Shown here: positions 1 through 64,000 of the stretch, piece after piece | Layout: the number at the start of each line of letters is the position of its first letter | Position numbering within the stretch: position 1 is the first letter of the stretch | Position numbers and translations under genes: made by a program | The notes under the pieces: model-generated | The model's database searches: none | What the model was told of the DNA's origin: nothing | Seen by the model: only the letters and a program-made list of their open reading frames with translations | Origin: Escherichia coli | Lineage (GTDB): Bacteria; Pseudomonadota; Gammaproteobacteria; Enterobacterales; Enterobacteriaceae | Strand: one strand, 5' to 3' | DNA: 64,000 nt | Assembly (NCBI RefSeq): GCF_036507355.1 | Contig: NZ_AP027877.1

Positions 1-537
1 CCAGATATCGACCTTACATCCGGCTTCGCTCAAAATATCGTAGTAAGCATGAACGCCTGCCAGCGGCTCACGCCCGCGATCCGGGTAGTTTTGTTCCCAG
101 GCAACTTCGCGCATGAGCACATGGGTCGGCTCCAGCCAGTTATCTGGCATCTGTACTGCCAGCACGCCCTGCGGATTAAGTAAAGAAACCAAGTGAGGAA
201 ACAATTCGTAGTGGTCGGGCAGCCATTGCAGTGAGGCATTAGCAAAAATCAGATCGAGTGTCTGTTCCGGTTGCCAATTGCGGATATCTGCTTCCACAAA
301 CTGGCAGTCCGGCAAAGCACTGCGTGCTTCGGCAACCATCGCCGGAGATGAGTCGATGCCCGTTATCCTGGCAGCAGGCCAACGTTGTTGTAGAAGGGCG
401 GTGCTGTTACCTGGGCCACAGCCAAGATCGGCAACATATTCGACATTCTCCAGCGGCACTCTGGCAAGCAGCTCCACCGCCGGACGCGATCGTTCAGCGG
501 CAAAGTGCAGATATAAAGAGGGGTTCCAGTCAGACAT
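1..537 (-). CDS. tam: trans-aconitate 2-methyltransferase; start codon at 535-537, 3' end runs off the window edge
   Basis: Reverse-strand translation from 537 reads [27 protein letters not shown]..., matching Tam; methyltransferase LGCGPGN motif present. Confidence 0.85.
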
Positions 538-593
538 TTTTTTACTCCCGTCAGCGCGTTACCCCAATTGTAGATAAAATTGATAAATTCGCC

Positions 594-884
594 TCACGGC
601 ATCAACCCATTGAACAGACGTTTTTTACGCGGCCCGGTCATTAAAGATTCCAGTTTCGCGACACAGGTTTTGTAGTGGGGCGTGGTTTTATGGAACGCCA
701 CTGCGTCTTCATCTTTATAGGCTTCGTAGATATAAAAGCGCGAATTCACTTCCGGGTCCTGTAAGACATCGAAGCGCAAATTGCCTTCTTCCTGTACAGA
801 GCCCAGGTGGTTCTGGCGAAAAACTTCGATAAACTCGTCAACCTTGTCTTCATGAACGTTAATTTCAACCAGTGTGACGTGCAT
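594..884 (-). CDS. lsrG: autoinducer-2 degradation protein LsrG (96 aa)
   Basis: 96-aa [21 protein letters not shown]..., length and sequence match LsrG; sits directly downstream of lsrF. Confidence 0.9.
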
Positions 885-907
885 AATTCTTCTCCTTAAA
901 TCCGCAG

Positions 908-1783
908 TTACTGTTTTTCACTCAGATAGAGTTCATATGCCCGATCAGCCGTTTCGTTATGGTGAACCACCGCCTGTACGGCTTTCATCATCGCCACCGG
1001 ATGGTCAGACTGGAAAATATTACGCCCCATATCCACACCAGAAGCGCCCTGATCGATAGCCTGCCAGCACATTTCCAGCGCCTCGCGCTCCGGTAATTTC
1101 TTACCGCCAGCAATAACAATGGGTACCGGACATCCGGCAACAATCCGTTCAAAACCTTTTTCGACATAATAGGTTTTGATAATTTGCGCCCCCATTTCAG
1201 CGGCGATTCGAGTCGCGAGCGAGAAATAACGCTGATCGCGCACCATATCTTTGCCCACGCCAGTCACGGCCATGGTCGGCATTCCCACTTTCATTCCGGC
1301 ATCGACCAGCTGAATAATATTTTTGATCGACTGATGTTCATATTCGCTGCCGATATAAACCTGCGCCGCCACCGCGCAACTGTTCAGGCGCACGGCGTCA
1401 TCCATCGATAACGCCACGGCTTCATTACTTAATTCCGCCAGAATAGAGTTCGCACCTGACGCCCGCAGTACCACCGGCTTATTGGTCGCCGGGGGAACTA
1501 CGCTGCGCAAAATGCCGCGCGTACACATTAATACATCGGCATGTTCAAACAGCGGGGCGATATTTATATCAATGCGTTCAAGTCCGGTAGTCGGCCCCTG
1601 AAAATAACCATGGTCAAAGGCCAGCATCACGGTTTTACCCGTTTTCGGATTAAATATCCGCGATAAGCGTGACTGCATTCCCCAATCCAGTGCACCGCAA
1701 CCTTTCAGGGTAAAAGGGATATTTTGTTGCGATTGATCGGTACGAAAATCTTTACCATCTTTAATATCGTCTAAATCTGCCAT
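908..1783 (-). CDS. lsrF: LsrF, class I aldolase-family thiolase for phospho-AI-2 (291 aa)
   Basis: 291-aa [31 protein letters not shown]...; length and operon position match LsrF. Confidence 0.9.
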
Positions 1784-1809
1784 AACTTACTCCGGTTAAG
1801 TAATGCACA

Positions 1810-2832
1810 TCAGAAATCGTATTTGCCGATATTCTCTTTGTTGAATATCACGCGCTCCGGTAACAGTACGATGCCATTACCATCCGCTTCGTAGTCATAG
1901 CCCTGAACGCTGTTTGGCGAGACTTCCACCTGACCTACGCCCTGAATATCCAGCATGTCGCCCGTTTTCATTGATCCTTTTTTCAATAATGCATCCGCGA
2001 CATAAACTGATATTTTGCCTTGCTGAACCACATCCCACAGGCCAAATTCTTTCACCGTGCCGCGTTCCACATATGGACGCATCACGTTTGGCGTACTGAA
2101 TCCGACAATCGCAACTTTGTCATTTTTCAGGTTTTCTGCGGCTTGTGCGGCAGCGGGCAGGGCATTGGCATCGGGGGCGATAATGGCGTCGAGATCGCTA
2201 TACGCTTTTAATATTCCTTCTGCGGTTTGTAATGATTTAGTGGCATCGTTATAGCCAAACTGCGTAGTGACAATTTCCCAGCCAGGATGCTCTTTGGCGA
2301 TTTTCGCTTTCGCTTCTTTCACCCACTGGTTTTGGTCCGTAACGGTGGGGCTTGAGTAGAAAAACGCGACTTTGGCTTTGTCTTTATTCACCTGACGCGC
2401 CGCCATATCCACCAACATACCTCCCAACTGGGCGGGCGTTCCCTGATTAATGTAGTAAGAGCGGCACTCCGGTTTAGTATCAGAGTCCCAGGTCAGCACT
2501 CTCACACCACGTTGCATGGCGCGTTTCAGTGCCGGACACAAGCCATCAGGCGAAACCGCAGAAACGATAATGGCGTTATAACCTTGATTGACGAAGTTAT
2601 TAATCAACTGTACCTGACCAGAAACACTGGGTTCTGTCGGCCCGTCGTAGGTCACATCAACGCCCAGCTCTTTACCCGCTTGTTGTGCGCCGTTGCCACC
2701 GCTGGTAAAAAATCCCACGCCAACCAGTTTGGGAATAAATGCAATACGCTCTGCGGCCTGCACATTCATAGAGATTGCGGCAATGCCAAGAGCGCTAAGT
2801 AAGGCGATTTTCTTAAAGCGATGAAGTGTCAT
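1810..2832 (-). CDS. lsrB: periplasmic AI-2 binding protein LsrB (340 aa)
   Basis: 340-aa ORF with signal peptide ([26 protein letters not shown]), periplasmic sugar-binding fold; lsr operon context. Confidence 0.9.
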
Positions 2833-2843
2833 GAAGATATCCT

Positions 2844-3601
2844 TTATGGCAATGGGTTATTGGCCCGACGCGCCAGCCACTCTTTAATTTGCTGGCGATG
2901 CAGGCTAACGGAACGACCTACGACAACGACGATAAGTAGCGCACCGGAAAGGGCGCTGGACACCTGATTTGGCACTCCTGCCATTTGCAAACCTTGTTGC
3001 AAATATCCCACTAATAAAACCGCAATGGCGGTGCCGATAATGGAACCGGAACCACCATAAATATTGGCACCGCCAAGCACCACGGCGGTGATGGCGGGCA
3101 TCAGAAACGACGCACCGAGATCGGAACGTGCTGAACCAAAATACGACACCAGCAGCACAGCGGCGACCGCAGACGCCAGCCCCGTCATGGCATAGAGCGC
3201 ACATAAGGTACGGTTAACTGGAATCGCGCTATAAAGCGCCACGCGCGGGCTTTGCCCAATCAAAAACACGTTACGTCCGGCATGGGTTTTATGCAGCCAG
3301 AGCCAGAAAACGAGGAGACATATCAGGAAGATAATCAGCGGAACGGGGAGCCCCAACACATCCAGGTTAGCGAAATCTGTAAACGCCATCGGGAATCCAC
3401 CAATACCTTCGTACCCCGTCGCTCCGACCATCCCGGAAAGCAGCAGGGCGCTTCCGGCAAACAGATACAGCGTGCCAAGCGTAATCACCAGCGGGTTAAC
3501 TTTGGTATAGATAATTAATCCGGCGTTGATCAGCCCGCACAATGCGCCGAGCAGTAAGGTCAGGAGAATCGCCAGCGGCATCGGCACACCACTTTGAAAC
3601 A
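2844..3601 (-). pseudogene. lsrD: lsrD 3' fragment (C-terminal ~250 codons of the AI-2 ABC permease), cut off from its 5' end by the transposon
   Basis: ORF 2844..3587 is a polytopic permease C-terminus. Together with 9242..9481 it sums to 993 nt (330 codons plus stop) once the 5-bp duplication is counted once. Confidence 0.85.
3597..3601. repeat. 5-bp target-site duplication AAACA (left copy)
   Basis: Identical AAACA immediately outside both terminal inverted repeats (3597-3601 and 9242-9246). Confidence 0.8.
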
Positions 3602-3639
3602 GGGGGAACCGCAGAATTCGGAAAAAATCGTACGCTAAG
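3602..3639. repeat. left 38-bp terminal inverted repeat of the transposon
   Basis: GGGGGAACCGCAGAATTCGGAAAAAATCGTACGCTAAG; 35/38 match to the reverse complement of 9204-9241. Confidence 0.85.
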
Positions 3640-3790
3640 CTAACGGTGTTCTCGTGACAGCTCTTTGACTAGGCTTTCTAAGGCCATTCTGATAGCCCTG
3701 ACTTCCTGAAAAGCCATGGCTAAAATTTGTGCGGCTAAAAGGGATAACCGATGGTAAAGTAAGTTATCCCTGTCGAGATACTGAAAAGCG

Positions 3791-5368
3791 TTATCCTCGT
3801 TTTTCCCAAAACTGTTTTGCCAGTTCGCTCAGAGCGCTAGTTAACTGAGCGACAGATTTCGCACTTTGCAAATTATTCTGCCCGGTCTGTACATTGGTAT
3901 CAGCAGCATCGCGTATATTGATAATACTGCGGTTTATGTCTTCACTTACTGCTCCCTGCTGCTCGACCGCAGTCGCTATTTGCGCGTTCATGTCGGTAAT
4001 TTCGTTAACGCGTTGGCCAATTCCATCAAGAGCTGTAGCTGCTTCCTCTGCGTGAGCTACACTCGTGTGCGCTTGCCGACTACTTTGCTCCATGACTGTA
4101 ACAGCGGATTGCGCTCGCTCTTGTAGAGCGCTGATCATGCTTTGAATATCCGTTGTCGATTGCTGTGTGCGAGCAGCAAGACTGCGAACCTCATCGGCGA
4201 CAACAGCAAAACCACGCCCCTGCTCACCAGCACGCGCGGCCTCAATTGCTGCGTTGAGTGCCAACAAATTCGTTTGCTCGGCGATCCCTCGTATAACGTC
4301 AAGAACTTTTGATATCTCGTTACTTTGACCTTCAAGCTCATGAATAACCTGAGTGGCTTGCCTAATTTCACCTTCAAGGGCAGTGATTGACTGGCTTGTG
4401 TGGGCTACCAGACGCTGGCCAGATGCCGTCTCAGTGTCTGCTCTTCCGGCCGCATCTGCAGCATGCTGTGCATTGCTCGCAACCTCTTGAATGCTTGCCA
4501 CCATTTGGTTTACTGCCGTTGCTATTTGATCTGTCTCTGCCTGCTGCTCAACTGTAAGTACATTGCTTGACTCAATATCCTTTAGTAGGCCTCGGGTGTG
4601 TTCGCTAAGCCGATTTGATGCATCACCTATGCGACCTACTATGGCGCCTGTTTCAGCTTGCATCATTCGTAAAGCAAACTCTATTTGGCCAAACTCATCG
4701 GTGCGCCCAGTGTAGAGGGATTGACTTAATGGGTTATTGGAAATATTCTTGGCTCTTTCAACCAGTCTTCCAAGAGGAGAGAGAATAGCCAAAACACTAA
4801 CAGAGCTTAAGCTTCCTGACATTAAAGTGGCTAACAATAAGCTGCTTATTGATGTATCAGTAAGCATGCCGGCAGCCATTGCGCTTGATATAATACTACC
4901 CCATATGAGCAAGAGTATTTTCACGGAAAAGCTAGCAGCCAATTTCGGCCTCGCGGCCTTCCCGCTTCTCAATTGAGCATATAATTTTTCCGCAGCCAAA
5001 ACCTGCTCAGGTTCAGGCTTGGTCCTTACAGACTGGTATTCAACAATCGAACCATTCTTAGCTATTGGCGTTACATAAGCACTTACCCAATAGTGGTCGC
5101 CATTTTTACAGCGATTTTTTACTAGCCCCATCCATGAGCGGCCAGATTTTAATGTACTCCACATATGCTCAAATGCAGCAGGCGGCATATCTGGGTGTCT
5201 TACGATGTTGTGAGGCTGGCCTAATAGTTCTTCCTCAGTGAAACCACTGATTTTAATGAAGTCAGGATTAACGTACGTGATATGGCTTTGAGGGGAGGTA
5301 GTCGAAAGAATATTGGCATCTTTTGGGAGTTCTAAGTTTCGACCCGTCACTGGTAAATTCTGGCGCAT
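3791..5368 (-). CDS. methyl-accepting chemotaxis protein with N-terminal PAS domain (525 aa), transposon cargo
   Basis: PAS-like N-terminus ([10 protein letters not shown]...[12 protein letters not shown]), hydrophobic segment, conserved MCP signalling core ([38 protein letters not shown]). Confidence 0.8.
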
Positions 5369-5677
5369 AAGAACCTCAAGGGTTGGCTGTTTTATTTTAT
5401 TGTTTTCGGCATTAAGCCCAATTTCTTGAGCGTTACGATAAAGCTAGCATGGAAACGATAGGTGCAAGCAAGTTAAGGGTTGCATCGCGCATGTCAATCT
5501 AGGCTATACCCTAACTTGATGTCAGGCAGGGCCGCGCCGCTTCGTCAGAATAGAGTCTGCTTTCCCATTTTTTGACACATGCCCGCGAAGGTTATAGATT
5601 TCAGCCTGACAGAAATGGGCTTTGAGGCACAACGGAACAGAAAGTGCACTTAAGCCGCCTTCAACCAAGGAGACATC
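5369..5677. promoter_or_regulatory. putative res (resolution) site and divergent promoter region between chemoreceptor gene and tnpR
   Basis: Intergenic position typical of res in Tn21/Tn1721-type elements; inverted repeats TGTCAGGC / GCCTGACA near 5520 and 5605. Subsites not mapped. Confidence 0.4.
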
Positions 5678-6238
5678 GTGCAGGGGCACCGCATCGGCTA
5701 CGTCCGGGTCAGCAGCTTTGACCAGAACCCGGAACGCCAGCTGGAACAAACCCAGGTGAGCAAGGTGTTCACCGACAAGGCATCGGGCAAGGACACCCAG
5801 CGCCCCCAGCTCGAAGCGCTGCTGAGCTTCGTCCGCGAAGGCGATACAGTGGTGGTGCACAGCATGGATCGGCTGGCCCGCAACCTCGATGACCTGCGTC
5901 GCTTGGTACAGAAGCTGACTCAGCGCGGCGTGCGCATCGAGTTCCTGAAGGAGGGCCTGGTGTTCACTGGCGAGGACTCGCCGATGGCCAACCTGATGCT
6001 GTCGGTGATGGGGGCCTTCGCTGAGTTCGAGCGCGCCCTGATCCGCGAGCGGCAGCGTGAGGGCATCGCCTTGGCCAAGCAGCGTGGCGCGTACCGGGGC
6101 CGCAAGAAAGCCCTGTCCGATGAGCAGGCTGCTACCCTGCGGCAGCGAGCGACGGCCGGCGAGCCCAAGGCGCAGCTTGCCCGCGAGTTCAACATCAGCC
6201 GGGAAACCCTCTACCAGTACCTCCGCACGGACGACTGA
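5678..6238 (+). CDS. tnpR: serine recombinase, Tn3-family resolvase TnpR (186 aa)
   Basis: Resolvase N-terminal catalytic motif (GYVRVSSFDQNPERQ), C-terminal HTH; close to Tn21/Tn1721 TnpR. Confidence 0.9.
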   Translation: MQGHRIGYVRVSSFDQNPERQLEQTQVSKVFTDKASGKDTQRPQLEALLSFVREGDTVVVHSMDRLARNLDDLRRLVQKLTQRGVRIEFLKEGLVFTGEDSPMANLMLSVMGAFAEFERALIRERQREGIALAKQRGAYRGRKKALSDEQAATLRQRATAGEPKAQLAREFNISRETLYQYLRTDD

Positions 6239-6241
6239 CAC

Positions 6242-9208
6242 ATGCCGCGTCGCTTGATCCTCTCGGCCACGGAGCGGGACACCCTGCTTGCGCTGCCGGA
6301 AAGCCAGGATGACCTGATCCGCTACTACACCTTCAACGACTCCGACCTGTCGCTGATCCGCCAGCGACGCGGCGACGCCAACCGCCTCGGCTTCGCCGTG
6401 CAGCTCTGCCTGCTGCGCTACCCCGGTTACGCGCTGGGAACCGACAGCGAGCTGCCCGAGCCGGTCATCCTGTGGGTGGCGAAGCAAGTCCAGGCCGAGC
6501 CGGCGAGCTGGGCAAAGTACGGCGAGCGCGACGTGACCCGTCGCGAGCATGCCCAGGAACTGCGCACCTACCTGCAACTGGCCCCGTTCGGCCTGTCCGA
6601 CTTCCGCGCCCTGGTGCGCGAGCTAACCGAGCTGGCCCAGCAGACCGACAAAGGCTTGCTGCTGGCCGGTCAGGCCCTGGAGAGCCTACGGCAGAAACGA
6701 CGCATCCTGCCGGCGCTGAGCGTGATTGACCGGGCCTGCTCGGAAGCCATTGCGCGAGCCAATCGGCGGGTCTACCGCGCCCTGGTCGAACCACTCACGG
6801 ACTCGCATCGGGCCAAGCTGGACGAGCTGTTGAAGCTCAAGGCCGGCAGCAGCATCACCTGGTTGACCTGGCTGCGCCAGGCACCGCTGAAACCCAACTC
6901 TCGGCACATGCTGGAACACATCGAGCGGCTGAAGACATTTCAGTTGGTGGACTTGCCCGAAGGCCTGGGCCGGCACATCCACCAGAACCGCCTGCTCAAG
7001 CTGGCCCGCGAGGGTGGGCAGATGACGCCCAAAGACCTCGGTAAGTTCGAGCCGCAGCGCCGCTACGCGACCCTGGCCGCCGTGGTGCTGGAGAGCACCG
7101 CGACCGTGATCGATGAGCTGGTCGATCTGCATGACCGCATCCTGGTCAAGCTGTTCAGCGGCGCGAAGCACAAGCATCAGCAGCAGTTCCAGAAGCAGGG
7201 CAAGGCGATCAACGACAAGGTGCGCCTGTACTCCAGGATCGGCCAGGCGCTGCTGGAAGCGAAGGAAAGCGGCAGCGACCCCTATGCCGCCATCGAGGCG
7301 GTGATTCCCTGGGACGAGTTCACCGAGAGCGTCAGCGAGGCCGAGCTGCTGGCCCGGCCGGAAGGCTTCGACCACCTGCACCTGGTCGGCGAGAACTTCG
7401 CCACCCTGCGCCGTTACACGCCGGCCTTGCTGGAGGTGCTGGAACTGCGCGCCGCGCCGGCCGCGCAAGGCGTGCTGGCAGCCGTGCAGACCCTGCGTGA
7501 GATGAACGCCGACAACCTGCGCAAGGTGCCGGCCGATGCACCCACGGCCTTCATCAAGCCGCGCTGGAAGCCGCTGGTGATCACCCCGGAAGGCCTCGAC
7601 CGGAAATTCTACGAAATCTGCGCCCTGTCCGAGCTGAAGAACGCCCTGCGCTCCGGCGACATCTGGGTCAAGGGCTCGCGGCAGTTCCGCGACTTCGACG
7701 ACTACCTGCTGCCGGCCGAGAAGTTCGCCGCACTCAAGCGCGAGCAGGCCCTGCCCCTGGCGATCAACCCGAACAGCGACCAGTACCTGGAAGAGCGTTT
7801 GCAGCTGCTGGACGAGCAGTTGGCCACCGTCACCCGCCTGGCCAAGGACAACGAGCTGCCCGATGCCATCCTCACCGAGTCAGGGCTGAAAATCACCCCG
7901 CTGGATGCGGCGGTGCCGGATCGGGCGCAGGCGCTGATCGACCAAACCAGCCAGTTACTGCCGCGCATCAAGATCACCGAACTGCTGATGGACGTGGACG
8001 ACTGGACGGGCTTCAGCCGCCACTTCACCCACTTGAAGGACGGGGCCGAGGCCAAAGACAGGACGTTGCTGCTGTCCGCAATCCTCGGTGATGCGATCAA
8101 CCTCGGGCTGACCAAGATGGCCGAGTCGAGCCCCGGCCTGACCTACGCCAAGCTGTCCTGGCTGCAAGCCTGGCACATCCGCGACGAAACCTATTCGGCG
8201 GCCTTGGCCGAGCTGGTCAACCACCAGTATCGCCACGCCTTTGCCGCCCACTGGGGCGACGGCACGACCTCATCCTCCGATGGCCAGCGCTTCCGCGCGG
8301 GTGGCCGGGGCGAGAGCACCGGGCACGTCAACCCGAAGTACGGTAGCGAGCCGGGACGGCTGTTCTATACCCATATCTCCGACCAGTACGCGCCGTTCAG
8401 CACCCGCGTGGTGAATGTCGGCGTCCGCGATTCCACCTATGTGCTCGACGGCCTGCTGTACCACGAGTCCGACCTGCGGATCGAGGAGCACTACACCGAC
8501 ACGGCCGGCTTCACCGATCACGTCTTTGCCCTGATGCACCTGCTAGGCTTCCGCTTCGCGCCGCGCATCCGCGACCTCGGCGAAACCAAGCTGTACGTGC
8601 CGCAGGGCGTGCAAGCCTACCCGACGTTGCGCCCGCTGATCGGCGGCACCCTGAACATCAAGCACGTGCGTGCCCACTGGGACGACATCCTGCGCCTGGC
8701 CAGCTCGATCAAGCAGGGCACCGTCACCGCCTCGCTGATGCTGCGCAAGCTCGGCAGCTACCCGCGCCAGAACGGACTGGCCGTGGCCCTGCGCGAGCTG
8801 GGCCGGATCGAGCGCACGCTGTTCATCCTGGACTGGCTGCAAAGTGTTGAACTGCGCCGCCGCGTGCATGCCGGCCTGAACAAAGGTGAGGCGCGCAACT
8901 CGCTGGCCAGGGCGGTGTTCTTCAACCGCCTTGGGGAAATCAGGGATCGGAGCTTCGAGCAGCAGCGCTACCGGGCCAGCGGCCTCAACCTGGTGACGGC
9001 GGCTATCGTGCTGTGGAACACGGTGTACCTGGAACGCGCCACCCAGGGGTTGGTCGAGGCCGGCAAGCCGGTGGACGGCGAGCTGCTGCAATTCCTGTCG
9101 CCGCTGGGCTGGGAGCACATCAACCTAACCGGCGATTACGTCTGGCGGCAGAGCCGCAGACTGGAAGACGGGAAGTTTCGGCCCTTACGGATGCCCGGAA
9201 AACCTTAG
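6242..9208 (+). CDS. tnpA: Tn3-family transposase TnpA (988 aa)
   Basis: 988-aa ORF, typical Tn3/Tn21 transposase length; 3' end runs into the right inverted repeat, as is usual in this family. Confidence 0.9.
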
Positions 9209-9241
9209 CGTACGATTTTTTCCGAATTCTGCGGGCTCCCC
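9204..9241. repeat. right 38-bp terminal inverted repeat of the transposon
   Basis: CTTAGCGTACGATTTTTTCCGAATTCTGCGGGCTCCCC; reverse complement matches the Tn1721-type IR. Confidence 0.85.
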
Positions 9242-9246
9242 AAACA
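9242..9246. repeat. 5-bp target-site duplication AAACA (right copy)
   Basis: Same pentamer as 3597-3601, directly abutting the right IR. Confidence 0.8.
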
Positions 9247-9481
9247 GTACGCCCAATGCAATGGCGCAGAGGCCGATGGTCGAACCAAACGAAATATCGA
9301 TCCCGCCACTGACAATCACCATCGTCAGCGGTAGGGCGACAATGCCAATGCAGATAAAGTCACTGGTGCTGAACAGCAACATATTGAGATCTAACATCCG
9401 CGGGTTAATTGCACCAAATGCGACAATCTCAATAACGAGCAGTGCGGCAAGAGCCAGTTCCCAACCGTAGCGAATACGCAT
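9242..9481 (-). pseudogene. lsrD: lsrD 5' fragment (N-terminal ~80 codons)
   Basis: Reverse-strand ORF begins [30 protein letters not shown]..., then reads into the transposon IR. Confidence 0.85.
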
Positions 9482-10509
9482 TATGCGGCCTCCCGTTTTT
9501 TACCTGACGAAGCGGGTTTAACGGATGGCGGTGGCGTCATAAAGCGGGCATATTTTTGCCGCCGTAGATTACGTTCCAGCGCACAACGCAGGCGTCCATC
9601 AAACACCAGCACCACCAGTAGCACGAGGCCCGCGATAAAATCGTTCCACCATGCCGGAATGCGCAACAGCACCAGTACGCTATCGATCTGCGTCAGGAAC
9701 CATGCGCCGAGTACCGCACCGATGATCGCACCGGAACCGCTGAGCAAACTAATGCCGCCCAGCACGCAGGCTGCAATTGCTTTCATCTCCAGCCCGGTAC
9801 CGGTCTGGTTGGGGATAAAACCAATCTGCGAAGCAAACACAATTCCCGCCAGTGCCGCCATGCAGCCGTTCAACGAAAATGCCACAATGCGAATGGCTTC
9901 CGTACGAACGCCCAGTTGACGAGCGCCCTGTAAATTATCGCCCGTGGCATAAAAACTGCGTCCAAACGCCGTCTTCGCCAGCAGCCAGGCCATAAATGCC
10001 ACCAGAATTATTGTTAACCAACCAATTGCTGAAACGCCAAGCAGCAGCGGGGCGGAGAGCTGTTTCAGTTCGGCGGGTAACCCCTCAATCCATTTACCGC
10101 CAGTCCACAGCAACATGATGCCTCTGTACAACCCTAACGTGCCAAGGGTGGCAACAATGGCAGGGATTTTTAGCCACGCGACCAGGACACCGTTGAAAAA
10201 TCCTGCGAGCAAACCAAGCAGTAAAGTCGCGACACAAGCAACAGGTAGTGAATACCCCGCGTTCAGTAACATCCCCAACAGCACCGCGCACATTCCGGTA
10301 ATCGAACCCACTGAAACATCAATATTGCGCGTAAGCATTACCAGCGTCGCGCCCATTGCCAGCAGGATCAGGATTTGCGCGCTGCTATAAACCATGGTCA
10401 GCGTTTGCACACTTAAATACTGGCGGTCGAGAAAACCGGGTAATACAAACAGCAGCACCACCGCCAGCAGTGCCGTGATTTCACGGTTGTTCTGAATAAA
10501 CTTCAGCAT
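9481..10509 (-). CDS. lsrC: AI-2 ABC transporter permease LsrC (342 aa)
   Basis: 342-aa polytopic membrane ORF between lsrA and lsrD; length matches LsrC. Confidence 0.9.
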
Positions 10510-12038
10510 GACGCCTCCTGACGCTGACTATCGCCGAAGGCAACGCGCATAATAGTCTCGACATTAATATCGCGCCCGGTCAGTGCAGAGTGGGTAATTT
10601 CGCCCTGATGCATCACATACACACGATCTGCCATCAGTTCGATCTCTTCCAGGTCGGAGGAGATAAGCAGCACAGCCACATTTTGTGCGGCGATGCTGCG
10701 TAACAGCTGGTAGATATCATTACGGGCCGAGACATCCACGCCGCGCGTCGGCTCATCGACTATCAATACTTGCGGCGAGGCTTCCAGGCATTTGGCAATC
10801 AGGATTTTTTGCTGGTTGCCACCGGATAATGTCCGTGCAGCTTGTTCCGGTTGGTTAAATTTAATATTCAGCGCCCGACGATATCGTTCCAGGGTGGCAT
10901 TATCTTTCGCGGTTTTCGCCCAGAATCCACGAAGGTTATGAGTAAGGGCGCAGACGTTCCAGGCCAGCGAAGCATCGAGATTCAGTCCGGAGGACTGGCG
11001 ATCTTCCGGCAGATAAACGAGACCGCGCAGTAAACGTTCTCCAGTGGAGAATCTATTGATCTCTTTATCATTCAGCATAATGCGTCCGCCACGCAAAGTA
11101 CGTAGACCATAGAGCGTCTCGGCCAGTTCTGTGCGTCCGGCACCCACCAGCCCAGCCAGACCCAGAATTTCTCCGGCATTTAGCGTCAGGCTGACATTCC
11201 TGAAACCTTCGCCAGTCAGATTTTTCAGTGTCAGCACCGACGTTCCTGCGGCATGTTGTGGGCGGTTACCAGGTAACTCCAGCCATAATTTTTGGCTGGC
11301 AGAGAGCGATTTTTCCCGTACCACTGGCGTGATGGCCTGAATAATGTCGTCGGTAGACAGTTCGCTGGTTTTGCCGCTTAAGGCGATGGTTCCGTCGCGC
11401 ATCACGCTAATTCGATCGGCAATCTGGCGAATTTCCGGCAGCTTATGCGAGATAAAAACAATACCCACGCCAGTAGCAAGCAGCTCTTGCAAGCGACTAA
11501 ACAAGCGTTCGGTTTCCGCAGGGGTAAGCGAGGCGGTAGGTTCATCGAGGATCAGAATCCGCGAGTCGCGCATCAGCCCGCGGAGGATTTCCACCATTTG
11601 GCGATCGGCGACATCCAGCGATCCTGCCAGACTATGCAGATCAAACTGGCAGCCCAGCGCCGCCAGCAAGTTCTTCATTTTCTGCATGGAGAGCTGTTTT
11701 TTTGCCAGCCCAAACAGGATGTTTTCTTTTATCGACAGGCTTGGGAAAAGCAGCGGTTCCTGGGGAACGAGATAAATACCCAGCTGATGAGCATGAACTG
11801 GCGTTAATCTGGCGTAGTTGTTGCCCCCAATCTCCAGCGTACCGCTATCAGCAGGGGTAATACCGGCAATAATCTTCATTAACGTCGATTTACCGGCACC
11901 ATTGCCGCCGAGCAGGGCGTGGACCTCCCCCTGATGCAACGTAAAATCGATGCCTTTCAGGACATTGACCCCTGAATACTGTTTATAAACCGAGCGGGCG
12001 CAAAGTAGCGGTAACGCGCGGGTATCACTCGTTTGCAT
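10503..12038 (-). CDS. lsrA: AI-2 ABC transporter ATP-binding protein LsrA (511 aa, two nucleotide-binding domains)
   Basis: Two Walker A motifs ([18 protein letters not shown]) and ABC signature motifs; 7-bp overlap with lsrC. Confidence 0.9.
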
Positions 12039-12286
12039 ATTTCCCCCGTTCAGTTTTGCAGGTGAGTTTTGAACAAATGTATTTCTGCTTTTAATTTGTT
12101 CATAACCTTAGGTGGACATTGCACATATTTCCGACGAATAGATCACAATTTATGCTATTTTGATTTTCGCGGTTGCGTTTGTTCATGCTCGTAGAGTCAA
12201 ACTGTGGTTGCCATCACAGATATAAATGCGCAAGAACTGAACAATTGCATTAAAGATTTAAATATGTTCAAAGTGAAGAATGAATT
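12039..12286. promoter_or_regulatory. divergent lsrA / lsrR promoter region
   Basis: 248-bp AT-rich intergenic region between divergent lsrA and lsrR; inverted repeat TGAACAAAT-N15-ATTTGTTCA at 12070-12102 is a candidate operator. Confidence 0.55.
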
Positions 12287-13240
12287 ATGACAATCAACGA
12301 TTCGGTAATTTCAGAACAGGGAATGTGTGAAGAAGAACAGGTCGCGCGGATCGCGTGGTTTTACTACCACGACGGGCTGACCCAGAGTGAGATCAGCGAT
12401 CGTCTCGGCCTGACCCGTTTGAAAGTGTCGCGATTACTGGAGAAAGGGCATCAGTCCGGCATCATTCGCGTGCAGATTAATTCTCGCTTTGAAGGCTGTC
12501 TGGAATATGAAACACAATTACGTCGTCAGTTTTCGCTGCAACATGTCCGGGTGATCCCTGGGCTTGCGGATGCTGATGTCGGCGGGCGACTGGGGATAGG
12601 CGCGGCGCATATGTTGATGAGTTTACTTCAACCACAACAGATGCTGGCGATTGGTTTTGGCGAGGCAACCATGAATTCGCTGCAACGCTTAAGTGGTTTT
12701 ATTTCGTCACAGCAAATTCGCCTGGTCACGCTCTCCGGTGGCGTCGGTTCCTATATGACGGGTATCGGGCAGCTTAACGCGGCGTGCAGTGTGAATATTA
12801 TTCCGGCTCCGTTGCGGGCATCCTCCGCTGACATTGCCCGTACGCTAAAAAATGAAAATTGCGTCAAAGATGTTCTGTTAGCCGCGCAAGCAGCGGATGT
12901 GGCGATTGTCGGCATTGGGGCCGTGAGTCAACAAGACGACGCGACGATCATTCGCTCCGGTTATATCAGCCAGGGCGAACAGTTAATGATTGGCCGAAAA
13001 GGGGCGGTTGGCGACATTTTAGGCTACTTTTTTGATGCAAAAGGTGACGTTGTCACGGATATTAAAATACATAACGAACTGATTGGCTTACCTTTAAGCG
13101 CGCTGAAGACCATACCCGTCCGGGTTGGCGTGGCAGGGGGAGAAAATAAAGCCGAAGCAATTGCCGCTGCAATGAAAGGCGGTTATATCAACGCACTGGT
13201 TACCGATCAGGACACAGCAGCGGCGATTTTACGTAGTTAA
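12287..13240 (+). CDS. lsrR: lsr operon repressor LsrR (317 aa, SorC/DeoR-type)
   Basis: 317-aa [54 protein letters not shown]...; HTH followed by sugar-phosphate-binding domain. Confidence 0.9.
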
Positions 13241-13318
13241 ATTTGCATGACCTTATTACCGGGAATGATGGAGAACGTATAGAGGAACAGACAGAACGCA
13301 TAAGCCGAGGATAATCTA

Positions 13319-14848
13319 ATGGCTCGACTCTTTACCCCTTCAGAATCAAAGTATTACCTGATGGCGCTGGATGCAGGCACCGGAAGTATTCGGGCTGTGA
13401 TATTCGACCTGGAAGGCAATCAAATAGCAGTGGGACAGGCGGAGTGGCGGCATCTGGCAGTACCGGACGTTCCTGGTTCTATGGAATTTGATCTCAACAA
13501 AAACTGGCAACTGGCGTGTGAGTGTATGCGCCAGGCGCTGCACAACGCCGGCATAGCCCCGGAGTATATCGCTGCCGTTTCGGCATGTTCGATGCGTGAA
13601 GGCATTGTTTTATATAACAATGAAGGAACACCGATCTGGGCCTGCGCCAATGTGGATGCCAGAGCGGCGCGCGAAGTTAGCGAACTTAAAGAACTGCACA
13701 ACAATACCTTTGAAAACGAAGTTTATCGCGCGACCGGACAAACGCTGGCTTTAAGTGCCATCCCCAGATTACTTTGGCTGGCCTATATGCTCAGCGGCGA
13801 ACTTGCGGTGGATCCCTCTAACGCTGGCACCACGGGACTTCTTGATCTAACCATCCGTGACTGGAAACCTGCATTGCTGGATATGGCTGGCCTGCGTGCC
13901 GATATTCTTTCTCCTGTCAAAGAAACCGGCACATTGCTGGGCGTGGTAAGTTCACAAGCGGCGGAACTCTGCGGTCTGAAGGCGGGCACTCCGGTGGTCG
14001 TTGGAGGAGGCGACGTGCAGCTTGGTTGCCTGGGGTTAGGCGTTGTGCGTCCGGCACAAACCGCGGTTCTTGGCGGCACATTCTGGCAGCAAGTTGTAAA
14101 TTTAGCCGCGCCGGTGACAGACCCAGAAATGAACGTGCGCGTTAATCCTCATGTTATTCCTGGCATGGTACAAGCTGAATCTATAAGCTTTTTTACCGGA
14201 CTCACCATGCGCTGGTTCCGCGATGCTTTCTGTGCCGAAGAAAAACTGATTGCCGAACGTTTAGGCATCGACACCTATACGCTGCTGGAAGAGATGGCCA
14301 GTCGGGTGCCGCCTGGGTCGTGGGGCGTAATGCCGATCTTCTCCGACAGAATGCGCTTTAAAACCTGGTATCACGCTGCGCCTTCCTTTATTAACTTGTC
14401 CATTGACCCGGATAAATGTAACAAAGCGACATTGTTCCGTGCGCTGGAAGAAAATGCGGCGATTGTATCAGCGTGTAACTTGCAGCAAATTGCTGATTTC
14501 TCGAATATTCATCCTTCATCGTTAGTCTTTGCAGGCGGAGGTTCAAAAGGGAAATTATGGAGTCAAATTCTCGCTGATGTCTCGGGATTACCCGTCAATA
14601 TTCCGGTAGTCAAAGAAGCCACCGCATTAGGATGTGCCATTGCAGCTGGCGTCGGTGCCGGAATTTTTTCATCAATGGCAGAAAACGGAGAACGCCTGGT
14701 TCGCTGGGAACGGACGCACACACCAGACCCAGAAAAGCATGAACTTTATCAGGATTCACGCGATAAGTGGCAGGCAGTTTATCAGGATCAGCTGGGGCTG
14801 GTTGATCATGGACTGACGACGTCGTTATGGAAAGCGCCTGGGTTATAG
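13319..14848 (+). CDS. lsrK: autoinducer-2 kinase LsrK (FGGY carbohydrate kinase), 509 aa here
   Basis: FGGY-kinase N-terminus ([13 protein letters not shown]), lsrRK context; in-frame stop immediately upstream of the ATG at 13319. Shorter than the ~530 aa I recall for K-12. Confidence 0.85.
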
Positions 14849-15060
14849 TTTCATTGACAGCCACATCATGATGACCGTGGCTGTTAGTTTTTGAGTATAG
14901 TTATTCTTATTTCCCTTCTTTTAGAGCTGGCTTGTTAAATGCCAGCTTGCAGATTCATCGTTCCATCACCAGTACTATATTCAAGGGAAAATTGCTATTT
15001 TTCTTGGTGATGCTGCCAACTTACTGATTTAGTGTATGATGGTGTTTTTGAGGTGCTCCA

Positions 15061-15336
15061 GTGGCTTCTGTTTCTATCAGCTGTCCCTCCTGTTCAGCTA
15101 CTGACGGGGTGGTGCGTAACGGCAAAAGCACCGCCGGACATCAGCGCTATCTCTGCTCTCACTGCCGTAAAACATGGCAACTGCAGTTCACTTACACCGC
15201 TTCTCAACCCGGTACGCACCAGAAAATCATTGATATGGCCATGAATGGCGTTGGATGCCGGGCAACAGCCCGCATTATGGGCGTTGGCCTCAACACGATT
15301 TTACGTCACTTAAAAAACTCAGGCCGCAGTCGGTAA
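15061..15336 (+). CDS. insA: IS1 InsA (91 aa)
   Basis: [43 protein letters not shown]... zinc-finger/HTH InsA. Confidence 0.95.
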
Positions 15337-15758
15337 CCTCGCGCATACAGCCGGGCAGTGACGTCATCGTCTGCGCGGAAATGGACGAACAGTGGGGCTA
15401 TGTCGGGGCTAAATCGCGCCAGCGCTGGCTGTTTTACGCGTATGACAGGCTCCGGAAGACGGTTGTTGCGCACGTATTCGGTGAACGCACGATGGCGACG
15501 CTGGGGCGTCTTATGAGCCTGCTGTCACCCTTTGACGTGGTGATATGGATGACGGATGGCTGGCCGCTGTATGAATCCCGCCTGAAGGGAAAGCTGCACG
15601 TAATCAGCAAGCGATATACGCAGCGAATTGAGCGGCATAACCTGAATCTGAGGCAGCACCTGGCACGGCTGGGACGGAAGTCGCTGTCGTTCTCAAAATC
15701 GGTGGAGCTGCATGACAAAGTCATCGGGCATTATCTGAACATAAAACACTATCAATAA
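15255..15758 (+). CDS. insB: IS1 InsB reading frame (167 aa; the transposase InsAB' is made by -1 frameshift at the A-run near 15310)
   Basis: Canonical InsB sequence; TTAAAAAAC slippery run in the insA/insB overlap. Confidence 0.9.
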
Positions 15759-15773
15759 GTTGGAGTCATTACC

Positions 15774-17755
15774 GGAATTTCCTCGGAACGGGCGAAGCTT
15801 TCCGCTATATCTATATCGGTGATGCTGGCGATGGTGAACTTAATGTCTCGAGTGAAGGCAAAGTAGATTCGGGAATTATCACTGCGGGGATGAAAGAAAC
15901 AGGCACAGGCAACATTACTGTTAAGGATAAGAACTCCGTTATCACTAATCTCGGAACTAATCTTGGTTATGACGGCCACGGCAAAATGAATATCAGTAAT
16001 GAGGGGCTTGTTGTCAGCAACGGAGGAAGCTCTCTCGGTTATGGAGAAACCGGCGTCGGGAAGGTTAGCATCACCACGGGGGGGATATGGGAGGTCAATA
16101 AGAATGTCTATACCACCATTGGTGTTGCGGGCGTCGGAAACCTCAATATTAGCGATGGCGGTAAGTTCGTATCGCAAAATATTACTTTTTTGGGCGATAA
16201 AGCAAGCGGTATCGGCACTCTGAACCTGATGGATGCGACATCATCGTTCGATACTGTGGGTATCAATGTCGGTAATTTTGGTAGCGGTATCGTAAATGTC
16301 AGTAATGGTGCCACCCTTAATTCAACGGGCTATGGATTTATCGGAGGAAATACCTCCGGTAAGGGGATAGTTAATATTTCAACGGATAGTCTCTGGAATT
16401 TAAAGACATCATCTACTAACGCCCAATTGCTACAGGTCGGTGTATTAGGCACGGGTGAACTGAATATTACCACCGGAGGTATAGTTAAAGCGCGTGATAC
16501 ACAGATAGCTCTCAATGACAAAAGTAAGGGCGACGTGAGGGTGGATGGGCAGAACTCTCTTCTTGAAACATTCAATATGTACGTAGGGACATCTGGTACG
16601 GGTACGTTAACCCTGACGAATAGCGGCACGCTGAATGTCGAAGGTGGAGAAGTTTACTTAGGTGTTTTTGAACCTGCTGTAGGAACGCTAAACATTGGTG
16701 CAGCTCACGGTGAGGCGGCGGCAGATGCCGGGTATATAACCAACGCGACGAAAGTAGAGTTTGGTTCTGGCGAAGGTGTTTTTGTCTTTAATCATACTAA
16801 TAACAGTGATGCCGGCTACCAGGTCGATATGCTGATTACAGGTGACGATAAAGACGGAAAAGTGATCCATGATGCAGGCCATACGGTGTTCAATGCAGGG
16901 AATACTTATAGCGGTAAAACGCTGGTCAATGACGGCATCCTGACCATTGCGTCTCATACGGCAGATGGGGTAACGGGCATGGGTTCGAGTGAAGTAACCA
17001 TTGCAAGCCCCGGTACGCTCGACATTCTCGCATCAACGAACAGTGCAGGAGATTACACGCTGACCAATGCGCTCAAAGGCGATGGCTTGATGCGAGTGCA
17101 GCTGTCATCCTCCGACAAGATGTTTGGCTTTACCCATGCAACAGGGACTGAATTCGCCGGTGTTGCCCAAGTGAAAGACAGTACCTTCACTCTGGAACGC
17201 GACAACACCGCTGCGCTTACTCACGCGATGTTGCAGTCTGACAGTGAAAATACCACATCGGTAAAAGTTGGAGAGCAATCCATTGGTGGACTGGCCATGA
17301 ATGGAGGTACCCTCATTTTCGATATCCAGGTCTTTCAGTGGTTGATTGGCGCAACGGATGGCCATGCAAAAAACTTCTCCGTATTTATTCAGGCTGGCGG
17401 CAGTTATCGACTCACGCCATTTTACGACATCATTTCAGCATTTCCGGTATTGGGTGGCGCGGGAATACACATCAGCGATCTCAAACTGGCAATGGGGCTT
17501 AACGCATCCAAAGGCAAAAAAACGGCAATCGATAAAATTTATCCGCGACATTTTTTGGCGACAGCAAAGGTGCTGAGATTCCCGGAAGTGCAGATGCATG
17601 AAATCCTGAGTGACTTTGCCAGAATGATTCCGGCAGCACTGGATAACGTGAAGACTTCATTACCGACAGATTTTCCAGAGAACGTGGTGACGGCAGTTGA
17701 AACCAATGTGTTGAGGTTGCACGGTCGGTTAAGCCGAGAATACGGTATTAAGTAA
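15774..17755 (+). pseudogene. chimeric remnant: AIDA-like autotransporter passenger fragment (ydeK/yneO-like, 5' end removed by IS1, no beta-barrel domain) fused in frame to the 3' end of hipA
   Basis: N-terminal ~480 codons are Gly/Thr/Asn/Ser-rich beta-helix repeats; the last ~142 codons are the HipA C-terminus. Confidence 0.7.
17327..17755 (+). pseudogene. hipA: hipA 3' fragment (C-terminal ~142 codons of the HipA kinase toxin, including the catalytic loop); hipB and the hipA 5' part are absent
   Basis: QVFQWLIGATDGHAKNFSVFIQAGGSYRLTPFYDIISAFPVLGG...RLHGRLSREYGIK matches the HipA C-terminus; the N-terminal domain and ATP-binding region are not upstream. Confidence 0.75.
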
Positions 17756-18008
17756 GAGTAAGATATGGGGTTTGGTCGTTGTTAATGAGCAGGACAATCA
17801 TGACCGCCAACGACTAGATTCTTCCTTGGTTTATGTTGGTGCGCATAATGTATATTATGTTAAATCACCTACTGTGGTAAATAAGTTCATATGACACTCC
17901 CACTAACTGATAAATCAATACGTTAGGATTTCTGATCTCCCTCTCGTTTCTTGCATTAGGTACAGAGTACATTCTCTTCATATCCATGATAATTTTGAGG
18001 TAAATATT

Positions 18009-18720
18009 GTGTATTCACTAAAGCAGTTGGTTATCTCAGGCCGTAAAAGGCGATGGATCCTGATGGACTTGGAAACCTCTCTGCCGTTGCTGTATCCCCT
18101 TAGGTACCATATTGACCATTTGGCTTTCCGCTCATTGTCCACACAGTCAGCTTCACTTCAATCTGTGAAGTTTTTTTACGAATTCTGGAGGCAAAAGTAT
18201 GGTGTCTCGTTTTGCTACAGCTTCTATTCATCTGACCACAATCCAGACATTGCTGTCGGTGAAATGCCCGCATTTTGGATGTATCTAGAAAATGGCCACA
18301 ACGTCCAGTCAAATGTGTTGTCTTTAACGAGAGTCACAAAAGCCAATAGCTTAACTCATACAGTTAGAGTTCGTGCTGTGATCCATTTCATTTCTTTTTT
18401 GATTAACACCTACATATCACCTGCATACCGGGATGACTCTCCCAAAGCATTATCACTTTTGGCTTCGCGTTTACACACCCGTTTACAGCTTTGCCGGGAG
18501 AATTATCGAACGCTTACATCAAACAAATTTTCGCAACATAGTCACAGCAGCCAAGGATTTCAGAGTTTGTCTGGGGCAATGGTGCTCAGCCTGTATGGAA
18601 TAATAACCCCCTCTTCTGCCCAAAAGCATAACCCGCTAAATCCTTTCCCTTCCGGGCATCTTCAGTTCCGCAATTTTTTGATTATTCGTCTGTTGTTAAA
18701 TTATGGTTTACGAACAGGTG
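18009..18720 (+). pseudogene. tyrosine recombinase / phage-integrase-family gene, N-terminal fragment truncated by IS1
   Basis: AT-rich ORF with an integrase-like N-terminal motif (LQSVKFFYEFW) and the start of a box-I-like motif (LLLNYGLRTGG) just before the IS1 boundary. Weak assignment, no search run. Confidence 0.35.
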
Positions 18721-18775
18721 GGTGATGCTGCCAACTTACTGATTTAGTGTATGATGGTGTTTTTGAGGTGCTCCA

Positions 18776-19051
18776 GTGGCTTCTGTTTCTATCAGCTGTC
18801 CCTCCTGTTCAGCTACTGACGGGGTGGTGCGTAACGGCAAAAGCACCGCCGGACATCAGCGCTATCTCTGCTCTCACTGCCGTAAAACATGGCAACTGCA
18901 GTTCACTTACACCGCTTCTCAACCCGGTACGCACCAGAAAATCATTGATATGGTCATGAATGGCGTTGGATGCCGGGCAACAGCCCGCATTATGGGCGTT
19001 GGCCTCAACACGATTTTACGTCACTTAAAAAACTCAGGCCGCAGTCGGTAA
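18776..19051 (+). CDS. insA: IS1 InsA (91 aa)
   Basis: Identical to copy-1 InsA except one residue (MVMNG vs MAMNG). Confidence 0.95.
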
Positions 19052-19473
19052 CCTCGCGCATACAGCCGGGCAGTGACGTCATCGTCTGCGCGGAAATGGA
19101 CGAACAGTGGGGCTATGTCGGGGCTAAATCGCGCCAGCGCTGGCTGTTTTACGCGTATGACAGGCTCCGGAAGACGGTTGTTGCGCACGTATTCGGTGAA
19201 CGCACGATGGCGACGCTGGGGCATCTTATGAGCCTGCTGTCACCCTTTGACGTGGTGATATGGATGACGGATGGCTGGCCGCTGTATGAATCCCGCCTGA
19301 AGGGAAAGCTGCACGTAATCAGCAAGCGATATACGCAGCGAATTGAGCGGCATAACCTGAATCTGAGGCAGCACCTGGCACGGCTGGGACGGAAGTCGCT
19401 GTCGTTCTCAAAATCGGTGGAGCTGCATGACAAAGTCATCGGGCATTATCTGAACATAAAACACTATCAATAA
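18970..19473 (+). CDS. insB: IS1 InsB reading frame (167 aa)
   Basis: Identical to copy-1 InsB except one residue (LGHLMS vs LGRLMS). Confidence 0.9.
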
Positions 19474-19488
19474 GTTGGAGTCATTACC

Positions 19489-20134
19489 TGCTTGCCATAG
19501 CACCGTTGCCAACGCAGCTGTCGCACTGGGTGCGACTCGGGTAATTTATCCGGAAAACCAGAAACAGGTTTTATTGCCTGTCACGAATAATGATCCTGCC
19601 AGTGTCTATCTCATTCAGTCATGGATAGAAAATGCAGGTGACCAAAAAGACACCCAGTTTGTCATTACCCCACCGCTTTTTTCCATGCAAGGTAAAAAAG
19701 AGAATACGCTGCGGATAATCAACGCCACTAATCATCAGTTACCAGGCGACCGTGAAAGCCTGTTCTGGGTGAATGTTAAAGCTATTCCTGCTATGGAAAA
19801 AGACCAGAAGAATGAGAATACATTACAGCTGGCAATTATTAGCCGCATAAAAATGTTTTATCGCCCCACGAACCTGGCAATGGCACCTGAAGAAGCGCAT
19901 GCAATGCTTCGGTTTCGTCGCAGCGGTAGCAAACTCACTCTTATTAATCCAACGCCCTACTTCATTACCGTAACAAATATGAAAGCAGGAAATAGCAATC
20001 TCCCAAACACCATGGTGCCGCCAAAAGGTGAAGTGTCGGTGGATATCCCGCATGCTGCCACCGGGGATATCAGTTTTCAGACGATCAATGATTACGGCGC
20101 ATTAACTCCGCGTATTAAGGCAACCATGCAGTAA
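19489..20134 (+). pseudogene. periplasmic fimbrial chaperone (PapD/FimC family), 5' end and signal-peptide region removed by IS1
   Basis: Reading frame opens directly at the IS1 end with a mature chaperone N-terminus (..RVIYPENQKQ..) and immunoglobulin-like chaperone domains; no own start codon or promoter. Confidence 0.75.
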
Positions 20135-20175
20135 GCCAGTGACCTAATTAATAATAAACTCAATCGGAATTAATA

Positions 20176-30890: not shown

Positions 30891-32048
30891 ATGCACGTTA
30901 CAGCCAAGCCCTCCAGTTTTCAATGTAATCTCAAATGTGATTACTGTTTTTACCTTGAAAAAGAGTCGCAGTTTACTCATGAAAAATGGATGGATGACAG
31001 CACTCTGAAAGAGTTCATCAAACAATATATCGCAGCGTCTGGCAATCAGGTCTATTTTACCTGGCAAGGCGGTGAACCCACTCTGGCTGGCCTGGATTTT
31101 TTCCGTAAAGTTATTCACTATCAACAACGCTATGCAGGCCAAAAACGTATTTTTAATGCATTACAAACGAATGGCATTTTATTGAATAATGAATGGTGTG
31201 CCTTTCTCAAAGAACATGAGTTTCTGGTTGGTATCTCGATCGATGGACCCCAGGAGCTACATGACCGTTACAGACGCAGTAATTCAGGTAATGGTACTTT
31301 TGCAAAAGTGATAGCAGCCATCGAGCGTCTGAAATCATATCAAGTAGAGTTTAATACGTTAACCGTCATTAATAACGTTAATGTCCATTACCCTCTTGAG
31401 GTTTATCATTTTTTAAAATCTATCGGCAGTAAACATATGCAATTTATCGAATTGCTAGAAACCGGGACGCCGAATATTGATTTCAGTGGTCATAGTGAGA
31501 ACACATTCCGTATCATTGATTTTTCTGTGCCTCCCACGGCTTATGGCAATTTTATGTCAACCATTTTTATGCAATGGGTTAAAAACGATGTGGGTGAAGT
31601 TTTCATCCGTCAGTTTGAAAGCTTTGTCAGCCGTTTTTTGGGGAATGGGCATACCAGTTGTATTTTCCAGGAGTCCTGCAAGGATAATCTGGTTGTTGAA
31701 AGTAATGGAGACATTTACGAATGCGACCATTTTGTCTATCCACAGTACAAAATTGGAAACATTAATAAATCTGAACTCAAAACGATGAACAGTGTACAAC
31801 TGACAGCGCAAAAAAAACGGATTTCAGCGAAATGTCTGAAATGTGCATATAAACCTATCTGCAATGGCGGTTGTCCTAAGCATCGTATTACTAAAGTAAA
31901 CAATGAGACTGTTTCTTATTTTTGCGAAGGTTATAAAATCCTTTTTTCAACCATGGTACCTTATATGAACGCCATGGTAGAGTTAGCTAAGAACAGAGTA
32001 CCGCTTTACCACATTATGGATGTTGCAAAACAAATGGAGAATAATTAA
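30891..32048 (+). CDS. ydeM: radical-SAM anaerobic sulfatase-maturating enzyme homologue YdeM
   Basis: CxxxCxxC radical-SAM motif (CNLKCDYC) near the N-terminus, C-terminal Cys cluster; ATG at 30891 preferred over the upstream TTG. Confidence 0.85.
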
Positions 32049-32338
32049 TAACACGCCCTCTTAGCTCCAGTCTTAGCCTCCGTCTTATGACCTTAACAAA
32101 GCACCCGACATAAATTCCTGTCGGGTTTGTCGTCATCATCATCTTCCCTTGCGAAAATCCTGGCATACGTGGTATGCGTCAGGGCATTAGCAATACCCTT
32201 GATTATCAATAGCATAACCATAACCACTGAAAATTAAAAATTTCTATATATTTCATATTGTTAAATGATACTTAAATAAATTTCATCAGTAAATCATTGC
32301 CATAGATAATCATTGGATGGCACAATCAATTTTCGCTA

Positions 32339-34024
32339 ATGATAACCATTCCCATTACGTTTTGTATGTTGATAGCAAAGTATCTCTGTCTGCTGAAGCC
32401 CTTTTGGCTGCGTAAGAATAATAAAACTTCAGTGTTGTTAATCATTATTATCCTCGCCATGATCCTTGGCGTGGTTAAAATTCAGGTCTGGTTAAACGAC
32501 TGGAATAATGATTTTTTCAATGCGCTAAGCCAGAAAGAAACCGATAAGCTTTGGCAGCTTGTCCTTTGGTTCCCTGCCCTGCTGGGGATCTTTGTATTAA
32601 TATCCGTAAACAAAACATGGTTAATTAAACTGCTGACTATTCGCTGGCGCGAATGGTTAACAGATTACTACCTTAATCGCTGGTTTGCAGATAAAAACTA
32701 CTACTTCACGCAGATCTACGGCGAGCATAAAAATACAGATAACCCTGACCAACGTATCGCTGAAGACATTCTCTTACTGATCAGCAAAACGCTCAGTCTT
32801 TCATTTGGCTTCATCCAGTCACTTAGCATGCTGATCACCTTTACCGTTATTCTTTGGCAAAGCGCGGGTACGCTCTCATTCACTGTTGGTGGAACAGAAT
32901 GGAATATCCAGGGGTATATGGTCTATACCGTCGTGCTCATTGTGATCGGTGGAACTTTATTTACCCATAAGGTGGGTAAACGTATTCGTCCGCTTAATGT
33001 GGAAAAACAACGTAGCGAAGCGACATTTCGAACTAATCTTGTGCAGCATAATAAACAGGCAGAACTGATTGCGCTAAGCAATGCTGAGTCTCTACAACGC
33101 CAGGAGTTGAGCGACAATTTTCACACCATTAAAGAGAACTGGCATCGTTTAATGAATCGTCAGCGGTGGCTTGATTACTGGCAGAATATTTATTCGCGTT
33201 CGCTTAGCGTTCTTCCGTACTTTCTGTTATTGCCGCAGTTTATTAGCGGACAGATCAATCTGGGCGGACTTATGAAATCGCGCCAGGCATTTATGCTGGT
33301 ATCGAACAATTTAAGCTGGTTTATTTATAAATATGATGAAATTGCTGAACTGGCTGCGGTTATCGATCGCTTGTATGAGTTCCATCAACTCACCGAACAG
33401 CGCCCTACGAATAAGCCTAAAAATTGCCAACATGCGGTACAAGTGGCTGACGCGAGTATTCGTACCCCTGATAATAAGATCATATTAGAGAACCTGAACT
33501 TTCATGTTCCGCCAGGCAAATGGCTATTACTGAAAGGTTACTCTGGTGCGGGAAAAACCACACTGCTTAAAACATTATCCCACTGCTGGCCGTGGTTTAA
33601 AGGTGATATTTCTTCTCCTGCCGACAGTTGGTATGTGTCACAAACACCGTTAATCAAAACCGGCTTACTGAAAGAGATTATTTGTAAAGCACTTCCTCTG
33701 CCCGTAGACGATAAATCGTTGAGCGAAATACTGCATCAGGTTGGTCTGGGGAAATTGGCTGCGCGTATTCATGACCACGATCGCTGGGGAGATATTCTTT
33801 CCAGCGGCGAAAAACAACGTATCGCCCTGGCACGATTAATTTTACGACGTCCGAAATGGATATTTCTTGACGAAACTACCTCTCATCTTGAGGAACAAGA
33901 GGCTATCCGCTTACTGCGTTTAGTGCGTGAAAAACTACCCACAAGCGGCGTCATTATGGTTACACATCAACCCGGTGTCTGGAACCTGGCCGATGATATT
34001 TGTGACATTAGCGCGGTTTTATAA
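32339..34024 (+). CDS. yddA: fused ABC transporter permease/ATP-binding protein YddA (561 aa)
   Basis: N-terminal TM domain, C-terminal ABC ATPase (Walker A GYSGAGKTT, signature LSSGEKQR). Confidence 0.9.
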   Translation: MITIPITFCMLIAKYLCLLKPFWLRKNNKTSVLLIIIILAMILGVVKIQVWLNDWNNDFFNALSQKETDKLWQLVLWFPALLGIFVLISVNKTWLIKLLTIRWREWLTDYYLNRWFADKNYYFTQIYGEHKNTDNPDQRIAEDILLLISKTLSLSFGFIQSLSMLITFTVILWQSAGTLSFTVGGTEWNIQGYMVYTVVLIVIGGTLFTHKVGKRIRPLNVEKQRSEATFRTNLVQHNKQAELIALSNAESLQRQELSDNFHTIKENWHRLMNRQRWLDYWQNIYSRSLSVLPYFLLLPQFISGQINLGGLMKSRQAFMLVSNNLSWFIYKYDEIAELAAVIDRLYEFHQLTEQRPTNKPKNCQHAVQVADASIRTPDNKIILENLNFHVPPGKWLLLKGYSGAGKTTLLKTLSHCWPWFKGDISSPADSWYVSQTPLIKTGLLKEIICKALPLPVDDKSLSEILHQVGLGKLAARIHDHDRWGDILSSGEKQRIALARLILRRPKWIFLDETTSHLEEQEAIRLLRLVREKLPTSGVIMVTHQPGVWNLADDICDISAVL

Positions 34025-34061
34025 AAACAATAAAAGCCCTGCTGTACGGAGATATAAATAA

Positions 34062-36434
34062 ATGAAGCGAGTTCTTATTCCTGGCGTCATTTTATGTGGC
34101 GCTGATGTGGCGCAGGCCGTCGATGACAAAAACATGTACATGCATTTTTTTGAAGAGATGACGGTCTATGCTCCTGTCCCTGTACCCGTAAACGGCAACA
34201 CGCATTACACCAGTGAAAGCATCGAGCGTTTACCGACCGGGAATGGCAATATCAGCGATCTGCTGAGAACCAACCCTGCGGTACGCATGGATTCAACGCA
34301 AAGTACCTCGTTGAACCAGGGAGATATTCGCCCGGAGAAAATCTCTATTCACGGTGCGTCGCCCTACCAGAATGCCTATTTGATTGATGGTATTAGTGCC
34401 ACTAATAACCTGAACCCAGCGAATGAGTCCGATGCCAGTAGTGCAACCAATATTAGCGGGATGTCACAGGGGTATTATCTTGATGTCAGCTTACTGGACA
34501 ATGTGACGCTTTATGACAGTTTTGTGCCGGTTGAATTCGGTCGCTTCAATGGCGGGGTAATTGATGCAAAGATCAAACGCTTCAACGCTGATGATAGCAG
34601 CGTGAAACTGGGTTATCGCACTACGCGTTCGGACTGGTTAACATCGCATATCGATGAGAATAACAAGAGCGCATTTAATCAAGGTTCTTCAGGAAGTACT
34701 TATTACTCTCCAGATTTTAAAAAGAACTTTTATACCTTGTCGTTTAATCAGGAACTCGCTGATAACTTTGGCGTTACCGCCGGTTTATCGCGCCGCCAGT
34801 CTGATATCACCCGTGCGGATTATGTTTCGAATGACGGCATTGTCGCCGGTCGGGCACAGTATAAAAACGTTATCGATACTGCATTGAGCAAATTTACCTG
34901 GTTTGCCAGCGACCGCTTTACCCACGATTTAACCTTAAAATATACCGGCTCCAGCCGTGATTATAATACCAGCACCTTCCCGCAGTCTGATCGCGAAATG
35001 GGTAATAAATCCTATGGTCTGGCATGGGATATGGATACGCAGCTCGCATGGGCCAAACTACGTACCACCGTTGGTTGGGATCATATTAGTGATTATACCC
35101 GTCACGATCATGACATCTGGTACACCGAACTTTCATGTACATATGGTGATATTACAGGGCGTTGCACCCGTGGCGGATTAGGACACATTTCCCAGGCTGT
35201 AGATAATTACACCTTCAAAACACGCCTGGACTGGCAAAAATTCGCCGTGGGTAATGTTTCGCATCAACCCTACTTCGGCGCGGAATACATCTATTCCGAT
35301 GCATGGACTGAACGCCATAACCAGTCTGAATCCTATGTGATTAATGCTGCCGGAAAGAAAACTAACCATACCATTTACCATAAAGGTAAAGGCAGCCTGG
35401 GAATTGACAACTACACACTGTATATGGCGGATCGCATTAGCTGGCGTAATGTGTCATTAATGCCCGGCGTGCGGTATGACTATGACAACTATCTGTCAAA
35501 CCACAATATCTCCCCGCGCTTTATGACGGAATGGGATATTTTTGCTGATCAAACCTCAATGATTACCGCAGGTTATAACCGTTACTATGGTGGGAATATT
35601 CTTGATATGGGATTACGTGATATCCGCAATAGCTGGACGGAATCGGTATCAGGCAATAAAACCCTGACGCGTTATCAGGATTTGAAAACGCCTTATAACG
35701 ATGAACTGGCAATGGGATTGCAGCAAAAAATCGGTAAGAACGTTATTGCGCGCGCAAACTATGTTTACCGTGAAGCGCATGATCAAATCAGCAAAAGCAG
35801 TCGTACCGACAGCGCGACTAAAACCACCATTACTGAATATAACAACGATGGCAAAACCAAAACGCATTCGTTCAACCTCAGTTTTGAGCTGGCCGAACCC
35901 CTGCATATCCGCCAGGTAGATATTAACCCACAAATTGTCTTTAGCTATATCAAGAGCAAGGGCAACTTGTCGTTAAACAATGGTTATGAGGAGAGCAATA
36001 CCGGTGATAATCAGGTGGTTTATAACGGTAATCTTGTCTCTTACGATAGCGTTCCAGTGGCAGATTTTAATAACCCATTAAAGATCTCCTTAAACATGGA
36101 TTTCACGCATCAACCGAGCGGGTTGGTGTGGGCGAATACGCTGGCCTGGCAAGAAGCGCGTAAAGCTCGCATTATCCTTGGTAAGACAAATGCGCAATAC
36201 ATCAGCGAATATTCAGATTACAAGCAGTATGTTGACGAAAAACTGGATAGCAGCCTGACCTGGGACACCCGCTTGTCCTGGACGCCACAATTTCTGAAAC
36301 AACAAAACCTGACGATCAGTGCCGATATTCTCAATGTACTGGATAGCAAAACCGCTGTTGATACAACGAATACCGGTGTGGCGACCTACGCCAGTGGCCG
36401 TACTTTCTGGCTTGATGTCAGCATGAAATTTTAA
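34062..36434 (+). CDS. yddB: TonB-dependent-receptor-like outer-membrane protein YddB (790 aa)
   Basis: 790-aa beta-rich ORF with a C-terminal aromatic residue (..WLDVSMKF). Confidence 0.85.
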   Translation: MKRVLIPGVILCGADVAQAVDDKNMYMHFFEEMTVYAPVPVPVNGNTHYTSESIERLPTGNGNISDLLRTNPAVRMDSTQSTSLNQGDIRPEKISIHGASPYQNAYLIDGISATNNLNPANESDASSATNISGMSQGYYLDVSLLDNVTLYDSFVPVEFGRFNGGVIDAKIKRFNADDSSVKLGYRTTRSDWLTSHIDENNKSAFNQGSSGSTYYSPDFKKNFYTLSFNQELADNFGVTAGLSRRQSDITRADYVSNDGIVAGRAQYKNVIDTALSKFTWFASDRFTHDLTLKYTGSSRDYNTSTFPQSDREMGNKSYGLAWDMDTQLAWAKLRTTVGWDHISDYTRHDHDIWYTELSCTYGDITGRCTRGGLGHISQAVDNYTFKTRLDWQKFAVGNVSHQPYFGAEYIYSDAWTERHNQSESYVINAAGKKTNHTIYHKGKGSLGIDNYTLYMADRISWRNVSLMPGVRYDYDNYLSNHNISPRFMTEWDIFADQTSMITAGYNRYYGGNILDMGLRDIRNSWTESVSGNKTLTRYQDLKTPYNDELAMGLQQKIGKNVIARANYVYREAHDQISKSSRTDSATKTTITEYNNDGKTKTHSFNLSFELAEPLHIRQVDINPQIVFSYIKSKGNLSLNNGYEESNTGDNQVVYNGNLVSYDSVPVADFNNPLKISLNMDFTHQPSGLVWANTLAWQEARKARIILGKTNAQYISEYSDYKQYVDEKLDSSLTWDTRLSWTPQFLKQQNLTISADILNVLDSKTAVDTTNTGVATYASGRTFWLDVSMKF

Positions 36435-36478
36435 TAGTTCGGATTTTACTTAACCGGGTAAATTCGGCCGGTTTTCGC

Positions 36479-39274
36479 ATGGAGATAATTATGAGAAACC
36501 TCTGTTTCTTACTGACGTTAGTGGCAACTCTGTTGCTCCCCGGGCGGCTGATTGCCGCCGCCTTACCGCAGGATGAAAAGTTAATTACCGGGCAACTGGA
36601 CAATGGCTTGCGATATATGATTTATCCGCATGCTCATCCAAAGGATCAGGTAAATTTATGGCTGCAAATTCATACCGGTTCATTGCAGGAAGAAGACAAT
36701 GAGCGCGGCGTGGCTCATTTTGTAGAACATATGATGTTTAACGGCACAAAAACATGGCCGGGTAATAAAGTCATCGAAACATTTGAGTCAATGGGCCTGC
36801 GTTTTGGTCACGATGTTAATGCCTATACCAGCTATGACGAAACGGTGTATCAGGTGAGTTTGCCGACTACGCAGAAACAAAATCTGCAACAAGTGATGGC
36901 AATCTTCAGTGAATGGAGTAATGCCGCAACCTTTGAAAAACTCGAAGTAGACGCTGAACGCGGCGTAATTACTGAGGAATGGCGTGCCCATCAGGATGCG
37001 AAATGGCGCACCTCTCAGGCGCGCCGCCCTTTCCTGCTGGCAAATACCCGTAATTTAGACCGTGAACCTATCGGCCTGATGGATACTGTCGCCACGGTCA
37101 CACCGGCACAATTGCGCCAATTTTATCAACGCTGGTATCAACCAAATAATATGACCTTTATCGTGGTTGGCGATATCGACAGTAAAGAAGCGCTGGCGCT
37201 GATAAAGGATAATTTAAGTAAGCTTCCAGCTAACAAAGCAGCTGAAAATCGCGTCTGGCCGACAAAAGCCGAAAATCACCTGCGCTTTAATATCATTAAT
37301 GATAAAGAAAACCGGGTGAACGGCATCGCACTCTATTATCGCCTGCCAATGGTACAAGTGAACGATGAGCAAAGCTTTATCGAACAAGCTGAATGGAGCA
37401 TGTTAGTTCAGCTGTTCAATCAACGTCTGCAGGAACGCATACAGTCGGGCGAGTTGAAGACTATTTCTGGCGGCACTGCGCGCAGCGTTAAAATTGCACC
37501 CGATTATCAGTCGCTGTTTTTCCGTGTAAATGCACGAGACGATAATATGCAGGATGCTGCGAATGCATTAATGGCAGAGTTGGCAGCCATTGATCAGCAT
37601 GGTTTTTCTGCTGAAGAACTCGATGATGTCAAATCTACCCGCCTCACCTGGCTGAAAAATGCGGTTGATCAGCAAGCTGAACGTGATTTACGTATGCTGA
37701 CCAGTCGCCTGGCATCAAGCTCATTAAATAATACGCCGTTCTTGTCGCCGGAAGAGACATATCAACTTTCGAAACGTCTGTGGCAGCAAATTACCGTGCA
37801 AAGTCTGGCGGAAAAATGGCAGCAGTTAAGAAAGAACCAGGACGCATTTTGGGAGCAAATGGTAAACAATGAGCTTGCCGCCAAAAAAGCATTGTCTCCT
37901 GCGGCTATCCTGGCGCTGGAAAAAGAGTACGCCAACAAAAAGCTGGCGGCTTACATCTTCCCAGGCAGAAATTTATCGTTAACAGTAGACGCTGACCCAC
38001 AGGCGGAAATTAGCAGCAAAGAAACGCTGGCTGAGAATCTGACATCATTAACACTTTCCAATGGTGCCAAGGTTATTCTGGCAAAATCCGCGGGTGAAGA
38101 GCAAAAGCTACAAATTATTGCCGTATCGAATAAAGGCGATTTAAGTTTCCCTGCGCAGCAAAAATCACTTATCGCGCTGGCAAATAAAGCAGTTAGCGGA
38201 AGCGGCGTTGGCGAACTCTCCTCTTCCAGCCTGAAACGCTGGAGTGCGGAAAATTCGGTAACCATGAGCAGTAAAGTCAGTGGCATGAATACGTTGCTCT
38301 CCGTTAGCGCGCGGACTAATAACCCTGAACCTGGTTTTCAGTTGATTAACCAGCGAATCACCCACAGCACGATTAACGACAATATTTGGGCATCGCTACA
38401 AAATGCTCAAATTCAGGCGTTGAAAACGCTCGACCAGCGTCCAGCGGAGAAATTCGCCCAGCAGATGTATGAGACGCGCTATGCTGATGACCGCACGAAA
38501 TTACTGCAAGAAAATCAGATTGCACAGTTTACTGCCGCAGATGCGCTGGCTGCCGATCGCCAGTTGTTTTCATCTCCAGCGGATATCACGTTTGTCATTG
38601 TCGGTAATGTCGCAGAAGACAAACTCGTGGCGTTAATTACGCGTTACTTAGGCTCAATCAAACACTCTGATTCGCCATTAGCCGCAGGTAAACCATTAAC
38701 TCGCGCGACGGACAACGCATCGGTTACTGTAAAAGAACAAAATGAACCTGTGGCACAGGTTTCACAGTGGAAGCGTTATGATTCCCGGACACCTGTTAAT
38801 CTGGCGACGCGTATGGCGCTCGATGCTTTTAACGTCGCACTGGCAAAAGATCTACGCGTTAATATTCGTGAACAGGCATCTGGGGCATACAGCGTTTCTT
38901 CTCGCCTCTCGGTTGATCCTCAGGCTAAAGATATCAGTCATTTGCTGGCTTTTACTTGTCAACCAGAACGACATGATGAACTGTTAACGTTAGCGAATGA
39001 AGTGATGGTTAAGCGTCTGGCTAAAGGGATCAGTGAGCAAGAACTGAATGAATACCAGCAAAACGTTCAGCGCAGCCTCGATATCCAACAGCGTAGCGTT
39101 CAACAATTAGCGAACACTATTGTAAATAGTCTTATTCAATATGACGATCCTGCAGCATGGACTGAGCAGGAGCAATTGCTGAAACAAATGACGGTAGAGA
39201 ATGTTAACACTGCCGTTAAACAATATCTTTCTCATCCGGTAAATACTTATACCGGAGTATTATTGCCAAAATAA
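36479..39274 (+). CDS. pqqL: periplasmic M16-family zinc peptidase PqqL (931 aa)
   Basis: Signal peptide, inverzincin HxxEH motif (HFVEH); length matches PqqL. Confidence 0.9.
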   Translation: MEIIMRNLCFLLTLVATLLLPGRLIAAALPQDEKLITGQLDNGLRYMIYPHAHPKDQVNLWLQIHTGSLQEEDNERGVAHFVEHMMFNGTKTWPGNKVIETFESMGLRFGHDVNAYTSYDETVYQVSLPTTQKQNLQQVMAIFSEWSNAATFEKLEVDAERGVITEEWRAHQDAKWRTSQARRPFLLANTRNLDREPIGLMDTVATVTPAQLRQFYQRWYQPNNMTFIVVGDIDSKEALALIKDNLSKLPANKAAENRVWPTKAENHLRFNIINDKENRVNGIALYYRLPMVQVNDEQSFIEQAEWSMLVQLFNQRLQERIQSGELKTISGGTARSVKIAPDYQSLFFRVNARDDNMQDAANALMAELAAIDQHGFSAEELDDVKSTRLTWLKNAVDQQAERDLRMLTSRLASSSLNNTPFLSPEETYQLSKRLWQQITVQSLAEKWQQLRKNQDAFWEQMVNNELAAKKALSPAAILALEKEYANKKLAAYIFPGRNLSLTVDADPQAEISSKETLAENLTSLTLSNGAKVILAKSAGEEQKLQIIAVSNKGDLSFPAQQKSLIALANKAVSGSGVGELSSSSLKRWSAENSVTMSSKVSGMNTLLSVSARTNNPEPGFQLINQRITHSTINDNIWASLQNAQIQALKTLDQRPAEKFAQQMYETRYADDRTKLLQENQIAQFTAADALAADRQLFSSPADITFVIVGNVAEDKLVALITRYLGSIKHSDSPLAAGKPLTRATDNASVTVKEQNEPVAQVSQWKRYDSRTPVNLATRMALDAFNVALAKDLRVNIREQASGAYSVSSRLSVDPQAKDISHLLAFTCQPERHDELLTLANEVMVKRLAKGISEQELNEYQQNVQRSLDIQQRSVQQLANTIVNSLIQYDDPAAWTEQEQLLKQMTVENVNTAVKQYLSHPVNTYTGVLLPK

Positions 39275-39280
39275 TAACAG

Positions 39281-39310
39281 CCCCGTCAACACATCGTTGG
39301 CGGGGATTTT
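39281..39310 (+). terminator. rho-independent terminator after pqqL
   Basis: CCCCGTCAAC-acatc-GTTGGCGGGG (10-bp stem with one G-U) followed by ATTTTA. Confidence 0.6.
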
Positions 39311-39536
39311 AGCAATATTCGCTATTTTTATGTAATAATTTTATAAATGCGTTCAAAATAATAACCAAGTACTAATAGTGATATTTTAAGGTCTGATTTT
39401 TACGTGATAATTCAGGAGGCGCAGAAAGCGCATAAAAATAACAACATAAAACACCTTGCCACCACCCAAGAATTCTCTATTGCATTGTTTTTTAATGGAA
39501 AAATATTATTCCAACAACATCTCACGATAAATAACA

Positions 39537-39556
39537 TTAGGATTTTGTTATTTAAA
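39537..39556 (+). promoter_or_regulatory. GAD box (GadE/RcsB site) in the gadB promoter
   Basis: TTAGGATTTTGTTATTTAAA, ~80 bp upstream of the gadB start. Confidence 0.65.
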
Positions 39557-39635
39557 CCAGAGTCCTTTGCACTTGCTTACTTTATCGATAAATCCTACTT
39601 TTTTAATGCGATCCAATCATTTTAAGGAGTTTAAA

Positions 39636-41036
39636 ATGGATAAGAAGCAAGTAACGGATTTAAGGTCGGAACTACTCGATTCACGTTTTGGTGCGAAGTC
39701 TATTTCCACTATCGCAGAATCAAAACGTTTTCCGCTGCACGAAATGCGCGACGATGTCGCATTTCAGATTATCAATGATGAATTATATCTTGATGGCAAC
39801 GCTCGTCAGAACTTGGCCACTTTCTGCCAGACCTGGGACGACGAAAACGTCCACAAGTTGATGGATTTATCCATTAACAAAAACTGGATCGACAAAGAAG
39901 AATATCCGCAATCTGCAGCCATCGACCTGCGTTGCGTAAATATGGTTGCCGATCTGTGGCATGCGCCTGCGCCGAAAAATGGTCAGGCCGTTGGCACCAA
40001 CACCATTGGTTCTTCCGAGGCCTGTATGCTCGGCGGGATGGCGATGAAATGGCGTTGGCGCAAGCGTATGGAAGCTGCAGGCAAACCAACGAATAAACCA
40101 AACCTGGTGTGCGGTCCGGTGCAAATCTGCTGGCATAAATTCGCCCGCTACTGGGATGTGGAGCTGCGTGAGATCCCTATGCGCTCCGGTCAGTTGTTTA
40201 TGGATCCGAAACGCATGATTGAAGCCTGCGACGAAAATACCATCGGCGTGGTGCCGACTTTCGGCGTGACCTACACCGGTAACTATGAGTTCCCGCAACC
40301 GCTGCACGATGCGCTGGATAAATTCCAGGCCGACACCGGTATCGACATCGACATGCACATCGACGCCGCCAGCGGTGGCTTCCTGGCACCGTTCGTCGCC
40401 CCGGATATCGTCTGGGACTTCCGCCTGCCGCGTGTGAAATCGATCAGTGCTTCAGGCCATAAATTCGGTCTGGCTCCGCTGGGCTGCGGCTGGGTTATCT
40501 GGCGTGATGAAGAAGCGCTGCCGCAGGAACTGGTGTTCAACGTTGACTACCTCGGTGGTCAGATTGGTACTTTCGCCATCAACTTCTCCCGCCCGGCGGG
40601 TCAGGTAATTGCACAGTACTATGAATTCCTGCGCCTCGGTCGTGAAGGCTATACCAAAGTACAGAACGCCTCTTACCAGGTTGCCGCTTATCTGGCGGAT
40701 GAAATCGCCAAACTGGGGCCGTATGAGTTCATCTGTACCGGTCGCCCGGACGAAGGCATTCCGGCGGTTTGCTTCAAACTCAAAGATGGTGAAGATCCGG
40801 GATACACCCTGTATGACCTCTCTGAACGTCTGCGTCTGCGCGGCTGGCAGGTTCCGGCCTTCACTCTCGGCGGTGAAGCCACCGACATCGTGGTGATGCG
40901 CATTATGTGTCGTCGCGGCTTCGAAATGGACTTTGCTGAACTGTTGCTGGAAGACTACAAAGCCTCCCTGAAATATCTCAGCGATCACCCGAAACTGCAG
41001 GGTATTGCCCAACAGAACAGCTTTAAACATACCTGA
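39636..41036 (+). CDS. gadB: glutamate decarboxylase beta (466 aa)
   Basis: [37 protein letters not shown]...; PLP-lysine region [10 protein letters not shown]; followed by gadC. Confidence 0.95.
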
Positions 41037-41191
41037 TAACGTTTAACGGTAACGGTGTCCCGAAACGAACCCGTTTCGGGACAATTTCCAAAGTCTGTTC
41101 ACTGGCATTAGCAACGGAAAATATTGTTCTGAATACGCTTCAGAACAAAACAGGTGCGGTTCCGACAGGAATACCGTTTTAGGGGGATAAT

Positions 41192-42727
41192 ATGGCTACA
41201 TCAGTACAGACAGGTAAAGCTAAGCAGCTCACATTACTCGGCTTTTTTGCCATAACGGCATCGATGGTAATGGCTGTTTATGAATACCCTACCTTCGCAA
41301 CATCGGGCTTTTCATTAGTCTTCTTCCTGCTATTAGGCGGGATTTTATGGTTTATTCCCGTGGGACTTTGTGCTGCGGAAATGGCCACCGTCGACGGCTG
41401 GGAAGAAGGTGGTGTCTTCACCTGGGTATCAAATACTCTGGGACCGAGATGGGGATTTGCAGCGATCTCATTTGGCTATCTGCAAATCGCCATTGGTTTT
41501 ATTCCGATGCTCTATTTCGTGTTAGGGGCACTCTCCTACATCCTGAAATGGCCAGCGCTGAATGAAGACCCCATTACCAAAACTATTGCAGCACTCATCA
41601 TTCTTTGGGCGCTGGCATTAACGCAGTTTGGTGGCACGAAATACACGGCGCGAATTGCTAAAGTTGGCTTCTTCGCCGGTATCCTGTTACCTGCATTTAT
41701 TTTGATCGCATTAGCGGCTATTTATCTGCACTCCGGTGCCCCCGTTGCTATCGAAATGGATTCGAAGACCTTCTTCCCTGACTTCTCTAAAGTGGGCACC
41801 CTGGTTGTATTTGTTGCCTTCATTTTGAGTTATATGGGCGTAGAAGCTTCCGCAACTCACGTCAATGAAATGAGCAACCCCGGGCGCGACTATCCACTGG
41901 CTATGTTACTGCTGATGGTGGCGGCAATCTGCTTAAGCTCTGTTGGCGGTTTGTCTATTGCGATGGTCATTCCGGGTAATGAAATCAACCTCTCCGCAGG
42001 GGTAATGCAAACCTTTACCGTTCTGATGTCCCATGTGGCACCGGAAATTGAGTGGACGGTTCGCGTGATCTCCGCACTGCTGTTGCTGGGTGTTCTGGCG
42101 GAAATCGCCTCCTGGATTGTTGGTCCTTCTCGCGGGATGTATGTCACAGCGCAGAAAAACCTGCTGCCAGCGGCATTCGCTAAAATGAACAAAAATGGCG
42201 TACCGGTAACGCTGGTCATTTCGCAGCTGGTGATTACTTCTATCGCGTTGATCATCCTCACCAATACCGGTGGCGGTAACAACATGTCCTTCCTGATCGC
42301 ACTGGCGCTGACGGTGGTGATTTATCTGTGTGCTTATTTCATGCTGTTTATTGGCTACATTGTGTTGGTTCTTAAACATCCTGACTTAAAACGCACATTT
42401 AATATCCCTGGTGGTAAAGGGGTGAAACTGGTCGTGGCTATTGTCGGTCTGCTGACTTCAATTATGGCGTTTATTGTTTCCTTCCTGCCGCCGGATAATA
42501 TCCAGGGTGACTCTACCGATATGTATGTTGAATTACTGGTCGTTAGTTTCCTGGTGGTACTTGCCCTGCCCTTTATTCTCTATGCTGTTCATGATCGTAA
42601 AGGCAAAGCGAATACCGGCGTCACTCTGGAGCCAATCAACAGTAAGAACGCACCAAAAGGTCACTTCTTCCTGCACCCGCGTGCACGTTCACCACACTAT
42701 ATTGTGATGAATGACAAGAAACACTAA
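41192..42727 (+). CDS. gadC: glutamate/GABA antiporter GadC (511 aa)
   Basis: 511-aa APC-family transporter immediately downstream of gadB. Confidence 0.95.
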
Positions 42728-42752
42728 CTATGTCTGAATGGTTATAAGATAA

Positions 42753-42781
42753 GGGAGCGATAATTCATCGCTCCCTTTTTC
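42753..42781 (+). terminator. rho-independent terminator of gadBC
   Basis: GGGAGCGA-taattca-TCGCTCCC followed by TTTTT. Confidence 0.75.
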
Positions 42782-42857
42782 GTGCTTGCTGTCGTATTGA
42801 CTTAATCGGGATAAGTACGAGAATGAGCGCACATCTGTTTACCGGAAACCAGCACAT

Positions 42858-44177
42858 ATGGATATCTGCTCCCGAAACAAGAAATTAACGATTAGAAGAC
42901 CAGCGATACTGGTTGCACTGGCACTTTTACTGTGTAGTTGTAAAAGCACGCCTCCAGAGTCCATGGTGACACCACCAGCGGGTTCAAAGCCACCAGCCAC
43001 GACGCAACAATCGTCACAACCGATGCGTGGCATCTGGCTGGCCACGGTGTCTCGCCTCGACTGGCCACCGGTTTCCTCGGTTAACATTAGTAACCCCACC
43101 AGCCGGGCCCGTGTACAACAACAGGCGATGATCGACAAACTGGATCATCTGCAACGTCTCGGCATAAACACGGTCTTTTTCCAGGTCAAGCCGGACGGTA
43201 CCGCCCTGTGGCCATCGAAAATTTTGCCGTGGTCCGATCTTATGACCGGTAAGATTGGTGAAAATCCGGGTTACGATCCGCTGCAATTTATGCTCGACGA
43301 AGCCCACAAGCGTGGGATGAAAGTACACGCCTGGTTTAACCCCTATCGCGTATCGGTTAATACGAAGCCCGGTACTATCAGGGAACTGAATAGCACCCTG
43401 TCTCAACAACCGGCGAGCGTCTATGTGCAACACCGCGACTGGATCAGAACGTCCGGCGATCGCTTTGTCCTCGACCCGGGCATCCCTGAGGTTCAGGACT
43501 GGATCACATCAATAGTCGCAGAAGTGGTTTCCCGCTATCCGGTAGATGGCGTGCAGTTTGACGACTATTTCTATACTGAGTCACCGGGTTCACGGCTAAA
43601 TGATAACGAAACGTACCGCAAATACGGAGGCGCATTTGCGTCAAAAGCAGACTGGCGGCGCAACAATACTCAGCAGTTAATTGCAAAAGTATCGCACACC
43701 ATTAAAAGCATTAAGCCGGGAGTCGAATTTGGCGTTAGCCCGGCAGGCGTGTGGCGTAACCGATCACACGATCCGCTCGGCTCCGATACCCGAGGCGCGG
43801 CAGCCTATGACGAATCCTACGCTGACACTCGTCGATGGGTGGAACAAGGATTGCTGGATTACATTGCTCCCCAAATTTACTGGCCGTTCTCACGGAGTGC
43901 CGCGCGTTATGACGTGTTGGCAAAATGGTGGGCGGATGTCGTTAAACCGACCAGGACCCGCCTGTATATCGGTATCGCCTTCTATAAAGTGGGTGAACCT
44001 TCAAAGATAGAGCCAGACTGGATGATTAACGGCGGCGTACCGGAACTGAAAAAGCAGCTCGATCTTAACGATGCGGTACCAGAAATTAGCGGCACCATCT
44101 TGTTCCGTGAGGACTATCTGAATAAACCGCAGACTCAACAAGCGGTCAGCTATCTGCAAAGTCGTTGGGGCAGTTGA
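42858..44177 (+). CDS. yddW: lipoprotein YddW (439 aa), glycoside-hydrolase-like
   Basis: Lipobox (LLLCSC) and TIM-barrel-like domain; length matches YddW. Confidence 0.85.
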   Translation: MDICSRNKKLTIRRPAILVALALLLCSCKSTPPESMVTPPAGSKPPATTQQSSQPMRGIWLATVSRLDWPPVSSVNISNPTSRARVQQQAMIDKLDHLQRLGINTVFFQVKPDGTALWPSKILPWSDLMTGKIGENPGYDPLQFMLDEAHKRGMKVHAWFNPYRVSVNTKPGTIRELNSTLSQQPASVYVQHRDWIRTSGDRFVLDPGIPEVQDWITSIVAEVVSRYPVDGVQFDDYFYTESPGSRLNDNETYRKYGGAFASKADWRRNNTQQLIAKVSHTIKSIKPGVEFGVSPAGVWRNRSHDPLGSDTRGAAAYDESYADTRRWVEQGLLDYIAPQIYWPFSRSAARYDVLAKWWADVVKPTRTRLYIGIAFYKVGEPSKIEPDWMINGGVPELKKQLDLNDAVPEISGTILFREDYLNKPQTQQAVSYLQSRWGS

Positions 44178-44194
44178 ACTCCCATTTTTACTTT

Positions 44195-44229
44195 GTAACA
44201 AGCCAGTGCTTTACCCACTGGCTTGTTAC
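44195..44229 (+). terminator. hairpin after yddW (long perfect stem, no U-tract)
   Basis: GTAACAAGCCAGTG-ctttaccc-ACTGGCTTGTTAC. Confidence 0.4.
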
Positions 44230-44553
44230 CCTCTTGAAATATCCCACTAGTAATCATGCTTACATAAGTCAAATTAACCACGCAATTAACGACACTTAGT
44301 TAAACAGCCATAATCCCCCTAATAAAAATGTATGAATATGAAAAACCATACGATATTCGCAGTCACCGAAAAATAATTACGATGGGCTATACTCTTCTGA
44401 AGAACAGTAGCGTAGATTGAAACTGTCCTAAGTCGCTTATTTCTTTTTAGTATATCTTCATATTTCAGGAGAATATGGTGCAGTTAGTCGATCTCGCACG
44501 TTGCGTTTCGTTTTGATTCCGTCTGATTTCCCAGCCTTATAAGGGTGTGAATT

Positions 44554-45936
44554 ATGGAGATGTATTTTAAAAGAATGAAAGATGAGTGGACCGGACTTGT
44601 CGAACAGGCAGATCCGCCCATTCGAGCTAAAGCCGCGGAAATTGCCGTTGCGCATGCTCATTATCTGAGTATTGAGTTTTATCGAATTGTCCGCATCGAC
44701 CCGCATGCCGAAGAATTCTTGAGTAATGAACAAGTTGAGCGGCAGTTGAAAAGTGCGATGGAACGCTGGATTATTAACGTGCTTTCTGCCCAGGTTGACG
44801 ATGTCGAAAGGCTAATACAAATCCAGCATACCGTCGCGGAAGTGCATGCCCGCATAGGAATTCCGGTAGAAATTGTCGAGATGGGGTTTCGGGTGCTGAA
44901 AAAGATCCTCTATCCGGTAATCTTCTCTTCGGATTATTCTGCCGCAGAAAAACTTCAGGTCTACCATTTCTCGATTAACAGTATTGATATCGCTATGGAA
45001 GTGATGACCCGCGCGTTTACCTTTAGTGACAGTAGTGCCTCAAAAGAAGATGAAAACTATCGTATCTTCTCGTTACTGGAAAACGCCGAAGAAGAAAAAG
45101 AACGGCAAATAGCCTCAATACTTTCATGGGAAATAGATATCATCTATAAAATCCTGCTGGATTCTGATTTAGGCAGTAGTTTGCCTTTAAGCCAGGCTGA
45201 TTTTGGCCTGTGGTTTAACCATAAAGGTCGACATTATTTCAGCGGCATTGCTGAAGTGGGCCATATCTCTCGTCTGATTCAGGATTTCGACGGTATTTTC
45301 AATCAAACCATGCGTAACACCAGGAATTTGAATAACAGAAGTCTGCGGGTGAAATTTCTATTACAGATAAGAAATACTGTATCGCAAATTATTACCTTGC
45401 TGCGTGAATTGTTTGAAGAAGTATCGCGCCACGAAGTCGGTATGGATGTACTGACGAAATTACTTAACCGCCGTTTCCTGCCGACTATCTTCAAACGCGA
45501 AATTGCCCATGCCAACCGGACCGGTACACCGCTGTCAGTGCTGATTATTGACGTTGATAAATTCAAAGAGATCAACGATACGTGGGGCCATAACACTGGT
45601 GATGAAATTCTGCGTAAAGTCTCTCAGGCCTTTTATGACAACGTCCGCAGTAGTGATTATGTTTTCCGCTACGGGGGCGATGAATTTATCATTGTTTTGA
45701 CTGAAGCTTCTGAAAACGAAACGTTACGTACCGCAGAACGTATTCGCAGTCGGGTGGAGAAAACCAAACTGAAAGCCGCAAACGGCGAAGATATTGCCCT
45801 CTCACTTTCCATCGGTGCCGCCATGTTTAATGGTCATCCTGACTATGAGCGCCTCATTCAAATAGCCGATGAAGCTCTGTATATCGCCAAAAGACGAGGT
45901 AGAAACCGTGTTGAACTCTGGAAAGCCAGTCTTTAG
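44554..45936 (+). CDS. dosC: globin-coupled diguanylate cyclase DosC (460 aa)
   Basis: N-terminal globin sensor, C-terminal GGDEF domain (RYGGDEF); precedes dosP. Confidence 0.9.
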   Translation: MEMYFKRMKDEWTGLVEQADPPIRAKAAEIAVAHAHYLSIEFYRIVRIDPHAEEFLSNEQVERQLKSAMERWIINVLSAQVDDVERLIQIQHTVAEVHARIGIPVEIVEMGFRVLKKILYPVIFSSDYSAAEKLQVYHFSINSIDIAMEVMTRAFTFSDSSASKEDENYRIFSLLENAEEEKERQIASILSWEIDIIYKILLDSDLGSSLPLSQADFGLWFNHKGRHYFSGIAEVGHISRLIQDFDGIFNQTMRNTRNLNNRSLRVKFLLQIRNTVSQIITLLRELFEEVSRHEVGMDVLTKLLNRRFLPTIFKREIAHANRTGTPLSVLIIDVDKFKEINDTWGHNTGDEILRKVSQAFYDNVRSSDYVFRYGGDEFIIVLTEASENETLRTAERIRSRVEKTKLKAANGEDIALSLSIGAAMFNGHPDYERLIQIADEALYIAKRRGRNRVELWKASL

Positions 45937-45960
45937 ATGCGCCAGGATGCAGAGGTAATC

Positions 45961-48360
45961 ATGAAGCTAACCGATGCGGATAATGCCGCCGATGGCATTT
46001 TTTTCCCCGCCCTTGAGCAAAATATGATGGGTGCGGTGTTAATTAACGAAAATGATGAAGTGATGTTTTTCAACCCCGCCGCAGAGAAGCTCTGGGGGTA
46101 CAAACGTGAAGAAGTCATTGGCAATAACATTGATATGCTGATTCCGCGGGATTTGCGTCCTGCGCATCCTGAATACATTCGTCACAACCGTGAAGGCGGT
46201 AAAGCGCGCGTCGAGGGGATGAGTCGGGAGCTGCAGCTGGAGAAAAAAGACGGCAGTAAAATCTGGACCCGTTTTGCGCTATCGAAAGTGAGCGACGAGG
46301 GGAAAGTTTATTACCTGGCGCTGGTACGGGATGCCAGCGTAGAAATGGCGCAAAAAGAACAGACCAGACAATTGATTATTGCCGTTGACCATCTCGACCG
46401 ACCGGTGATTGTCCTCGATCCGGAACGCCATATTGTGCAGTGCAATCGCGCATTTACCGAAATGTTTGGTTACTGCATTAGCGAAGCCAGCGGTATGCAG
46501 CCCGATACACTCCTGAACATTCCTGAATTCCCTGCCGATAACCGCATTCGTTTACAACAGTTGCTATGGAAAACCGCCCGCGATCAGGACGAATTTCTGC
46601 TGTTGACGCGCACCGGTGAAAAAATCTGGATTAAAGCCTCTATCAGCCCGGTTTATGACGTGCTCGCGCATCTGCAGAACCTGGTAATGACTTTCTCGGA
46701 TATCACCGAAGAACGGCAGATCCGCCAGCTTGAAGGCAATATTCTCGCCGCCATGTGCAGCAGCCCGCCATTTCATGAAATGGGGGAAATCATTTGTCGT
46801 AACATCGAATCTGTTCTCAACGAATCGCATGTTTCGCTGTTCGCACTGCGCAACGGGATGCCGATACACTGGGCGTCATCTTCGCACGGTGCAGAAGTTC
46901 AAAATGCGCAAAGCTGGTCAGCGACCATTCGTCAGCGTGATGGCGCGCCTGCGGGGATCCTGCAAATTAAAACCTCGTCAGGAGCAGAAACCAGCGCCTT
47001 TATCGAACGCGTGGCAGATATCAGCCAGCATATGGCCGCGCTGGCGCTGGAACAGGAAAAAAGCCGTCAGCATATTGAACAACTCATCCAATTTGATCCG
47101 ATGACCGGTCTGCCAAATCGCAATAACCTGCACAATTACCTCGATGACCTGATCGACAAAGCCGTCTCTCCGGTGGTGTATCTCATCGGTGTTGACCATA
47201 TTCAGGATGTGATTGATAGCCTTGGCTATGCGTGGGCCGATCAGGCATTGCTGGAAGTGGTCAATCGCTTTCGTGAAAAACTCAAACCGGATCAGTATCT
47301 CTGTCGTATCGAAGGTACGCAGTTTGTCCTCGTGAGCCTGGAAAACGACGTCAGTAACATTACCCAAATCGCCGATGAGCTACGGAATGTGGTCAGCAAG
47401 CCGATAATGATTGACGATAAACCCTTCCCGCTTACCTTGAGTATTGGCATCAGCTACGACGTGGGTAAAAACCGCGATTACCTGCTCTCCACTGCTCACA
47501 ATGCAATGGATTATATTCGCAAGAATGGGGGTAACGGCTGGCAGTTCTTCAGCCCGGCGATGAACGAAATGGTAAAAGAGCGTTTGGTTTTAGGCGCAGC
47601 GCTGAAAGAAGCGATTAGCAATAACCAACTGAAACTGGTTTACCAGCCGCAAATCTTCGCAGAAACGGGTGAACTCTACGGCATCGAAGCCCTTGCTCGC
47701 TGGCACGATCCCCAGCATGGTCATGTGCCCCCTTCACGGTTTATTCCTCTCGCAGAAGAGATTGGTGAAATCGAAAATATTGGGCGCTGGGTCATCGCGG
47801 AAGCTTGCCGTCAGTTAGCAGAATGGCGTAGCCAGAATATTCATATCCCGGCGTTATCCGTGAACTTGTCGGCGCTGCACTTTCGCAGTAATCAACTGCC
47901 TAATCAGGTGTCTGATGCAATGCAAGCCTGGGGTATTGACGGCCACCAGCTGACGGTGGAAATCACAGAAAGCATGATGATGGAACACGATACCGAAATC
48001 TTTAAGCGCATTCAGATCCTGCGTGATATGGGCGTGGGTTTATCGGTAGATGATTTTGGCACGGGCTTTTCCGGATTATCCCGCTTAGTCAGTCTTCCGG
48101 TAACGGAAATCAAAATTGACAAAAGTTTTGTCGATCGTTGTCTGACGGAAAAACGCATCCTTGCCTTACTTGAAGCCATTACCAGCATTGGGCAAAGCCT
48201 CAATTTAACCGTCGTGGCGGAAGGCGTCGAAACCAAAGAGCAATTTGAGATGCTACGTAAGATCCACTGTCGCGTTATTCAGGGATATTTCTTTTCCCGC
48301 CCCCTACCCGCCGAAGAAATTCCATGCTGGATGAGCAGCGTGTTACCGCTGAAAACCTGA
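45961..48360 (+). CDS. dosP: haem-PAS c-di-GMP phosphodiesterase DosP (799 aa)
   Basis: PAS domains, degenerate GGDEF, EAL domain (EALAR); start taken at MKLTDADNAADG. Confidence 0.9.
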   Translation: MKLTDADNAADGIFFPALEQNMMGAVLINENDEVMFFNPAAEKLWGYKREEVIGNNIDMLIPRDLRPAHPEYIRHNREGGKARVEGMSRELQLEKKDGSKIWTRFALSKVSDEGKVYYLALVRDASVEMAQKEQTRQLIIAVDHLDRPVIVLDPERHIVQCNRAFTEMFGYCISEASGMQPDTLLNIPEFPADNRIRLQQLLWKTARDQDEFLLLTRTGEKIWIKASISPVYDVLAHLQNLVMTFSDITEERQIRQLEGNILAAMCSSPPFHEMGEIICRNIESVLNESHVSLFALRNGMPIHWASSSHGAEVQNAQSWSATIRQRDGAPAGILQIKTSSGAETSAFIERVADISQHMAALALEQEKSRQHIEQLIQFDPMTGLPNRNNLHNYLDDLIDKAVSPVVYLIGVDHIQDVIDSLGYAWADQALLEVVNRFREKLKPDQYLCRIEGTQFVLVSLENDVSNITQIADELRNVVSKPIMIDDKPFPLTLSIGISYDVGKNRDYLLSTAHNAMDYIRKNGGNGWQFFSPAMNEMVKERLVLGAALKEAISNNQLKLVYQPQIFAETGELYGIEALARWHDPQHGHVPPSRFIPLAEEIGEIENIGRWVIAEACRQLAEWRSQNIHIPALSVNLSALHFRSNQLPNQVSDAMQAWGIDGHQLTVEITESMMMEHDTEIFKRIQILRDMGVGLSVDDFGTGFSGLSRLVSLPVTEIKIDKSFVDRCLTEKRILALLEAITSIGQSLNLTVVAEGVETKEQFEMLRKIHCRVIQGYFFSRPLPAEEIPCWMSSVLPLKT

Positions 48361-48617
48361 CAAATTCCTCTCGCCCGCACTCGCGGGTTTTCATTTAACG
48401 TGACACTGTCACTTAAATACTGTGATTTCAGCTACGATTCCGGGAGATTCCTTCCTTAACTTCCCCTCTTGCACCAAAACTGCACTACGCTGCACAAATG
48501 TTGATCAAAAGTTAAAAAATATAACTTTAAGCCAGCATTCTGGCGCTTATCCCGGCATGGCATGAGATCTGCATAAGCGGAAAGCGCAGCAATTTTTGTC
48601 TTATACAGGAACCGTTT

Positions 48618-49199
48618 ATGTCGGATACCACCGAACTGGTTGATTTAGCCGTGATCTTCCCTGATCTGGAGATCGAATTGAAATACGCCTGCGCTGATAA
48701 CATCACAGGTAAAGCTATTTACCAGCAAGCGCGTTGTCTGTTACACAAGGATGCGATTACCGCGCTGGCGAAAAGTATCAGTATCGCCCAGCTATCAGGC
48801 TTACAACTGGTGATTTACGATGCGTATCGCCCACAACAAGCACAGGCGATGTTGTGGCAAGCCTGCCCAGACCCGCAATATGTTGTTGATGTGACGGTCG
48901 GTTCTAATCACAGCCGTGGCACGGCGATCGATCTGACGCTTCGTGATGAGCACGGGAACATCCTGGATATGGGCGCAGAGTTCGATGAAATGCACGAGCG
49001 CTCCCATGCCTATCACCCTTCCGTCCCGCCCGCCGCTCAGCGCAATCGGCTGTTGCTGAATGCGATTATGACTGGTGGCGGTTTTGTCGGTATCTCCAGC
49101 GAATGGTGGCACTTCGAATTACCCCAGGCAGCGAGTTACCCTCTGCTCGCTGATCAATTCACCTGTTTTATATCCCCTGGCACACAGCACGTCAGTTAA
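48618..49199 (+). CDS. ddpX: D-Ala-D-Ala dipeptidase DdpX (193 aa)
   Basis: VanX-like zinc dipeptidase motifs (SNHSRGTAIDL, WWHFE); first gene of the ddp operon. Confidence 0.9.
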   Translation: MSDTTELVDLAVIFPDLEIELKYACADNITGKAIYQQARCLLHKDAITALAKSISIAQLSGLQLVIYDAYRPQQAQAMLWQACPDPQYVVDVTVGSNHSRGTAIDLTLRDEHGNILDMGAEFDEMHERSHAYHPSVPPAAQRNRLLLNAIMTGGGFVGISSEWWHFELPQAASYPLLADQFTCFISPGTQHVS

Positions 49200-49212
49200 T
49201 CAGGAAACTGTC

Positions 49213-50763
49213 ATGAAGAGATCGATATCGTTTCGTCCCACATTGCTCGCGCTCGTCCTTGCCACAACTTTCCCGGTTGCGCACGCCGCCGTACCGAAAG
49301 ATATGCTGGTGATCGGTAAAGCTGCCGATCCACAAACCCTCGACCCGGCAGTGACAATTGATAATAACGACTGGACGGTGACCTACCCGTCTTATCAGCG
49401 ACTGGTTCAGTACATAACGGACGGTGATAAAGGCTCAACCGACGTTGAAGGCGATCTGGCAAGTAGCTGGAAAGCGTCTGACGATCAAAAAGAGTGGACG
49501 TTCACCCTGAAGGACAATGCTAAATTTGCCGATGGCACACCGGTCACTGCCGAAGCAGTAAAACTCTCTTTTGAGCGGCTACTAAAAATCGGCCAGGGGC
49601 CAGCAGAAGCATTTCCCAAAGATTTAAAGATTGATGCTCCCGACGAACATACGGTGAAGTTTACCCTTAGCCAACCATTCGCACCGTTCCTCTACACGCT
49701 GGCGAATGACGGTGCATCCATTATCAATCCGGCGGTCTTAAAGGAACATGCAGCGGATGATGCTCGCGGCTTCCTCGCGCAAAATACCGCCGGTTCCGGA
49801 CCATTTATGCTGAAAAGCTGGCAAAAAGGTCAGCAATTAGTTCTGGTGCCAAATCCGCATTACCCAGGCAATAAACCGAACTTCAAACGGGTATCGGTAA
49901 AAATTATTGGTGAAAGTGCCTCCCGTCGCCTGCAGCTCTCCCGTGGCGACATTGACATTGCCGATGCGCTGCCGGTGGATCAACTCAACGCCCTGAAGCA
50001 GGAAAATAAAGTCAATGTGGCAGAGTATCCGTCACTGCGCGTCACCTATCTGTATCTGAATAACAGCAAAGCGCCTCTTAATCAGGCGGATCTGCGTCGG
50101 GCCATTTCCTGGTCTACCGATTATCAGGGCATGGTTAACGGCATTCTGAGTGGTAACGGAAAACAGATGCGCGGCCCGATTCCGGAAGGCATGTGGGGCT
50201 ACGATGCGACGGCAATGCAATACAACCATGACGAAACGAAAGCCAAAGCCGAATGGGATAAAGTGAAGAGCAAACCCACCAGCCTGACGTTTCTCTACTC
50301 CGATAACGATCCGAACTGGGAGCCTATTGCTCTGGCGACACAATCCAGTCTCAACAAGCTGGGCATCAATGTGAAGCTGGAAAAGCTGGCGAACGCCACC
50401 ATGCGCGACAGAGTGGGTAAAGGTGATTACGACATTGCGATTGGCAACTGGAGTCCGGATTTTGCCGACCCGTATATGTTTATGAATTACTGGTTTGAGT
50501 CAGACAAAAAAGGTCTGCCGGGTAACCGCTCGTTCTATGAAAACAGTGAGGTCGATAAGTTACTGCGCAATGCGCTCGCGACCACCGACCAGACGCAGCG
50601 TACCCGAGACTACCAGCAGGCACAGAAAATCGTCATTGATGACGCTGCTTATGTGTACCTGTTCCAGAAAAACTACCAACTGGCGATGAACAAAGAGGTG
50701 AAAGGCTTTGTGTTCAATCCCATGCTGGAACAGGTCTTCAATATCAATACCATGAGTAAATAA
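49213..50763 (+). CDS. ddpA: D-Ala-D-Ala ABC transporter periplasmic binding protein DdpA (516 aa)
   Basis: Signal peptide, family-5 solute-binding protein; start at MKRSISFRPTLL. Confidence 0.9.
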   Translation: MKRSISFRPTLLALVLATTFPVAHAAVPKDMLVIGKAADPQTLDPAVTIDNNDWTVTYPSYQRLVQYITDGDKGSTDVEGDLASSWKASDDQKEWTFTLKDNAKFADGTPVTAEAVKLSFERLLKIGQGPAEAFPKDLKIDAPDEHTVKFTLSQPFAPFLYTLANDGASIINPAVLKEHAADDARGFLAQNTAGSGPFMLKSWQKGQQLVLVPNPHYPGNKPNFKRVSVKIIGESASRRLQLSRGDIDIADALPVDQLNALKQENKVNVAEYPSLRVTYLYLNNSKAPLNQADLRRAISWSTDYQGMVNGILSGNGKQMRGPIPEGMWGYDATAMQYNHDETKAKAEWDKVKSKPTSLTFLYSDNDPNWEPIALATQSSLNKLGINVKLEKLANATMRDRVGKGDYDIAIGNWSPDFADPYMFMNYWFESDKKGLPGNRSFYENSEVDKLLRNALATTDQTQRTRDYQQAQKIVIDDAAYVYLFQKNYQLAMNKEVKGFVFNPMLEQVFNINTMSK

Positions 50764-50764
50764 C

Positions 50765-51787
50765 GTGACCTTCTGGAGTATTTTACGCCAACGCTGCTGG
50801 GGGCTGGTGCTCGTGGTGGCGGGCGTCTGCGTGATTACGTTTATTATCTCGCACCTGATCCCTGGCGATCCGGCGCGGTTACTGGCGGGTGACCGCGCCA
50901 GCGATGCTATCGTGGATAATATTCGCCAGCAACTGGGACTGGACCAGCCACTGTACGTACAGTTTTACCGCTACGTCAGCGACCTGTTTCAGGGTGACCT
51001 GGGAACATCCATTCGTACCGGGCGTCCGGTGCTGGAAGAGTTGCGCATATTTTTCCCGGCGACGCTGGAACTGGCTTTTTGTGCCCTGCTGCTGGCACTC
51101 CTGATTGGCATCCCACTGGGCATACTCTCTGCAGTATGGCGAAATCGCTGGCTGGATCATCTGGTGCGAATAATGGCCATTACCGGAATCTCCACACCTG
51201 CGTTCTGGCTTGGGCTGGGCGTCATTGTGCTGTTTTATGGTCATCTGCAAATTCTTCCCGGCGGCGGAAGGCTTGATGACTGGCTGGATCCGCCAACGCA
51301 CGTTACCGGCTTTTATCTGCTCGATGCGTTGCTTGAAGGCAACGGTGAAGTCTTCTTCAATGCGTTGCAACATCTCATCTTACCGGCATTAACGCTGGCG
51401 TTTGTTCACCTGGGGATTGTCGCCCGCCAGATCCGCTCAGCGATGCTGGAACAATTGAATGAAGACTACATTCGTACCGCCCGGGCCAGCGGCTTGCCCG
51501 GCTGGTATATCGTTCTATGTTATGCGCTACCCAATGCGTTGATCCCATCGATTACCGTATTGGGGCTGGCGCTGGGCGATTTGTTGTATGGCGCAGTGCT
51601 CACCGAAACCGTTTTTGCCTGGCCCGGAATGGGGGCATGGGTAGTGACATCAATACAGGCGCTCGACTTCCCGGCAGTGATGGGATTTGCCGTCGTGGTT
51701 TCGTTTGCTTATGTGCTGGTCAACCTGGTGGTGGATTTGCTCTATTTGTGGATTGATCCGCGTATCGGACGTGGAGGTGGTGAATGA
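50765..51787 (+). CDS. ddpB: dipeptide ABC transporter permease DdpB (340 aa)
   Basis: DppB-type permease; GTG start one base after the ddpA stop. Confidence 0.85.
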   Translation: MTFWSILRQRCWGLVLVVAGVCVITFIISHLIPGDPARLLAGDRASDAIVDNIRQQLGLDQPLYVQFYRYVSDLFQGDLGTSIRTGRPVLEELRIFFPATLELAFCALLLALLIGIPLGILSAVWRNRWLDHLVRIMAITGISTPAFWLGLGVIVLFYGHLQILPGGGRLDDWLDPPTHVTGFYLLDALLEGNGEVFFNALQHLILPALTLAFVHLGIVARQIRSAMLEQLNEDYIRTARASGLPGWYIVLCYALPNALIPSITVLGLALGDLLYGAVLTETVFAWPGMGAWVVTSIQALDFPAVMGFAVVVSFAYVLVNLVVDLLYLWIDPRIGRGGGE

Positions 51788-52680
51788 TGCTAAGCGAGGA
51801 AACGTCCGCCGTACGCCCACAAAAACAAACGCGATTTAACGGTGCAAAACTGGTATGGATGCTGAAAGGCAGTCCGCTCACCGTGACCGGCGCAGTCATC
51901 ATTGTATTAATGCTATTGATGATGATTTTTTCACCGTGGCTTGCGACGCATGATCCCAACGCCATTGATTTAACCGCCCGCCTTTTGCCGCCTTCTGCGG
52001 CGCACTGGTTTGGCACCGATGAAGTGGGACGCGATCTGTTTAGCCGCGTACTGGTCGGCAGTCAGCAATCAATTCTCGCCGGATTAGTGGTGGTCGCCAT
52101 TGCGGGTATGATTGGTTCGCTACTCGGATGTCTATCCGGTGTGCTTGGCGGACGCGCAGACGCCATCATCATGCGCATCATGGACATTATGCTGTCGATT
52201 CCTTCGTTGGTACTGACAATGGCACTGGCTGCTGCTCTCGGGCCGAGTTTATTTAACGCCATGCTGGCGATTGCTATTGTGCGAATTCCCTTTTATGTGC
52301 GCCTGGCGCGGGGGCAAGCATTAGTTGTACGCCAGTATACCTATGTTCAGGCGGCGAAAACCTTTGGCGCGTCTCGTTGGCATCTGATCAGCTGGCATAT
52401 TTTACGTAACTCCCTGCCGCCGCTGATCGTGCAGGCATCGCTGGATATCGGTAGCGCGATTTTAATGGCCGCCACGTTGGGATTTATTGGCTTGGGTGCT
52501 CAACAACCGAGTGCTGAATGGGGCGCGATGGTAGCAAATGGTCGCAACTATGTACTCGATCAGTGGTGGTATTGCGCATTTCCGGGGGCAGCGATTTTGC
52601 TTACCGCCGTCGGGTTTAATCTCTTTGGTGATGGTATTCGCGATCTGCTTGACCCGAAAGCAGGAGGAAAGCAGTCATGA
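51784..52680 (+). CDS. ddpC: dipeptide ABC transporter permease DdpC (298 aa)
   Basis: DppC-type permease; 4-bp overlap with ddpB. Confidence 0.9.
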   Translation: MMLSEETSAVRPQKQTRFNGAKLVWMLKGSPLTVTGAVIIVLMLLMMIFSPWLATHDPNAIDLTARLLPPSAAHWFGTDEVGRDLFSRVLVGSQQSILAGLVVVAIAGMIGSLLGCLSGVLGGRADAIIMRIMDIMLSIPSLVLTMALAAALGPSLFNAMLAIAIVRIPFYVRLARGQALVVRQYTYVQAAKTFGASRWHLISWHILRNSLPPLIVQASLDIGSAILMAATLGFIGLGAQQPSAEWGAMVANGRNYVLDQWWYCAFPGAAILLTAVGFNLFGDGIRDLLDPKAGGKQS

Positions 52681-53663
52681 CCCAACCCGTTCTGGACATT
52701 CAACAACTGCATTTGAGTTTCCCCGGTTTTAACGGTGATGTTCACGCGCTCAACAATGTGTCCTTGCAGATTAACCGCGGTGAAATTGTCGGTCTGGTGG
52801 GAGAATCCGGCTCAGGTAAATCAGTCACCGCAATGCTGATTATGCGTCTGCTACCGACGGGCAGTTATTGCGTACATCGGGGGCAGATTTCCCTGCTGGG
52901 AGACGATGTTCTTAACGCGCGGGAAAAACAGCTTCGTCAGTGGCGCGGCGCACGAGTGGCGATGATCTTTCAGGAACCGATGACCGCCCTCAATCCGACA
53001 CGTCGAATAGGTCTTCAGATGATGGACGTGATCCGCCATCATCAACCAATAAGTCGTCGGGAAGCCAGAGCTAAAGCGATTACCCTGCTGGAAGAGATGC
53101 AAATCCCGGATGCCGTGGAAGTTATGTCGCGCTATCCGTTTGAGCTTTCAGGTGGTATGCGCCAGCGGGTAATGATTGCGCTGGCATTCTCCTGCGAGCC
53201 GCAATTGATTATTGCCGACGAACCGACTACGGCGCTGGACGTCACGGTACAGTTGCAGGTACTGCGTTTGCTTAAACATAAAGCCCGCGCCAGTGGAACT
53301 GCGGTACTGTTCATCAGCCATGATATGGCCGTGGTGTCGCAACTGTGCGATAGCGTTTACGTGATGTATGCCGGAAGCGTAATTGAAAGCGGCGTGACGG
53401 CAGACGTTATCCATCATCCCCGGCATCCGTATACCATTGGTTTGCTGCAATGCGCACCAGAACATGGAGTACCACGCCAGCCATTACCCGCCATTCCAGG
53501 GACGGTACCAAACCTCACCCATTTGCCTGACGGCTGCGCTTTTCGCGATCGTTGCTATGCGGCAGGTGCACAGTGTGAAAACGTCCCGGCGCTGACAGCG
53601 TGTGGTGACAACAACCAGCGCTGCGCCTGTTGGTATCCGCAGCAGGAGGTCATAAGTGTCTGA
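52677..53663 (+). CDS. ddpD: dipeptide ABC transporter ATPase DdpD (328 aa)
   Basis: Walker A GESGSGKS, ABC signature LSGGMRQR. Confidence 0.9.
   Translation: MTQPVLDIQQLHLSFPGFNGDVHALNNVSLQINRGEIVGLVGESGSGKSVTAMLIMRLLPTGSYCVHRGQISLLGDDVLNAREKQLRQWRGARVAMIFQEPMTALNPTRRIGLQMMDVIRHHQPISRREARAKAITLLEEMQIPDAVEVMSRYPFELSGGMRQRVMIALAFSCEPQLIIADEPTTALDVTVQLQVLRLLKHKARASGTAVLFISHDMAVVSQLCDSVYVMYAGSVIESGVTADVIHHPRHPYTIGLLQCAPEHGVPRQPLPAIPGTVPNLTHLPDGCAFRDRCYAAGAQCENVPALTACGDNNQRCACWYPQQEVISV

Positions 53664-64000: not shown

What the first reader, a model, noticed from the sequence alone, without database searches (positions are those of the whole stretch)
2844..9481. Tn1721/Tn1722-like transposon inserted in lsrD, splitting the AI-2 uptake operon
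lsrD is cut into a 5' piece (9242-9481) and a 3' piece (2844-3601) by a 5,640-bp element with 38-bp terminal inverted repeats (35/38 identical) and a perfect 5-bp AAACA direct duplication. The two lsrD pieces plus one copy of the duplication add up to exactly 993 nt, the intact gene length, so this is a simple insertion with nothing lost. LsrD is one of the two permeases of the AI-2 importer; lsrB, lsrF and lsrG lie downstream in the same operon and are probably uncoupled from the lsrA promoter. The strain is predicted to be defective in AI-2 internalisation.
Basis: partly seen in the sequence, partly recalled or inferred. Interest (0 to 1): 0.75.

Follow-up and report, generated by a model that had tools for sequence, protein, structure and literature searches.

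The report
Tn1722 transposon splitting lsrD near dif
A well-known 5.6-kb mobile element (Tn1722) has jumped cleanly into the E. coli AI-2 import gene lsrD; the event is ordinary, but it lies next to the chromosome's replication-termination point, where natural copies of this transposon turn out to cluster.

Summary
Window 3602-9241 is a 5,640-bp element with 38-bp inverted repeats (35/38) and a perfect AAACA duplication. The two lsrD pieces rejoin into an intact 993-nt gene.

The element is Tn1722, the basic transposon of Tn1721, and matches widespread plasmid and chromosomal copies at 5,640 of 5,640 bases. The insertion is private. It is absent from 5,426 complete E. coli genomes, from GTDB representative genomes and from JGI metagenomes.

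The functional prediction needs three qualifications:
- K-12 lsrD knock-outs only slow AI-2 removal.
- The same strain also has a private in-frame 63-bp deletion in lsrK.
- The transposon's mcp gene reads outward toward lsrB, so lsrBFG may not be silent.

The insertion lies 8.6 kb from dif, and about 4.9 kb short of TerC on the K-12 map. I mapped 16 independent complete Tn1722/Tn1721 insertions with target duplications in native chromosomal DNA. Fifteen lie in the terminus region and eight within 20 kb of dif. Five, this one included, fall in or beside the lsr locus. This extends to natural isolates a terminus preference that was proposed for Tn1721 from three laboratory insertions. Position, not selection on lsr, best explains the site.

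Verdict: a real, known element with low intrinsic novelty and a modestly interesting context.

The parts
2844..3601 (-). lsrD 3' piece (codons 81-330 plus stop). Its last 5 nt are the left copy of the target duplication.
   Evidence: Rejoins with 9247-9481 into a 993-nt, 330-aa LsrD.
3597..3601 (.). Target-site duplication, left copy (AAACA).
3602..3639 (+). IRL of Tn1722 (GGGGGAACCGCAGAATTCGGAAAAAATCGTACGCTAAG).
3740..3771 (-). 10-bp hairpin with a 12-nt loop followed by UUUU, just after the mcp stop. A weak candidate terminator between mcp and IRL.
   Evidence: Seen in the RNA fold. Not called by the terminator scan. Function untested.
3791..5368 (-). Passenger gene orfI/mcp: 525-aa PAS plus methyl-accepting chemotaxis signalling protein. 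Co-directional with the lsr operon and reads toward IRL and lsrB.
   Evidence: PAS domain at aa 23-109 and MCP signalling region at aa 182-520. Tn1722 encodes an MCP that interferes with chemotaxis when over-expressed (PMC5756416).
5369..5677 (.). mcp-tnpR spacer: presumed res site and divergent promoters.
   Evidence: Promoter-like sites at 5572-5600 (+) and 5525-5496 (-). TGTCA/TGACA motifs at 5492, 5520, 5573 and 5607. The res function is inferred from position only.
5678..6238 (+). tnpR, serine resolvase, 186 aa.
   Evidence: Serine-recombinase family hits. Identical copies are annotated 'recombinase family protein' WP_001161490.1.
6242..9208 (+). tnpA, Tn3-family transposase, 988 aa, intact. 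Carries the DnaN-binding motif QLCLLR at residues 54-59.
   Evidence: NF033527 at 1289 bits, cut-off 500. Motif read; its role is described in PMC11417375.
9204..9241 (-). IRR of Tn1722 (GGGGAGCCCGCAGAATTCGGAAAAAATCGTACGCTAAG).
9242..9246 (.). Target-site duplication, right copy (AAACA).
9242..9481 (-). lsrD 5' piece (codons 1-80). The ORF runs on into IRR (9185-9481), giving a 98-aa truncated product.
9481..12038 (-). lsrA (10503-12038) and lsrC (9481-10509), upstream of the break and still under the lsrA promoter.
   Evidence: NF011967 at 955 bits and NF011961 at 664 bits.
594..2832 (-). lsrB (1810-2832), lsrF (908-1783) and lsrG (594-884), downstream of the break. All three ORFs are intact.
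   Evidence: NF011937, NF006081 and NF007791, all above their cut-offs.
12287..14848 (+). lsrR (12287-13240, intact) and lsrK (13319-14848, 509 aa). lsrK has an in-frame 63-bp deletion of aa 153-173 at the 13775-13782 microhomology.
17838..17865 (+). dif, exact 28-mer, 8,596 bp from the IRR end of the transposon.

Best explanation
A copy of Tn1722 inserted by replicative transposition into codon 80 of lsrD. Tn1722 is the 5.6-kb basic transposon of Tn1721, a Tn3-family element with the layout IRL-mcp-res-tnpR-tnpA-IRR.

**How it arrived (inferred from established Tn3-family mechanism).** The donor was probably a plasmid. TnpA made a staggered 5-bp cut at AAACA. The resulting cointegrate was resolved by TnpR at res, leaving a simple insertion with nothing lost.

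**Why this site.** It was most likely chosen by position rather than by function. It lies in the replication fork trap, 8.6 kb from dif and, on the K-12 map, 4.9 kb short of TerC. Tn1721-type TnpA binds the beta-clamp DnaN through a QLxxLR motif and prefers this region.

**Consequences (inferred, not measured).**
- LsrD is truncated to 80 native residues, so the LsrACDB importer cannot assemble.
- Transcripts from the lsrA promoter must cross about 3.5 kb of untranslated antisense tnpA/tnpR RNA and are unlikely to reach lsrBFG.
- Any lsrBFG expression would come from read-out of the mcp gene.
- AI-2 clearance should be slowed rather than abolished by this lesion alone. The co-occurring LsrK deletion of 21 residues may already keep the system uninduced.
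For: **Shown directly**
- Repeats, duplication and exact reconstitution of lsrD.
- 100% identity over 5,640 bp to many plasmid and chromosomal copies, with intact tnpR and tnpA.
- The same unit forms the left arm of three-repeat, tetA-bearing Tn1721 in L003, L007, L008 and L011.
- TnpA carries Q54, L55 and R59.
- dif is at 17838-17865. The K-12 equivalent of the site is 1,604,282-286, with dif at 1,590,750-777 and the TerC core at 1,609,162-175.

**Survey of natural copies**
- I found 16 independent complete Tn1722/Tn1721 insertions with target duplications in native chromosomal DNA, counting the window.
- Fifteen lie in K-12 about 1.415-1.789 Mb.
- Eight lie within 20 kb of dif. Under a uniform distribution the probability is about 3e-13, or 2e-11 if the window is excluded.
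- The dif-proximal targets are functionally unrelated: lsrD, lsrK, the tam|lsrG spacer, the lsrK|autotransporter spacer, the autotransporter, a fimbrial usher, yddA and a genomic island.
- The lsr backbones of these strains differ by about 1.5%, so the events are independent.

**Literature**
- Tn1721 TnpA binds DnaN, and this is required for transposition. All 3 mapped chromosomal insertions fell within about 25 kb near where clockwise forks terminate (PMC11417375).
- Tn4430 transposes into replication forks (bioRxiv 10.64898/2026.05.30.728999).
- Phenotypes of lsr knock-outs (PMC3595036).
Against: - No reads or PCR are available, so the assembly is taken at face value.
- No expression or AI-2 data exist for the source strain, which remains unidentified.
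- The survey is a sample, limited to the top 60 rows of two searches, not a census.
- Map positions of the more distant targets (recE, ydcF, trg, yddE, Qin, aroH) rest on K-12 gene order from my own knowledge, not on measured distances.
- The terminus region is also poor in essential genes, so tolerance of insertions contributes something to the clustering.
- A role for selection on lsr loss cannot be excluded, given that the strain carries two hits in this system.
Confidence: 0.9

Rival explanations
1. The insertion was fixed because losing Lsr-mediated AI-2 uptake is advantageous (social cheating or balancing selection on lsr). On this view the site reflects selection on function rather than transposon targeting.
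For: - Brito et al. infer at least 8 independent lsr inactivations in E. coli and argue that the decay is too fast to be neutral (PMC3595036).
- This strain carries two private lesions in the same system, lsrD::Tn1722 and the 63-bp lsrK deletion.
- 13P460A has Tn1722 in lsrK.
- FORC_042 has an internal stop in lsrK.
Against: - Of the eight dif-proximal insertions, only two disrupt lsr genes. The others hit spacers, an autotransporter, a fimbrial usher, yddA and an island.
- Clustering follows distance to dif, not gene function.
- Selection is not needed to explain the site, although it could still have helped the allele persist.
Confidence: 0.2
2. Assembly artefact: a plasmid-borne Tn1722 was wrongly joined into the chromosome contig.
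For: - Tn1722 is a multi-copy, mostly plasmid-borne repeat: 5,083 of 5,826 matching places are on plasmids.
- No other genome or metagenome carries this junction.
Against: - A mis-join would not create a perfect 5-bp duplication.
- It would not leave two gene pieces that rejoin to the base into an intact 993-nt ORF.
- Both junctions sit exactly at the repeat tips.
Confidence: 0.02
3. The interrupted allele was imported ready-made by homologous recombination of a chromosomal segment from another strain, rather than arising by transposition in this lineage.
For: - The terminus region of this window is mosaic relative to its best matches: 7-9 aligned pieces at 98.4-98.7% identity.
- The element shares its variant (0 mismatches) with only a few records, including 23CRST010, which carries its own insertion 3 kb away.
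Against: - No donor with this junction exists in any collection searched.
- The 23CRST010 backbone differs by about 1.5%.
- The origin of the allele would in any case still be a transposition event.
Confidence: 0.05

Closest known systems
Tn1722 (basic transposon of Tn1721; Tn3 family)
   Same: - Same 38-bp repeats and 5-bp duplication.
- Same gene order, mcp-res-tnpR-tnpA.
- 5,640 of 5,640 bases identical to copies in many plasmids and chromosomes.
- Matches the published description of Tn1722 as the unit enclosed by the left and first right repeat of Tn1721, encoding an MCP (PMC5756416).
   Different: Nothing in the element itself. Only the insertion site (lsrD codon 80) is new.
Tn1721 (11.1 kb, tetA, three inverted repeats)
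   Same: The window element equals the left arm of Tn1721 as seen in BE2-5, ST540, 63-2, EC42405, S171-1 and ABW_A19.
   Different: The window copy lacks the 5.5-kb right arm (tetR-tetA, partial tnpA, third repeat). lsrD sequence starts directly after the first IRR.
TnAs1 (the ISfinder name used by NCBI annotation for this transposase family)
   Same: The transposase and resolvase are near-identical, hence the 'TnAs1 family transposase' label on identical copies.
   Different: TnAs1 proper is a chimeric variant in which the mcp half is replaced by pWW0-derived genes (PMC5756416). The window element has the Tn1722 mcp half.
Terminus-biased insertion of Tn3-family elements (Tn917; mini-Tn1721 in the laboratory)
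   Same: - The window insertion lies in the dif-TerC interval.
- Tn1721 TnpA's DnaN-binding motif is present.
- The three mapped laboratory chromosomal insertions fell in a ~25-kb stretch where clockwise forks terminate (PMC11417375).
   Different: This is a natural isolate, not a selected laboratory event. The dependence of this particular insertion on DnaN or on fork arrest cannot be tested here.
Natural inactivation of the lsr operon in E. coli (Brito et al. 2013)
   Same: This is another independent loss-of-function allele of the AI-2 reception locus, with more than one lesion in the same strain, as in operons 'in the process of pseudogenization' (PMC3595036).
   Different: - The 34 pseudogenes in that study were truncations, small indels and stop codons.
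- IS and phage sequences were seen only in the flanks there.
- Here a Tn3-family transposon interrupts a gene cleanly.
- That study did not consider the locus's position at the replication terminus.

Membership tests
Tn1722/Tn1721 (Tn3 family) | 38-bp terminal inverted repeats of the Tn1721 type. | tested here: met
   3602-3639 and 9204-9241, 35/38 identical. They are identical to the repeats bounding all other copies fetched.
Tn1722/Tn1721 (Tn3 family) | 5-bp target-site duplication. | tested here: met
   AAACA on both sides. Of the 17 other complete copies checked, 15 have 5-bp duplications and two have 6-bp ones.
Tn1722/Tn1721 (Tn3 family) | Large DDE transposase of the Tn3 family. | tested here: met
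   988 aa; NF033527 at 1289 bits against a cut-off of 500.
Tn1722/Tn1721 (Tn3 family) | Serine resolvase gene directly upstream of, and co-directional with, tnpA. | tested here: met
   186-aa ORF at 5678-6238 with serine-recombinase family hits. It equals WP_001161490.1 in identical copies.
Tn1722/Tn1721 (Tn3 family) | res site between mcp and tnpR. | tested here: inconclusive
   A 309-bp spacer with divergent promoter-like sites and four TGTCA/TGACA motifs. I had no reference res sequence or binding data to compare with.
Tn1722/Tn1721 (Tn3 family) | Passenger gene orfI encoding a PAS-MCP protein. | tested here: met
   525-aa ORF with a PAS domain and an MCP signalling domain. Described for Tn1722 in PMC5756416.
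Tn1722/Tn1721 (Tn3 family) | Sequence identity to the left arm of three-repeat, tetA-bearing Tn1721. | tested here: met
   0-1 mismatch in 5,640 bp against the left arms of L003, L007, L008, L011, L017 and L018.
Tn1722/Tn1721 (Tn3 family) | Transposition competence of this copy. | not testable with these tools
   The ORFs and ends are intact and identical to widespread copies. Activity needs a mating-out assay.
LsrD, permease of the Lsr AI-2 ABC importer | Scores above the curated cut-off of the LsrD equivalog model. | tested here: met
   The rebuilt protein scores 594.8 bits against NF011612, cut-off 500.
LsrD, permease of the Lsr AI-2 ABC importer | Operon context lsrACDBFG with divergent lsrRK. 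| tested here: met
   All neighbours score above their equivalog cut-offs, in K-12 order.
LsrD, permease of the Lsr AI-2 ABC importer | Loss of AI-2 import in this strain. | not testable with these tools
   Needs an AI-2 clearance assay. The K-12 lsrD knock-out is 'less efficient', not null (PMC3595036).
Terminus-targeted Tn3-family insertion | Insertion lies within the fork trap, close to dif and TerC. | tested here: met
   8,596 bp from dif in the window. The K-12 equivalent is 13.5 kb from dif and 4.9 kb from TerC.
Terminus-targeted Tn3-family insertion | Independent insertions of the same element are enriched in that region. | tested here: met
   15 of 16 events lie in about 374 kb around the terminus and 8 of 16 within 20 kb of dif. 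This is a sample, not a census.
Terminus-targeted Tn3-family insertion | Targeting depends on the TnpA-DnaN interaction or on arrested forks. | not testable with these tools
   The motif QLCLLR is present at residues 54-59. Dependence was shown only in the laboratory for transposition frequency (PMC11417375).

The most novel reading that the evidence does not exclude
The lsr locus sits inside the dif-TerC fork trap. Tn1721-type transposons insert there far more often than elsewhere, and this window also shows IS1-associated deletions there. On this reading, part of the well-known 'lability' of AI-2 reception in E. coli, so far attributed to social or balancing selection, reflects a location-driven excess of disruptive mutations rather than selection for loss. 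The natural insertion map is also the first population-scale evidence for terminus targeting by Tn1721.
Probability: 0.3. Interest if true: 0.5.

Novelty: already known. Interest (0 to 1): 0.27.

Why it matters
For the strain, this is one of two lesions that probably disable Lsr-dependent AI-2 uptake. That could alter AI-2 clearance, AI-2 chemotaxis and aggregation. This is a routine annotation point, and lsr loss is common in E. coli.

The wider value is in the context. Natural Tn1722/Tn1721 chromosomal insertions cluster tightly around dif and TerC. This gives independent, population-level support to the recent proposal that Tn3-family transposases find their targets through the replisome clamp at sites of replication termination. 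That proposal rested on only three mapped chromosomal events.

It also warns that genes near dif, lsr included, may be hit by such elements for positional reasons. This matters when recurrent gene loss is read as evidence of selection.

Tried and rejected
- **Same junction elsewhere.** 600-bp probes across each junction found no record covering 80% or more in 5,426 complete E. coli genomes. A 37-mer across the left junction found nothing in GTDB representative genomes or JGI metagenomes. The source strain remains unidentified.
- **Orientation bias.** The tnpA/IRR end faces dif in 7 of 8 dif-proximal events (p = 0.07) but only in 10 of 15 terminus-region events overall (10 of 14, p = 0.18, before ABW_A19 was added). 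This is not significant, so I make no claim.
- **Shared lineage of the lsr-locus insertions.** Rejected, because the backbones differ by about 1.5%.
- **Terminator downstream of mcp.** The consensus scan found none. The RNA fold shows a 10-bp hairpin plus U4, and the whole stretch is no more stable than shuffles (z = -0.56). Left as a weak candidate.
- **Coordinates of the three laboratory insertions of Tang et al.** No supplementary files are held for that paper.
- **Counting Tn1721 right-arm remnants as insertion events.** Rejected. These sit inside IS26/Tn21/mer resistance regions, lack a left end and a duplication, and were probably imported as part of larger segments.
- **Frequency of the lsrK 63-bp deletion.** All best matches carry the full-length allele. 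A rare occurrence among lower-ranked hits cannot be excluded.
Full report
**1. The observation**

Reading the two boundaries directly gives ...CACCACTTTGAAACA|GGGGGAACCGCAGAATTCGGAAAAAATCGTACGCTAAG... on the left. The right boundary reads ...CTTAGCGTACGATTTTTTCCGAATTCTGCGGGCTCCCC|AAACAGTACGCC....

- The inverted repeats are 3602-3639 and 9204-9241. They are 38 nt long and 35/38 identical, differing only at positions 5-7.
- A search for the repeat pattern finds exactly these two sites in the 64-kb window and none in 100 shuffles.
- The element is 5,640 bp and is flanked by AAACA at 3597-3601 and at 9242-9246.
- Removing the element and one AAACA joins 2844-3601 to 9247-9481 into a 993-nt ORF of 330 aa.
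- That protein scores 594.8 bits against the LsrD equivalog model, cut-off 500.
- The rebuilt gene is 982/993 identical to K-12 lsrD, with one amino-acid change, A137V.
- A 327-nt stretch of the rebuilt gene spanning the insertion site is continuous in 4,265 of 5,426 complete E. coli genomes and 100% identical in several, such as strain 042.

Every number in the finding is correct.

**2. What the element is**

The element carries three ORFs:

| Coordinates | Strand | Product |
|---|---|---|
| 3791-5368 | - | 525-aa PAS plus methyl-accepting chemotaxis signalling protein |
| 5678-6238 | + | 186-aa serine recombinase |
| 6242-9208 | + | 988-aa Tn3-family transposase (NF033527, 1289 bits, cut-off 500) |

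- Megablast finds the whole 5,640 bp at 100% identity in many plasmids of Escherichia, Klebsiella, Salmonella and others, and in E. coli chromosomes.
- Of the 5,826 matching places in the E. coli set, 5,083 are on plasmids.
- In several genomes the same 5,640 bp is followed by tetR(A)-tet(A), a partial tnpA and a third 38-bp repeat.
- That arrangement is the published architecture of Tn1721, whose basic unit between the left and first right repeat is Tn1722 and encodes an MCP (PMC5756416).
- In the window, lsrD sequence follows the first right repeat directly. The element is therefore Tn1722 itself, not Tn1721.
- NCBI's label 'TnAs1 family transposase' is a family name only. TnAs1 proper is a chimeric relative.

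The window copy has no mismatch to the copy in strain 23CRST010. It differs at one base, element position 1148 inside mcp, from all other chromosomal copies fetched.

**3. Is the insertion seen elsewhere?**

No. Probes across either junction find no complete E. coli genome with the same join. The left-junction 37-mer is absent from GTDB representative genomes and from JGI metagenomes. The allele is private to the unidentified source strain as far as these collections show. A mis-assembly is very unlikely, because a false join would not create a 5-bp duplication or two pieces that rejoin to the base.

**4. Consequences for the lsr system**

The operon reads on the minus strand in this order: lsrA (12038-10503), lsrC (10509-9481), lsrD codons 1-80, the transposon, lsrD codons 81-330, lsrB (2832-1810), lsrF and lsrG. 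lsrR and lsrK diverge on the plus strand.

- The truncated LsrD is 80 native residues plus 18 read from the repeat. This cannot form the permease.
- Transcripts from the lsrA promoter enter the element through IRR. They must then cross about 3.5 kb of untranslated antisense tnpA and tnpR, so polarity on lsrBFG is likely. This step is inferred.
- The mcp gene points the same way as the operon and sits at the exit end. The consensus scan finds no terminator between its stop and IRL.
- The RNA fold shows only a 10-bp hairpin with a 12-nt loop followed by UUUU at 3740-3771.
- lsrB keeps its own ribosome-binding site. Some lsrBFG expression from inside the transposon is therefore possible and untested.

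[quoted passage not shown] The lsrK mutant 'does not internalize the signal' (PMC3595036). E. coli lsrCDB mutants still remove AI-2 slowly (cited in PMC6909531).

**5.

lsrK in this window is 509 aa instead of 530.

- Alignment to a full-length allele shows an in-frame 63-bp deletion removing residues 153-173 ([21 protein letters not shown]). It lies between 8-bp direct repeats at 13775-13782.
- All best matches among 4,230 genomes carry the full-length sequence.
- The segment lies in the N-terminal domain of this FGGY-family kinase. Loss of 21 residues there is likely to be damaging. This is my inference and is untested.

If LsrK is inactive, phospho-AI-2 is not made, LsrR stays bound, and the operon is uninduced whatever the state of lsrD.

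**6. Why there: the replication terminus**

- The exact dif 28-mer is at 17838-17865, 8,596 bp from the IRR end.
- On the K-12 map the insertion corresponds to 1,604,282-286. dif is at 1,590,750-777 and the TerC core at 1,609,162-175.
- The site is therefore inside the dif-TerC interval, 4.9 kb short of TerC.
- Tang et al. showed that Tn1721 TnpA binds the clamp DnaN through a QLxxLR motif (Q54, L55, R59), and that this is required for transposition.
- In their mating-in assay 30 of 33 insertions went into a plasmid. All 3 chromosomal insertions fell in a ~25-kb region where clockwise forks terminate, and the authors urged caution given so few events (PMC11417375).
- The window TnpA has QLCLLR at residues 54-59.
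- A 2026 preprint argues that the Tn3-family element Tn4430 transposes directly into replication forks.

**7. Survey of natural chromosomal copies**

I took the chromosomal records from the top 60 hits to the element and from the top 60 hits to the Tn1721 right arm. I fetched each locus, located dif, TerC and the repeats, and checked the duplications.

After collapsing obvious clones there are 16 independent complete elements with duplications in native chromosomal DNA, counting the window. The collapsed sets are ST540 (three assemblies), T16R with YY76-1, and 63-2 with T28R. 'Nearest end' is the end of the element that faces dif.

| Strain | Element | Target | Distance to dif | Nearest end |
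|---|---|---|---|---|
| window | Tn1722 | lsrD | 8.6 kb | IRR |
| 13P460A | Tn1722 | lsrK | 8.0 kb | IRR |
| 23CRST010 | Tn1722 | tam\|lsrG spacer | about 16.6 kb (1.8 kb from TerC) | IRR |
| ST540 | Tn1721 | lsrK\|autotransporter spacer | 7.6 kb | IRR |
| FORC_042 | Tn1722 | autotransporter | 1.8 kb | IRL |
| T16R / YY76-1 | Tn1722 | island beside hipA | 10.5 kb | IRR |
| 19SZHZ869Rt | Tn1722 | fimbrial usher | 2.7 kb | IRR |
| EC42405 | Tn1721 | yddA | about 16 kb | IRR |

- Seven further events lie in the wider terminus region. These are yddE twice (different sites and orientations), trg, ydcF, recE of Rac, a Qin-like prophage tail-fibre gene, and the hemP|aroH spacer.
- One event lies elsewhere, in an IS1 between tnaC and mnmE.
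- Under a uniform distribution, 8 of 16 within 20 kb of dif has probability about 3e-13, or 2e-11 without the window. 15 of 16 within about 374 kb has probability about 4e-16.
- Two more complete copies with duplications sit inside imported segments: an IS26-bounded region in ZF34/ZF31 and a sil island in LHM10-1.
- Right-arm-only remnants inside multiresistance regions sit elsewhere. I did not count either group.
- The lsr backbones of the lsr-locus strains differ from the window by about 1.5%, so the events are independent.

The hit genes share position, not function.

**8. Caveats on the survey**

- Distances for the seven more distant targets come from K-12 gene order (my own knowledge), not from measurement.
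- No control element was mapped.
- Dispensability of terminus genes contributes to what survives.

In the searchable library, only Tang et al. and the 2026 preprint link Tn1721 to the terminus region. I found no report of the natural pattern, though the library is incomplete.

**9. Selection or position?**

Brito et al. inferred at least eight independent lsr inactivations and argued that the decay is too fast to be neutral. Their text does not mention the terminus. Two private lesions in one strain fit either relaxed or positive selection once the system is broken. However, only two of the eight dif-proximal insertions hit lsr genes. Targeting is therefore sufficient to explain the site, and selection remains a possible contributor to persistence.

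**10. Verdict**

The element is a known transposon, identical to widespread copies, and gene disruption by it is ordinary. Only the allele is new. The most useful by-product is population-level evidence that Tn1721-type elements insert preferentially around dif and TerC in nature, together with the caution this implies for reading recurrent lsr loss as selection.

Noticed in passing
window 13319-14848 (junction at 13775-13782): lsrK has an in-frame 63-bp deletion between 8-bp direct repeats, removing LsrK residues 153-173. All best matches in 5,426 genomes have the full-length allele. It is probably a second, independent lesion of the AI-2 system in this strain.
   Followed up: partly
window 15006-15773 and 18721-19488: Two IS1 copies (766/768 identical, direct orientation, neither with a 9-bp duplication) bracket dif. 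Relative to ST540, about 1.4 kb next to the first IS1 is missing. A further 4.2 kb is also missing, comprising the rest of the ECSE_1600 autotransporter, hipB and most of hipA. The toxin-antitoxin pair hipBA is therefore absent, and only an internal autotransporter fragment (ORF 15890-17755) remains.
   Followed up: partly
loci L001-L028 (complete E. coli genomes): Natural complete Tn1722/Tn1721 chromosomal insertions cluster at the replication terminus. 15 of 16 independent events lie there, 8 within 20 kb of dif, and 5 (window included) in or beside the lsr locus.
   Followed up: yes
window; L001, L002, L004, L007, L009, L011, L016: In 7 of 8 dif-proximal events, on both sides of dif, the tnpA/IRR end of the element faces dif (p = 0.07). 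Among the 7 more distant terminus-region events the split is 3 of 7. This is suggestive only.
   Followed up: partly
L014 (tnaC|mnmE), L026 (yihN), L027 (frwC/ptsP), L028 (corA): The one complete non-terminus insertion, and several Tn1721 right-arm remnants in resistance islands, lie within roughly 0.2 Mb of oriC (K-12 map positions from my own knowledge). This may be chance, or a second, origin-proximal preference.
   Followed up: no
L004 20001/25640 and L005 20001/25640: Two Tn1722 insertions have 6-bp rather than 5-bp target duplications (TATATA and TATCCG).
   Followed up: no
window 4749 (element position 1148, inside mcp): A single-base variant distinguishes the window copy from all other chromosomal copies fetched. 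Only the 23CRST010 chromosome and two plasmids (ET350, VTB97432v) give the same perfect-match score. It changes the MCP protein, since 23CRST010's copy is annotated WP_001513488.1 where the others are WP_001323889.1.
   Followed up: no
L009 / L012, about 10600-36100: T16R and YY76-1 carry a ~25-kb island beside dif, between yneL and hipA. It encodes two site-specific integrases, a type I restriction-modification system and duplicated helix-turn-helix modules, and itself hosts a Tn1722.
   Followed up: no
L004 30709-32301: FORC_042, which has Tn1722 in the neighbouring autotransporter, also has lsrK annotated with an internal stop. This is another decaying lsr system.
   Followed up: no
window 3740-3771 (minus strand): A 10-bp hairpin plus UUUU lies just after the mcp stop codon. 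The consensus terminator scan missed it because of the 12-nt loop and short U run. It could attenuate read-out from Tn1722 into flanking genes.
   Followed up: partly

Follow-up and report, generated by a model that had tools for sequence, protein, structure and literature searches.

A complete Tn1722 in Escherichia coli lsrD is a mosaic of a GC-poor passenger module and a GC-rich transposition module

Positions 3602-9241 of the 64-kb stretch of Escherichia coli DNA analysed here (the window) are a complete copy of Tn1722 (5,640 bp), known as the 'minor transposon' of Tn1721 in the Tn3 family, and this element is a two-module mosaic rather than one homogeneous foreign island, because its left composition boundary falls at the res site and the start of tnpR and not at the left inverted repeat. 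We consider it highly probable that an apparently intact Tn1722 transposed replicatively into lsrD, and that the joining of two modules accounts for its bimodal composition. As a mobile element, Tn1722 in lsrD is ordinary and already described, and both its mosaic make-up and the swapping of arms through res agree with existing knowledge of the Tn21 subgroup.

Identity of the element and its insertion into lsrD

An earlier note on this DNA had described a tnpR-tnpA transposon with inverted-repeat ends at 3602 and 9241, and such an element is indeed present. Its 38-bp terminal repeats, IRL (3602-3639, plus strand; GGGGGAACCGCAGAATTCGGAAAAAATCGTACGCTAAG) and IRR (9204-9241, minus strand, overlapping the tnpA stop codon), are complementary at 35 of 38 positions (92%, three mismatches), and the repeat occurs only twice in the window, where no copy would be expected by chance. 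The IRL 38-mer has been given as a Tn1721-type inverted repeat (PMC13085002). The passenger gene mcp (orfI; 3791-5368, minus strand) is GC-poor and encodes a 525-aa PAS-HAMP-MCP receptor of the aerotaxis type (Pfam MCPsignal, 6.9e-44; PAS_3, 2.1e-17; HAMP, 1.1e-10). It is followed by tnpR (5678-6238, plus strand), for a 186-aa serine resolvase (Pfam Resolvase, PF00239, 2.9e-39; HTH_7, 5.8e-14), and tnpA (6242-9208, plus strand), for a 988-aa Tn3-family DDE transposase (Pfam DDE_Tnp_Tn3, PF01526, 3.4e-155; DUF4158) that scores 1289 bits against NCBIfam transpos_Tn3 (NF033527; cut-off 500). These two genes are co-directional and in the same frame, with a conserved intergenic block upstream of tnpR.

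PGAP labels the database copies of the element only 'TnAs1 family', and our assignment to Tn1722 is based on these copies together with a primer and a description from the literature. The gene order IR-mcp-res-tnpR-tnpA-IR and the 5-bp repeats of Tn1722 have both been described (PMC7096625 and PMC6906374, respectively), the published Tn1722 primer matches exactly at 9157-9176 within tnpA, and in database comparison the whole 5,640 bp is 100% identical to hundreds of copies on enterobacterial plasmids. The closest known system is thus Tn1722/Tn1721 of the Tn3 family, Tn21 subgroup (Allmeier et al., 1992; GenBank X61367), with which the element shares the 5.6-kb length class, the 38-bp inverted repeats, the 5-bp duplication and the gene order. 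No difference from Tn1722 was detected within the element, and only the insertion site in lsrD is particular to this genome. A complete Tn1721 was ruled out, as the window holds only two inverted repeats and no tet(A) was seen either within the element or next to it; with two repeats and no tet(A) arm, this is the minor transposon.

The interrupted gene, lsrD, encodes the permease of the AI-2 ABC transporter and lies on the minus strand, with its 3' part at 2844-3601 and its 5' part at 9242-9481. The sequence shows identical copies of the target-site duplication AAACA on both sides of the element, at 3597-3601 and 9242-9246. Joining 2844-3601 to 9247-9481 restores a 330-aa LsrD; counting the stop, 329 of the 331 positions compared agree with LsrD of strain GZ2408P. 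The identical insertion junction was absent from all 5,426 complete E. coli genomes searched; four genomes whose matches spanned 80% or more of the query of lsr genes plus transposon were considered as carriers of the same insertion and rejected, since all have different sites. The suggestion in the earlier note that the acquisition was recent is supported by the perfect duplication, by the recovery of LsrD on excision, by the 100% identity to plasmid copies and by this absence of the junction elsewhere. LsrD is cut after about 80 codons, an interruption predicted to abolish AI-2 import and likely to be polar on lsrB, lsrF and lsrG.

Composition, the res junction and the origin of the modules

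Maximum-likelihood binary segmentation of positions 1-16000 placed steps in GC content at 5653/5654 and 9198/9199, enclosing a segment (5654-9198) of 65.9% GC, which is far beyond the range of all 3,545-bp windows in the rest of the 64 kb (mean 48.3%, sd 3.9%, maximum 54.7%). This two-step model gains 136.4 log-likelihood units over a model without a step. The right step lies no more than 43 bp from the right inverted repeat, and the left step about 2.05 kb inside the transposon. By segment, GC content is 50.9% at 1-3601, 46.9% at 3602-5500, 65.0% at 5501-9241 and 51.3% at 9242-15000, and the window without the transposon has 48.4%. The genes follow the same division, with 65.6% GC in tnpR, 65.9% in tnpA and 47.5% in mcp, and third-position values (GC3) of 86%, 88% and 41%, respectively, beside 50-60% in the lsr genes. 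The earlier note, which had placed a GC-rich island between abrupt steps at 3602 and 9241, was therefore right that the tnp genes are far more GC-rich than their lsr flanks (66% versus 51%; GC3 86-88% versus 50-60%), that a strongly GC-rich segment exists and that its right edge (9198) is near IRR, but its left coordinate was wrong, 5653/5654 rather than 3602. There is no rise at 3602; GC content drops there. The composition change does not coincide with the inverted-repeat boundaries, because the 1.9 kb of IRL and mcp, at 46.9% GC, is GC-poorer than the host flank.

Homology to related elements breaks at 5506, about 150 bp to the left of the step at 5653, because the res/promoter region has a GC content of only 50%, and composition alone therefore lacks the power to pinpoint the module junction. 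The homology breakpoints are sharper. Many database records are identical to the element over its positions 1900-5640 only (5501-9241 in the window; 100% identity) and carry other left arms, one of them with intI1 and a Tn21-type urf2; Pseudomonas relatives (91-95% identity) begin at the same point with other cargo, and further records hold the IRL-mcp arm only. In a Tn21-type integron hybrid homology starts at 5506, and in an mcp-only element it stops at 5507. Within 5470-5640 the best palindrome centre is also 5506-5507 (9 of 14 positions match), and from the breakpoints and this imperfect palindrome, centred on AT, we place the probable res site I, and with it the module junction, at 5492-5521. 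Of the three resolvase-binding subsites (res I-III) that footprinting defined in Tn1721, only a palindrome resembling site I, together with conserved blocks, was seen upstream of tnpR; strand exchange is stated to occur at the centre of site I (PMC13367494).

Because independent hybrids break homology exactly at the centre of site I, these comparisons of sequence suggest that the modules were exchanged by resolvase. The transposition module comprises the right half of res, tnpR and tnpA up to IRR (5506-9241), with a coding part of 66% GC and GC3 near 87%, a composition that points to a long stay in a GC-rich gene pool. The other, passenger module (3602-5505; 47% GC, GC3 41%) begins with IRL, contains the Aer-type PAS-HAMP-MCP gene and ends with the left half of res. 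They join at the dinucleotide where strands would cross over in the probable res site I, and where recombination of res with res between elements of the Tn21 subgroup could swap whole arms. Hybrid transposons of this kind, with a Tn21/Tn1696-type left arm and a Tn1721-type tnp module, share the tnp module from 5506 to IRR at 100% and break, as here, at the centre of res site I; they differ in carrying an integron/urf2 (mer-type) arm where the present element has IRL and mcp.

Perhaps the boundary arose instead by ordinary insertion or capture of mcp beside an ancestral IRL, through one-ended transposition or illegitimate recombination. The action of the resolvase is, after all, deduced, and the order of events is unreadable from a single sequence; still, the breaks of two independent hybrids share a 2-bp interval in the middle of the palindrome of the putative site I. 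Such precision is expected of site-specific recombination but not of illegitimate capture, and we regard this alternative as improbable.

The earlier note favoured a higher-GC host, a reading that runs two time scales together and is plausible for the deep ancestry of the tnp module only, and unproven; an enterobacterial plasmid is the most likely immediate source, because the copy is identical to those on plasmids of E. coli, Klebsiella and Salmonella. The 91-95% identical relatives of the tnp module are found on Pseudomonas plasmids at the same 66% GC, and the deep ancestry of this module plausibly lies in higher-GC bacteria. In Pseudomonas, Marinomonas, Vibrio and others there are homologues of mcp with 60-81% identity, some of which are labelled as aerotaxis receptors; the nearest two non-transposon relatives examined (76-81% identical) are on metagenome contigs of 52-55% GC and identified no source.

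It is also conceivable, although we think it somewhat less probable again than the capture of mcp, that the high GC content of tnpR-tnpA is no relic of a GC-rich host and has been kept by selection on expression level or on mRNA or DNA structure for transposition. Values of 66% GC and GC3 near 88% are equal in plasmid copies from E. coli, Klebsiella and Pseudomonas, and so stable across hosts. However, the enterobacterial copies are mutually identical, which leaves no time for amelioration, and this stability therefore says little; moreover, it is the third codon positions that carry the excess (GC3 86-88% versus 41-42% at second positions, GC2), a pattern of mutational bias and not of selection at the protein level.

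Very unlikely, in our judgement, is a single homogeneous high-GC island spanning 3602-9241, bounded by the inverted repeats and received directly from a higher-GC host. Its overall GC content (58.9%, with about 51% in the flanks) and its right edge, which matches IRR, would agree with such an origin. But 3602-5500 (46.9% GC) and mcp (GC3 41%) both fall below the flanks, and steps at 3601/3602 and 9241/9242 gain only 44.7 log-likelihood units, a fit 92 units worse than that of the two-step model, which refutes the left boundary. The 100% identity to enterobacterial plasmid copies further implies that the last donor need not have been GC-rich.

The two-module element shares with the GC islands commonly used as markers of horizontal transfer an abrupt shift in GC and GC3, atypical codon usage, a mobile element and shadow open reading frames. 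It departs from them in that the GC-rich part makes up just two thirds of what was transferred, the last third being host-like or lower. Since this GC-poor third lies inside the acquired DNA, GC content alone misplaces the boundary, and GC-based island detection would put the left edge of the acquired DNA 2 kb off. Nothing explicit on GC heterogeneity in Tn1721 was found in the literature searched.

Antisense open reading frames in tnpR and tnpA

Three long open frames on the minus strand of the GC-rich segment are artefacts of GC-rich coding DNA, as the earlier note had supposed in calling them spurious: they have no Pfam match, end at rare sense codons and, in a 95.7%-identical relative, are neither conserved nor open throughout. 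The first (5522-6577; 351 aa) covers res, tnpR and the 5' end of tnpA and is a codon-register antisense frame closed by the sense codon CTA at 6623. The second (6686-7468; 260 aa, in an open frame at 6689-7879) is bounded by CTA at 6686 and TCA at 7880, and the third (8543-9118; 191 aa) by CTA codons at 8543 and 9125. Their length follows from coding sequence rich in GC3, because an in-register antisense stop needs a sense TTA, CTA or TCA codon, and among the 1,176 codons of tnpR and tnpA only 8 are of this kind. Relative to a 95.7%-identical Pseudomonas relative, codon changes are 131 synonymous and 16 non-synonymous in the sense frame and 25 and 122 in the antisense frame, where stops are not conserved; in that relative one stop, at the equivalent of 7144, interrupts the second frame and another, at the equivalent of 8830, lies inside the third. 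That at least one of the three is a real overlapping gene is an exceedingly slim prospect: the frames do reach 191-351 aa, one being longer than the tnpR beneath it, but the missing Pfam matches, the ends fixed by sense TTA/CTA/TCA codons, the excess of non-synonymous change and the stops within two of them in the relative all argue against it.

All three frames exist within 5522-9118, and none falls in the mcp part of the transposon. The further claim that such frames appear only inside the element is true of the two long frames (366 and 397 codons from stop to stop) and not of shadow frames of 150-207 codons, which occur elsewhere in the window (for example at 29931-30551, 39870-40451 and 40455-41042). 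GC-based island detection would also be liable to spurious gene calls on the strand opposite tnpR and tnpA.

Tn1722/Tn1721 insertions between TerC and dif

The lsrD insertion lies 8.6 kb from an exact match at 17838-17865 (plus strand; none expected by chance) to the 28-bp sequence of dif, the chromosome dimer resolution site. The Ter core of TerC is absent from the 64-kb window; in strain T16R TerC is situated between uxaB and yneE, and site mapping puts it roughly 1.3 kb past the left end of the window. At least 15 independent natural chromosomal insertion sites of Tn1722/Tn1721 in E. coli fall between TerC and 12 kb beyond dif, in a cluster of about 31 kb that begins 64 bp beside the TerC core and to which the lsrD insertion belongs. 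Perfect 5-bp duplications flank the element on both sides at 13 of these sites, and IRL points towards TerC in 14 of 15 insertions. A flip of orientation at dif, suggested by a reversed copy of the T16R type, was ruled out, as the ydeT and ydeO sites to the right of dif have the common orientation; the reversed copy is located in a separate integrase-bearing island.

Three laboratory insertions of mini-Tn1721 near terC have been reported (Tang et al., 2024; PMC11417375). The present case resembles this terminus-directed transposition of Tn3-family elements (mini-Tn1721, PMC11417375; Tn917 in Firmicutes) in the copy between TerC and dif, in the QLxxLR clamp-binding (DnaN-binding) motif of TnpA (residues 54-59, QLCLLR in the translation) and in the natural sites, at least 15, in the same zone; the cluster in natural isolates and the 14/15 orientation are absent from the text of that paper. 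We lean, by a small margin, towards the view that natural Tn1722/Tn1721 insertions mark an oriented hot spot on the side of TerC where forks are arrested, in which the transposase would capture the Tus-arrested clockwise fork, or clamps left behind by it, with fixed polarity. If true, what the three laboratory insertions showed would apply to natural populations too, with a rule of polarity added. Oriented clustering between TerC and dif would then offer population-scale support for the targeting of replication termination by Tn3-family transposases, a consequence that could outweigh the element itself.

Tn1722 inserted in lsrD

The element at 3602-9241 is bounded by 38-bp terminal inverted repeats (3602-3639 and 9204-9241), complementary at 35 of 38 positions, and just outside these the 5-bp sequence AAACA is repeated perfectly in direct orientation, at 3597-3601 and 9242-9246. 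It holds three real genes: mcp on the minus strand, encoding a PAS-HAMP-MCP receptor of 525 aa (3791-5368), and, on the plus strand, tnpR for a serine resolvase of 186 aa (5678-6238) and tnpA for a Tn3-type DDE transposase of 988 aa (6242-9208; NCBIfam transpos_Tn3, with a score of 1289 bits where the cut-off is 500). When the element and one copy of the repeat are deleted, 2844-3601 joins 9247-9481 in a frame for 330 aa; counting the stop, 329 of the 331 positions compared with LsrD of another E. coli are the same. The element therefore lies inside lsrD, in the operon lsrACDBFG.

Judged by published descriptions and database copies, the element is Tn1722. Its gene order equals the published IR-mcp-res-tnpR-tnpA-IR (PMC7096625), 5-bp repeats are produced by Tn1722 and a Tn1722 primer from the same study matches exactly at 9157-9176 (PMC6906374), and the full 5,640 bp recurs in single-piece matches of 100% identity in many plasmids of E. 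coli, Salmonella, Klebsiella, Enterobacter and others. Just two inverted repeats occur in the window; this is therefore the minor transposon Tn1722, and the full Tn1721 is rejected.

The insertion is recent, as the earlier note had proposed: the two AAACA copies show no difference, plasmids carry the element in identical form, and a search of 5,426 complete E. coli genomes found its lsrD junction in none. The most likely immediate donor is therefore an enterobacterial plasmid.

Natural insertions between TerC and dif

The dif site lies at 17838-17865, 8.6 kb from the element. Other genomes carry Tn1722 or full Tn1721 in the same neighbourhood but at different sites. On the map of E. coli strain T16R, our reference (TerC core 1686-1695, dif 20083), insertion points to the left of dif lie at 1759, 2285, 3023, 3373, 3491, 6579 (the window element), 12071, 12465, 13119, 14918, 16586 and 18763, and three to its right lie at about +3.3 kb, +10.5 kb and +12 kb. 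There are thus at least 15 independent natural sites from TerC to 12 kb beyond dif (database loci L001, L008-L010, L015, L016, L020 and L025-L031), in a sample short of a full census and partly biased, because queries that included lsr genes led to several of the sites. The TerC core and the closest site are 64 bp apart. Matching 5-bp duplications flank 13 of the 15, and 14 share one orientation, with the left inverted repeat (IRL) towards TerC; the one reversed copy sits inside a separate integrase-bearing island. In E. coli F8 (L027, transposon at 11941-17580) the 5-bp flanks are unequal, ACTTA versus TATTA, perhaps because two copies recombined or because point mutations arose.

Sampling matches to the mcp arm at even spacing yielded ten full-length chromosomal copies, three of them within the ~31-kb TerC-dif zone. 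A further four, at three distinct sites, lie some 100-200 kb from dif, as judged by the genes on either side of them and the K-12 map. The two clearly distant copies, in KMi012 near tnaC-mnmE (L021) and in J6 near nanS-fim (L022), are both inside IS1, which suggests that they came by IS1-mediated events and not by direct Tn3-type transposition into the chromosome. A second Tn3-family transposon is also present in the TerC-dif zone: in E. coli Z1323CEC0010 (L024, 5284-17494), a Tn5393-type element with a Tn3-family transposase, a resolvase and strA-strB lies between lsrF and lsrG, with Tn1722 nested within it.

In the laboratory, three mini-Tn1721 insertions were found within ~25 kb of terC, and the QLxxLR motif of TnpA has been shown to bind the beta clamp (Tang et al., 2024; PMC11417375). 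This motif is present in the window TnpA at residues 54-59. The natural TerC-dif cluster agrees with those insertions and extends them; its size and polarity are not stated in the text of that paper (PMC11417375).

Base composition and antisense reading frames

The earlier note had described 3602-9241 as a GC-rich island with abrupt steps at both inverted repeats. A GC-rich island is indeed real, and far beyond chance, although its left edge was misplaced. Likelihood segmentation of 1-16000 finds exactly two steps, at 5653/5654 and 9198/9199, enclosing 65.9% GC, against a mean of 48.3% (sd 3.9%, maximum 54.7%) for 3.5-kb windows elsewhere in the window. Relative to no step, these two steps raise the log-likelihood by 136.4 units, and steps placed at the inverted repeats raise it by only 44.7. 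The right step falls within 43 bp of the right inverted repeat (IRR), whereas the left step is 2 kb within the element, and GC drops rather than rises at 3602: it is 50.9% in 1-3601, 46.9% in 3602-5500, 65.0% in 5501-9241 and 51.3% in 9242-15000. GC3 follows the same division, at 86% in tnpR and 88% in tnpA, 41% in mcp and 50-60% in the lsr genes. Elsewhere, a low-GC stretch at ~27000-33000 (38-43% in 2-kb windows) is probably the ydeQRST fimbrial/ydeP-safA-ydeO region, as placed by comparison with annotated genomes.

Three antisense ORFs, dismissed in the earlier note as spurious, exist as described, all within the GC-rich module, and are shadow ORFs. They occupy the frame in register with the sense codons, in which stops come only from TTA, CTA or TCA codons in the sense frame. 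Such codons number none in tnpR and eight in tnpA (8.1 per 1,000 codons; at 6623, 6686, 7880, 7955, 8270, 8543, 9125 and 9185), against 26-48 per 1,000 in mcp and the lsr genes, and the ends of the open antisense stretches coincide exactly with those eight tnpA positions. A Pfam search of the three ORFs gave no match. A Pseudomonas copy with 95.7% identity differs by 131 synonymous and 16 non-synonymous codon changes when read in the sense frame, and by 25 and 122, respectively, when read in the antisense frame; in that copy, stops interrupt two of the three ORFs. The view that long antisense ORFs occur only inside the island holds for the two longest; shorter shadows of 150-207 codons are also found elsewhere in the window.

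Two modules and a junction at a probable res site

The two parts of the element travel separately among database copies. Many records match only element positions ~1900-5640 (window ~5501-9241), at 100% identity, and carry other left arms, such as the intI1 and Tn21-type urf2 gene of a Klebsiella plasmid; Pseudomonas plasmids hold tnp modules 91-95% identical, with the same start point and unrelated adjoining cargo; and further records hold the IRL-mcp arm alone. At the junction, the integron hybrid is homologous from 5506 and an mcp-only element up to 5507. The best imperfect palindrome upstream of tnpR (9 of 14 arm positions) is centred on the AT at 5506-5507 and looks like a candidate resolvase site I, the centre of which is a known place of strand exchange (PMC13367494). 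We infer that Tn1722 is a res-recombinant, in which a GC-rich transposition module (the right half of res, tnpR, tnpA and IRR) would have combined with a passenger module poor in GC (IRL, mcp and the left half of res). The res/promoter DNA, at only 50% GC, explains why the GC step at 5653 lies ~150 bp to the right of this junction.

Acquisition from a higher-GC host, as the earlier note had it, is plausible only for the distant ancestry of the tnp module, which in its Pseudomonas relatives has 66% GC and 88% GC3, the same as here. The mcp gene is a member of an Aer-type receptor family, with relatives 60-81% identical in Pseudomonas, Marinomonas, Vibrio and others. On a P. aeruginosa plasmid (L004; NZ_OP378668.1, ~5002-7054), a ~2-kb element combines a Tn1721-like IRL, a 98.9% identical mcp, and a res-like site whose left half equals that of Tn1722; ~130 bp further on comes an IR-like end of another kind (28 of 38 positions). 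Its ends leave no space for tnpR or tnpA. This layout suggests a non-autonomous IR-mcp-res-IR element that may be related, or ancestral, to Tn1722's GC-poor arm.

In every feature the element fits Tn1722 and what is known of how Tn21-subgroup transposons behave; to that extent it is already known. What the present analysis adds is a corrected compositional boundary and an explanation of the mosaic.

Follow-up and report, generated by a model that had tools for sequence, protein, structure and literature searches.

A complete Tn1722 in lsrD of Escherichia coli, with an Aer-type chemoreceptor gene as its cargo

The element and the interrupted lsr operon

The window, that is, the whole 64,000-nucleotide stretch of Escherichia coli DNA analysed here, contains an lsr operon (lsrACDBFG, minus strand) interrupted within lsrD by a complete transposon of 5,640 bp (3602..9241). 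The element is bounded by two 38 bp inverted repeats, IRL (GGGGGAACCGCAGAATTCGGAAAAAATCGTACGCTAAG; 3602..3639, plus strand) and IRR (9204..9241, plus strand), which are 92% complementary. It is flanked by a 5 bp target site duplication, AAACA, with its left copy at 3597..3601 and its right copy at 9242-9246. The element encodes the chemoreceptor gene mcp (3791..5368, minus strand), the serine resolvase gene tnpR (5678..6238, plus strand) and the transposase gene tnpA (6242..9208, plus strand). The 186 amino acid product of tnpR is annotated in RefSeq as a recombinase family protein (WP_001161490.1), and its resolvase-family matches all fall under the equivalog cut-offs. The 988 amino acid product of tnpA matches the Tn3-family transposase model NCBIfam NF033527 with 1289 bits, where the cut-off is 500. 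The repeats, the duplication and the transposase match thus bear out the preliminary description of this DNA, made from its letters alone, which had proposed a transposon interrupting lsrD; with only tnpR and tnpA beside it, mcp is also, as that description had it, the sole gene of the element outside the transposition functions.

By its inverted repeats, target duplication and sequence identity, the element is Tn1722, the minor transposon and self-sufficient 5.6 kb core of the tetracycline-resistance transposon Tn1721. The published Tn1722/Tn1721 element (Allmeier et al. 1992, Gene 111:11; GenBank X61367) has the same 38 bp repeats with a variant IRL and a 5 bp target site duplication, and the IRL of Tn1721 is reported to differ from the IRR by mutations (PMC5736529). 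The gene order mcp-res-tnpR-tnpA and the length of about 5.6 kb are common to the published element and the one in the window, whereas Tn1721 additionally carries the tet region that the window element lacks, leaving the minor transposon alone. The comparison with Tn1721 orfI that the preliminary description had called for was made against plasmid and chromosomal copies of Tn1721 rather than the reference X61367, and it yielded identity: in plasmids and chromosomes, the identical 5,640 bp are directly followed by tetR(A)-tet(A), which makes Tn1721, and in plasmid NZ_CP025329.1 and several chromosomes, these genes are followed in turn by a truncated tnpA and a third inverted repeat. Copies identical to it at 100% over the full length are found on E. 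coli chromosomes as well as on plasmids of E. coli, Salmonella, Klebsiella, Enterobacter and Raoultella, and hundreds of plasmid and chromosomal copies differ from the window element by one SNP or not at all. Of the 5,426 complete E. coli genomes, 336 have a place at which 80% or more of the element is covered. The receptor gene is accordingly known cargo of Tn1722, not a new kind of cargo, and is annotated in RefSeq; a chemotaxis-like gene of Tn1721 was described in 1992, as relayed in later papers (Allmeier et al., via PMC5756416 and PMC5736529).

Reconstruction of the empty site defines the two parts of the broken gene. The 5' fragment of lsrD (9242..9481, minus strand) comprises codons 1-80 and reads on into IRR to a stop, forming an open reading frame of 98 amino acids (9185..9481), and the 3' fragment lies at 2844..3601 on the same strand. 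Beyond it follow lsrB (1810-2832), lsrF (908-1783) and lsrG (594-884), all on the minus strand. When the element and one copy of AAACA are removed in silico, an intact lsrD of 330 amino acids is restored, and 8,137 bp of the restored sequence are colinear, with no gaps, with an E. coli genome that lacks the interruption. The same insertion site in lsrD was found in none of the 5,426 complete RefSeq E. coli genomes. The host would lose the LsrD permease and, therefore, Lsr-dependent AI-2 uptake, and a polar effect of the insertion on lsrB, lsrF and lsrG is probable.

Architecture and predicted function of the mcp product

The mcp reading frame occupies exactly 3791..5368 on the minus strand and encodes 525 amino acids from an ATG start codon, with a GAGG Shine-Dalgarno sequence 8 nt 5' of it; reading through the frame revealed no frameshifts and no internal stops. 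A PAS sensor, a membrane segment and a signalling core had been read from the sequence by eye, with the proviso that a domain search might find neither a PAS nor an MCP domain, or that disabling frameshifts had been missed. The frame is intact, and Pfam identifies PAS_3 (residues 31-114, 4e-17), HAMP (PF00672, residues 194-239, 7.5e-7) and MCPsignal (PF00015, residues 325-486, 7e-44). Taken together with alignment to Aer and hydropathy analysis, these matches delineate an N-cap and PAS domain (residues 7-133; 4970..5350), a membrane hairpin (residues about 142-200; 4769..4945), a HAMP domain (residues about 194-245; 4634..4789) and the signalling domain (3911..4396), all on the minus strand. 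The hairpin consists of two adjacent membrane helices, for which Kyte-Doolittle values exceed 1.2 in windows centred at residues 150-162 and 181-195, and no periplasmic domain lies between them. The conserved hairpin-tip motif of MCPs falls at residues 376-387, and the CheA/CheW-binding tip is canonical. The RefSeq name of the product (WP_001323889.1) is PAS domain-containing methyl-accepting chemotaxis protein; the window carries the variant with K207 instead of R207, owing to a single SNP at window position 4749. Against the NCBIfam equivalogs CtpM, Aer2, Tar and Tsr, every score was far under the cut-off. An assignment as CtpM, the malate receptor of Pseudomonas aeruginosa, was rejected (267.9 bits, where the cut-off is 900), and the match to that profile is confined to the HAMP and signalling parts.

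The alignments place mcp as an Aer-type PAS-HAMP-MCP transducer whose sensor is an FAD-PAS domain predicted to bind FAD. E. coli Aer matches the product with an E-value of 3e-76, and residues 7-133 of the two proteins are 54% identical with no gaps. All nine FAD-pocket residues of Aer that were checked (H53, R57, H58, D60, W70, N85, Y93, W94 and R115) are present in mcp at the same numbers; roles of R115, H53 and N85 in the Aer PAS domain have been described (PMC9668731). Among PDB entries, the product is closest to full-length Aer (2e-65) and to 8DIK (2.6e-42), the Aer PAS domain solved with FAD, and homologues at 60-70% identity bear the name aerotaxis receptor. E. coli Aer (b3072) and mcp are alike in having an N-cap and FAD-type PAS domain, a membrane hairpin, a HAMP domain and a kinase-control domain from which the C-terminal pentapeptide is absent. 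The two differ in that overall identity is only 33%, that gaps are required in the signalling domain, and that aer is a core-genome gene whereas mcp is transposon-borne.

A closer parallel is found in Vibrio cholerae, in which AerB (VC0512) is likewise a horizontally acquired Aer-type receptor. A V. cholerae homologue (P0083) is 66% identical to the mcp product and fits the AerB numbering with a constant offset of +15, so that AerB would be about 66% identical to mcp if P0083 is AerB. Oxygen-dependent energy taxis by AerB, in which the response to oxygen is negative, depends on the FAD-pocket residues R, H and W and on a glycine at the tip, and mcp has the same residues; AerB also binds CheW, as a two-hybrid assay in E. 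coli showed. The homes of the two genes differ, aerB residing on the VSP-II genomic island under VerA/Zur control and mcp on a Tn3-family transposon. By homology to Aer and AerB, we infer that mcp is an energy-taxis or aerotaxis transducer, in which a PAS-bound flavin would report the redox state of the respiratory chain and the signal would pass through HAMP to control of CheA and thus to energy taxis or aerotaxis.

By its length, the signalling domain falls into the 40-heptad class and not into the 36-heptad class of E. coli receptors. Residues 193-519 and the corresponding part of Pseudomonas putida PcaY (6S18) have equal spans of 327 residues, whereas the match to Tsr aligns 310 residues of mcp with 282 of Tsr, an excess of 28 residues, or four heptads, that puts mcp outside the E. 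coli 36-heptad class (Tsr, Tar, Aer) in the same-length test. The 40-heptad class is typical of receptors of Pseudomonas, Vibrio and Aeromonas. Receptors of 40 and of 36 heptads are reported not to co-assemble in one array (Herrera Seitz et al. 2014, via PMC5907407). Because the signalling domain is four heptads longer, integration of mcp into E. coli arrays is doubtful, and the proposal that the receptor could plug into the host Che pathway becomes uncertain on this account. In E. coli, the protein would probably form separate complexes or perturb the array rather than join it. The mismatch between the 40- and 36-heptad classes counts against normal mcp function in E. coli.

It is a serious contender, rated somewhat short of even chances, that, in E. 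coli, the receptor merely hitchhikes, silent or of no use; it would be functional only in hosts with 40-heptad arrays, such as Pseudomonas, Aeromonas and Vibrio, and be carried along in Enterobacteriaceae by the transposition module and by selection for tet(A). The reported separation of the length classes speaks for it, as does the near-identity of all enterobacterial copies, which therefore offer no sign of selection in these hosts. N-terminally truncated copies are also very common (a cluster of 373 amino acid proteins, P0081, with 1,067 member sequences), so that mcp is dispensable on resistance plasmids. The canonical tip and CheW-binding surface of mcp point the other way, and so does the interaction of V. 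cholerae AerB with a CheW in the two-hybrid assay in E. coli. Moreover, overexpression of the Tn1721 MCP reportedly interferes with E. coli chemotaxis, according to a secondary account (Allmeier 1992, via PMC5756416), from which it would follow that the protein engages the pathway.

Control region, read-out and origin of the cargo

Between mcp and tnpR lies a divergent control region that includes res (5369..5677). Alignment of diverged relatives reveals three conserved res blocks, TGTCAA...GCTATACCCTAAC...GTCAG (about 5492-5526), GTCAGAATA (about 5544-5552) and TTGACA...GGTTATAGATTTC..CCTGACA (about 5572-5612). Promoter-like sites were found on the plus strand at 5572-5600 and on the minus strand at 5525-5496. 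The latter, the predicted mcp promoter, is a weak consensus match that overlaps conserved res site I; it was discarded as firm evidence for TnpR-regulated expression of mcp, its hexamers not being conserved in relatives.

Base composition switches at res, from 44-51% GC on its left to 61-68% on its right. The 40-heptad class of mcp, along with a GC content far below that of the transposition genes, suggests that mcp was captured as a module from a Pseudomonas-like lineage, the junction with the transposition genes being at res. Comparison with an 89%-identical copy gives a dN/dS of 0.05, a value that points to strong purifying selection on mcp. Relatives of mcp are passengers on other Tn3-family backbones, including one (locus L005) whose TnpA is only 21% identical to that of the window by BLASTP.

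On its distal side, mcp is followed 20 nt past the stop codon by a hairpin with an 8-10 bp stem, a 12 nt loop and a UUUU tract (3736..3771, minus strand; folding energy of -12.2 kcal/mol), possibly a weak intrinsic terminator. Since this hairpin is absent from 89%-identical relatives, the 3' untranslated regions of which are unrelated, we stop short of calling it a proven terminator. A scan for consensus terminators between the mcp stop codon and IRL gave no match, nor did an Rfam scan of the whole window at the gathering thresholds. The receptor gene and the lsr operon do share a strand, as stated in the preliminary description, and read-out from mcp into the lsrD 3' fragment and lsrB is possible from this arrangement. 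In its stronger form, transcription of mcp would cross IRL and drive the lsrD 3' fragment together with lsrB, lsrF and lsrG, uncoupling LsrB from control by LsrR and AI-2. The distance of only about 190 nt from the mcp stop codon to lsrD sequence, the lack of a strong consensus terminator in the scan and the retention by lsrB of its own start codon, 12 nt past lsrD, are compatible with such read-out, but the hairpin and UUUU tract stand in its path, and we consider it rather unlikely.

Position of the insertion relative to the replication terminus

The chromosome dimer resolution site dif was located at 17838..17865 on the plus strand by an exact match to the 28 bp dif sequence; none of 100 shuffles gave such a match, and the site adjoins hipA at the same position in other genomes. 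In the window, dif is 8.6 kb from IRR, and on an unrearranged genome it is 13.5 kb from the insertion site. A TerC-like site is found 4.9 kb from the lsrD site, beyond lsrD, on the map of locus L010. The insertion site thus falls between the TerC-like site and dif.

Among 16 other independent chromosomal insertions in E. coli genomes, each counted as independent by its own target duplication, seven are no more than 25 kb away from dif (binomial P 1.4e-10). The sample comprised the 21 chromosomal records among the best 60 matches, out of 743 chromosomal places, and the distances above 25 kb derive from K-12 map positions. The tnpA end points towards dif in seven of the eight dif-proximal copies, an orientation bias that is not significant.

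Targeting of the terminus of replication has been reported for Tn1721 (Tang et al. 2024, PMC11417375). In that study, three of three chromosomal mini-Tn1721 insertions obtained in E. coli in the laboratory were near terC, and interaction of the QLxxLR motif of the transposase with DnaN was put forward as the targeting mechanism. Tn917 (Garsin 2004; Shi 2009), like mini-Tn1721 (PMC11417375), is a Tn3-family element that prefers zones of replication termination, and the TnpA of the window shares the QLxxLR motif in the form QLCLLR (residues 54-59; nt 6401-6418). Where the published E. coli evidence for mini-Tn1721 consists of three laboratory insertions, the present survey covers natural isolates and both sides of dif.

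Most likely, then, the location in lsrD is explained by terminus preference and not by quorum sensing: Tn1722 would sit in lsr because lsr adjoins the replication terminus that Tn1721 prefers, having reached it through a transposase-DnaN interaction that favours the zone between TerC and dif. The idea of a delivery into a quorum-sensing locus, in the sense of a functional link, does not hold up against this position and the seven of 16 insertions within 25 kb of dif. Selection of the insertion for inactivating AI-2 uptake, beyond target preference and, for instance, as an escape from AI-2-dependent regulation, appears highly improbable. It would account for a second lesion at the lsr locus, an in-frame 63 bp deletion in lsrK, for the presence of the element in lsrK in other strains and for the lsrK pseudogene in FORC_042. 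However, unrelated neighbours are struck equally often, namely the tam|lsrG interval, an autotransporter gene, the spacer between lsrK and the autotransporter gene, the ydeT usher gene, yddA and an island adjacent to dif, and experimental insertions obtained without such selection are near terC too. Terminus targeting of Tn1721 would itself account for the repeated hits in the lsr locus.

We are confident of the account as a whole, in which a simple insertion of Tn1722 in lsrD, with an Aer-type 40-heptad receptor as cargo, owes its site to terminus preference. A more far-reaching reading seems improbable, namely that the Aer-like receptor works and is selected for as a passenger, kept under strong purifying selection and swapped among at least three unrelated Tn3-family backbones, and that landing between TerC and dif couples gain of the receptor with loss of AI-2 uptake. 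If it were true, the receptor could alter the redox- or oxygen-seeking behaviour of any motile recipient, and the preference of Tn1722/Tn1721 for the stretch between TerC and dif would make the gain of the receptor and the loss of AI-2 uptake recur in livestock-associated E. coli as a coupled genotype. On the account that we favour, natural E. coli genomes lend independent support to the terminus targeting of Tn1721, so far based on three laboratory insertions. The cargo is now precisely described as an Aer-type FAD-PAS receptor of the 40-heptad class, under purifying selection and found on different Tn3-family backbones, and what a transposon gains from an energy-taxis receptor thereby becomes a well-posed experimental question.

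Tn1722 in lsrD

The element disrupting lsrD is a 5,640-bp unit (3602-9241) that ends in 38-bp inverted repeats and is flanked by the 5-bp direct repeat AAACA. It encodes a 186-aa serine recombinase (5678-6238, plus strand), a 988-aa Tn3-family transposase (6242-9208, plus strand; 1289 bits versus a cut-off of 500) and a chemoreceptor, mcp, an uninterrupted ORF of 525 codons with an ATG start (3791..5368, minus strand), exactly where the preliminary description had placed it. Because the remaining ORFs within the element overlap these genes and appear spurious, the receptor is the sole cargo, as that description had held. Of the surrounding host genes, the minus strand carries lsrG, lsrF, lsrB, lsrD', 'lsrD, lsrC and lsrA, with the element between the two lsrD fragments, and the plus strand carries lsrR and lsrK. 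In silico deletion of the element and one AAACA copy yields a 330-aa lsrD, and the restored sequence aligns without gaps to E. coli PCP06022 over 8,137 bp (98.5% identity); the insertion thus stems from a true and resolved transposition into an E. coli chromosome. This lsrD junction is absent from all complete RefSeq E. coli genomes.

Hundreds of Enterobacterales plasmid and chromosome records match the 5,640 bp at 100%, under the RefSeq labels "Tn3-like element TnAs1 family transposase", "PAS domain-containing methyl-accepting chemotaxis protein" and "recombinase", and among 5,426 complete E. coli genomes, 336 contain the element over at least 80% of its length. On plasmid NZ_CP025329.1 and several chromosomes, the unit abuts tetR(A)-tet(A), with a truncated tnpA and a third inverted repeat beyond, and the whole is Tn1721. 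Tn1722 is known in the literature as the basic or "minor" transposon of Tn1721, and its chemotaxis-like gene goes back to Allmeier et al. 1992 (cited in PMC5756416 and PMC5736529). Comparison with Tn1721 orfI, proposed at the outset, accordingly identifies a long-known transposon with a known receptor gene, nothing new in kind. Relative to the common copy, Tn1722 in the window has a single SNP, at 4749, so that residue 207, at the beginning of the HAMP domain, is K and not R (K207); the copy in E. coli 23CRST010, at the tam-lsrG junction, is identical to that of the window. Plasmids NZ_CP100967.1 and NZ_CP178692.1 reach an equal maximal bit score, which suggests the K207 variant there too.

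The passenger receptor and its relatives

The preliminary description of a 525-aa receptor with a PAS sensor, a membrane segment and a signalling core agrees with both Pfam and hydropathy analysis. The domain search it called for detects a PAS fold (residues 31-114, 4e-17), HAMP (194-239, 7.5e-7) and the MCP signalling domain (325-486, 7e-44). Among NCBIfam models, the PAS "sensory box" exceeds its own cut-off, and the product falls far under every cut-off for the receptor equivalogs CtpM, Aer2, Tar and Tsr. Two adjacent hydrophobic segments in residues 142-200 point to a membrane hairpin into which a periplasmic domain would not fit. The C-terminus (…QFWEKRG) lacks an NWETF-type pentapeptide. 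Many of the 98-99% identical homologues (among P0003-P0031) are recorded at 544 or 552 aa, that is, N-terminally extended; the window's ORF is limited to 525 aa by a stop codon upstream of it.

Full-length similarity to E. coli K-12 Aer (BLASTP, E = 3e-76) indicates that the product is an Aer homologue. Residues 7-133 align with Aer at 54% identity, without gaps and with numbering unchanged, and H53, R57, H58, D60, W70, N85, Y93, W94 and R115 are all shared; R115, H53 and N85 are named as flavin contacts in the paper on the Aer PAS-FAD crystal structure 8DIK (PMC9668731), which matches the product with E = 2.6e-42. The top PDB match is full-length Aer, and homologues 60-70% identical from Pseudomonas and relatives carry the name aerotaxis receptor. 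A V. cholerae protein, P0083, is 66% identical to the product and agrees with AerB (VC0512) in numbering, R61, H62 and W74 corresponding at a constant offset of +15. AerB binds CheW and mediates oxygen-dependent energy taxis, these pocket residues and the tip glycine being required (PMC8248653).

From HAMP to the C-terminus, the product matches P. putida PcaY over an equal span of 327 residues, whereas the match with Tsr takes 310 residues of the product against 282 of Tsr, an excess of 28, or four heptads. Tsr is a 36H (36-heptad) receptor under the Alexander-Zhulin scheme, which places the mcp receptor in the 40H class. This length scheme is also used in PMC5907407, which cites Herrera Seitz et al. 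2014 to the effect that 36H and 40H receptors reportedly do not form one joint array. The mismatch weakens the earlier proposal that the mobile receptor plugs into the host Che pathway.

GC content is 44-51% over 3601-5600 versus 61-68% over tnpR-tnpA, and the change coincides with the conserved res blocks, which is what is expected if recombination at res swapped the passenger side. The same mcp-res-tnpR layout occurs in metagenome contigs (L004, L005, L006) encoding an 89% identical receptor, P0040, with an IRL end similar to that of Tn1722 and tnpR 83-86% identical to the window's; in L005, tnpR is 83% identical, yet tnpA just 21%. A 77% identical receptor, P0050, from P. aeruginosa (relatives at this level come from assemblies L007-L009) is the passenger of another Tn3-family element (L007), whose terminal repeats measure 117 nt and which also encodes a 309-aa recombinase and an RHH/PIN pair; its tnpA is 31% identical. 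Between mcp and P0040, dN is 0.060 and dS 1.18, and the ratio of 0.05 shows that mcp was maintained as a protein during its association with transposons. On sequence evidence, the receptor types as Aer-like, with a PAS domain predicted to bind FAD, of the 40H class, under purifying selection and recurrent on Tn3-family backbones.

Consequences for the lsr locus

LsrD is cut after codon 80, and its 5' part enters IRR, with a stop 18 codons on. Judging from the known Lsr system, Lsr-dependent AI-2 import should be lost without the permease. The genes lsrB, lsrF and lsrG now have 5.6 kb of foreign DNA upstream of them. A hairpin (-12.2 kcal/mol) followed by UUUU lies 20 nt past the mcp stop codon (3771-3736, minus strand); it was not called by a consensus terminator scan and is not conserved in relatives. 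Transcription from mcp may therefore continue into lsrD' and lsrB but could be partly blocked.

The locus bears a second lesion, an in-frame 63-bp deletion in lsrK (13319-14848; junction about 13775-13782) between 8-bp direct repeats, which leaves a product of 509 aa versus 530 by removing residues 156-176. The 12 best E. coli matches listed all lack the deletion, each genome aligning as two segments that span 364 bp. If the deletion inactivates the kinase, LsrR would not be released and the lsr promoter would be silent anyway.

Insertion near the replication terminus

The 28-bp dif sequence has an exact match at 17838-17865. In related genomes, uxaB and yneE flank a TerC-like core, GGATGTTGTAACTAA, just outside the window's left end. 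On the PCP06022 map, 4.9 kb separate the lsrD site from the TerC-like core, and 13.5 kb from dif.

Other lesions lie close to dif in the window. Two IS1 copies (15006-15773 and 18721-19489) are accompanied by deletions. An ECSE_1600-family autotransporter gene lacks its 5' part, and the remainder is in frame with the 3' end of hipA, forming a 621-aa chimeric ORF (15890..17755); hipB and most of hipA are lost, and dif is kept just downstream. About 0.8 kb (17936-18720) has no counterpart in PCP06022 and holds a 238-aa ORF (18009..18725) that enters the second IS1, past which a fimbrial chaperone gene is truncated at its 5' end.

We surveyed all chromosomal records within the best 60 full-length matches, a non-exhaustive sample, merging identical sites. 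Besides the window's, there are 16 independent insertion events, every one with its own 5-bp duplication. Seven lie less than 25 kb from dif: in lsrK (13P460A, ~8 kb on the PCP06022 map), at the 23CRST010 junction (16.6 kb), in the ECSE_1600 autotransporter gene (FORC_042, 1.8 kb), in the lsrK-autotransporter spacer (ST540, Tn1721; 7.6 kb), in a dif-adjacent island (T16R = YY76-1, 10.5 kb), in the ydeT usher gene (19SZHZ869Rt, 2.7 kb) and in yddA (EC42405, Tn1721; ~22 kb on the PCP06022 map). Five more fall in the wider terminus region, namely two at different positions in yddE and one each in trg, ydcF and a Qin-like prophage, and four lie outside it.

In E. coli 63-2 and T28R (L019, L021; 18914-31687), it is a full Tn1721, with its Aer-like receptor gene, that interrupts trg, a native chemoreceptor gene; the duplication is TATCT. 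Tn1722 and Tn1721 entered yddE (PhzF family), beside narI, independently in EC21Z-063 (L026) and S171-1 (L028), with differing positions, orientations and duplications; yddE may be a secondary hot spot. The ~25-kb island adjoining dif in T16R and YY76-1 (L020, L023; ~10500-36200) encodes two site-specific integrases and a type I restriction-modification system, and small HTH genes occur in it in duplicate. Of the eight dif-proximal copies (window, L001, L012, L013, L018, L020, L022, L027), which lie to either side of dif, seven have their tnpA/IRR end pointing toward it, which is not significant at so small an n.

Against a uniform expectation (50 kb in 4.8 Mb), seven of 16 events within 25 kb of dif has P = 1.4e-10, and four of 16 inside the 18.4-kb TerC-dif interval has P = 3.8e-7. 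Tn1721 TnpA binds the beta-clamp DnaN via QLxxLR (Q54, L55, R59), and 3/3 chromosomal mini-Tn1721 insertions lay within a stretch of ~25 kb in which clockwise forks come to an end, a pattern shared with Tn917, although the authors themselves urge caution at n = 3 (Tang et al. 2024, PMC11417375). The window's TnpA shares the motif, as QLCLLR at residues 54-59. Since neighbouring insertions strike genes of unrelated function, position and not quorum sensing explains the presence of Tn1722 in lsr; of the earlier view that the receptor was delivered into a quorum-sensing locus, the locus stands, and the functional link that the wording suggests is unlikely. The survey offers no new principle and lends natural-isolate support to an already published property of Tn1721.

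Follow-up and report, generated by a model that had tools for sequence, protein, structure and literature searches.

An almost certainly intact Tn1722 res site between mcp and tnpR on an Escherichia coli chromosome

The 309-bp intergenic spacer at 5369-5677, between the divergent genes mcp (minus strand) and tnpR (plus strand), almost certainly contains the intact cointegrate-resolution (res) site of the transposon Tn1722, at 5492-5611. Positions refer to the window, that is, the whole 64,000-nt stretch of DNA that was analysed, and the coordinates of the open reading frames flanking the spacer were confirmed. A res site upstream of tnpR in a Tn1721-type element had been proposed in an earlier note on this DNA, and this proposal is borne out by 100% identity to Tn1721/Tn1722 copies and by conserved dyads. 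The res of Tn1721/Tn1722 is already known and long characterised; the importance of the site as a discovery is small, given that the Tn1721 res was defined by biochemical work in 1985 and that the sequence here is identical. Its value lies in annotation, chiefly the labelling of 5492-5611, within a chromosomal Tn1722, as a functional site of recombination.

The enclosing transposon

The spacer is enclosed by a complete Tn3-family transposon of 5,640 bp (3602-9241). Its 38-bp terminal inverted repeats, at 3602-3639 (plus strand, the mcp end) and 9204-9241 (minus strand), are 92% complementary as a pair, and the repeat has only these two matches in the 64-kb window and none in shuffled sequences. 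Each repeat abuts a copy of the target-site duplication AAACA, the left one at 3597-3601 in lsrD and the right one at 9242-9246. The order of parts, namely terminal repeat, mcp, res, tnpR, tnpA and terminal repeat, matches that of Tn1722/Tn1721, for which publications give mcp followed by res, tnpR and tnpA (PMC4541600, PMC13367494). Over its whole 5,640 bp the element shows 100% identity to copies of Tn1722/Tn1721 ("TnAs1"), which number in the hundreds on E. coli chromosomes and plasmids and whose annotations read "Tn3-like element TnAs1 family transposase", methyl-accepting chemotaxis protein and recombinase; the spacer itself is 100% identical to the copy on pFBAOT6 (NC_006143) and to others. 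Judged by its sequence, the element is Tn1722, the 5.6-kb transposition core of Tn1721, an identity that rests on the Tn1721/Tn1722 copies in the compared collections. Because only two terminal repeats occur in the window, the core is present alone and the tet(A) half of Tn1721 is absent; neither a second res nor a further Tn1721 end was found in the 64-kb window.

In comparison with Tn1721/Tn1722 (X61367; TnAs1 in ISfinder and PGAP), no sequence difference from the compared copies was found, and only the chromosomal location in lsrD is particular to this element. The insertion splits this permease gene of the E. coli lsr (autoinducer-2 uptake) operon, leaving flanks at 2844-3601 and 9242-10509, and a search of 5,426 complete E. 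coli genomes did not find the exact lsrD::Tn1722 junction. The best match of the flanks to known E. coli has 99.1% identity.

The passenger gene mcp (orfI; 3791-5368, minus strand) encodes a 525-aa PAS-HAMP-MCP signalling chemoreceptor with profile matches to PF00015 (6.9e-44), PF08447 and PF00672, and PGAP names it methyl-accepting chemotaxis protein in identical copies. Its ribosome-binding site, GAGG on the minus strand, lies just 5' of the ATG at 5368. The region upstream of mcp that falls outside res (5369-5491) has 42% GC, and the plasmid collection holds no divergent relatives of it, the matches being either identical copies or distant PAS-coding ones. On the other side of the spacer, tnpR (5678-6238, plus strand) starts with GTG and encodes a 186-aa serine resolvase with a C-terminal HTH_7 and matches to PF00239 (2.9e-39) and PF02796. 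The protein is 82% identical to the TnpR of Tn21. It also shows full-length homology to the Tn3 and gamma-delta resolvase structures, for which DNA complexes have been solved (1GDT, 5CY1), at E values of about 1e-23 to 1e-25, a distant-homologue level far below its likeness to the Tn21 TnpR; within its GYVRVSS stretch, Ser12 lines up with the serine that is catalytic in the gamma-delta resolvase. The gene tnpA (6242-9208, plus strand) encodes a 988-aa Tn3-family DDE transposase (PF01526, 3.4e-155; NF033527, 1289 bits). Thus tnpR and then tnpA are co-linear on one strand, and the gene that diverges from res is mcp.

Three subsites upstream of tnpR

The tnpR-upstream regions of eight Tn21-subgroup elements were aligned, comprising the window, Tn21 (pYT2, L002), L003 and L008-L012. 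The alignment shows three shared, conserved blocks separated by variable spacers, each block forming a dyad of YGTCA-type half-sites. Together the three dyads span 120 bp (5492-5611), and the one closest to tnpR is site III. Site I (5492-5521, 30 bp), assigned as the place of crossover, reads TGTCAATCTAGGCT-AT-ACCCTAACTTGATG, with the central AT at 5506-5507 and arms that match at 9 of 14 positions; its family pattern has a single match in the 64 kb and none in shuffles. The accessory site II (5543-5577, 35 bp) consists of CGTCAGAATAGAGT ... rc TGTCAAAAAATGGG (rc, reverse complement), ends on the right in TTGACA and has arms matching at 8 of 14 positions, and GTCAG.ATAG ... TTGACA is invariant in all eight elements. 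The accessory site III, beside tnpR (about 5588-5611, about 24 bp), reads AAGGTTATAGATTTCAGCCTGACA, with GCCTGACA as its right arm. Its symmetry is weak, with only 3 of 14 arm positions matching here and only the GTCA core matching in relatives, and the block AAGGT.ATAGAT...CCTGACA is invariant across the eight elements. Sites I and II are separated by a spacer of 21 bp and sites II and III by one of 12 bp, which gives centre-to-centre distances of 53.5 bp and 40.5 bp, respectively. These edges were drawn from symmetry and conservation rather than from published footprints and may shift by a few bp; the least certain are the left end of site III (5588 or 5590) and the conserved TGTCAG just to the right of site I.

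The anatomy agrees with what has been reported for the characterised systems. According to PMC13367494 and PMC12217951, which cite Rogowsky et al. 1985, the res sites of Tn21 and Tn1721 were determined by experiment; each has three subsites, and strands are exchanged at the centre of site I. For Tn1721, both papers cite Rogowsky et al. 1985 for resolvase footprints and for the resolution of directly repeated copies. The res of Tn501 is likewise found upstream of tnpR, and its site III is the subsite closest to that gene (PMC7157771).

The earlier note had drawn attention to short inverted repeats in the spacer as possible resolvase subsites, and this idea stands only in part. The perfect 8-bp inverted pair, TGTCAGGC at 5520-5527 and GCCTGACA at 5604-5611, is 76 nt apart and both copies lie in or at res. 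However, the pair delimits no subsite, since the plus-strand left copy covers the two final base pairs of site I together with the TGTCAG that is conserved outside it (with GATGTCAG conserved in the alignment), at the right edge of site I, whereas the other copy is the right arm of site III. As a stand-alone signal the pair was rejected, as at least one perfect 8-bp inverted repeat arises in 47% of dinucleotide-preserving shuffles of the 309 bp. What the two copies have in common is YGTCA, which occurs five times against 0.67 expected, always within 5492-5611; five occurrences were reached in 5 of 5000 shuffles, and the positions are invariant or nearly so in the eight Tn21-subgroup elements. 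On this sequence comparison, the pair reflects a shared recognition motif. A further candidate half-site was considered and rejected: AGCAAGTTAAGGGT at 5467-5480, 12 bp upstream of site I, resembles the right-arm half-site CATCAAGTTAGGGT of site I, and the 10-nt inverted repeat that it forms with that arm is equalled in 22% of shuffles.

The chance level of the 8-bp repeat, together with promoter-like hexamers on both strands, is what would be expected of an ordinary divergent-promoter region in which the repeat is accidental or serves as the operator of another regulator and no site-specific recombination occurs. We consider this very improbable. The sequence is identical to that of Tn1721, for which PMC13367494 reports an experimentally determined res, the three conserved dyads are common to Tn21 and its relatives, and natural reciprocal recombinants cross over at the centre of site I, as set out below.

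Relation to other resolution systems

The site has the features of a Tn21-subgroup res, lying upstream of tnpR-tnpA in a Tn3-family element and having three subsites and an adjoining serine resolvase gene. The res of Tn21 (pYT2, AB605179, L002) is likewise located upstream of co-linear tnpR-tnpA and has the same three subsites at the same spacing, so that the alignment runs gap-free from site I to site III. The two differ in their spacers and in several half-site bases; the left arm of site I, for example, is CGTCAGGTTGAGGC in Tn21 and TGTCAATCTAGGCT in the window. From the end of site III to the tnpR start codon there are about 20 nt in Tn21 versus 66 nt in the window, and the upstream neighbour in Tn21 is tnpM/urf2, co-directional with tnpR, whereas in the window it is the divergent mcp. 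Recombination between the Tn21 site and that of Tn1721 occurs in nature.

Mer and integron carriers of the Tn501/Tn1403 type (L003, L008, L010, L012) are 77-84% identical to the window across sites II and III and tnpR. Their homology to the window begins at site I, and to its left stands another module (urf2, lspA or an integron). The Tn501-like L003 also has a counterpart of the long tnpR leader of the window. In the window, a step in GC content falls at the centre of site I, from 46.9% (3640-5506) to 65.2% (5507-9203). This step and the homology to mer-type relatives that starts at site I fit the joining of an mcp module to a tnp module at res, and the res would explain the sharp change in GC from 47% to 65% at 5506/5507.

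Tn3/gamma-delta (Tn1000) also has a serine resolvase and three subsites, of which site III adjoins tnpR, and its crossover takes place at the two central bases of site I (PMC7157771); in its resolvase, number of subsites and central crossover it works like the res described here. The half-site sequences of the two systems differ. In Tn3, moreover, tnpA and tnpR diverge from res, whereas both are co-linear downstream of it in the window, so the arrangement is not of the Tn3/gamma-delta type. Measured from centre to centre, sites I and II lie 53 bp apart in the Tn3 res, close to the 53.5 bp in the window, and sites II and III about 34.5 bp apart versus about 40.5 bp.

Crossover position in natural hybrids

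Partial, near-identical plasmid matches to the spacer start at a few recurrent positions, the largest class at about 5501. In the Salmonella plasmid pR18.2256_182k (L001, 1440-1690) and in pAPEC-O2-R (L014, 3501-3603), the sequence on the left is that of Tn21 (intI1, tnpM/urf2) and the sequence on the right, from tnpR onward, is that of Tn1721. The switch between parents falls between the diagnostic bases 5505 and 5516 (5506-5515), inside ATACCCTAAC, an interval that includes the central AT. Such Tn21-left/Tn1721-right hybrid sites were found in 798 plasmid records (at least 80% of a 103-nt junction query covered), many of which are likely to go back to a single event or a few, so that the counts overstate independent events. 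The reciprocal junction, with the Tn1721 mcp side joined to the right half of Tn21, was found in up to 93 records at the same threshold (at least 80% of a 103-nt query, assembled in silico). One of these (L013, 3501-3615) shows 100% identity to the reciprocal junction along the full 103 nt, its left part being the mcp side and its right part Tn21 res; full context was inspected in three hybrid records, namely L001, L014 and L013. As hybrid and reciprocal junctions were both found, both products of a site I crossover exist in nature. The change of parent within 5506-5515 in hybrids and reciprocals alike is indirect evidence that strands are exchanged at the centre of site I.

Hybrid transposons of Tn21 and Tn1721 are already on record, as in Tn7714 (PMC11332342) and the O104:H4 island (PMC4326458). 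The Tn21 stretch of L013 is 78 bp long and ends at another junction. A third hybrid res is carried by pTQ17-tet(X4) (L007, NZ_ON390815.1, 2380-2560), with the left arm TGTCAGTCTGGGCT, which differs from Tn1721 at two positions; its upstream DNA is unrelated and lies beside an ABC-F-type ATP-binding gene.

Transcription signals and the tnpR leader

Divergent promoters had also been suggested for the spacer, and a promoter consensus scan returned two sites, one on each strand, versus 0.4 expected; the comparative support extends to the tnpR promoter and not to the mcp one. The divergent promoters are consensus matches only, a reasonable but unproven reading in which the tnpR match is good and conserved and the mcp match modest. 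The putative tnpR promoter (5572-5600, plus strand; TTGACA-17-TAGATT) matches the consensus at 10 of 12 positions. The -35 hexamer coincides with the right arm of site II and the -10 hexamer with the left arm of site III, and relatives retain both, a conservation that is inseparable from that of the binding sites. It is plausible that TnpR, when bound to sites II and III, would repress its own gene through this near-consensus promoter, which the two sites overlap.

Site I may in addition serve as the operator of a leftward promoter through which TnpR controls mcp, a reading that would add to the res assignment rather than replace it and that we regard as rather unlikely. The putative mcp-directed promoter inside site I (5525-5496, minus strand; CTGACA-18-TAGATT) takes its -10 hexamer from the Tn1721-specific left arm, and Tn21 has no equivalent. 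Control of this kind would parallel the repression of tnpA by the Tn3 resolvase, and also the toxin-antitoxin modules of other Tn3-family elements. Passenger toxin-antitoxin genes of the Tn3 family are placed beside site I in every case examined (PMC7157771). The match, however, is speculative, with just 9 of 12 positions and an 18-nt spacer, the implied leader, from a predicted start near 5489, would be about 120 nt long, and the plasmid collection contains no divergent mcp-bearing relatives for a check of conservation. Quite doubtful, too, is the fuller proposal of a leftward promoter at 5525-5496 with a -10 specific to the mcp-side arm, by which the resolvase would control both mcp and itself. 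If true, mcp would be part of a regulated transposition module and not simple cargo.

The tnpR leader (5612-5677, plus strand) comprises 66 nt and contains the ribosome-binding site AAGGAG at 5667-5672. Of the seven aligned relatives, six, Tn21 among them, lack it and show a gap of about 54 nt, and its one counterpart is in the P. aeruginosa relative L003. A leader missing from most relatives might point to control of tnpR or mcp by an RNA structure that the repeats specify, be it a leader, an attenuator or a small RNA. This reading is hardly credible and was rejected on the Rfam and folding results: no Rfam family came close to its threshold (best score 21 bits versus a cut-off of 80), and no unusual RNA fold was found, the folding energy being no better than that of shuffles (z = 0.27). 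The two repeat copies, moreover, are separated by 76 nt, and most of their sequence precedes the point, near 5607, at which tnpR transcription is predicted to begin.

Proposed function and significance

The reading of 5492-5611 as the res of Tn1722 implies a mechanism that can be outlined by analogy. Tn3-family serine resolvases act as dimers on three dyad subsites and cut site I through a serine-DNA link. Replicative transposition by TnpA would fuse the donor and target replicons and leave two directly repeated copies of the transposon. TnpR dimers, encoded just downstream, would then occupy subsites I, II and III on each copy, and the accessory sites II and III of both copies would interwrap in supercoiled DNA and thereby activate the dimers at site I. 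These dimers would cut both strands at the central AT (5506-5507), rotate and exchange the halves and religate them, so that the replicons separate. As this is the only res present here, it would stay inactive until another res of the Tn21 type comes into the cell.

Related resolvases of the Tn21 subgroup would recognise the Tn1722 res as well, which could lead to module swaps between different transposons, and the site may also be a target for "res hunter" elements of the Tn402/Tn5053 type, for example class 1 integrons. The locus is therefore one at which an incoming Tn21-family element, class 1 integron or Tn5053-type element could recombine or insert, and recombination and insertion events at res assemble multiresistance regions. 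The earlier suggestion of a recombination hotspot is accordingly upheld by both the natural hybrid res sites and the integron insertions.

Insertions and truncations at res

In pWLK-NDM (L004, 2390-2520), a class 1 integron abuts, with its IRi end, the position equivalent to 5544 in a Tn1722 copy, which places the insertion at 5543/5544, at the start of site II. In pHS17-127 (L003, 1440-1540), IRi lies in the right arm of site I in the res of the Tn501-like relative. These IRi ends within res match the "res hunter" behaviour of Tn402/Tn5053 elements, and insertion of Tn5053 into the Tn1721 res has been shown experimentally (PMC7765201). Other breakpoints in the spacer recur in plasmids and are not specific to res, namely the IS26 truncations at 5580 and 5605 (L005, L006) and position 5423, the boundary of the KPC-2 "Tn1722-based" unit (PMC4541600).

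Follow-up and report, generated by a model that had tools for sequence, protein, structure and literature searches.

A rare, naturally occurring 63-bp in-frame deletion in Escherichia coli lsrK, a probable null allele of the autoinducer-2 kinase

Introduction

The kinase LsrK makes AI-2-P, and AI-2-P relieves repression by LsrR. Knockout of lsrK alone abolishes both the internalisation and the sensing of autoinducer-2 (AI-2), and functional LsrK was absent in 23 of the 40 E. coli strains surveyed by Brito et al. 2013 (PMC3595036). The lesions in that survey were nonsense mutations, large truncations and small indels that shift the frame. In strain 83972, fitness has been linked to loss of the lsr locus (PMC12263705). 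Domain I of LsrK comprises residues 13-260 (PMC8028047). The protein also has a docking site for HPr, in which L123, I148, L151, L152, A155, Y162, M210 and A211 form a pocket for HPr-F48 (PMC5983913) and D160 and R163 make salt bridges or hydrogen bonds to HPr (PMC10223898).

Here we describe an lsrK allele found in a 64,000-nucleotide stretch of E. coli DNA (the window). Like the decaying lsr systems of E. coli and Shigella described by Brito et al., this locus has a lesion in lsrK, whose loss suffices, and mobile elements in and beside the operon (a transposon in lsrD and IS1 157 bp after lsrK). It departs from the surveyed lesions in that its lsrK deletion is small and in frame. The decay of lsr in E. 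coli is already well documented, and what is new is one precisely mapped lsrK allele that, judged from its sequence, is probably null; a literature search for a description of an lsrK allele deleted for residues 156-176 found none. The allele adds to a pattern in which E. coli keeps AI-2 production and often loses AI-2 reception.

Layout of the lsr locus

The whole lsr locus lies in the window in the K-12 arrangement, with lsrRK divergent from lsrACDBFG, and the synteny of lsrR and lsrK matches that in E. coli C and K-12. The features are as follows.

594-884, minus strand: lsrG, intact, 96 aa, identical to K-12
908-1783, minus strand: lsrF, intact, 291 aa
1810-2832, minus strand: lsrB, intact, 340 aa
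2844-3602, minus strand: lsrD 3' fragment (Pfam BPD_transp_2, profile positions 55-269 only)
3603-9241, no strand assigned: Tn1721/TnAs1-family transposon (Tn3 superfamily) in lsrD, 5,639 bp
3791-5368, minus strand: PAS-MCP (methyl-accepting chemotaxis) gene (Pfam MCPsignal/PAS)
5678-6238, plus strand: tnpR (Pfam resolvase)
6242-9208, plus strand: tnpA (Pfam Tn3 transposase)
9242-9481, minus strand: lsrD 5' fragment (9242 is where alignment to relatives whose 330-aa lsrD is intact breaks off)
9481-10509, minus strand: lsrC, intact, 342 aa
10503-12038, minus strand: lsrA, intact, 511 aa
12287-13240, plus strand: lsrR repressor, intact, 317 aa, co-transcribed with lsrK (ORF, synteny)
13319-14848, plus strand: lsrK allele with a 63-bp in-frame deletion, 509 aa vs 530 (ORF and 5YA0 match)
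13775-13782, plus strand: deletion junction, the lone surviving copy of the 8-bp direct repeat TGGCTGGC (8-base overlap of the left and right ungapped comparisons)
14857-14892, plus strand: terminator-like hairpin, ACAGCCAC, a 12-nt loop and GTGGCTGT, then TAGTTTTT (read from the sequence)

LsrR has the same length as its K-12 counterpart, from which it differs by three substitutions. The terminator-like hairpin has an 8-bp stem and a T-rich tail, sits directly 3' of lsrK and is kept upstream of IS1. A consensus scan of 14700-15100, with a loop limit of 8 nt against the 12-nt loop here, returned no terminator and one promoter-like site internal to IS1, and an Rfam scan at gathering thresholds found no RNA families in 11800-16200.

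A single internal gap in lsrK

A preliminary description of this DNA, made without database searches, had put the 509-aa lsrK ORF about 21 codons short of K-12 LsrK, with native termini and an internal difference. Alignment agrees on each count. The K-12 and E. coli C genes encode 530 aa, the start and stop coincide with the K-12 annotation NP_416028.3 (530 aa), the proteins align at either end, and a single internal in-frame gap of 63 bp accounts for the whole difference in length. This gap takes away 21 codons, those for LsrK residues 156-176 (equivalently 153-173). The best solved-structure match of the ORF is 5YA0, the E. coli autoinducer-2 kinase (E = 0), whose chain consists of 530 native residues and a 10-residue tag; the alignment falls into two blocks (query 1-158 and 152-509) and leaves 21 chain residues unpaired. 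At the DNA level, ungapped comparison with the E. coli C gene (locus L001, 1593 bp) extends from the left to nt 464 and from the right to nt 457, and therefore exactly 63 bp are missing, with an overlap of 8 bp. The top-ranked matches of the ORF among 5,426 RefSeq complete E. coli genomes all came in two pieces spanning 1,593 bp, the query plus 63 bp. Pairwise alignment thus confirms the internal gap against 5YA0, E. coli C and K-12 alike. One detail of the preliminary description has to be corrected: it placed a closing stop immediately upstream of the ATG, but the TAA overlapping the ATG lies in another frame and the nearest in-frame stop is the TAA at 13301-13303, five codons away.

Outside the gap the protein is about 99% identical to K-12 LsrK (b1511; 5YA0/5YA1/5YA2), an FGGY-family kinase. 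It differs from the common E. coli C allele WP_000113145 at two amino acids and from K-12 at four; relative to the commonest E. coli allele, the changes are T200I, T477N and eight synonymous substitutions. The gene shares with its K-12 counterpart the position after lsrR and opposite lsrACDBFG, the start and stop, and the catalytic and nucleotide-binding motifs, with DAGTGS, GGGD and GGGSKG all kept in the 509-aa protein. Unlike K-12 LsrK, it is without domain I residues 156-176, which include the HPr contacts D160, Y162 and R163, residue D173 and one of two conserved tryptophans. Antisense ORFs of 84-98 aa within lsrK are without support and were treated as chance.

Inheritance and rarity of the allele

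At least 10 other public E. coli contigs, from at least 3 samples, encode the identical 509-aa protein, and several NCBI accessions carry it under the name "autoinducer-2 kinase [Escherichia coli]". Carriers include GCA_905398585.1, GCA_016660925.1, SRR17480487 and seven more contigs, drawn from NCBI and Logan, and their loci are 100% identical to the window across lsrC-lsrA-lsrR-lsrK. Length differences in single genomes are often annotation effects, and a short frame could also come from an error in sequencing or assembly. Here such an artefact, or a mere difference in the annotated start codon, has virtually no chance of being the explanation: both termini match the 530-aa protein residue for residue and the same junction recurs in these independent NCBI and Logan assemblies, which together refute it.

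We searched for the junction with a 42-nt query designed to keep its longest uninterrupted match to intact genes below 28 bases. None of the 5,426 RefSeq complete E. coli genomes contained the junction 42-mer, whereas the control 42-mer from the intact gene matched 4,199 of them. As a further control, local BLAST with the junction query found the window and its relatives L002-L004 and did not find the intact gene. No exact copy of the 42-nt junction was present in JGI metagenome contigs. The closest complete genomes are about 99% identical to the window over 17900-42000, and the window lineage is therefore unrepresented in the RefSeq complete set. The lsrK deletion allele is natural, inherited, lineage-specific and rare. 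Its carriers are essentially clonal, with 0-1 SNP in 18 kb, so they hold no evolutionary signal of relaxed constraint after the deletion.

The two copies of WLA and of TGGCTGGC in the longer genes could in principle mark an insertion as well as a deletion, which raises the converse reading that the 509-aa form is ancestral, or a plain length polymorphism, and that K-12-like genes carry a 21-codon insertion or duplication. However, LsrK is 521-535 aa in Salmonella, Klebsiella, Yersinia, Serratia, Photorhabdus and other genera, the segment is present in all distant FGGY kinases, and the 63 bp are not a duplicate of flanking sequence; the complete E. coli genomes, with thousands of intact matches and no junction, point the same way. 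The 509-aa form is derived, because enterobacterial LsrK proteins of 521-535 aa and distant FGGY kinases keep the segment. An ancestral 509-aa form, refuted by the lengths in other genera, the FGGY alignment and the intact 42-mer count, retains only a vanishingly small probability.

Deletion junction and mechanism

The preliminary description had pointed to short direct repeats near 13775-13790 as the site of the difference, and the junction does lie there, at 13775-13782. Its eight bases, TGGCTGGC, can be assigned to either side of the gap. Intact genes read TGGCTGGC-GCACCAT...AGCGAC-TGGCTGGC with a 63-bp period in all four references (E. coli C, STEC383, O145:H28 RM12761 and K-12); the flanking repeats are thus present in intact genes, as an origin by slippage requires. 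The single residual copy of TGGCTGGC is, as read from the DNA, the signature expected of a slipped-strand or microhomology-mediated deletion. Slippage between the two copies, 63 bp apart, would have removed codons 156-176 and kept the frame.

Exact direct repeats of this kind are few: lsrK has only 13 pairs of at least 8 bp within 300 nt, and the TGGCTGGC pair, 63 nt apart, ranks among the three with the shortest spacing. A 9-bp pair, CGGCACATT, with 147-nt spacing coincides with a separate natural allele that is missing residues 225-273, including GGGD, which supports the view that slippage between repeats is a recurrent source of deletions in lsrK. A hairpin between repeats facilitates slipped-strand deletion and is not required for it; folding of the 79-nt interval as DNA revealed no unusual hairpin tendency (-9.8 kcal/mol, z = -0.19 vs shuffles).

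Predicted effect on the kinase

We aligned 91 full-length FGGY kinases with 27-55% identity to LsrK. Between LsrK positions 152 and 177, 89 of the 91 have 24 residues, one has 22 and one has 21. The window protein has 3 residues there, and no homologue has fewer than 21. Conservation in and beside the segment is high at W153 (99%), P159 (79%), D173 (89%) and W174 (81%), and the consensus L-L-M-I at 168-171 looks like a buried strand. Domain I is therefore incomplete, its 24-residue connector (LsrK 153-176) being cut to 3 residues. The lost segment presumably comprises a short helix and a beta-strand of the sugar-binding domain I, together with the end of the helix before them and the start of the helix after them.

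Profile searches show the same break. PF00370 (FGGY_N) matches intact LsrK in one stretch at 169.8 bits and the window protein in two stretches at 129.1 bits, split at the junction, while PF02782 (FGGY_C) scores 69.8 bits in the window protein; both domains are above their cut-offs, and the two-domain architecture is present. All NCBIfam FGGY models (LsrK, XylB, GntK, GlpK and others) are split at the junction. The LsrK equivalog model NF008187 gives 932.9 bits in two stretches, compared to 1001.5 bits in one stretch for the intact protein, and the deleted allele thus passes the cut-off of 528. Since it passes this naming threshold, gene-presence surveys would wrongly score carriers as AI-2 responders, and in-frame lesions of such size are invisible to name-based surveys.

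The preliminary description had suggested that kinase function may be altered, and the constant length of the segment, the broken FGGY profiles and the HPr contacts inside it all argue indirectly for that suggestion. Loss of a domain I element of constant length would probably give a misfolded or inactive kinase. We consider it highly likely, from these sequence comparisons, that the kinase is misfolded, destabilised or inactive; loss of function is likely because the segment belongs to the FGGY fold and carries HPr-docking residues. A folded protein with residual activity is possible, as the WLA repeat recreates a plausible helix at the junction and the frame and motifs are kept. AlphaFold2 with single-sequence input returned a pLDDT of 36.7 for the intact and 37.2 for the deleted protein, values too low to be informative about the fold.

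Other natural deletion alleles of lsrK

At least 19 different E. coli lsrK alleles with internal in-frame deletions are represented among public proteins. Like the window allele, the others (e.g. 225-273, 147-205 and 129-168) occur in the same gene and species with an intact frame, and candidate repeats of 7-9 bp lie at the ends of at least two more of the deletions (225-273 and 122-181). Microhomology at the other 18 alleles was assessed crudely, by placing protein-level boundaries on reference DNA, and only the 7-9-bp cases are quotable.

All 19 deletions fall within residues 21-368 and none touches the last 160 residues. Depth is greatest, at eight alleles, in the HPr-docking segment (residues 153-168), and among these eight the window allele has the smallest deletion. 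When the same deletions were placed uniformly at random, such depth arose in 3.6% of trials (P = 0.036) and the lack of any C-terminal deletion in 0.045% (P = 0.00045), figures in which ascertainment is uncontrolled and in which ascertainment, local repeat content and selection are indistinguishable. Alone among the eight alleles over 153-168, the window allele leaves nearly all of domain I in place.

The HPr-docking surface

The HPr-docking residues that we traced in the window protein also took in the polar contacts E122, D160 and R163. D160, Y162 and R163 are deleted and the remaining residues are present in the sequence. The deletion thus lies exactly on the published HPr-docking surface, and the allele would offer a cheap natural test of whether this surface can be removed without losing catalysis.

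An alternative to loss of function is a folded, active kinase that lacks only this surface, so that AI-2 phosphorylation and lsr induction escape inhibition by unphosphorylated HPr. If this were true, quorum-signal uptake would be uncoupled from PTS sugar status. Consistent with such a protein, the deletion takes out D160, Y162 and R163 and borders on A155, it preserves the frame and leaves the catalytic motifs and domain II unchanged, and 8 of the 19 natural in-frame deletion alleles overlap residues 153-168. However, the length of the segment is constant in 89 of the 91 FGGY kinases, also in families without HPr binding, and the segment is therefore part of the fold and not a regulatory add-on. 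Other alleles at the site lack 40-96 residues of domain I, which makes activity implausible for them, and lsrD is also destroyed in the window, which is hard to square with selection for better AI-2 uptake. On balance we regard an active kinase freed from HPr as improbable. The broader proposal, in which the window encodes a natural, working, HPr-insensitive LsrK and the pile-up of eight independent in-frame deletions reflects recurrent selection against HPr (PTS) control rather than random decay, strikes us as very improbable. We therefore favour a kinase that has lost function.

Consequences for AI-2 reception and the order of decay

With LsrK inactive, no AI-2-P would be made and the intact LsrR would keep both lsrACDBFG and lsrRK repressed. 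Because LsrR is intact, the lack of AI-2-P would leave the operon locked off; we infer this regulatory outcome on the premise of an inactive kinase. Cells repressed in this way would make AI-2 and neither import nor sense it.

Three features of a decaying lsr locus occur together in the window: lsrD split by a transposon, IS1 at 15006-15773 and the lsrK deletion. The disruption of lsrD that the preliminary description had noted is due to the Tn1721-family transposon at 3603-9241. The relatives L002-L004, identical in other respects, lack this element, which matches TnAs1-family elements on many enterobacterial plasmids at 100% identity. Its ends are 38-bp terminal inverted repeats that start with GGGGA, and AAACAG is found at both ends, so that the target duplication is 6 bp long, or 5 bp with one further base that is ambiguous.

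In near-identical relatives the lsrK deletion occurs alongside a fully intact lsrACDBFG, in which lsrD encodes 330 aa, and therefore the lsrK deletion preceded the transposon in lsrD. In the window lineage, the kinase lesion came first and the transporter lesion later. The lsr operon was probably already silent when the transposon struck lsrD.

IS1 and the downstream region

A copy of IS1, at 15006-15773, follows the lsrK stop at a distance of 157 bp. In relatives its place is taken by 1,382 bp that include the 5' end of an ECSE_1600-family autotransporter gene, and we therefore read the difference as an IS1 insertion with an adjacent deletion. Further downstream, at 17324/17325 within a long autotransporter ORF, the window lacks a 2,205-bp segment that the relatives have (L002 14621-16825). 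In the relatives this ORF encodes 1,731 aa, and its product also has HipA-type Pfam hits, which suggests an older, putative autotransporter-hipA fusion in the window lineage.

What the first reader, a model, noticed from the sequence alone, without database searches (positions are those of the whole stretch)
15006..19488. Two directly repeated IS1 copies without target duplications bracket a scrambled 2.9-kb remnant
The IS1 copies (15006-15773 and 18721-19488) are in the same orientation, differ at only two nucleotides, and none of the four 9-bp flanks match each other (ATTTTTCTT / GGAATTTCC / GAACAGGTG / TGCTTGCCA). Absence of duplications implies IS1-mediated deletions or inversions rather than simple insertions. 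Everything between them is fragmentary. The pair also forms a composite-transposon-like unit that could mediate further deletion.
Basis: seen in the sequence. Interest (0 to 1): 0.65.

Follow-up and report, generated by a model that had tools for sequence, protein, structure and literature searches.

The report
Two IS1 copies bordering deletion scars
Two copies of the common jumping gene IS1 sit at the edges of deletions in a decaying stretch of an E. coli-type chromosome (lsr, autotransporter, hipBA, F9 fimbriae); this is ordinary, well-known insertion-sequence damage, and the DNA between them is still in its original order.

Summary
Two complete 768-bp IS1 elements lie at 15006-15773 and 18721-19488 in direct orientation. 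They differ at two bases, and no 7-14-bp flank combination forms a target duplication.

The interior is not scrambled. Against intact E. coli loci and 100%-identical draft relatives, every piece keeps its ancestral order and orientation: lsrK, IS1, internal autotransporter fragment, hipA 3' end, left end of an integrase island, IS1, then an F9 chaperone lacking its first 65 nt.

Each IS1 replaces missing DNA:
- The left copy replaces 1382 bp, the autotransporter promoter and 5' end.
- The right copy replaces the rest of the island plus yneL', F9 fimA and the chaperone start.
- A third, IS-free, in-frame 2205-bp deletion sits at 17324/17325.

Both junctions of the right IS1 appear in independent assemblies of relatives that lack the left copy. 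The right copy is therefore real and older, and the pair arose in place rather than by transposing as a unit. The left copy is identical to a widespread IS1A variant; the right copy has two private changes.

The best explanation is two separate IS1 insertions, each followed by a one-sided deletion. Whether that deletion came from IS1 adjacent deletion or IS1-IS1 recombination is unresolved. There are no inversions. This is a known phenomenon of low interest.

The parts
13319..14848 (+). lsrK (autoinducer-2 kinase). It carries an in-frame 63-bp deletion (509 aa instead of 530). It and the 157-bp downstream spacer form the left flank of the left IS1.
15006..15773 (+). Left IS1 (IS1A type). insA is at 15061-15336, the insB' frame at 15255-15758, and the A6C frameshift motif TTAAAAAAC at 15310-15318. 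It replaces 1382 bp of ancestral DNA (L009 11688-13069): the autotransporter promoter region and the first ~1009 nt of the gene. It is specific to this strain.
15774..17324 (+). Internal fragment of the ECSE_1600-family autotransporter passenger domain (nt 1010-2560 of the 5421-nt gene). It lacks the signal peptide and the beta-barrel.
17325..17755 (+). 3' end of hipA (codons 298-440), fused in frame to the autotransporter fragment by an IS-free deletion. Relative to close relatives 2205 bp are missing, and that gap swallows an older 2021-bp deletion that had removed hipB. The fusion reads as a 621-aa ORF, 15890-17755.
17756..17867 (+). Spacer downstream of hipA, running up to the island insertion site.
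17868..18720 (+). Left end of a genomic island. It holds the first 237 codons (18009-18720) of a 464-aa site-specific integrase. The rest of the island is missing.
18721..19488 (+). Right IS1. It is the same variant as the left copy plus two private nonsynonymous changes (InsA A60V, InsB' R85H). It replaces the rest of the island, yneL', F9 fimA and the first 65 nt of the chaperone gene. Both of its junctions are shared with relatives.
19489..20134 (+). F9 (yde) fimbrial chaperone gene lacking its first 65 nt (start codon and signal peptide). It is followed by an intact usher gene at 20176-22827.

Best explanation
The region is the lsrK / ECSE_1600 autotransporter / hipBA / F9-fimbriae segment of an E. 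coli-type chromosome, worn down by successive deletions. It has not been rearranged. Two IS1A-type elements arrived independently and at different times, and each now marks one edge of a deletion.

Right copy (older): it lies between codon 237 of an island integrase and nt 66 of the F9 chaperone gene. The rest of the island, yneL', F9 fimA and the chaperone start are gone.

Left copy (recent, strain-specific): it lies between the AT-rich spacer after lsrK and nt 1010 of the autotransporter gene. 1382 bp are gone.

The most likely route for each copy is a normal IS1 insertion with a 9-bp duplication, followed by an IS1-promoted adjacent deletion (intramolecular transposition from one IS end into nearby DNA). 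That keeps the IS and one original flank and destroys the duplication. This route is inferred, not shown.

A separate deletion of 2205 bp at 17324/17325 involves no IS. The two direct IS1 copies are therefore a by-product of decay in place, not a transposon that moved in.
For: What the sequence comparisons show:
- Intact-type loci L001-L004 place the window segments in ancestral order and strand, with gaps exactly at the IS1 ends.
- Relatives L009-L011 are 100% identical in the shared DNA. They carry the 1382 bp in place of the left IS1 and the 2205 bp missing at 17324/17325.
- The L010 contig runs 28 bp into IS1 at the same integrase junction. L014 and L015 start inside IS1 and cross the same chaperone junction. 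In one assembly (GCA_016660925.1), contigs stop 6 bp before and start 3 bp after the right IS1.
- The intact island sits at the same site in 96 complete genomes.
- Both IS1 copies have full ends, insA/insB' and the frameshift motif.
- The left IS1 is 100% identical to a widespread variant. The right IS1 has no exact match among the ~75,000 IS1 places found in 5,426 complete genomes.

Support for the inferred route:
- The same intergenic region shows a simple IS1 insertion with a 9-bp duplication (L007).
- It also shows an independent IS1-plus-1522-bp-deletion allele with different endpoints (L019).
- The literature attributes duplication-less IS copies to adjacent deletions or IS-IS recombination, and every such case traced in the LTEE was multistep (PMC11708052).
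Against: No intermediate was found for either copy, meaning an IS1 at one of these junctions with its 9-bp duplication intact. Adjacent deletion therefore cannot be told apart from IS1-IS1 recombination or from a one-step insertion-with-deletion. The left IS1 and the 2205-bp deletion appear only in this window, with no independent assembly. The size of the right-hand deletion is unknown, because the island's original length in this lineage is unknown.
Confidence: 0.85

Rival explanations
1. Each duplication-less IS1 is the survivor of RecA-dependent homologous recombination between two directly oriented IS1 copies. Both had inserted normally, each with its own 9-bp duplication, at the two endpoints. 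The recombination deleted the interval and one copy.
For: IS1 is abundant in this region in other strains and often in the same orientation. There is an IS1 in the same integrase gene ~440 bp downstream (L012) and others inside the island (L017, L006). One sits just upstream of the chaperone (L013), and 18 genomes have an IS1 within a few hundred bp of the lsrK flank. The literature lists this as a frequent cause of missing duplications.
Against: No genome or contig carries an IS1 at any of the four exact endpoints with a duplication. The 100%-identical relatives have no IS1 at either endpoint of the left deletion. This route would therefore need two new insertions plus a recombination within a very short evolutionary time, against one insertion plus one deletion.
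Confidence: 0.3
2. One-step event: IS1 inserted and the adjacent DNA was lost in the same transposition reaction, so no duplication was ever made.
For: No intermediate exists among relatives that are 100% identical in the flanks. PMC11708052 proposes such events for IS5 and IS481. L019 shows a second, independent IS1-plus-~1.5-kb-deletion allele at the same place.
Against: The sampling of relatives is small. In the only systematic test read here, all 14 IS-associated deletions were multistep. Nothing in the sequence separates one step from two.
Confidence: 0.1
3. The pair is a Tn9-like composite transposon that transposed into this locus as a unit, or the second copy is an assembly duplication.
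For: Two intact IS1 copies in direct orientation flank a 2.9-kb segment, the same geometry as Tn9 (established knowledge; geometry seen).
Against: The interior is the native local sequence in native order. The outer flanks do not match (3 of 9). No other complete genome has the unit. Relatives have the right copy alone. The copies differ at two bases and have four distinct flanks, and independent assemblies break at both junctions of the right copy.
Confidence: 0.02

Closest known systems
IS1 (IS1A-type) and IS1-promoted adjacent deletions, the classical gal/bio deletions of E. coli K-12
   Same: A 768-bp element with imperfect terminal repeats, insA/insB' and an A6C frameshift. One IS end is joined precisely to DNA that originally lay further along the same side. 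The IS is retained and the 9-bp duplication is lost.
   Different: The two-step history is inferred here, because no intermediate was recovered. In both copies the end that now abuts the less AT-rich new junction is the right (IRR) end, which is only a weak hint to direction.
Tn9-type composite transposon (direct IS1 repeats flanking cargo)
   Same: Two intact IS1 copies in direct orientation around a 2.9-kb segment. The outer ends are intact, so the unit is competent in principle.
   Different: The cargo is native pseudogene debris.
IS-marked deletion scars in E. coli B / LTEE lines and Shigella genome decay
   Same: IS copies without duplications at the edges of deletions that inactivate surface structures and accessory genes. 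The same locus is hit repeatedly (L007, L012, L013, L019).
   Different: This is a natural isolate lineage with low IS density: only these two IS copies, plus one Tn3-family transposon, in 64 kb.

Membership tests
IS1 family insertion sequence | About 768 bp with ~23-bp imperfect terminal inverted repeats | tested here: met
   Both copies are 768 bp. The ends GGTGATGCTGCCAACTTACTGAT and GGTAATGACTCCAACTTATTGAT match at 18 of 23 positions.
IS1 family insertion sequence | insA and insB' reading frames joined by a -1 frameshift at an A6C motif; the transposase matches the IS1 model | tested here: met
   The 91-aa InsA and the InsB' frame hit NF033558 transpos_IS1 (E 7.5e-26 and 1.8e-42). TTAAAAAAC is at IS positions 305-313.
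IS1 family insertion sequence | 9-bp (occasionally 8-14-bp) direct target duplication at a simple insertion | tested here: not met
   No flank pairing matches at 7-14 bp. This is explained by deletions abutting each copy. A simple IS1 insertion in the same spacer in L007 does show a 9-bp duplication.
IS-promoted adjacent deletion | The IS end is joined to sequence that in the ancestor lies further along on the same side, in the same orientation, with everything in between missing | tested here: met
   Left copy: L009 11687 | IS1 | 13070. Right copy: integrase codon 237 | IS1 | chaperone nt 66.
IS-promoted adjacent deletion | The IS was present at one of the two junctions before the deletion (an intermediate with a duplication) | tested here: inconclusive
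   No such intermediate was found in 5,426 complete genomes or in the draft relatives recovered. The sampling of the lineage is thin.
Composite transposon (Tn9-like) | Two IS copies flank a segment with their outer ends intact | tested here: met
Composite transposon (Tn9-like) | A target duplication flanks the whole unit, or the unit occurs in a second context | tested here: not met
   The outer flanks ATTTTTCTT and TGCTTGCCA match at 3 of 9 positions. No complete genome holds the unit. Relatives have the right copy only.

The most novel reading that the evidence does not exclude
The left IS1 may be a natural example of a single-step 'insertion-with-deletion' transposition that never makes a target duplication. 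Flank-identical relatives show no IS1 at either endpoint, and an unrelated lineage (L019) has independently produced almost the same IS1-plus-1.5-kb deletion removing the autotransporter promoter and 5' end. That parallel could also mean selection for silencing this autotransporter.
Probability: 0.1. Interest if true: 0.4.

Novelty: already known. Interest (0 to 1): 0.12.

Why it matters
The finding matters little beyond annotation. It shows that in this strain the autotransporter, hipBA, the F9 fimbrial operon (major subunit lost, chaperone beheaded) and an inserted island are all dead. The IS1 pair is a scar of stepwise decay, not a mobile unit or an inversion. The reconstruction gives a dated order of events that could serve as lineage markers: the right IS1 is shared with relatives, while the left IS1, the 2205-bp deletion and the Tn3-family insertion in lsrD are strain-specific. 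The repeated, independent IS1 hits at the lsrK-autotransporter boundary are a mild example of a local IS1 hot spot or of parallel gene loss.

Tried and rejected
- Exact-protein look-ups for the 621-aa fusion ORF and for the truncated integrase (220-aa form) found nothing. The look-up with the 509-aa LsrK allele is what recovered the close relatives.
- Junction-spanning 160-bp queries for all four IS1 junctions against 5,426 complete E. coli genomes found no shared junction. They found only two-piece hits to nearby, independent IS1 copies.
- Inversion or scrambling was rejected because every segment aligns on the + strand in ancestral order.
- The idea that the left IS1 is a copy of the right IS1 was rejected. 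The left copy equals the widespread variant, and the right copy carries two extra private changes. Replicative intramolecular transposition would also give a deletion or an inversion, not direct repeats around collinear DNA (established knowledge of replicative transposition).
- Local AT content as a guide to which flank was the original insertion site (25% and 35% GC at the two left sites, 52% and 48% at the right sites) is kept only as a weak hint. Both the first insertion and the intramolecular step choose targets.
- A hit would not change the verdict.
- The source organism was not identified. The best complete E. coli genome is only 99.2% identical over 24 kb of neighbouring core.
Full report
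**1. Checking the observation**

The window holds two 768-bp repeats at 15006-15773 and 18721-19488, both on the + strand. They are the only long repeat family in the 64 kb. They differ at IS1 positions 234 (C/T) and 503 (G/A) and nowhere else.

Each copy has the features of a complete IS1:
- The terminal repeats GGTGATGCTGCCAACTTACTGAT and GGTAATGACTCCAACTTATTGAT.
- A 91-aa insA and an overlapping insB' frame, both matching the NCBIfam IS1 transposase model.
- The TTAAAAAAC frameshift motif.

No pairing of left and right flanks gives a duplication at 7, 8, 9, 10 or 14 bp, including the outer and inner pairs; the 9-bp comparisons match at no more than 3 of 9 positions. No reverse-strand match exists either.

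**2. What the locus is**

The open reading frames and comparison with complete E. coli genomes identify the neighbourhood:
- Upstream are lsrA (-), lsrR and lsrK (+).
- Downstream are the F9 (yde) fimbrial chaperone, usher, ydeS, ydeR and ydeQ.

In intact-type genomes (L001-L004) the order is lsrK, a 530-bp spacer, a 5.4-kb ECSE_1600-family autotransporter gene, hipB, hipA, a yneL remnant, F9 fimA, chaperone, usher.

BLAST of the window against these loci gives a strictly collinear, same-strand map:

| Window segment | Matches in L001 | Identity |
|---|---|---|
| 13775-15005 | 276-1506 | lsrK 3' end and spacer |
| 15006-15773 | (none) | left IS1 |
| 15774-17324 | 2889-4439 | interior of the autotransporter passenger |
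| 17325-17867 | 8175-8711 | hipA codons 298-440 and downstream spacer |
| 17868-18720 | no match | see below |
| 18721-19488 | (none) | right IS1 |
| 19489 onward | 10545 onward | chaperone from nt 66 |

Nothing is inverted or transposed, so 'scrambled' is wrong. The interior is a chain of deletion remnants.

**3. The unmatched 853 bp**

Segment 17868-18720 is the left end of a genomic island. In 96 complete E. coli genomes the island sits at exactly this site downstream of hipA, 100% identical across the junction. It begins with a 464-aa site-specific integrase, followed by a second integrase and a long hypothetical gene. It carries defence-type genes and is itself riddled with IS elements. 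The window keeps only the first 237 codons of the first integrase, and the right IS1 starts immediately after them.

**4. Close relatives give the order of events**

An exact-sequence look-up with the unusual 509-aa LsrK of the window recovered three draft contigs: L009, L010 and L011. They are 100% identical to the window over all shared DNA. Compared with the window:
- They lack the left IS1 and carry 1382 bp in its place (L009 11688-13069).
- They carry 2205 bp that the window lacks at 17324/17325.
- They lack a 5.6-kb insertion at window 3602-9241.

L010 continues 28 bp into IS1 at the same integrase junction, and L011 stops 6 bp short of it. A second look-up with the usher protein found contigs that begin inside IS1 (L014, L015) or 3 bp after it (L016) and cross the same IS1-chaperone junction. 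One assembly, GCA_016660925.1, supplies both sides.

Three conclusions follow:
- The right IS1 with both its junctions is real and shared by the lineage.
- The left IS1 is a later, strain-specific addition.
- The pair was built in place and did not arrive as a unit.

**5. Anatomy of the breakpoints**

*Left IS1.* The ancestral sequence ...GCTATTTTTCTT|AAAGCATTA... lies in a 25% GC spacer. It is joined through IS1 to ...GGTCATT|GGAATTTCC... inside the autotransporter gene.

*Right IS1.* The integrase sequence ...ACGAACAGGTG|AGCTATTG... is joined through IS1 to the chaperone sequence ...TTGCTCTT|TGCTTGCCA....

*The 17324/17325 junction.* It has no IS and no microhomology. The loss is in frame (2205 = 3 x 735) and produces the 621-aa autotransporter::HipA open reading frame at 15890-17755. 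That ORF has no signal peptide, no beta-barrel and only the last 143 residues of HipA. The gap swallows an older, lineage-wide 2021-bp deletion that had already removed hipB and fused the autotransporter to hipA codon 5, giving a 1731-aa ORF in the relatives.

**6. Where the two IS1 copies came from**

The left copy is 100% identical to an IS1A-type variant found on many E. coli chromosomes and plasmids. The right copy has no exact match among the ~75,000 IS1 places found in 5,426 complete genomes. Its best match is the left-copy variant at 99.7%. Its two private changes are both nonsynonymous: InsA A60V and InsB' R85H. This fits an older resident copy drifting and a recent newcomer. The left copy is not a daughter of the right copy.

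**7. Mechanism**

What is shown: each IS1 end abuts DNA that in the ancestor lay further along the same strand, with the interval missing.

What is inferred: how that came about. I favour a normal insertion with a 9-bp duplication, followed by an IS1-promoted adjacent deletion. In this reaction an IS end attacks nearby DNA by intramolecular transposition. The IS and one original flank are kept, and the interval is lost.

The main rival is RecA-mediated recombination between two direct IS1 copies inserted at the two endpoints. A one-step insertion-with-deletion is a minor rival. The literature read here names adjacent deletion and IS-IS recombination as the usual reasons for missing duplications. 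It also found every traceable case in the long-term evolution lines to be multistep (PMC11708052).

I could not discriminate between these routes. No genome or contig carries an IS1 with a duplication at any of the four endpoints. For the left copy, parsimony favours one insertion plus one deletion over two insertions plus a recombination, because flank-identical relatives have no IS1 at either endpoint.

**8. The region is a repeated IS1 target**
- Eighteen complete genomes have an IS1 within a few hundred bp of the same lsrK flank.
- L007 has a simple IS1 insertion in the same spacer with a clean 9-bp duplication.
- L019 (GCA_045581395.1) has the identical IS1 variant in the same orientation with a 1522-bp deletion (L001 1403-2924). 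This nearly parallels the window's 1382 bp (L001 1507-2888) but has different endpoints.
- Other strains have IS1 in the same integrase gene (L012) or just upstream of the chaperone with fimA deleted (L013).

**9. Comparison with known systems**

The elements are ordinary IS1A-type IS1. The only family feature they fail is the target duplication, and the deletions account for that.

The geometry resembles Tn9, with direct IS1 repeats. The defining evidence for a composite transposon is absent: there is no flanking duplication and no second occurrence. The stepwise history argues against it.

The direct repeats lie 3715 bp apart start to start. They could recombine to leave a single IS1 between ATTTTTCTT and TGCTTGCCA. 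That is a reasonable prediction, not a result.

**10. Verdict**

The phenomenon is already well known, and interest is low.

Noticed in passing
window 3602-9241: A 5640-bp Tn3-family transposon of the TnAs1/Tn1722 type is inserted in the lsrD permease gene with a clean 5-bp duplication (AAACA). It carries a PAS-domain chemoreceptor-like gene (3791-5368, - strand), a resolvase (5678-6238), a transposase (6242-9208) and 38-bp terminal repeats. It is 100% identical to copies on many plasmids and absent from the flank-identical relatives L009-L011.
   Followed up: partly
window 13319-14848 (deletion point near 13782): lsrK carries an in-frame 63-bp deletion between two TGGCTGGC repeats (509 aa instead of 530). 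The close relatives share it. This allele was the handle that recovered those relatives.
   Followed up: partly
window 17324/17325; L009 12061-17256: Relatives encode a 1731-aa in-frame fusion of the autotransporter (with its signal peptide) to almost all of HipA, made by a 2021-bp deletion that removed the beta-barrel, hipB and hipA codons 1-4. The window has a further in-frame 2205-bp deletion with no IS and no microhomology.
   Followed up: partly
window 17867/17868; L005 16019 onward; L009 17367 onward; L018-L020: The spot just downstream of hipA is used by two different large islands that share a module of three long consecutive genes (integrase-like). Type A is the remnant seen here; it occurs in 96 complete genomes and carries an ATP-dependent nuclease plus a UvrD-type helicase. 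Type B carries HamA plus a helicase and is also found in non-lsr contexts. The two types have similar end sequences (TAAGTTCAT).
   Followed up: partly
L019 2109-2876 (GCA_045581395.1) and L007 7287-8054: An independent lineage (L019) has the identical IS1 variant in the same orientation between lsrK and the autotransporter, with a 1522-bp deletion whose endpoints lie 104 bp and 36 bp from the window's. Another strain (L007) has a simple IS1 insertion with a 9-bp duplication in the same spacer. This suggests an IS1 hot spot or parallel loss of the autotransporter.
   Followed up: partly
L015 and L016 ends, corresponding to window ~23430-23433: Short-read contigs of relatives break at about window 23433 (just past ydeS). 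L015 continues for 28 bp with sequence not present in the window, which suggests another repeat or IS inserted there in those relatives but not in this strain.
   Followed up: no
window 24000-48000: The neighbouring core genes (ydeP to dosP) are collinear with E. coli, but the best of 5,426 complete genomes is only 99.2% identical. The source lineage is therefore not closely represented among complete RefSeq E. coli genomes. The organism was not identified.
   Followed up: no

Follow-up and report, generated by a model that had tools for sequence, protein, structure and literature searches.

Two IS1 elements between lsrK and a fimbrial operon

The window, by which we mean the whole 64,000-nucleotide stretch of DNA that was analysed, belongs to an Escherichia coli chromosome (locus-tag prefix VEE46, 4,643,937 bp). 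It contains a decayed stretch, flanked by lsrK and a ydeQRS-type fimbrial operon, that harbors two complete 768-bp IS1 elements in direct orientation, copy A at 15006-15773 and copy B at 18721-19488; these and all other features described below lie on the plus strand. The two elements start 3,715 bp apart and enclose a segment of 2,947 bp. The identity between them ends precisely at the IS termini, with an extension of 0 bp on either side, and a search of the window for other IS1 copies or fragments found none.

In copy A, insA occupies 15061-15336 (91 aa, with Ala60) and the insB ORF occupies 15255-15758 (167 aa, with Arg85), the A6C frameshift motif being at 15312-15318. The corresponding features of copy B are insA at 18776-19051 (91 aa, Val60), the insB ORF at 18970-19473 (167 aa, His85; product BED22427.1) and the motif at 19027-19033. 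In both copies the motif AAAAAAC is found at IS position 307, and a conceptual -1 frameshift fusion of insA and insB' gives an InsAB' protein of 232 aa. Imperfect terminal inverted repeats of approximately 23 bp (GGTGATGCTGCCAACTTACTGAT/GGTAATGACTCCAACTTATTGAT) are present in both, and the Pfam domains Zn_ribbon_InsA, HTH_Tnp_IS1 and DDE_Tnp_IS1 are matched by the two alleles at E-values between 1e-19 and 1e-78. Judged by length, ends, ORFs, frameshift motif and domains, both copies are assigned to IS1 proper.

The IS1 of E. coli K-12 (the IS1A/IS1E "consensus" type; Umeda & Ohtsubo 1991, cited through PMC12428005) has the same 768 bp, inverted repeats, insA, A6C motif and insB'. Compared with IS1A/E/H/I of K-12, copy A differs at two bases, carrying G444 (Arg65 in InsB, which is Ser in K-12) and G486, and copy B differs at four, with T234 and A503 in addition. 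Several IS1 alleles coexist on the K-12 chromosome, where four types separated by 2 to 73 differences have been described (PMC12428005). With respect to the widespread plasmid and chromosomal variant that NCBI designates "IS1-like element IS1A family," copy A shows no difference and copy B shows two mismatches. The name IS1R of plasmid R100 was considered for copy A and dropped, as the lone IS1 found in the first 50 kb of NC_002134.1 differs from it at seven positions.

The left flank of copy A (14849-15005) is intergenic DNA that follows lsrK; its last 9 bp are ATTTTTCTT, and it corresponds to the sister-strain contig L023 up to position 11687. To its right, copy A adjoins an internal fragment of an ECSE_1600-type autotransporter gene (15774-17324); a stretch of 1,382 bp (L023 11688-13069), comprising upstream sequence and 5' coding sequence, has been deleted beside the element. 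The fragment is fused in frame to a C-terminal remnant of hipA (17325-17755). The junction between 17324 and 17325 is a private 2,205-bp deletion without microhomology, and the fused ORF of 621 aa, BED22426.1, is unique, with HipA_C at residues 476-582. The N-terminal portion of a site-specific integrase gene carried by an island (18009-18720) follows, cut by copy B at approximately codon 219 of 446; an intact counterpart of this gene is present in CFSAN061762 (L014 9303-10643). The right flank of copy B is a fimbrial chaperone gene that lacks its 5' end (19489-20134) and whose 219-aa product, WP_338388367.1, is found on one contig only; the usher is BED22429.1. The sequences that are gone between the flanks of copy B are the remainder of the island, an HTH remnant, a fimA-like gene and the 5' end of the chaperone gene.

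Target-site duplications of 8-9 bp were sought at both copies and found at neither, and the right side of copy A has no 9 bp matching ATTTTTCTT. Each copy adjoins a deletion; neither this nor the missing duplications had been noted in the initial annotation. Among the controls for this test, the IS1 in L001 and IS1D/E/H/I of K-12 all displayed duplications of 8-9 bp, and four of the eight IS1 copies in K-12 are likewise without one. In view of these four copies, a missing duplication does not exclude membership in IS1, and at this locus the adjacent deletions account for it. Adjacent deletions are classical behavior of IS1, and both copies resemble them: the element is still there, one breakpoint coincides exactly with its end, and no target duplication is left. 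For copy B, however, recombination between two former IS1 copies would leave the same scar.

Differences between the two copies and the distribution of their alleles

An exact, ungapped comparison of the two 768-bp elements revealed exactly two mismatches (99.74% identity), so that the copies are not identical, and the two nucleotide differences reported in the initial annotation can be placed at IS positions 234 and 503. At position 234, C in copy A (15239) is replaced by T in copy B (18954), which changes insA codon 60 from GCC to GTC and results in A60V in InsA and InsAB', within HTH_Tnp_IS1. At position 503, G in copy A (15508) is replaced by A in copy B (19223), which changes insB codon 85 from CGT to CAT and results in R85H in InsB, equivalent to R150H in InsAB', within DDE_Tnp_IS1. 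The Ala/Val and Arg/His substitutions proposed earlier for InsA and InsB are thus confirmed by codon comparison. Relative to the common IS1 sequence, both changes in copy B are GC-to-AT transitions, and both leave the reading frames open. As a weak proxy for their effect, the Pfam score for HTH_Tnp_IS1 falls from 98.4 to 94.6 bits with Val60 and that for DDE_Tnp_IS1 from 260.7 to 259.4 bits with His85. The base calls at the four variant positions (15239, 15508, 18954 and 19223) all come from one assembly.

The allele of copy A (C234/G503) is widespread. Along the whole 768 bp it shows 100.0% identity to IS1 on many plasmids of E. coli and Salmonella, and its exact proteins, the canonical InsA with Ala60 and InsB with Arg85, each occur on at least 1000 contigs. 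The haplotype of copy B (T234/A503) is rare: among 5,426 E. coli genomes and 72,556 plasmids, its best match was 99.7% with two mismatches, and the combination of T234 and A503 was absent. The exact InsA protein with Val60 was found on only 13 contigs, all of them with other IS1 backgrounds, several different ones, and the exact InsB protein with His85 only in the source genome and on one unrelated metagenome contig. As lineage markers, the Val60 and His85 proteins of other genomes are uninformative, all being on other IS1 backgrounds.

Within the source genome, an InsB identical to BED22427.1 of copy B is annotated again as BED22538.1, approximately 111 genes away; it is the identity of the His85 protein that ties this second locus to copy B. 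The presence of this InsB at two loci of one genome implies that copy B marks a variant IS1 line rather than a chance error. It is also the only hint that the allele of copy B may itself have transposed. For the common allele, the recent arrival of copy A described below would show that it is active in the source strain.

Presence of the two copies in sister strains

Close relatives of the source strain were found through exact-protein look-ups, and their draft assemblies display 0-1 SNP in 4-13 kb of flank (99.99-100% flank identity). As short-read contigs stop at the repeat, the evidence for copy B in these sister strains consists of its two junctions. The contig L023 (SRR17480487), to which six others are similar, shows 100% identity to the window across 12,341 bp and terminates 28 bp inside the left end of copy B. 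On the other side, L025 begins 77 bp and L026 28 bp inside the right end of copy B, and both continue at 99.993-100% identity. The left junction is therefore present in L023 and the right junction in L025 and L026, which are independent assemblies. At the site of copy A, L022, L023 and L024 are uninterrupted, with the 1,382 bp intact and no insertion. The presence of both copy B junctions in relatives whose copy A site is intact indicates that copy B is older and common to the sister strains and that copy A is new and private to the source genome.

This presence and absence decides in favor of separate insertion events, one of the two readings that the initial annotation had offered for the distinct alleles. 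Its further argument, that the differences make a collapsed-repeat artifact less likely, is weak on the SNPs alone; copy B is now backed by independent assemblies, and the junctions of copy A are known from one assembly only.

When the A-B structure was sought in the E. coli genome collection, no record displayed it, and the best flank identity was approximately 99.2%, so that the insertions are not datable from that collection. An IS1 near lsrK in GPEC1405 and 14 other genomes, considered as the same insertion, is located 280 bp to the right and is flanked by a 9-bp duplication of its own, and thus represents an independent event.

Origin of the IS1 pair

Our results make it very probable that IS1 inserted at this locus twice, independently and at different times, from different donor alleles, and that the copies now form direct repeats 3,715 bp apart. 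Copy B would have come first, between what are now the truncated island integrase gene and the truncated fimbrial chaperone gene. It would derive from a variant IS1 line of the lineage rather than from a lone mutant that arose in place, as at least R150H is shared with another IS1 of the genome. Copy A, derived from a donor of the common allele, would be a very recent arrival that replaced the 1,382 bp that the sister strains still keep. On the basis of known IS1 behavior, we suppose a two-step route in which each element inserted with the usual duplication of 8-9 bp and one side was then lost through an IS1-mediated adjacent deletion, that is, intramolecular transposition starting at one end of the element; for copy B, recombination between two IS1 copies would be an alternative route. 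A single IS1 event that accounts for copy A together with the 1,382-bp and 2,205-bp deletions was also considered and rejected, since no standard intramolecular outcome (deletion or inversion) gives the arrangement.

Between IS1 alleles only a few bases apart, mobility can vary by a factor of more than 1000, and the donor type of a new insertion can be read from its allele (PMC12428005). The IS1 transposase acts preferentially in cis (PMC12903888). Given this cis-preference, a new insertion would be expected to bear the allele of its donor, in which case copy A would not be derived from copy B.

The initial annotation had left open that the two copies diverged after a duplication, one having been made from the other within the locus and both SNPs having arisen later in place. 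The copies are indeed 99.74% identical, in the same orientation and 3.7 kb apart, and both changes belong to the commonest class of spontaneous mutation, GC-to-AT transitions. Nevertheless, copy A is missing in relatives with 0 SNPs in 12,341 bp of flank, a distance at which the expected number of differences in 768 bp does not exceed 0.19 and the probability of two or more is at most about 0.015; by sequence comparison, copy A is thus unlikely to be a recent copy of copy B. In addition, another IS1 of the genome shares G503A, which is therefore not a private mutation that arose in place. According to established mechanics, intramolecular replicative transposition yields a deletion or an inversion, so that starting from copy B it would not produce another copy in direct orientation while preserving the DNA in between. 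We therefore consider divergence after duplication very unlikely. Recombination with other IS1 copies could have written the SNP pattern whatever the original alleles and even from a shared origin, with no transposition needed. Further IS1 copies exist in the genome, His85 being present in at least one, and the occurrence of Val60 on several IS1 backgrounds elsewhere fits recurrent mutation or exchange. We found no direct sign of a conversion tract, however, and both SNPs are on one copy; gene conversion is an unlikely explanation, and it would leave the main result unaffected, since presence and absence in the relatives already give two insertions.

Errors of sequencing or polishing would make the two differences base-call errors in truly identical repeats. 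The variant calls do come from one assembly, polishing errs in repeats, and the exact haplotype of copy B was found nowhere else in the genomes and plasmids searched. This explanation is quite improbable, as the same His85 InsB is encoded at two loci (BED22427.1 and BED22538.1) and both differences are clean substitutions in frames that stay open. Furthermore, mis-polishing normally homogenizes repeats and would have made the copies more alike, the opposite of what is observed. The architecture, two complete direct IS1 elements around a short segment of 2,947 bp, also recalls Tn9, and it could be supposed that a composite transposon consisting of IS1, 2.9 kb of cargo and IS1 inserted as one unit. 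In contrast to Tn9-type elements, the unit here has no flanking duplication, with ATTTTTCTT on the left and TGCTTGCCA on the right, and the two insertions occurred at different times, copy B being alone in the sister strains. The cargo is pseudogene debris, composed of gene fragments only, and the DNA between the copies is colinear with the ancestral chromosomal sequence of the same locus. The 4,483-bp block was found in 0 of 20,395 records, the single match with at least 80% coverage consisting of eight scattered pieces. A composite transposon is thus extremely improbable, and the A-B pair arose in place.

Two independent insertions of different age, our preferred reading, are known biology and ordinary housekeeping of bacterial genomes, and nothing here alters the knowledge of IS1. 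In practice this is of modest value. The two SNPs confirm that the repeats were resolved individually by the assembler, and combined with the sister-strain comparison they provide a small worked example of how IS insertions can be dated and assigned to donor alleles. The data also raise the possibility, a tentative one, that copy B marks a lineage-specific IS1 subfamily (InsAB' A60V plus R150H) that can still transpose beside the common allele, which would make the strain a natural two-allele system with insertions traceable to donor type. If so, the strength of the cis-preference of the IS1 transposase could be tested outside K-12.

Mobile-element events alone set the source strain apart from its near-identical relatives: the new IS1 with its deletion, a Tn1722-like transposon newly inserted in lsrD, and the 2.2-kb deletion. 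The closest relative has no SNPs with respect to the source strain in more than 12 kb, and zero SNPs beside several rearrangements illustrate how structural change can outrun point mutation.

Two IS1 alleles in one chromosome

Our exact ungapped comparison clearly demonstrates that the two complete, plus-strand IS1 elements, copy A (15006-15773) and copy B (18721-19488), whose start positions lie 3,715 bp apart, differ at two nucleotides over 768 bp. At IS position 234, a C in copy A (15239) corresponds to a T in copy B (18954), changing GCC to GTC (InsA A60V), and at IS position 503, a G (15508) corresponds to an A (19223), changing CGT to CAT (InsB R85H, or R150H in the InsAB' transposase). 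The initial annotation had claimed two differences resulting in InsA A/V and InsB R/H substitutions, and had specified in advance this pairwise alignment of the two 768-bp elements; the copies are indeed nonidentical, and the claim was correct to the base. Similarity between the two ends precisely at the IS termini, both retain the terminal inverted repeats and the A6C frameshift motif, and no third IS1 copy or IS1 fragment was found within the 64-kb window. Base calls at the variant sites of both copies, as well as the copy A junctions, derive from one assembly. The coexistence of several IS1 alleles within a single chromosome has been on record for K-12 since 1991, and our finding represents textbook IS biology that was already known.

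Copy A is the common IS1 sequence: many plasmids of E. coli and Salmonella carry IS1 with 100.0% identity to it, and its InsA and InsB proteins each occur on at least 1,000 contigs. It is 2 bases apart from K-12 IS1A/E/H/I (positions 444 and 486), 9 bases from IS1B/C and from IS1D, and 73 bases from IS1F. Assignment to IS1R was rejected, as the single IS1 detected within the first 50 kb of plasmid R100 differs from copy A at 7 positions. Copy B is rare, and is the derived form because its closest matches among the 72,556 plasmids and 5,426 complete E. coli genomes searched (99.7% at best) are of the copy A type, V60 and H85 are rare, and both substitutions shift away from the Pfam family consensus. 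InsA V60 was found on 13 contigs, all with another IS1 background, and InsB H85 was confined to a single 4,643,937-bp E. coli genome and one gut metagenome contig, which is unrelated and has a different background. The changes in copy B lower the Pfam scores of HTH_Tnp_IS1 and DDE_Tnp_IS1 by 3.8 and 1.3 bits, respectively.

Junctions and relative ages of the insertions

No 8- to 9-bp target duplication was present at copy A (left 9 bp, ATTTTTCTT; right 9 bp, GGAATTTCC) or copy B (left, GAACAGGTG; right, TGCTTGCCA), nor did cross-combinations of these flanks match. The same test detected 8- to 9-bp duplications at the IS1 of strain GPEC1405 and at K-12 IS1D/E/H/I, and none at K-12 IS1A/B/C/F. 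Compared with IS-free references, 1,382 bp is missing beside copy A, drawn from the spacer between lsrK and the autotransporter gene and from the 5' part of that gene. The left flank of copy B is the first integrase gene, cut at approximately codon 219 of 446, of an island found downstream of hipA in certain strains; the right flank lies inside a fimbrial chaperone gene, which lacks its 5' end, and the remaining island, an HTH remnant, and a fimA-like gene are missing. The simplest reading is that each IS1 would have inserted normally, with a later adjacent deletion from one of its own ends. Adjacent deletion is classical IS1 behavior. At copy B, the scar would look no different had two earlier IS1 copies recombined with each other.

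Exact look-up of the 509-amino-acid LsrK protein identified ten contigs of close relatives, all ten of which share the in-frame loss of 63 bp from lsrK (13319-14848) seen in this lineage. The deletion point lies near 13775-13782, with an 8-bp repeat as its boundary, and the protein is thereby shortened from 530 residues. Right-junction contigs were found with the usher protein (BED22429.1, at 20176). Among these sister-strain draft contigs, L023 (SRR17480487; six further contigs are similar) matches the window at 100% identity across 12,341 aligned bases and ends 28 bp inside the left inverted repeat of copy B, with the same junction, and L024 ends 6 bp short of that junction. L025 and L026 begin 77 and 28 bp inside the right end of copy B, and beyond it are 99.993 to 100% identical to the window. 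The copy A site is uninterrupted in L022, L023, and L024, where the 1,382 bp missing from the window is present (L023 11688-13069). As relatives share the copy B junctions yet run through the copy A site, copy B is an older insertion, common to the clade, and copy A a new one private to this genome. Absence of copy A in the relatives cannot, on these alignments, be a secondary loss, because they keep the DNA deleted beside it. This supports separate insertion events, one of the two options raised in the initial annotation. Among the 5,426 complete RefSeq genomes, none is closer than approximately 99.2% over a 20-kb core stretch (30000-50000), several draft or short-read assemblies are essentially identical to the window, and the lineage is poorly represented among the complete genomes of this collection.

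Origin of the copy A-copy B pair

The pair resembles a Tn9-type composite transposon but did not move as a unit: an outer duplication is absent, the segment between the copies runs colinear with the ancestral chromosome, copy B stands alone in relatives, and the block spanning both copies occurs in no other record of the searched collections. Divergence after duplication is disfavored, as at most 0.19 differences in 768 bp would be expected if copy A had been copied from copy B after the split from L023, with a probability of two or more of at most 0.015 (approximately 0.002 using the point estimate from other relatives). Moreover, the H85 sequence of the copy B InsB (BED22427.1) is annotated again in the same genome as BED22538.1, known from the annotated protein and located approximately 111 coding genes further on, well past the window end. 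At least two IS1 copies on this chromosome thus carry G503A, which counts against a mutation arising only in place and against random base-call error, making an assembly or base-call artifact unlikely.

Experiments in K-12 indicate that the IS1 transposase acts mainly on its own encoding copy, that the allele at a new insertion tells the donor type, and that IS1 alleles only 9 bases apart can differ more than 1,000-fold in mobility (PMC12428005, PMC12903888). On the basis of the donor-type and own-copy results and the low probability of two differences, copy A would derive not from copy B but from another site in the genome where the donor carries the common allele. We only tentatively raise the possibility that the copy B allele is a still-active, lineage-specific IS1 line; if so, the strain would be a natural two-allele system in which donors could be traced.

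Neighboring rearrangements

A 5,640-bp Tn3-family transposon of the Tn1722/TnAs1 type (3602-9241) is inserted in lsrD, carrying a PAS-MCP gene (3791-5368, minus strand), tnpR (5678-6238), and tnpA (6242-9208, 988 residues), with 38-bp inverted repeats and a 5-bp duplication, AAACA. Because many plasmids carry copies with 100% identity to it and all sister strains lack it, it is a recent private insertion, which inactivates the AI-2 importer.

In this clade, hipA forms an in-frame fusion with an ECSE_1600-type autotransporter gene (window 15890-17755; L022/L023 12061-17256) and hipB is lost; the relatives' open reading frame encodes 1,731 residues with ESPR, Couple_hipA, and HipA_C domains. The window harbors a private in-frame 2,205-bp deletion within this fusion, between 17324 and 17325 (L023 14621-16825), with zero microhomology and no IS end at the junction; we found no standard IS1 event that would produce it. 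The resulting 621-amino-acid open reading frame (15890-17755; BED22426.1, VEE46_21940) owes its existence solely to the window-private deletion. Fusion points lie elsewhere in XJ34, O157:H7, and other E. coli, and the locus has therefore decayed repeatedly.

Directly downstream of hipA (window, approximately 17866; L022, 17367 onward; L014, the CFSAN061762 locus, 9303 onward), integrase-bearing islands vary by strain. The window and CFSAN061762 share an island type with two adjacent site-specific integrases and a 788-amino-acid protein, L022 has an unrelated type, and XJ34 has none; the site resembles an integration hot spot. IS1 seems to be present in the lsrK-autotransporter region of at least 15 other complete E. 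coli genomes, and in GPEC1405, the one checked, the element (L001 3787-4554) is 280 bp rightward of the copy A site and has its own 9-bp duplication, CTAACACTC. The spacer thus seems to be a recurrent IS1 target.

Follow-up and report, generated by a model that had tools for sequence, protein, structure and literature searches.

In Escherichia coli K-12, the hipBA module encodes the serine/threonine kinase HipA together with its helix-turn-helix antitoxin HipB and is located in the interval that extends from lsrK and an autotransporter gene to the F9 fimbrial operon. Variability has been described upstream of the F9 operon (PMC7232551). Truncated versions of the autotransporter gene, which is named ECSE_1600 in strain SE11 and present in K-12 as the pseudogene yneO/ydeK/ydeU, are found in MG1655, E24377A and Sakai (PMC2608844). 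The toxin-antitoxin module itself is affected in the O157:H7 strains Sakai and EDL933, which carry an incomplete hipA and no hipB (PMC7766294). Among the relatives of HipA, HipT of the HipBST system is naturally without the N-terminal subdomain and keeps all four kinase motifs (PMC8262856). Here we analyzed the corresponding locus in a 64-kb stretch of E. coli DNA, referred to as the window, for which an earlier note had claimed that hipBA is lost and that, of hipA, the last ~142 codons remain as an in-frame extension of an autotransporter fragment that borders on IS1.

The autotransporter gene is joined directly to the 3' end of hipA

In strains GPEC1405 and 14EC033 the intact gene order is seen to be lsrR, lsrK, autotransporter, hipB, hipA and F9 fimbrial operon, and in some strains, BKQWHE among them, an integrase-carrying island lies between hipA and the F9 genes. 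Compared with this arrangement, the window carries three separate lesions, namely a first copy of IS1, a deletion junction and a second copy of IS1 (Table 1). Alignment to intact loci shows that the middle lesion is a direct join of the autotransporter gene to hipA at 17324/17325, inside the interval of 17320-17330 in which the breakpoint had been forecast. The sequence reads ...CATTTTCGATA up to the junction and continues with TCCAGGTCTTTCAG... on the hipA side (with the hipA side extended, ...CATTTTCGATA followed by TCCAGGTCTTT...). It is a blunt join that shows 0 bp of microhomology and is not occupied by an end of IS1. We also considered microhomology as the cause of the join, as ATTTT is shared a few nucleotides upstream and ATTCC downstream; this was rejected, since neither motif explains the join that is observed.

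Table 1. Features of the hipBA region and of the transposon in lsrD.
Feature	Position	Strand	Details or basis
IS1 copy 1	15006-15773	+	768 bp; insA 15061-15336, insB frame 15255-15758; alignment
Internal fragment of an ECSE_1600-family type Va autotransporter (yneO/ydeK locus)	15774-17324	+	alignment, NF011422, PATR repeat
Chimeric ORF	15890-17755	+	621 aa; ORF listing
Deletion junction	17324-17325	.	alignment to the 14EC033 locus (L003)
hipA 3' remnant	17325-17755	+	431 bp including stop codon; HipA aa 299-440
Left end of integrase-carrying island	17867-18720	+	alignment; also in BKQWHE
IS1 copy 2	18721-19488	+	same orientation as copy 1 and 99.7% identical to it; alignment
PAS/MCP-like gene of transposon	3791-5368	-	
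Resolvase of transposon	5678-6238		
Tn3-family transposase	6242-9208		988 aa

Relative to the intact locus of 14EC033 (L003), 4,229 bp are missing, corresponding to L003 4772-9000 and comprising the 3' half of the autotransporter gene, hipB and the first 892 bp of hipA, while window positions 17325-17866 align with L003 9001-9543. When the HipB protein, the HipA protein and the deleted 4,229-bp reference segment were used as queries, no second match was detected in the 64-kb window, so that hipB and the N-terminal two thirds of HipA are indeed deleted, as had been proposed. Chance matches are ruled out by near-identity over hundreds of bases. We also checked whether the sequence upstream of the junction might be genuine hipA, or whether an intact hipBA might be present in the window: the upstream part is autotransporter sequence instead, and there is no intact hipBA.

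The autotransporter fragment corresponds to roughly aa 338-856 of 1806. It is 97.9% identical to L003 3221-4771 of 14EC033 and 98.6% identical to positions 8317-9867 of the GPEC1405 locus (L004), and the passenger-repeat segment is 97-99% identical within the ECSE_1600 family. The NCBIfam profile NF011422 is matched at positions 376-856 of 1806 with E=0 and 1045 bits, which does not reach the curated cut-off of 2335; the E=0 match over this stretch identifies it as a genuine fragment of the family. In comparison to a full ECSE_1600-family protein, the window keeps only about 29%. Profile searches of the fragment gave no match to PF13018 (ESPR-type signal peptide), PF03797 (beta-barrel) or PF18883, and the autochaperone domain is absent. 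The ESPR signal peptide was lost with the IS1-associated deletion, the autochaperone and beta-barrel domains with the hipBA deletion. As both signal peptide and beta-barrel are gone, the autotransporter part is predicted to be incapable of secretion. In a group of other proteins (P0045-P0052), the FGGY kinase domain of LsrK is joined to autotransporter sequence, and the autotransporter gene thus appears to be eroded from both ends in natural isolates.

The hipA remnant lacks the ATP-binding half of the kinase

A tblastn search locates HipA aa 299-440 at 17327-17752 with 100% identity, in agreement with the claim that about 142 codons remain. Homology of the remnant to HipA is evident, although it is restricted to the C-terminal part: HipA chains in the PDB align to it only over residues 297-440 (E about 1e-87), and the match to Pfam HipA_C is confined to positions 122-211 of 213, the C-terminal 43% of the model. 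Kept are the catalytic motif GATDGHAKNFS (aa 306-316), which includes Asp309, and the Mg-binding Asp332 (aa 330-335), whereas the Gly-rich loop with Ser150 (aa 150-158), Lys181, the activation loop and the N-terminal domain are lost. For Ser150, Lys181, Asp309 and Asp332 we assume the functional roles generally attributed to these residues. The remnant accordingly retains two of the four motifs in the kinase set, which was taken from the literature (PMC8262856) and whose residues were located in the E. coli HipA sequence. The analogy to HipT fails at this point, as the remnant starts about 150 residues past the Gly-rich loop. Furthermore, no antitoxin gene (hipB, HTH-XRE) is found adjacent and upstream, where the autotransporter fragment is located instead.

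Since the ATP-binding half has been lost, we infer that the remnant is neither a kinase nor a toxin; productive ATP binding would be ruled out, and kinase activity and growth arrest should be absent. In contrast to K-12 hipBA at the same locus, the window is without hipB, the promoter and operators and HipA aa 1-298, and does not represent a toxin-antitoxin module any more. The expectation that this locus cannot give rise to a functional HipA or HipB was thus borne out, as the Gly-rich loop with Ser150, Lys181, the N-terminal domain and hipB are all missing. Judging from the gene content, hipA-dependent persistence is presumably lost in this strain, and with the canonical hipBA module gone, the hipA7-type route to high persistence would be closed to it; other HipA-family kinases may be encoded outside the window.

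Origin of the junction

We regard the locus as a pseudogene scar that was very probably left by one deletion of ~4.2 kb through illegitimate recombination, without mediation by IS1. Starting from an ancestral order of lsrR-lsrK-autotransporter-hipB-hipA-(island)-F9 fimbriae, a single deletion from autotransporter codon 856 to hipA codon 298 would have removed the 3' half of the autotransporter gene, hipB together with the hipBA promoter and operators, and 892 bp from the start of hipA. The blunt join, lacking both microhomology and an IS1 end, argues for ordinary illegitimate recombination and against IS1 as the agent. The deletion looks recent, as no difference has yet arisen between the remnant and intact hipA alleles (100% identity), and it looks strain-specific, as there is one deposited protein and the junction occurs in none of the complete RefSeq E. 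coli genomes (0/5,426).

The same end product could have been reached in two steps if an earlier autotransporter-hipA deletion of the type found in RM11911 and L005, or of that found in XJ34, had been followed by a second deletion resetting the left breakpoint to codon 856. Such a nested origin would account for the observation that the hipA breakpoints of the window and of L005 coincide within 1 nt and that the L005 junction (...TTCAACAT followed by CCAGGTC) shares the heptamer ATCCAGG with the window (...TTCGATATCCAGGTC), and it would fit the hipA 3' end of XJ34, a strain with its own autotransporter-hipA deletion, which is 100% identical to that of the window over 236 bp (17325-17560). The hipA allele of L005, however, is of the type found in GPEC1405 (L004) and is only about 95.6% identical to that of the window, the two differing already 8 nt past the junction (CTTCCAG in L005 versus CTTTCAG in the window). 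Moreover, with about 11 in-frame junctions, we estimate the probability that a codon is shared by chance at roughly 12%, and a single event is more parsimonious than two nested ones. We therefore consider a nested origin unlikely and retain the single deletion as the preferred explanation.

The chimeric reading frame

The fused ORF is composed of 479 autotransporter codons counted from its ATG, close to the ~480 passenger codons given in the earlier note, followed by one hybrid codon and about 142 HipA codons. Upstream of the ATG the frame remains open back to 15716, inside IS1, and counted from the IS1 boundary the autotransporter part amounts to 517 codons. In the reference frame, the autotransporter gene contributes 683 codons and 1 base up to the break, while hipA contributes 2 bases and 142 codons; the 1 base and the 2 bases complete a codon, and the fusion is consequently in frame, with the junction peptide …GGTLIFDIQVFQWLIGATDGHAK. 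An in-frame outcome of this kind is a 1-in-3 chance event. The 621-aa product is identical to GenBank entry BED22426.1, annotated as 'hypothetical protein VEE46_21940 [Escherichia coli]', which is the single exact copy among about 15 billion proteins.

In a consensus scan of the region, the sole promoter-like site on the + strand is IS1's own (15013-15040), and no terminator-like site was found after it on the same strand. Low-level read-through transcription from IS1 is thus possible. No spaced Shine-Dalgarno sequence precedes the ATG at 15890, which is directly preceded by GCGGGG. From these features, the 621-aa ORF is most likely silent and functionless, and it would be better annotated as a pseudogene fusion than as a hypothetical protein.

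A functional chimera, expressed by read-through from IS1 and serving for instance as a decoy or regulator based on the HipA C-terminus, appears very improbable to us. Its attraction lies in the orientation of IS1 toward the ORF, in the frame that is open from 15716 to the hipA stop codon without a + strand terminator-like site in between, and in the many in-frame autotransporter::HipA fusions found in databases. A protein database, however, displays single-ORF fusions only if they are in frame, and out-of-frame alleles also exist, as exemplified by strain 644-PT8, where the annotated frames differ. The promoter of IS1, the only one available here, is weak and self-repressed, and a spaced ribosome binding site is missing. 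In addition, the chimera would have neither the ATP-binding half of the HipA kinase nor the signal peptide and beta-barrel of the autotransporter, and the occurrence of the allele in a single genome gives no sign of selection.

Loss of hipBA in other E. coli genomes

To place the scar among other E. coli genomes, we used the counts of matching genomes in the set of 5,426 complete RefSeq genomes. Of these, 4,811 have a detectable hipB and 5,333 the hipA 3' end, so that at least 522 genomes (about 10%) carry the hipA 3' end without hipB, a number that represents a lower bound derived from aggregated counts. Some part of the first 892 bp of hipA is found in 5,139 genomes, and at least 194 genomes, like the window, keep the 3' end with all of this segment absent.

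Distinct autotransporter-hipA deletion alleles are present in BKQWHE, N32, O157:H7 F1273, O157 644-PT8, RM11911/L005 and XJ34. The junction of L005, located at position 6318 of a Logan contig (SRR28568517), is shared by RM11911, RM13745 and RM13752. Eight further in-frame fusion types occur in the protein collection, where junctions lie at HipA residues 55, 136, 165, 261, 268, about 310 and 323, which brings the total to about 15 distinct alleles. Sakai and EDL933, as well as BKQWHE, N32, 644-PT8, RM11911 and XJ34, have undergone the same kind of event, in which hipB and the hipA 5' end are lost and a 3' remnant stays next to the ECSE_1600 locus; the window differs from them in its breakpoints, which connect autotransporter codon 856 to HipA codon 299. 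The scar thus adds one more allele to a form of hipBA decay that is already known and frequent, with nothing mechanistically new. An assembly artefact joining the autotransporter gene to hipA, which the presence of the allele in one deposited genome only might bring to mind, is scarcely credible, given that the junction offers no repeat or homology able to collapse an assembly, that the source sequence is a 4.64-Mb chromosome and that many independent complete assemblies show the same kind of deletion.

In a comparison that covered F1273 (L006), 644-PT8 (L007) and PV15-279 (H61), at least two different alleles with hipB and the hipA 5' end deleted occur within O157, and other O157:H7 genomes keep hipB, as seen from a 100% match to the 267-bp hipB query. 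Loss of hipBA thus recurs even within one serotype. As a separate observation, two HipA proteins carry in-frame internal tandem duplications, in which aa 1-381 are followed by aa 145-440 (P0105, 677 aa) or aa 1-367 by about aa 191-440 (P0118, 607 aa).

A possible influence of HipA toxicity on the deletion pattern

Antisense silencing of hipB was shown to inhibit the growth of K-12, an effect that depends on hipA (PMC6275173). If silencing is toxic by way of hipA, deletions of hipB should be tolerated only where hipA is disabled as well. On the hipB side, the 5.4-kb autotransporter gene lies about 210 bp away, and this large, dispensable and often decayed gene would leave ample neutral sequence in which the other breakpoint can fall. 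Together, the toxicity constraint and the neutral neighbour would be expected to generate hipA 3' remnants joined to autotransporter sequence, which is what we observe. In an evenly spaced sample of 60 of the 5,288 matching records, genomes that have the hipA 5' end but lack hipB were not encountered. This is consistent with a toxicity constraint, the argument for which draws on the aggregated counts together with the 60-record sample. Taken with the ~15 alleles, the about 10% of genomes that have a hipA 3' end and no hipB illustrate how a chromosomal toxin-antitoxin module is lost by co-deletion and not antitoxin first.

Based on these observations we tentatively put forward, as a possibility that we hold to be less probable than its negation, that the interval of lsrK, autotransporter gene and hipBA is a locus of recurrent deletion in which HipA toxicity has shaped the deletion spectrum. 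According to this proposal, hipB would never be lost alone, each viable loss would include the 5' end of hipA, and the 3' ends left in place would be datable scars of toxin-antitoxin loss. Natural populations of E. coli would then already contain a collection of examples of the ways in which a chromosome disposes of an 'addictive' toxin-antitoxin module.

A preferred breakpoint at hipA nt 892/893 is conceivable as well, at which the alleles of the window and of RM11911/L005 would have arisen independently. The autotransporter breakpoints of these two alleles are about 1 kb apart and their hipA alleles differ; a hotspot, a nested history and coincidence are all possible explanations for the match on the hipA side.

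Flanking IS1 copies and the F9 operon

The window holds just two IS1 copies, both with about 99% identity to IS1A/IS1B copies of other genomes. A Shigella origin, which IS1 might bring to mind, was rejected in view of this low number and of the deposition of the identical 621-aa protein under E. coli. Copy 1 takes the place of 1,382 bp that encompassed the promoter of the autotransporter gene, its ESPR signal peptide and the 5' passenger region; to the left of the element the alignment to reference locus L001 stops at 4157, and to the right it starts again at L001 5540. IS1 has terminal inverted repeats and generates a 9-bp target duplication on simple insertion. Such a duplication is absent at either copy, as is expected if each of them caused or followed an adjacent deletion. 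We rejected the possibility that copy 1 shares its insertion site with the IS1 of matched genomes (H1-H12) and subsequently gave rise to an adjacent deletion; the IS1 of GPEC1405 is located 280 bp further downstream in an intergenic position, and that of 14EC033 at another position of the autotransporter gene.

Although two IS1 copies flank the segment, neither with a target duplication and both with adjacent DNA deleted, removal of hipBA by an IS1-mediated adjacent deletion is essentially refuted by the junction sequence, because adjacent deletions leave the element at the breakpoint and 17324/17325 lies about 1.5 kb from either copy and displays no IS1 end. As direct repeats, the two copies flank a segment of 2,947 bp, which should render this segment prone to loss by IS1-IS1 recombination.

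Copy 2 truncates the integrase ORF of the island (18009-18725) and removes the remainder of the island, the gene for the F9 major subunit and the N-terminus of the F9 chaperone. With the major-subunit gene and the chaperone N-terminus lost, the F9 operon is probably inactive. In a profile alignment, the chaperone encoded at 19475-20134 lacks ~10-19 N-terminal residues.

Lesions in the lsr locus

On the other side of the autotransporter fragment, a 5,640-bp Tn3-family transposon (3602-9241), which we take to be Tn1722-like, is inserted in lsrD. Its terminal inverted repeats are 38 bp long and are flanked by a target duplication of 5 bp (AAACA); its genes are given in Table 1. The insertion splits the AI-2 uptake permease gene lsrD, the 3' part of which is found at 2844-3587, while lsrC (9481-10509) is intact. 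The lsrK gene (13319-14848) has lost 63 bp in frame between 8-bp direct repeats TGGCTGGC (13775-13782) and encodes 509 instead of 530 aa. Considered together, the lsrK deletion and the transposon in lsrD suggest ongoing decay of the lsr quorum-sensing locus in this strain.
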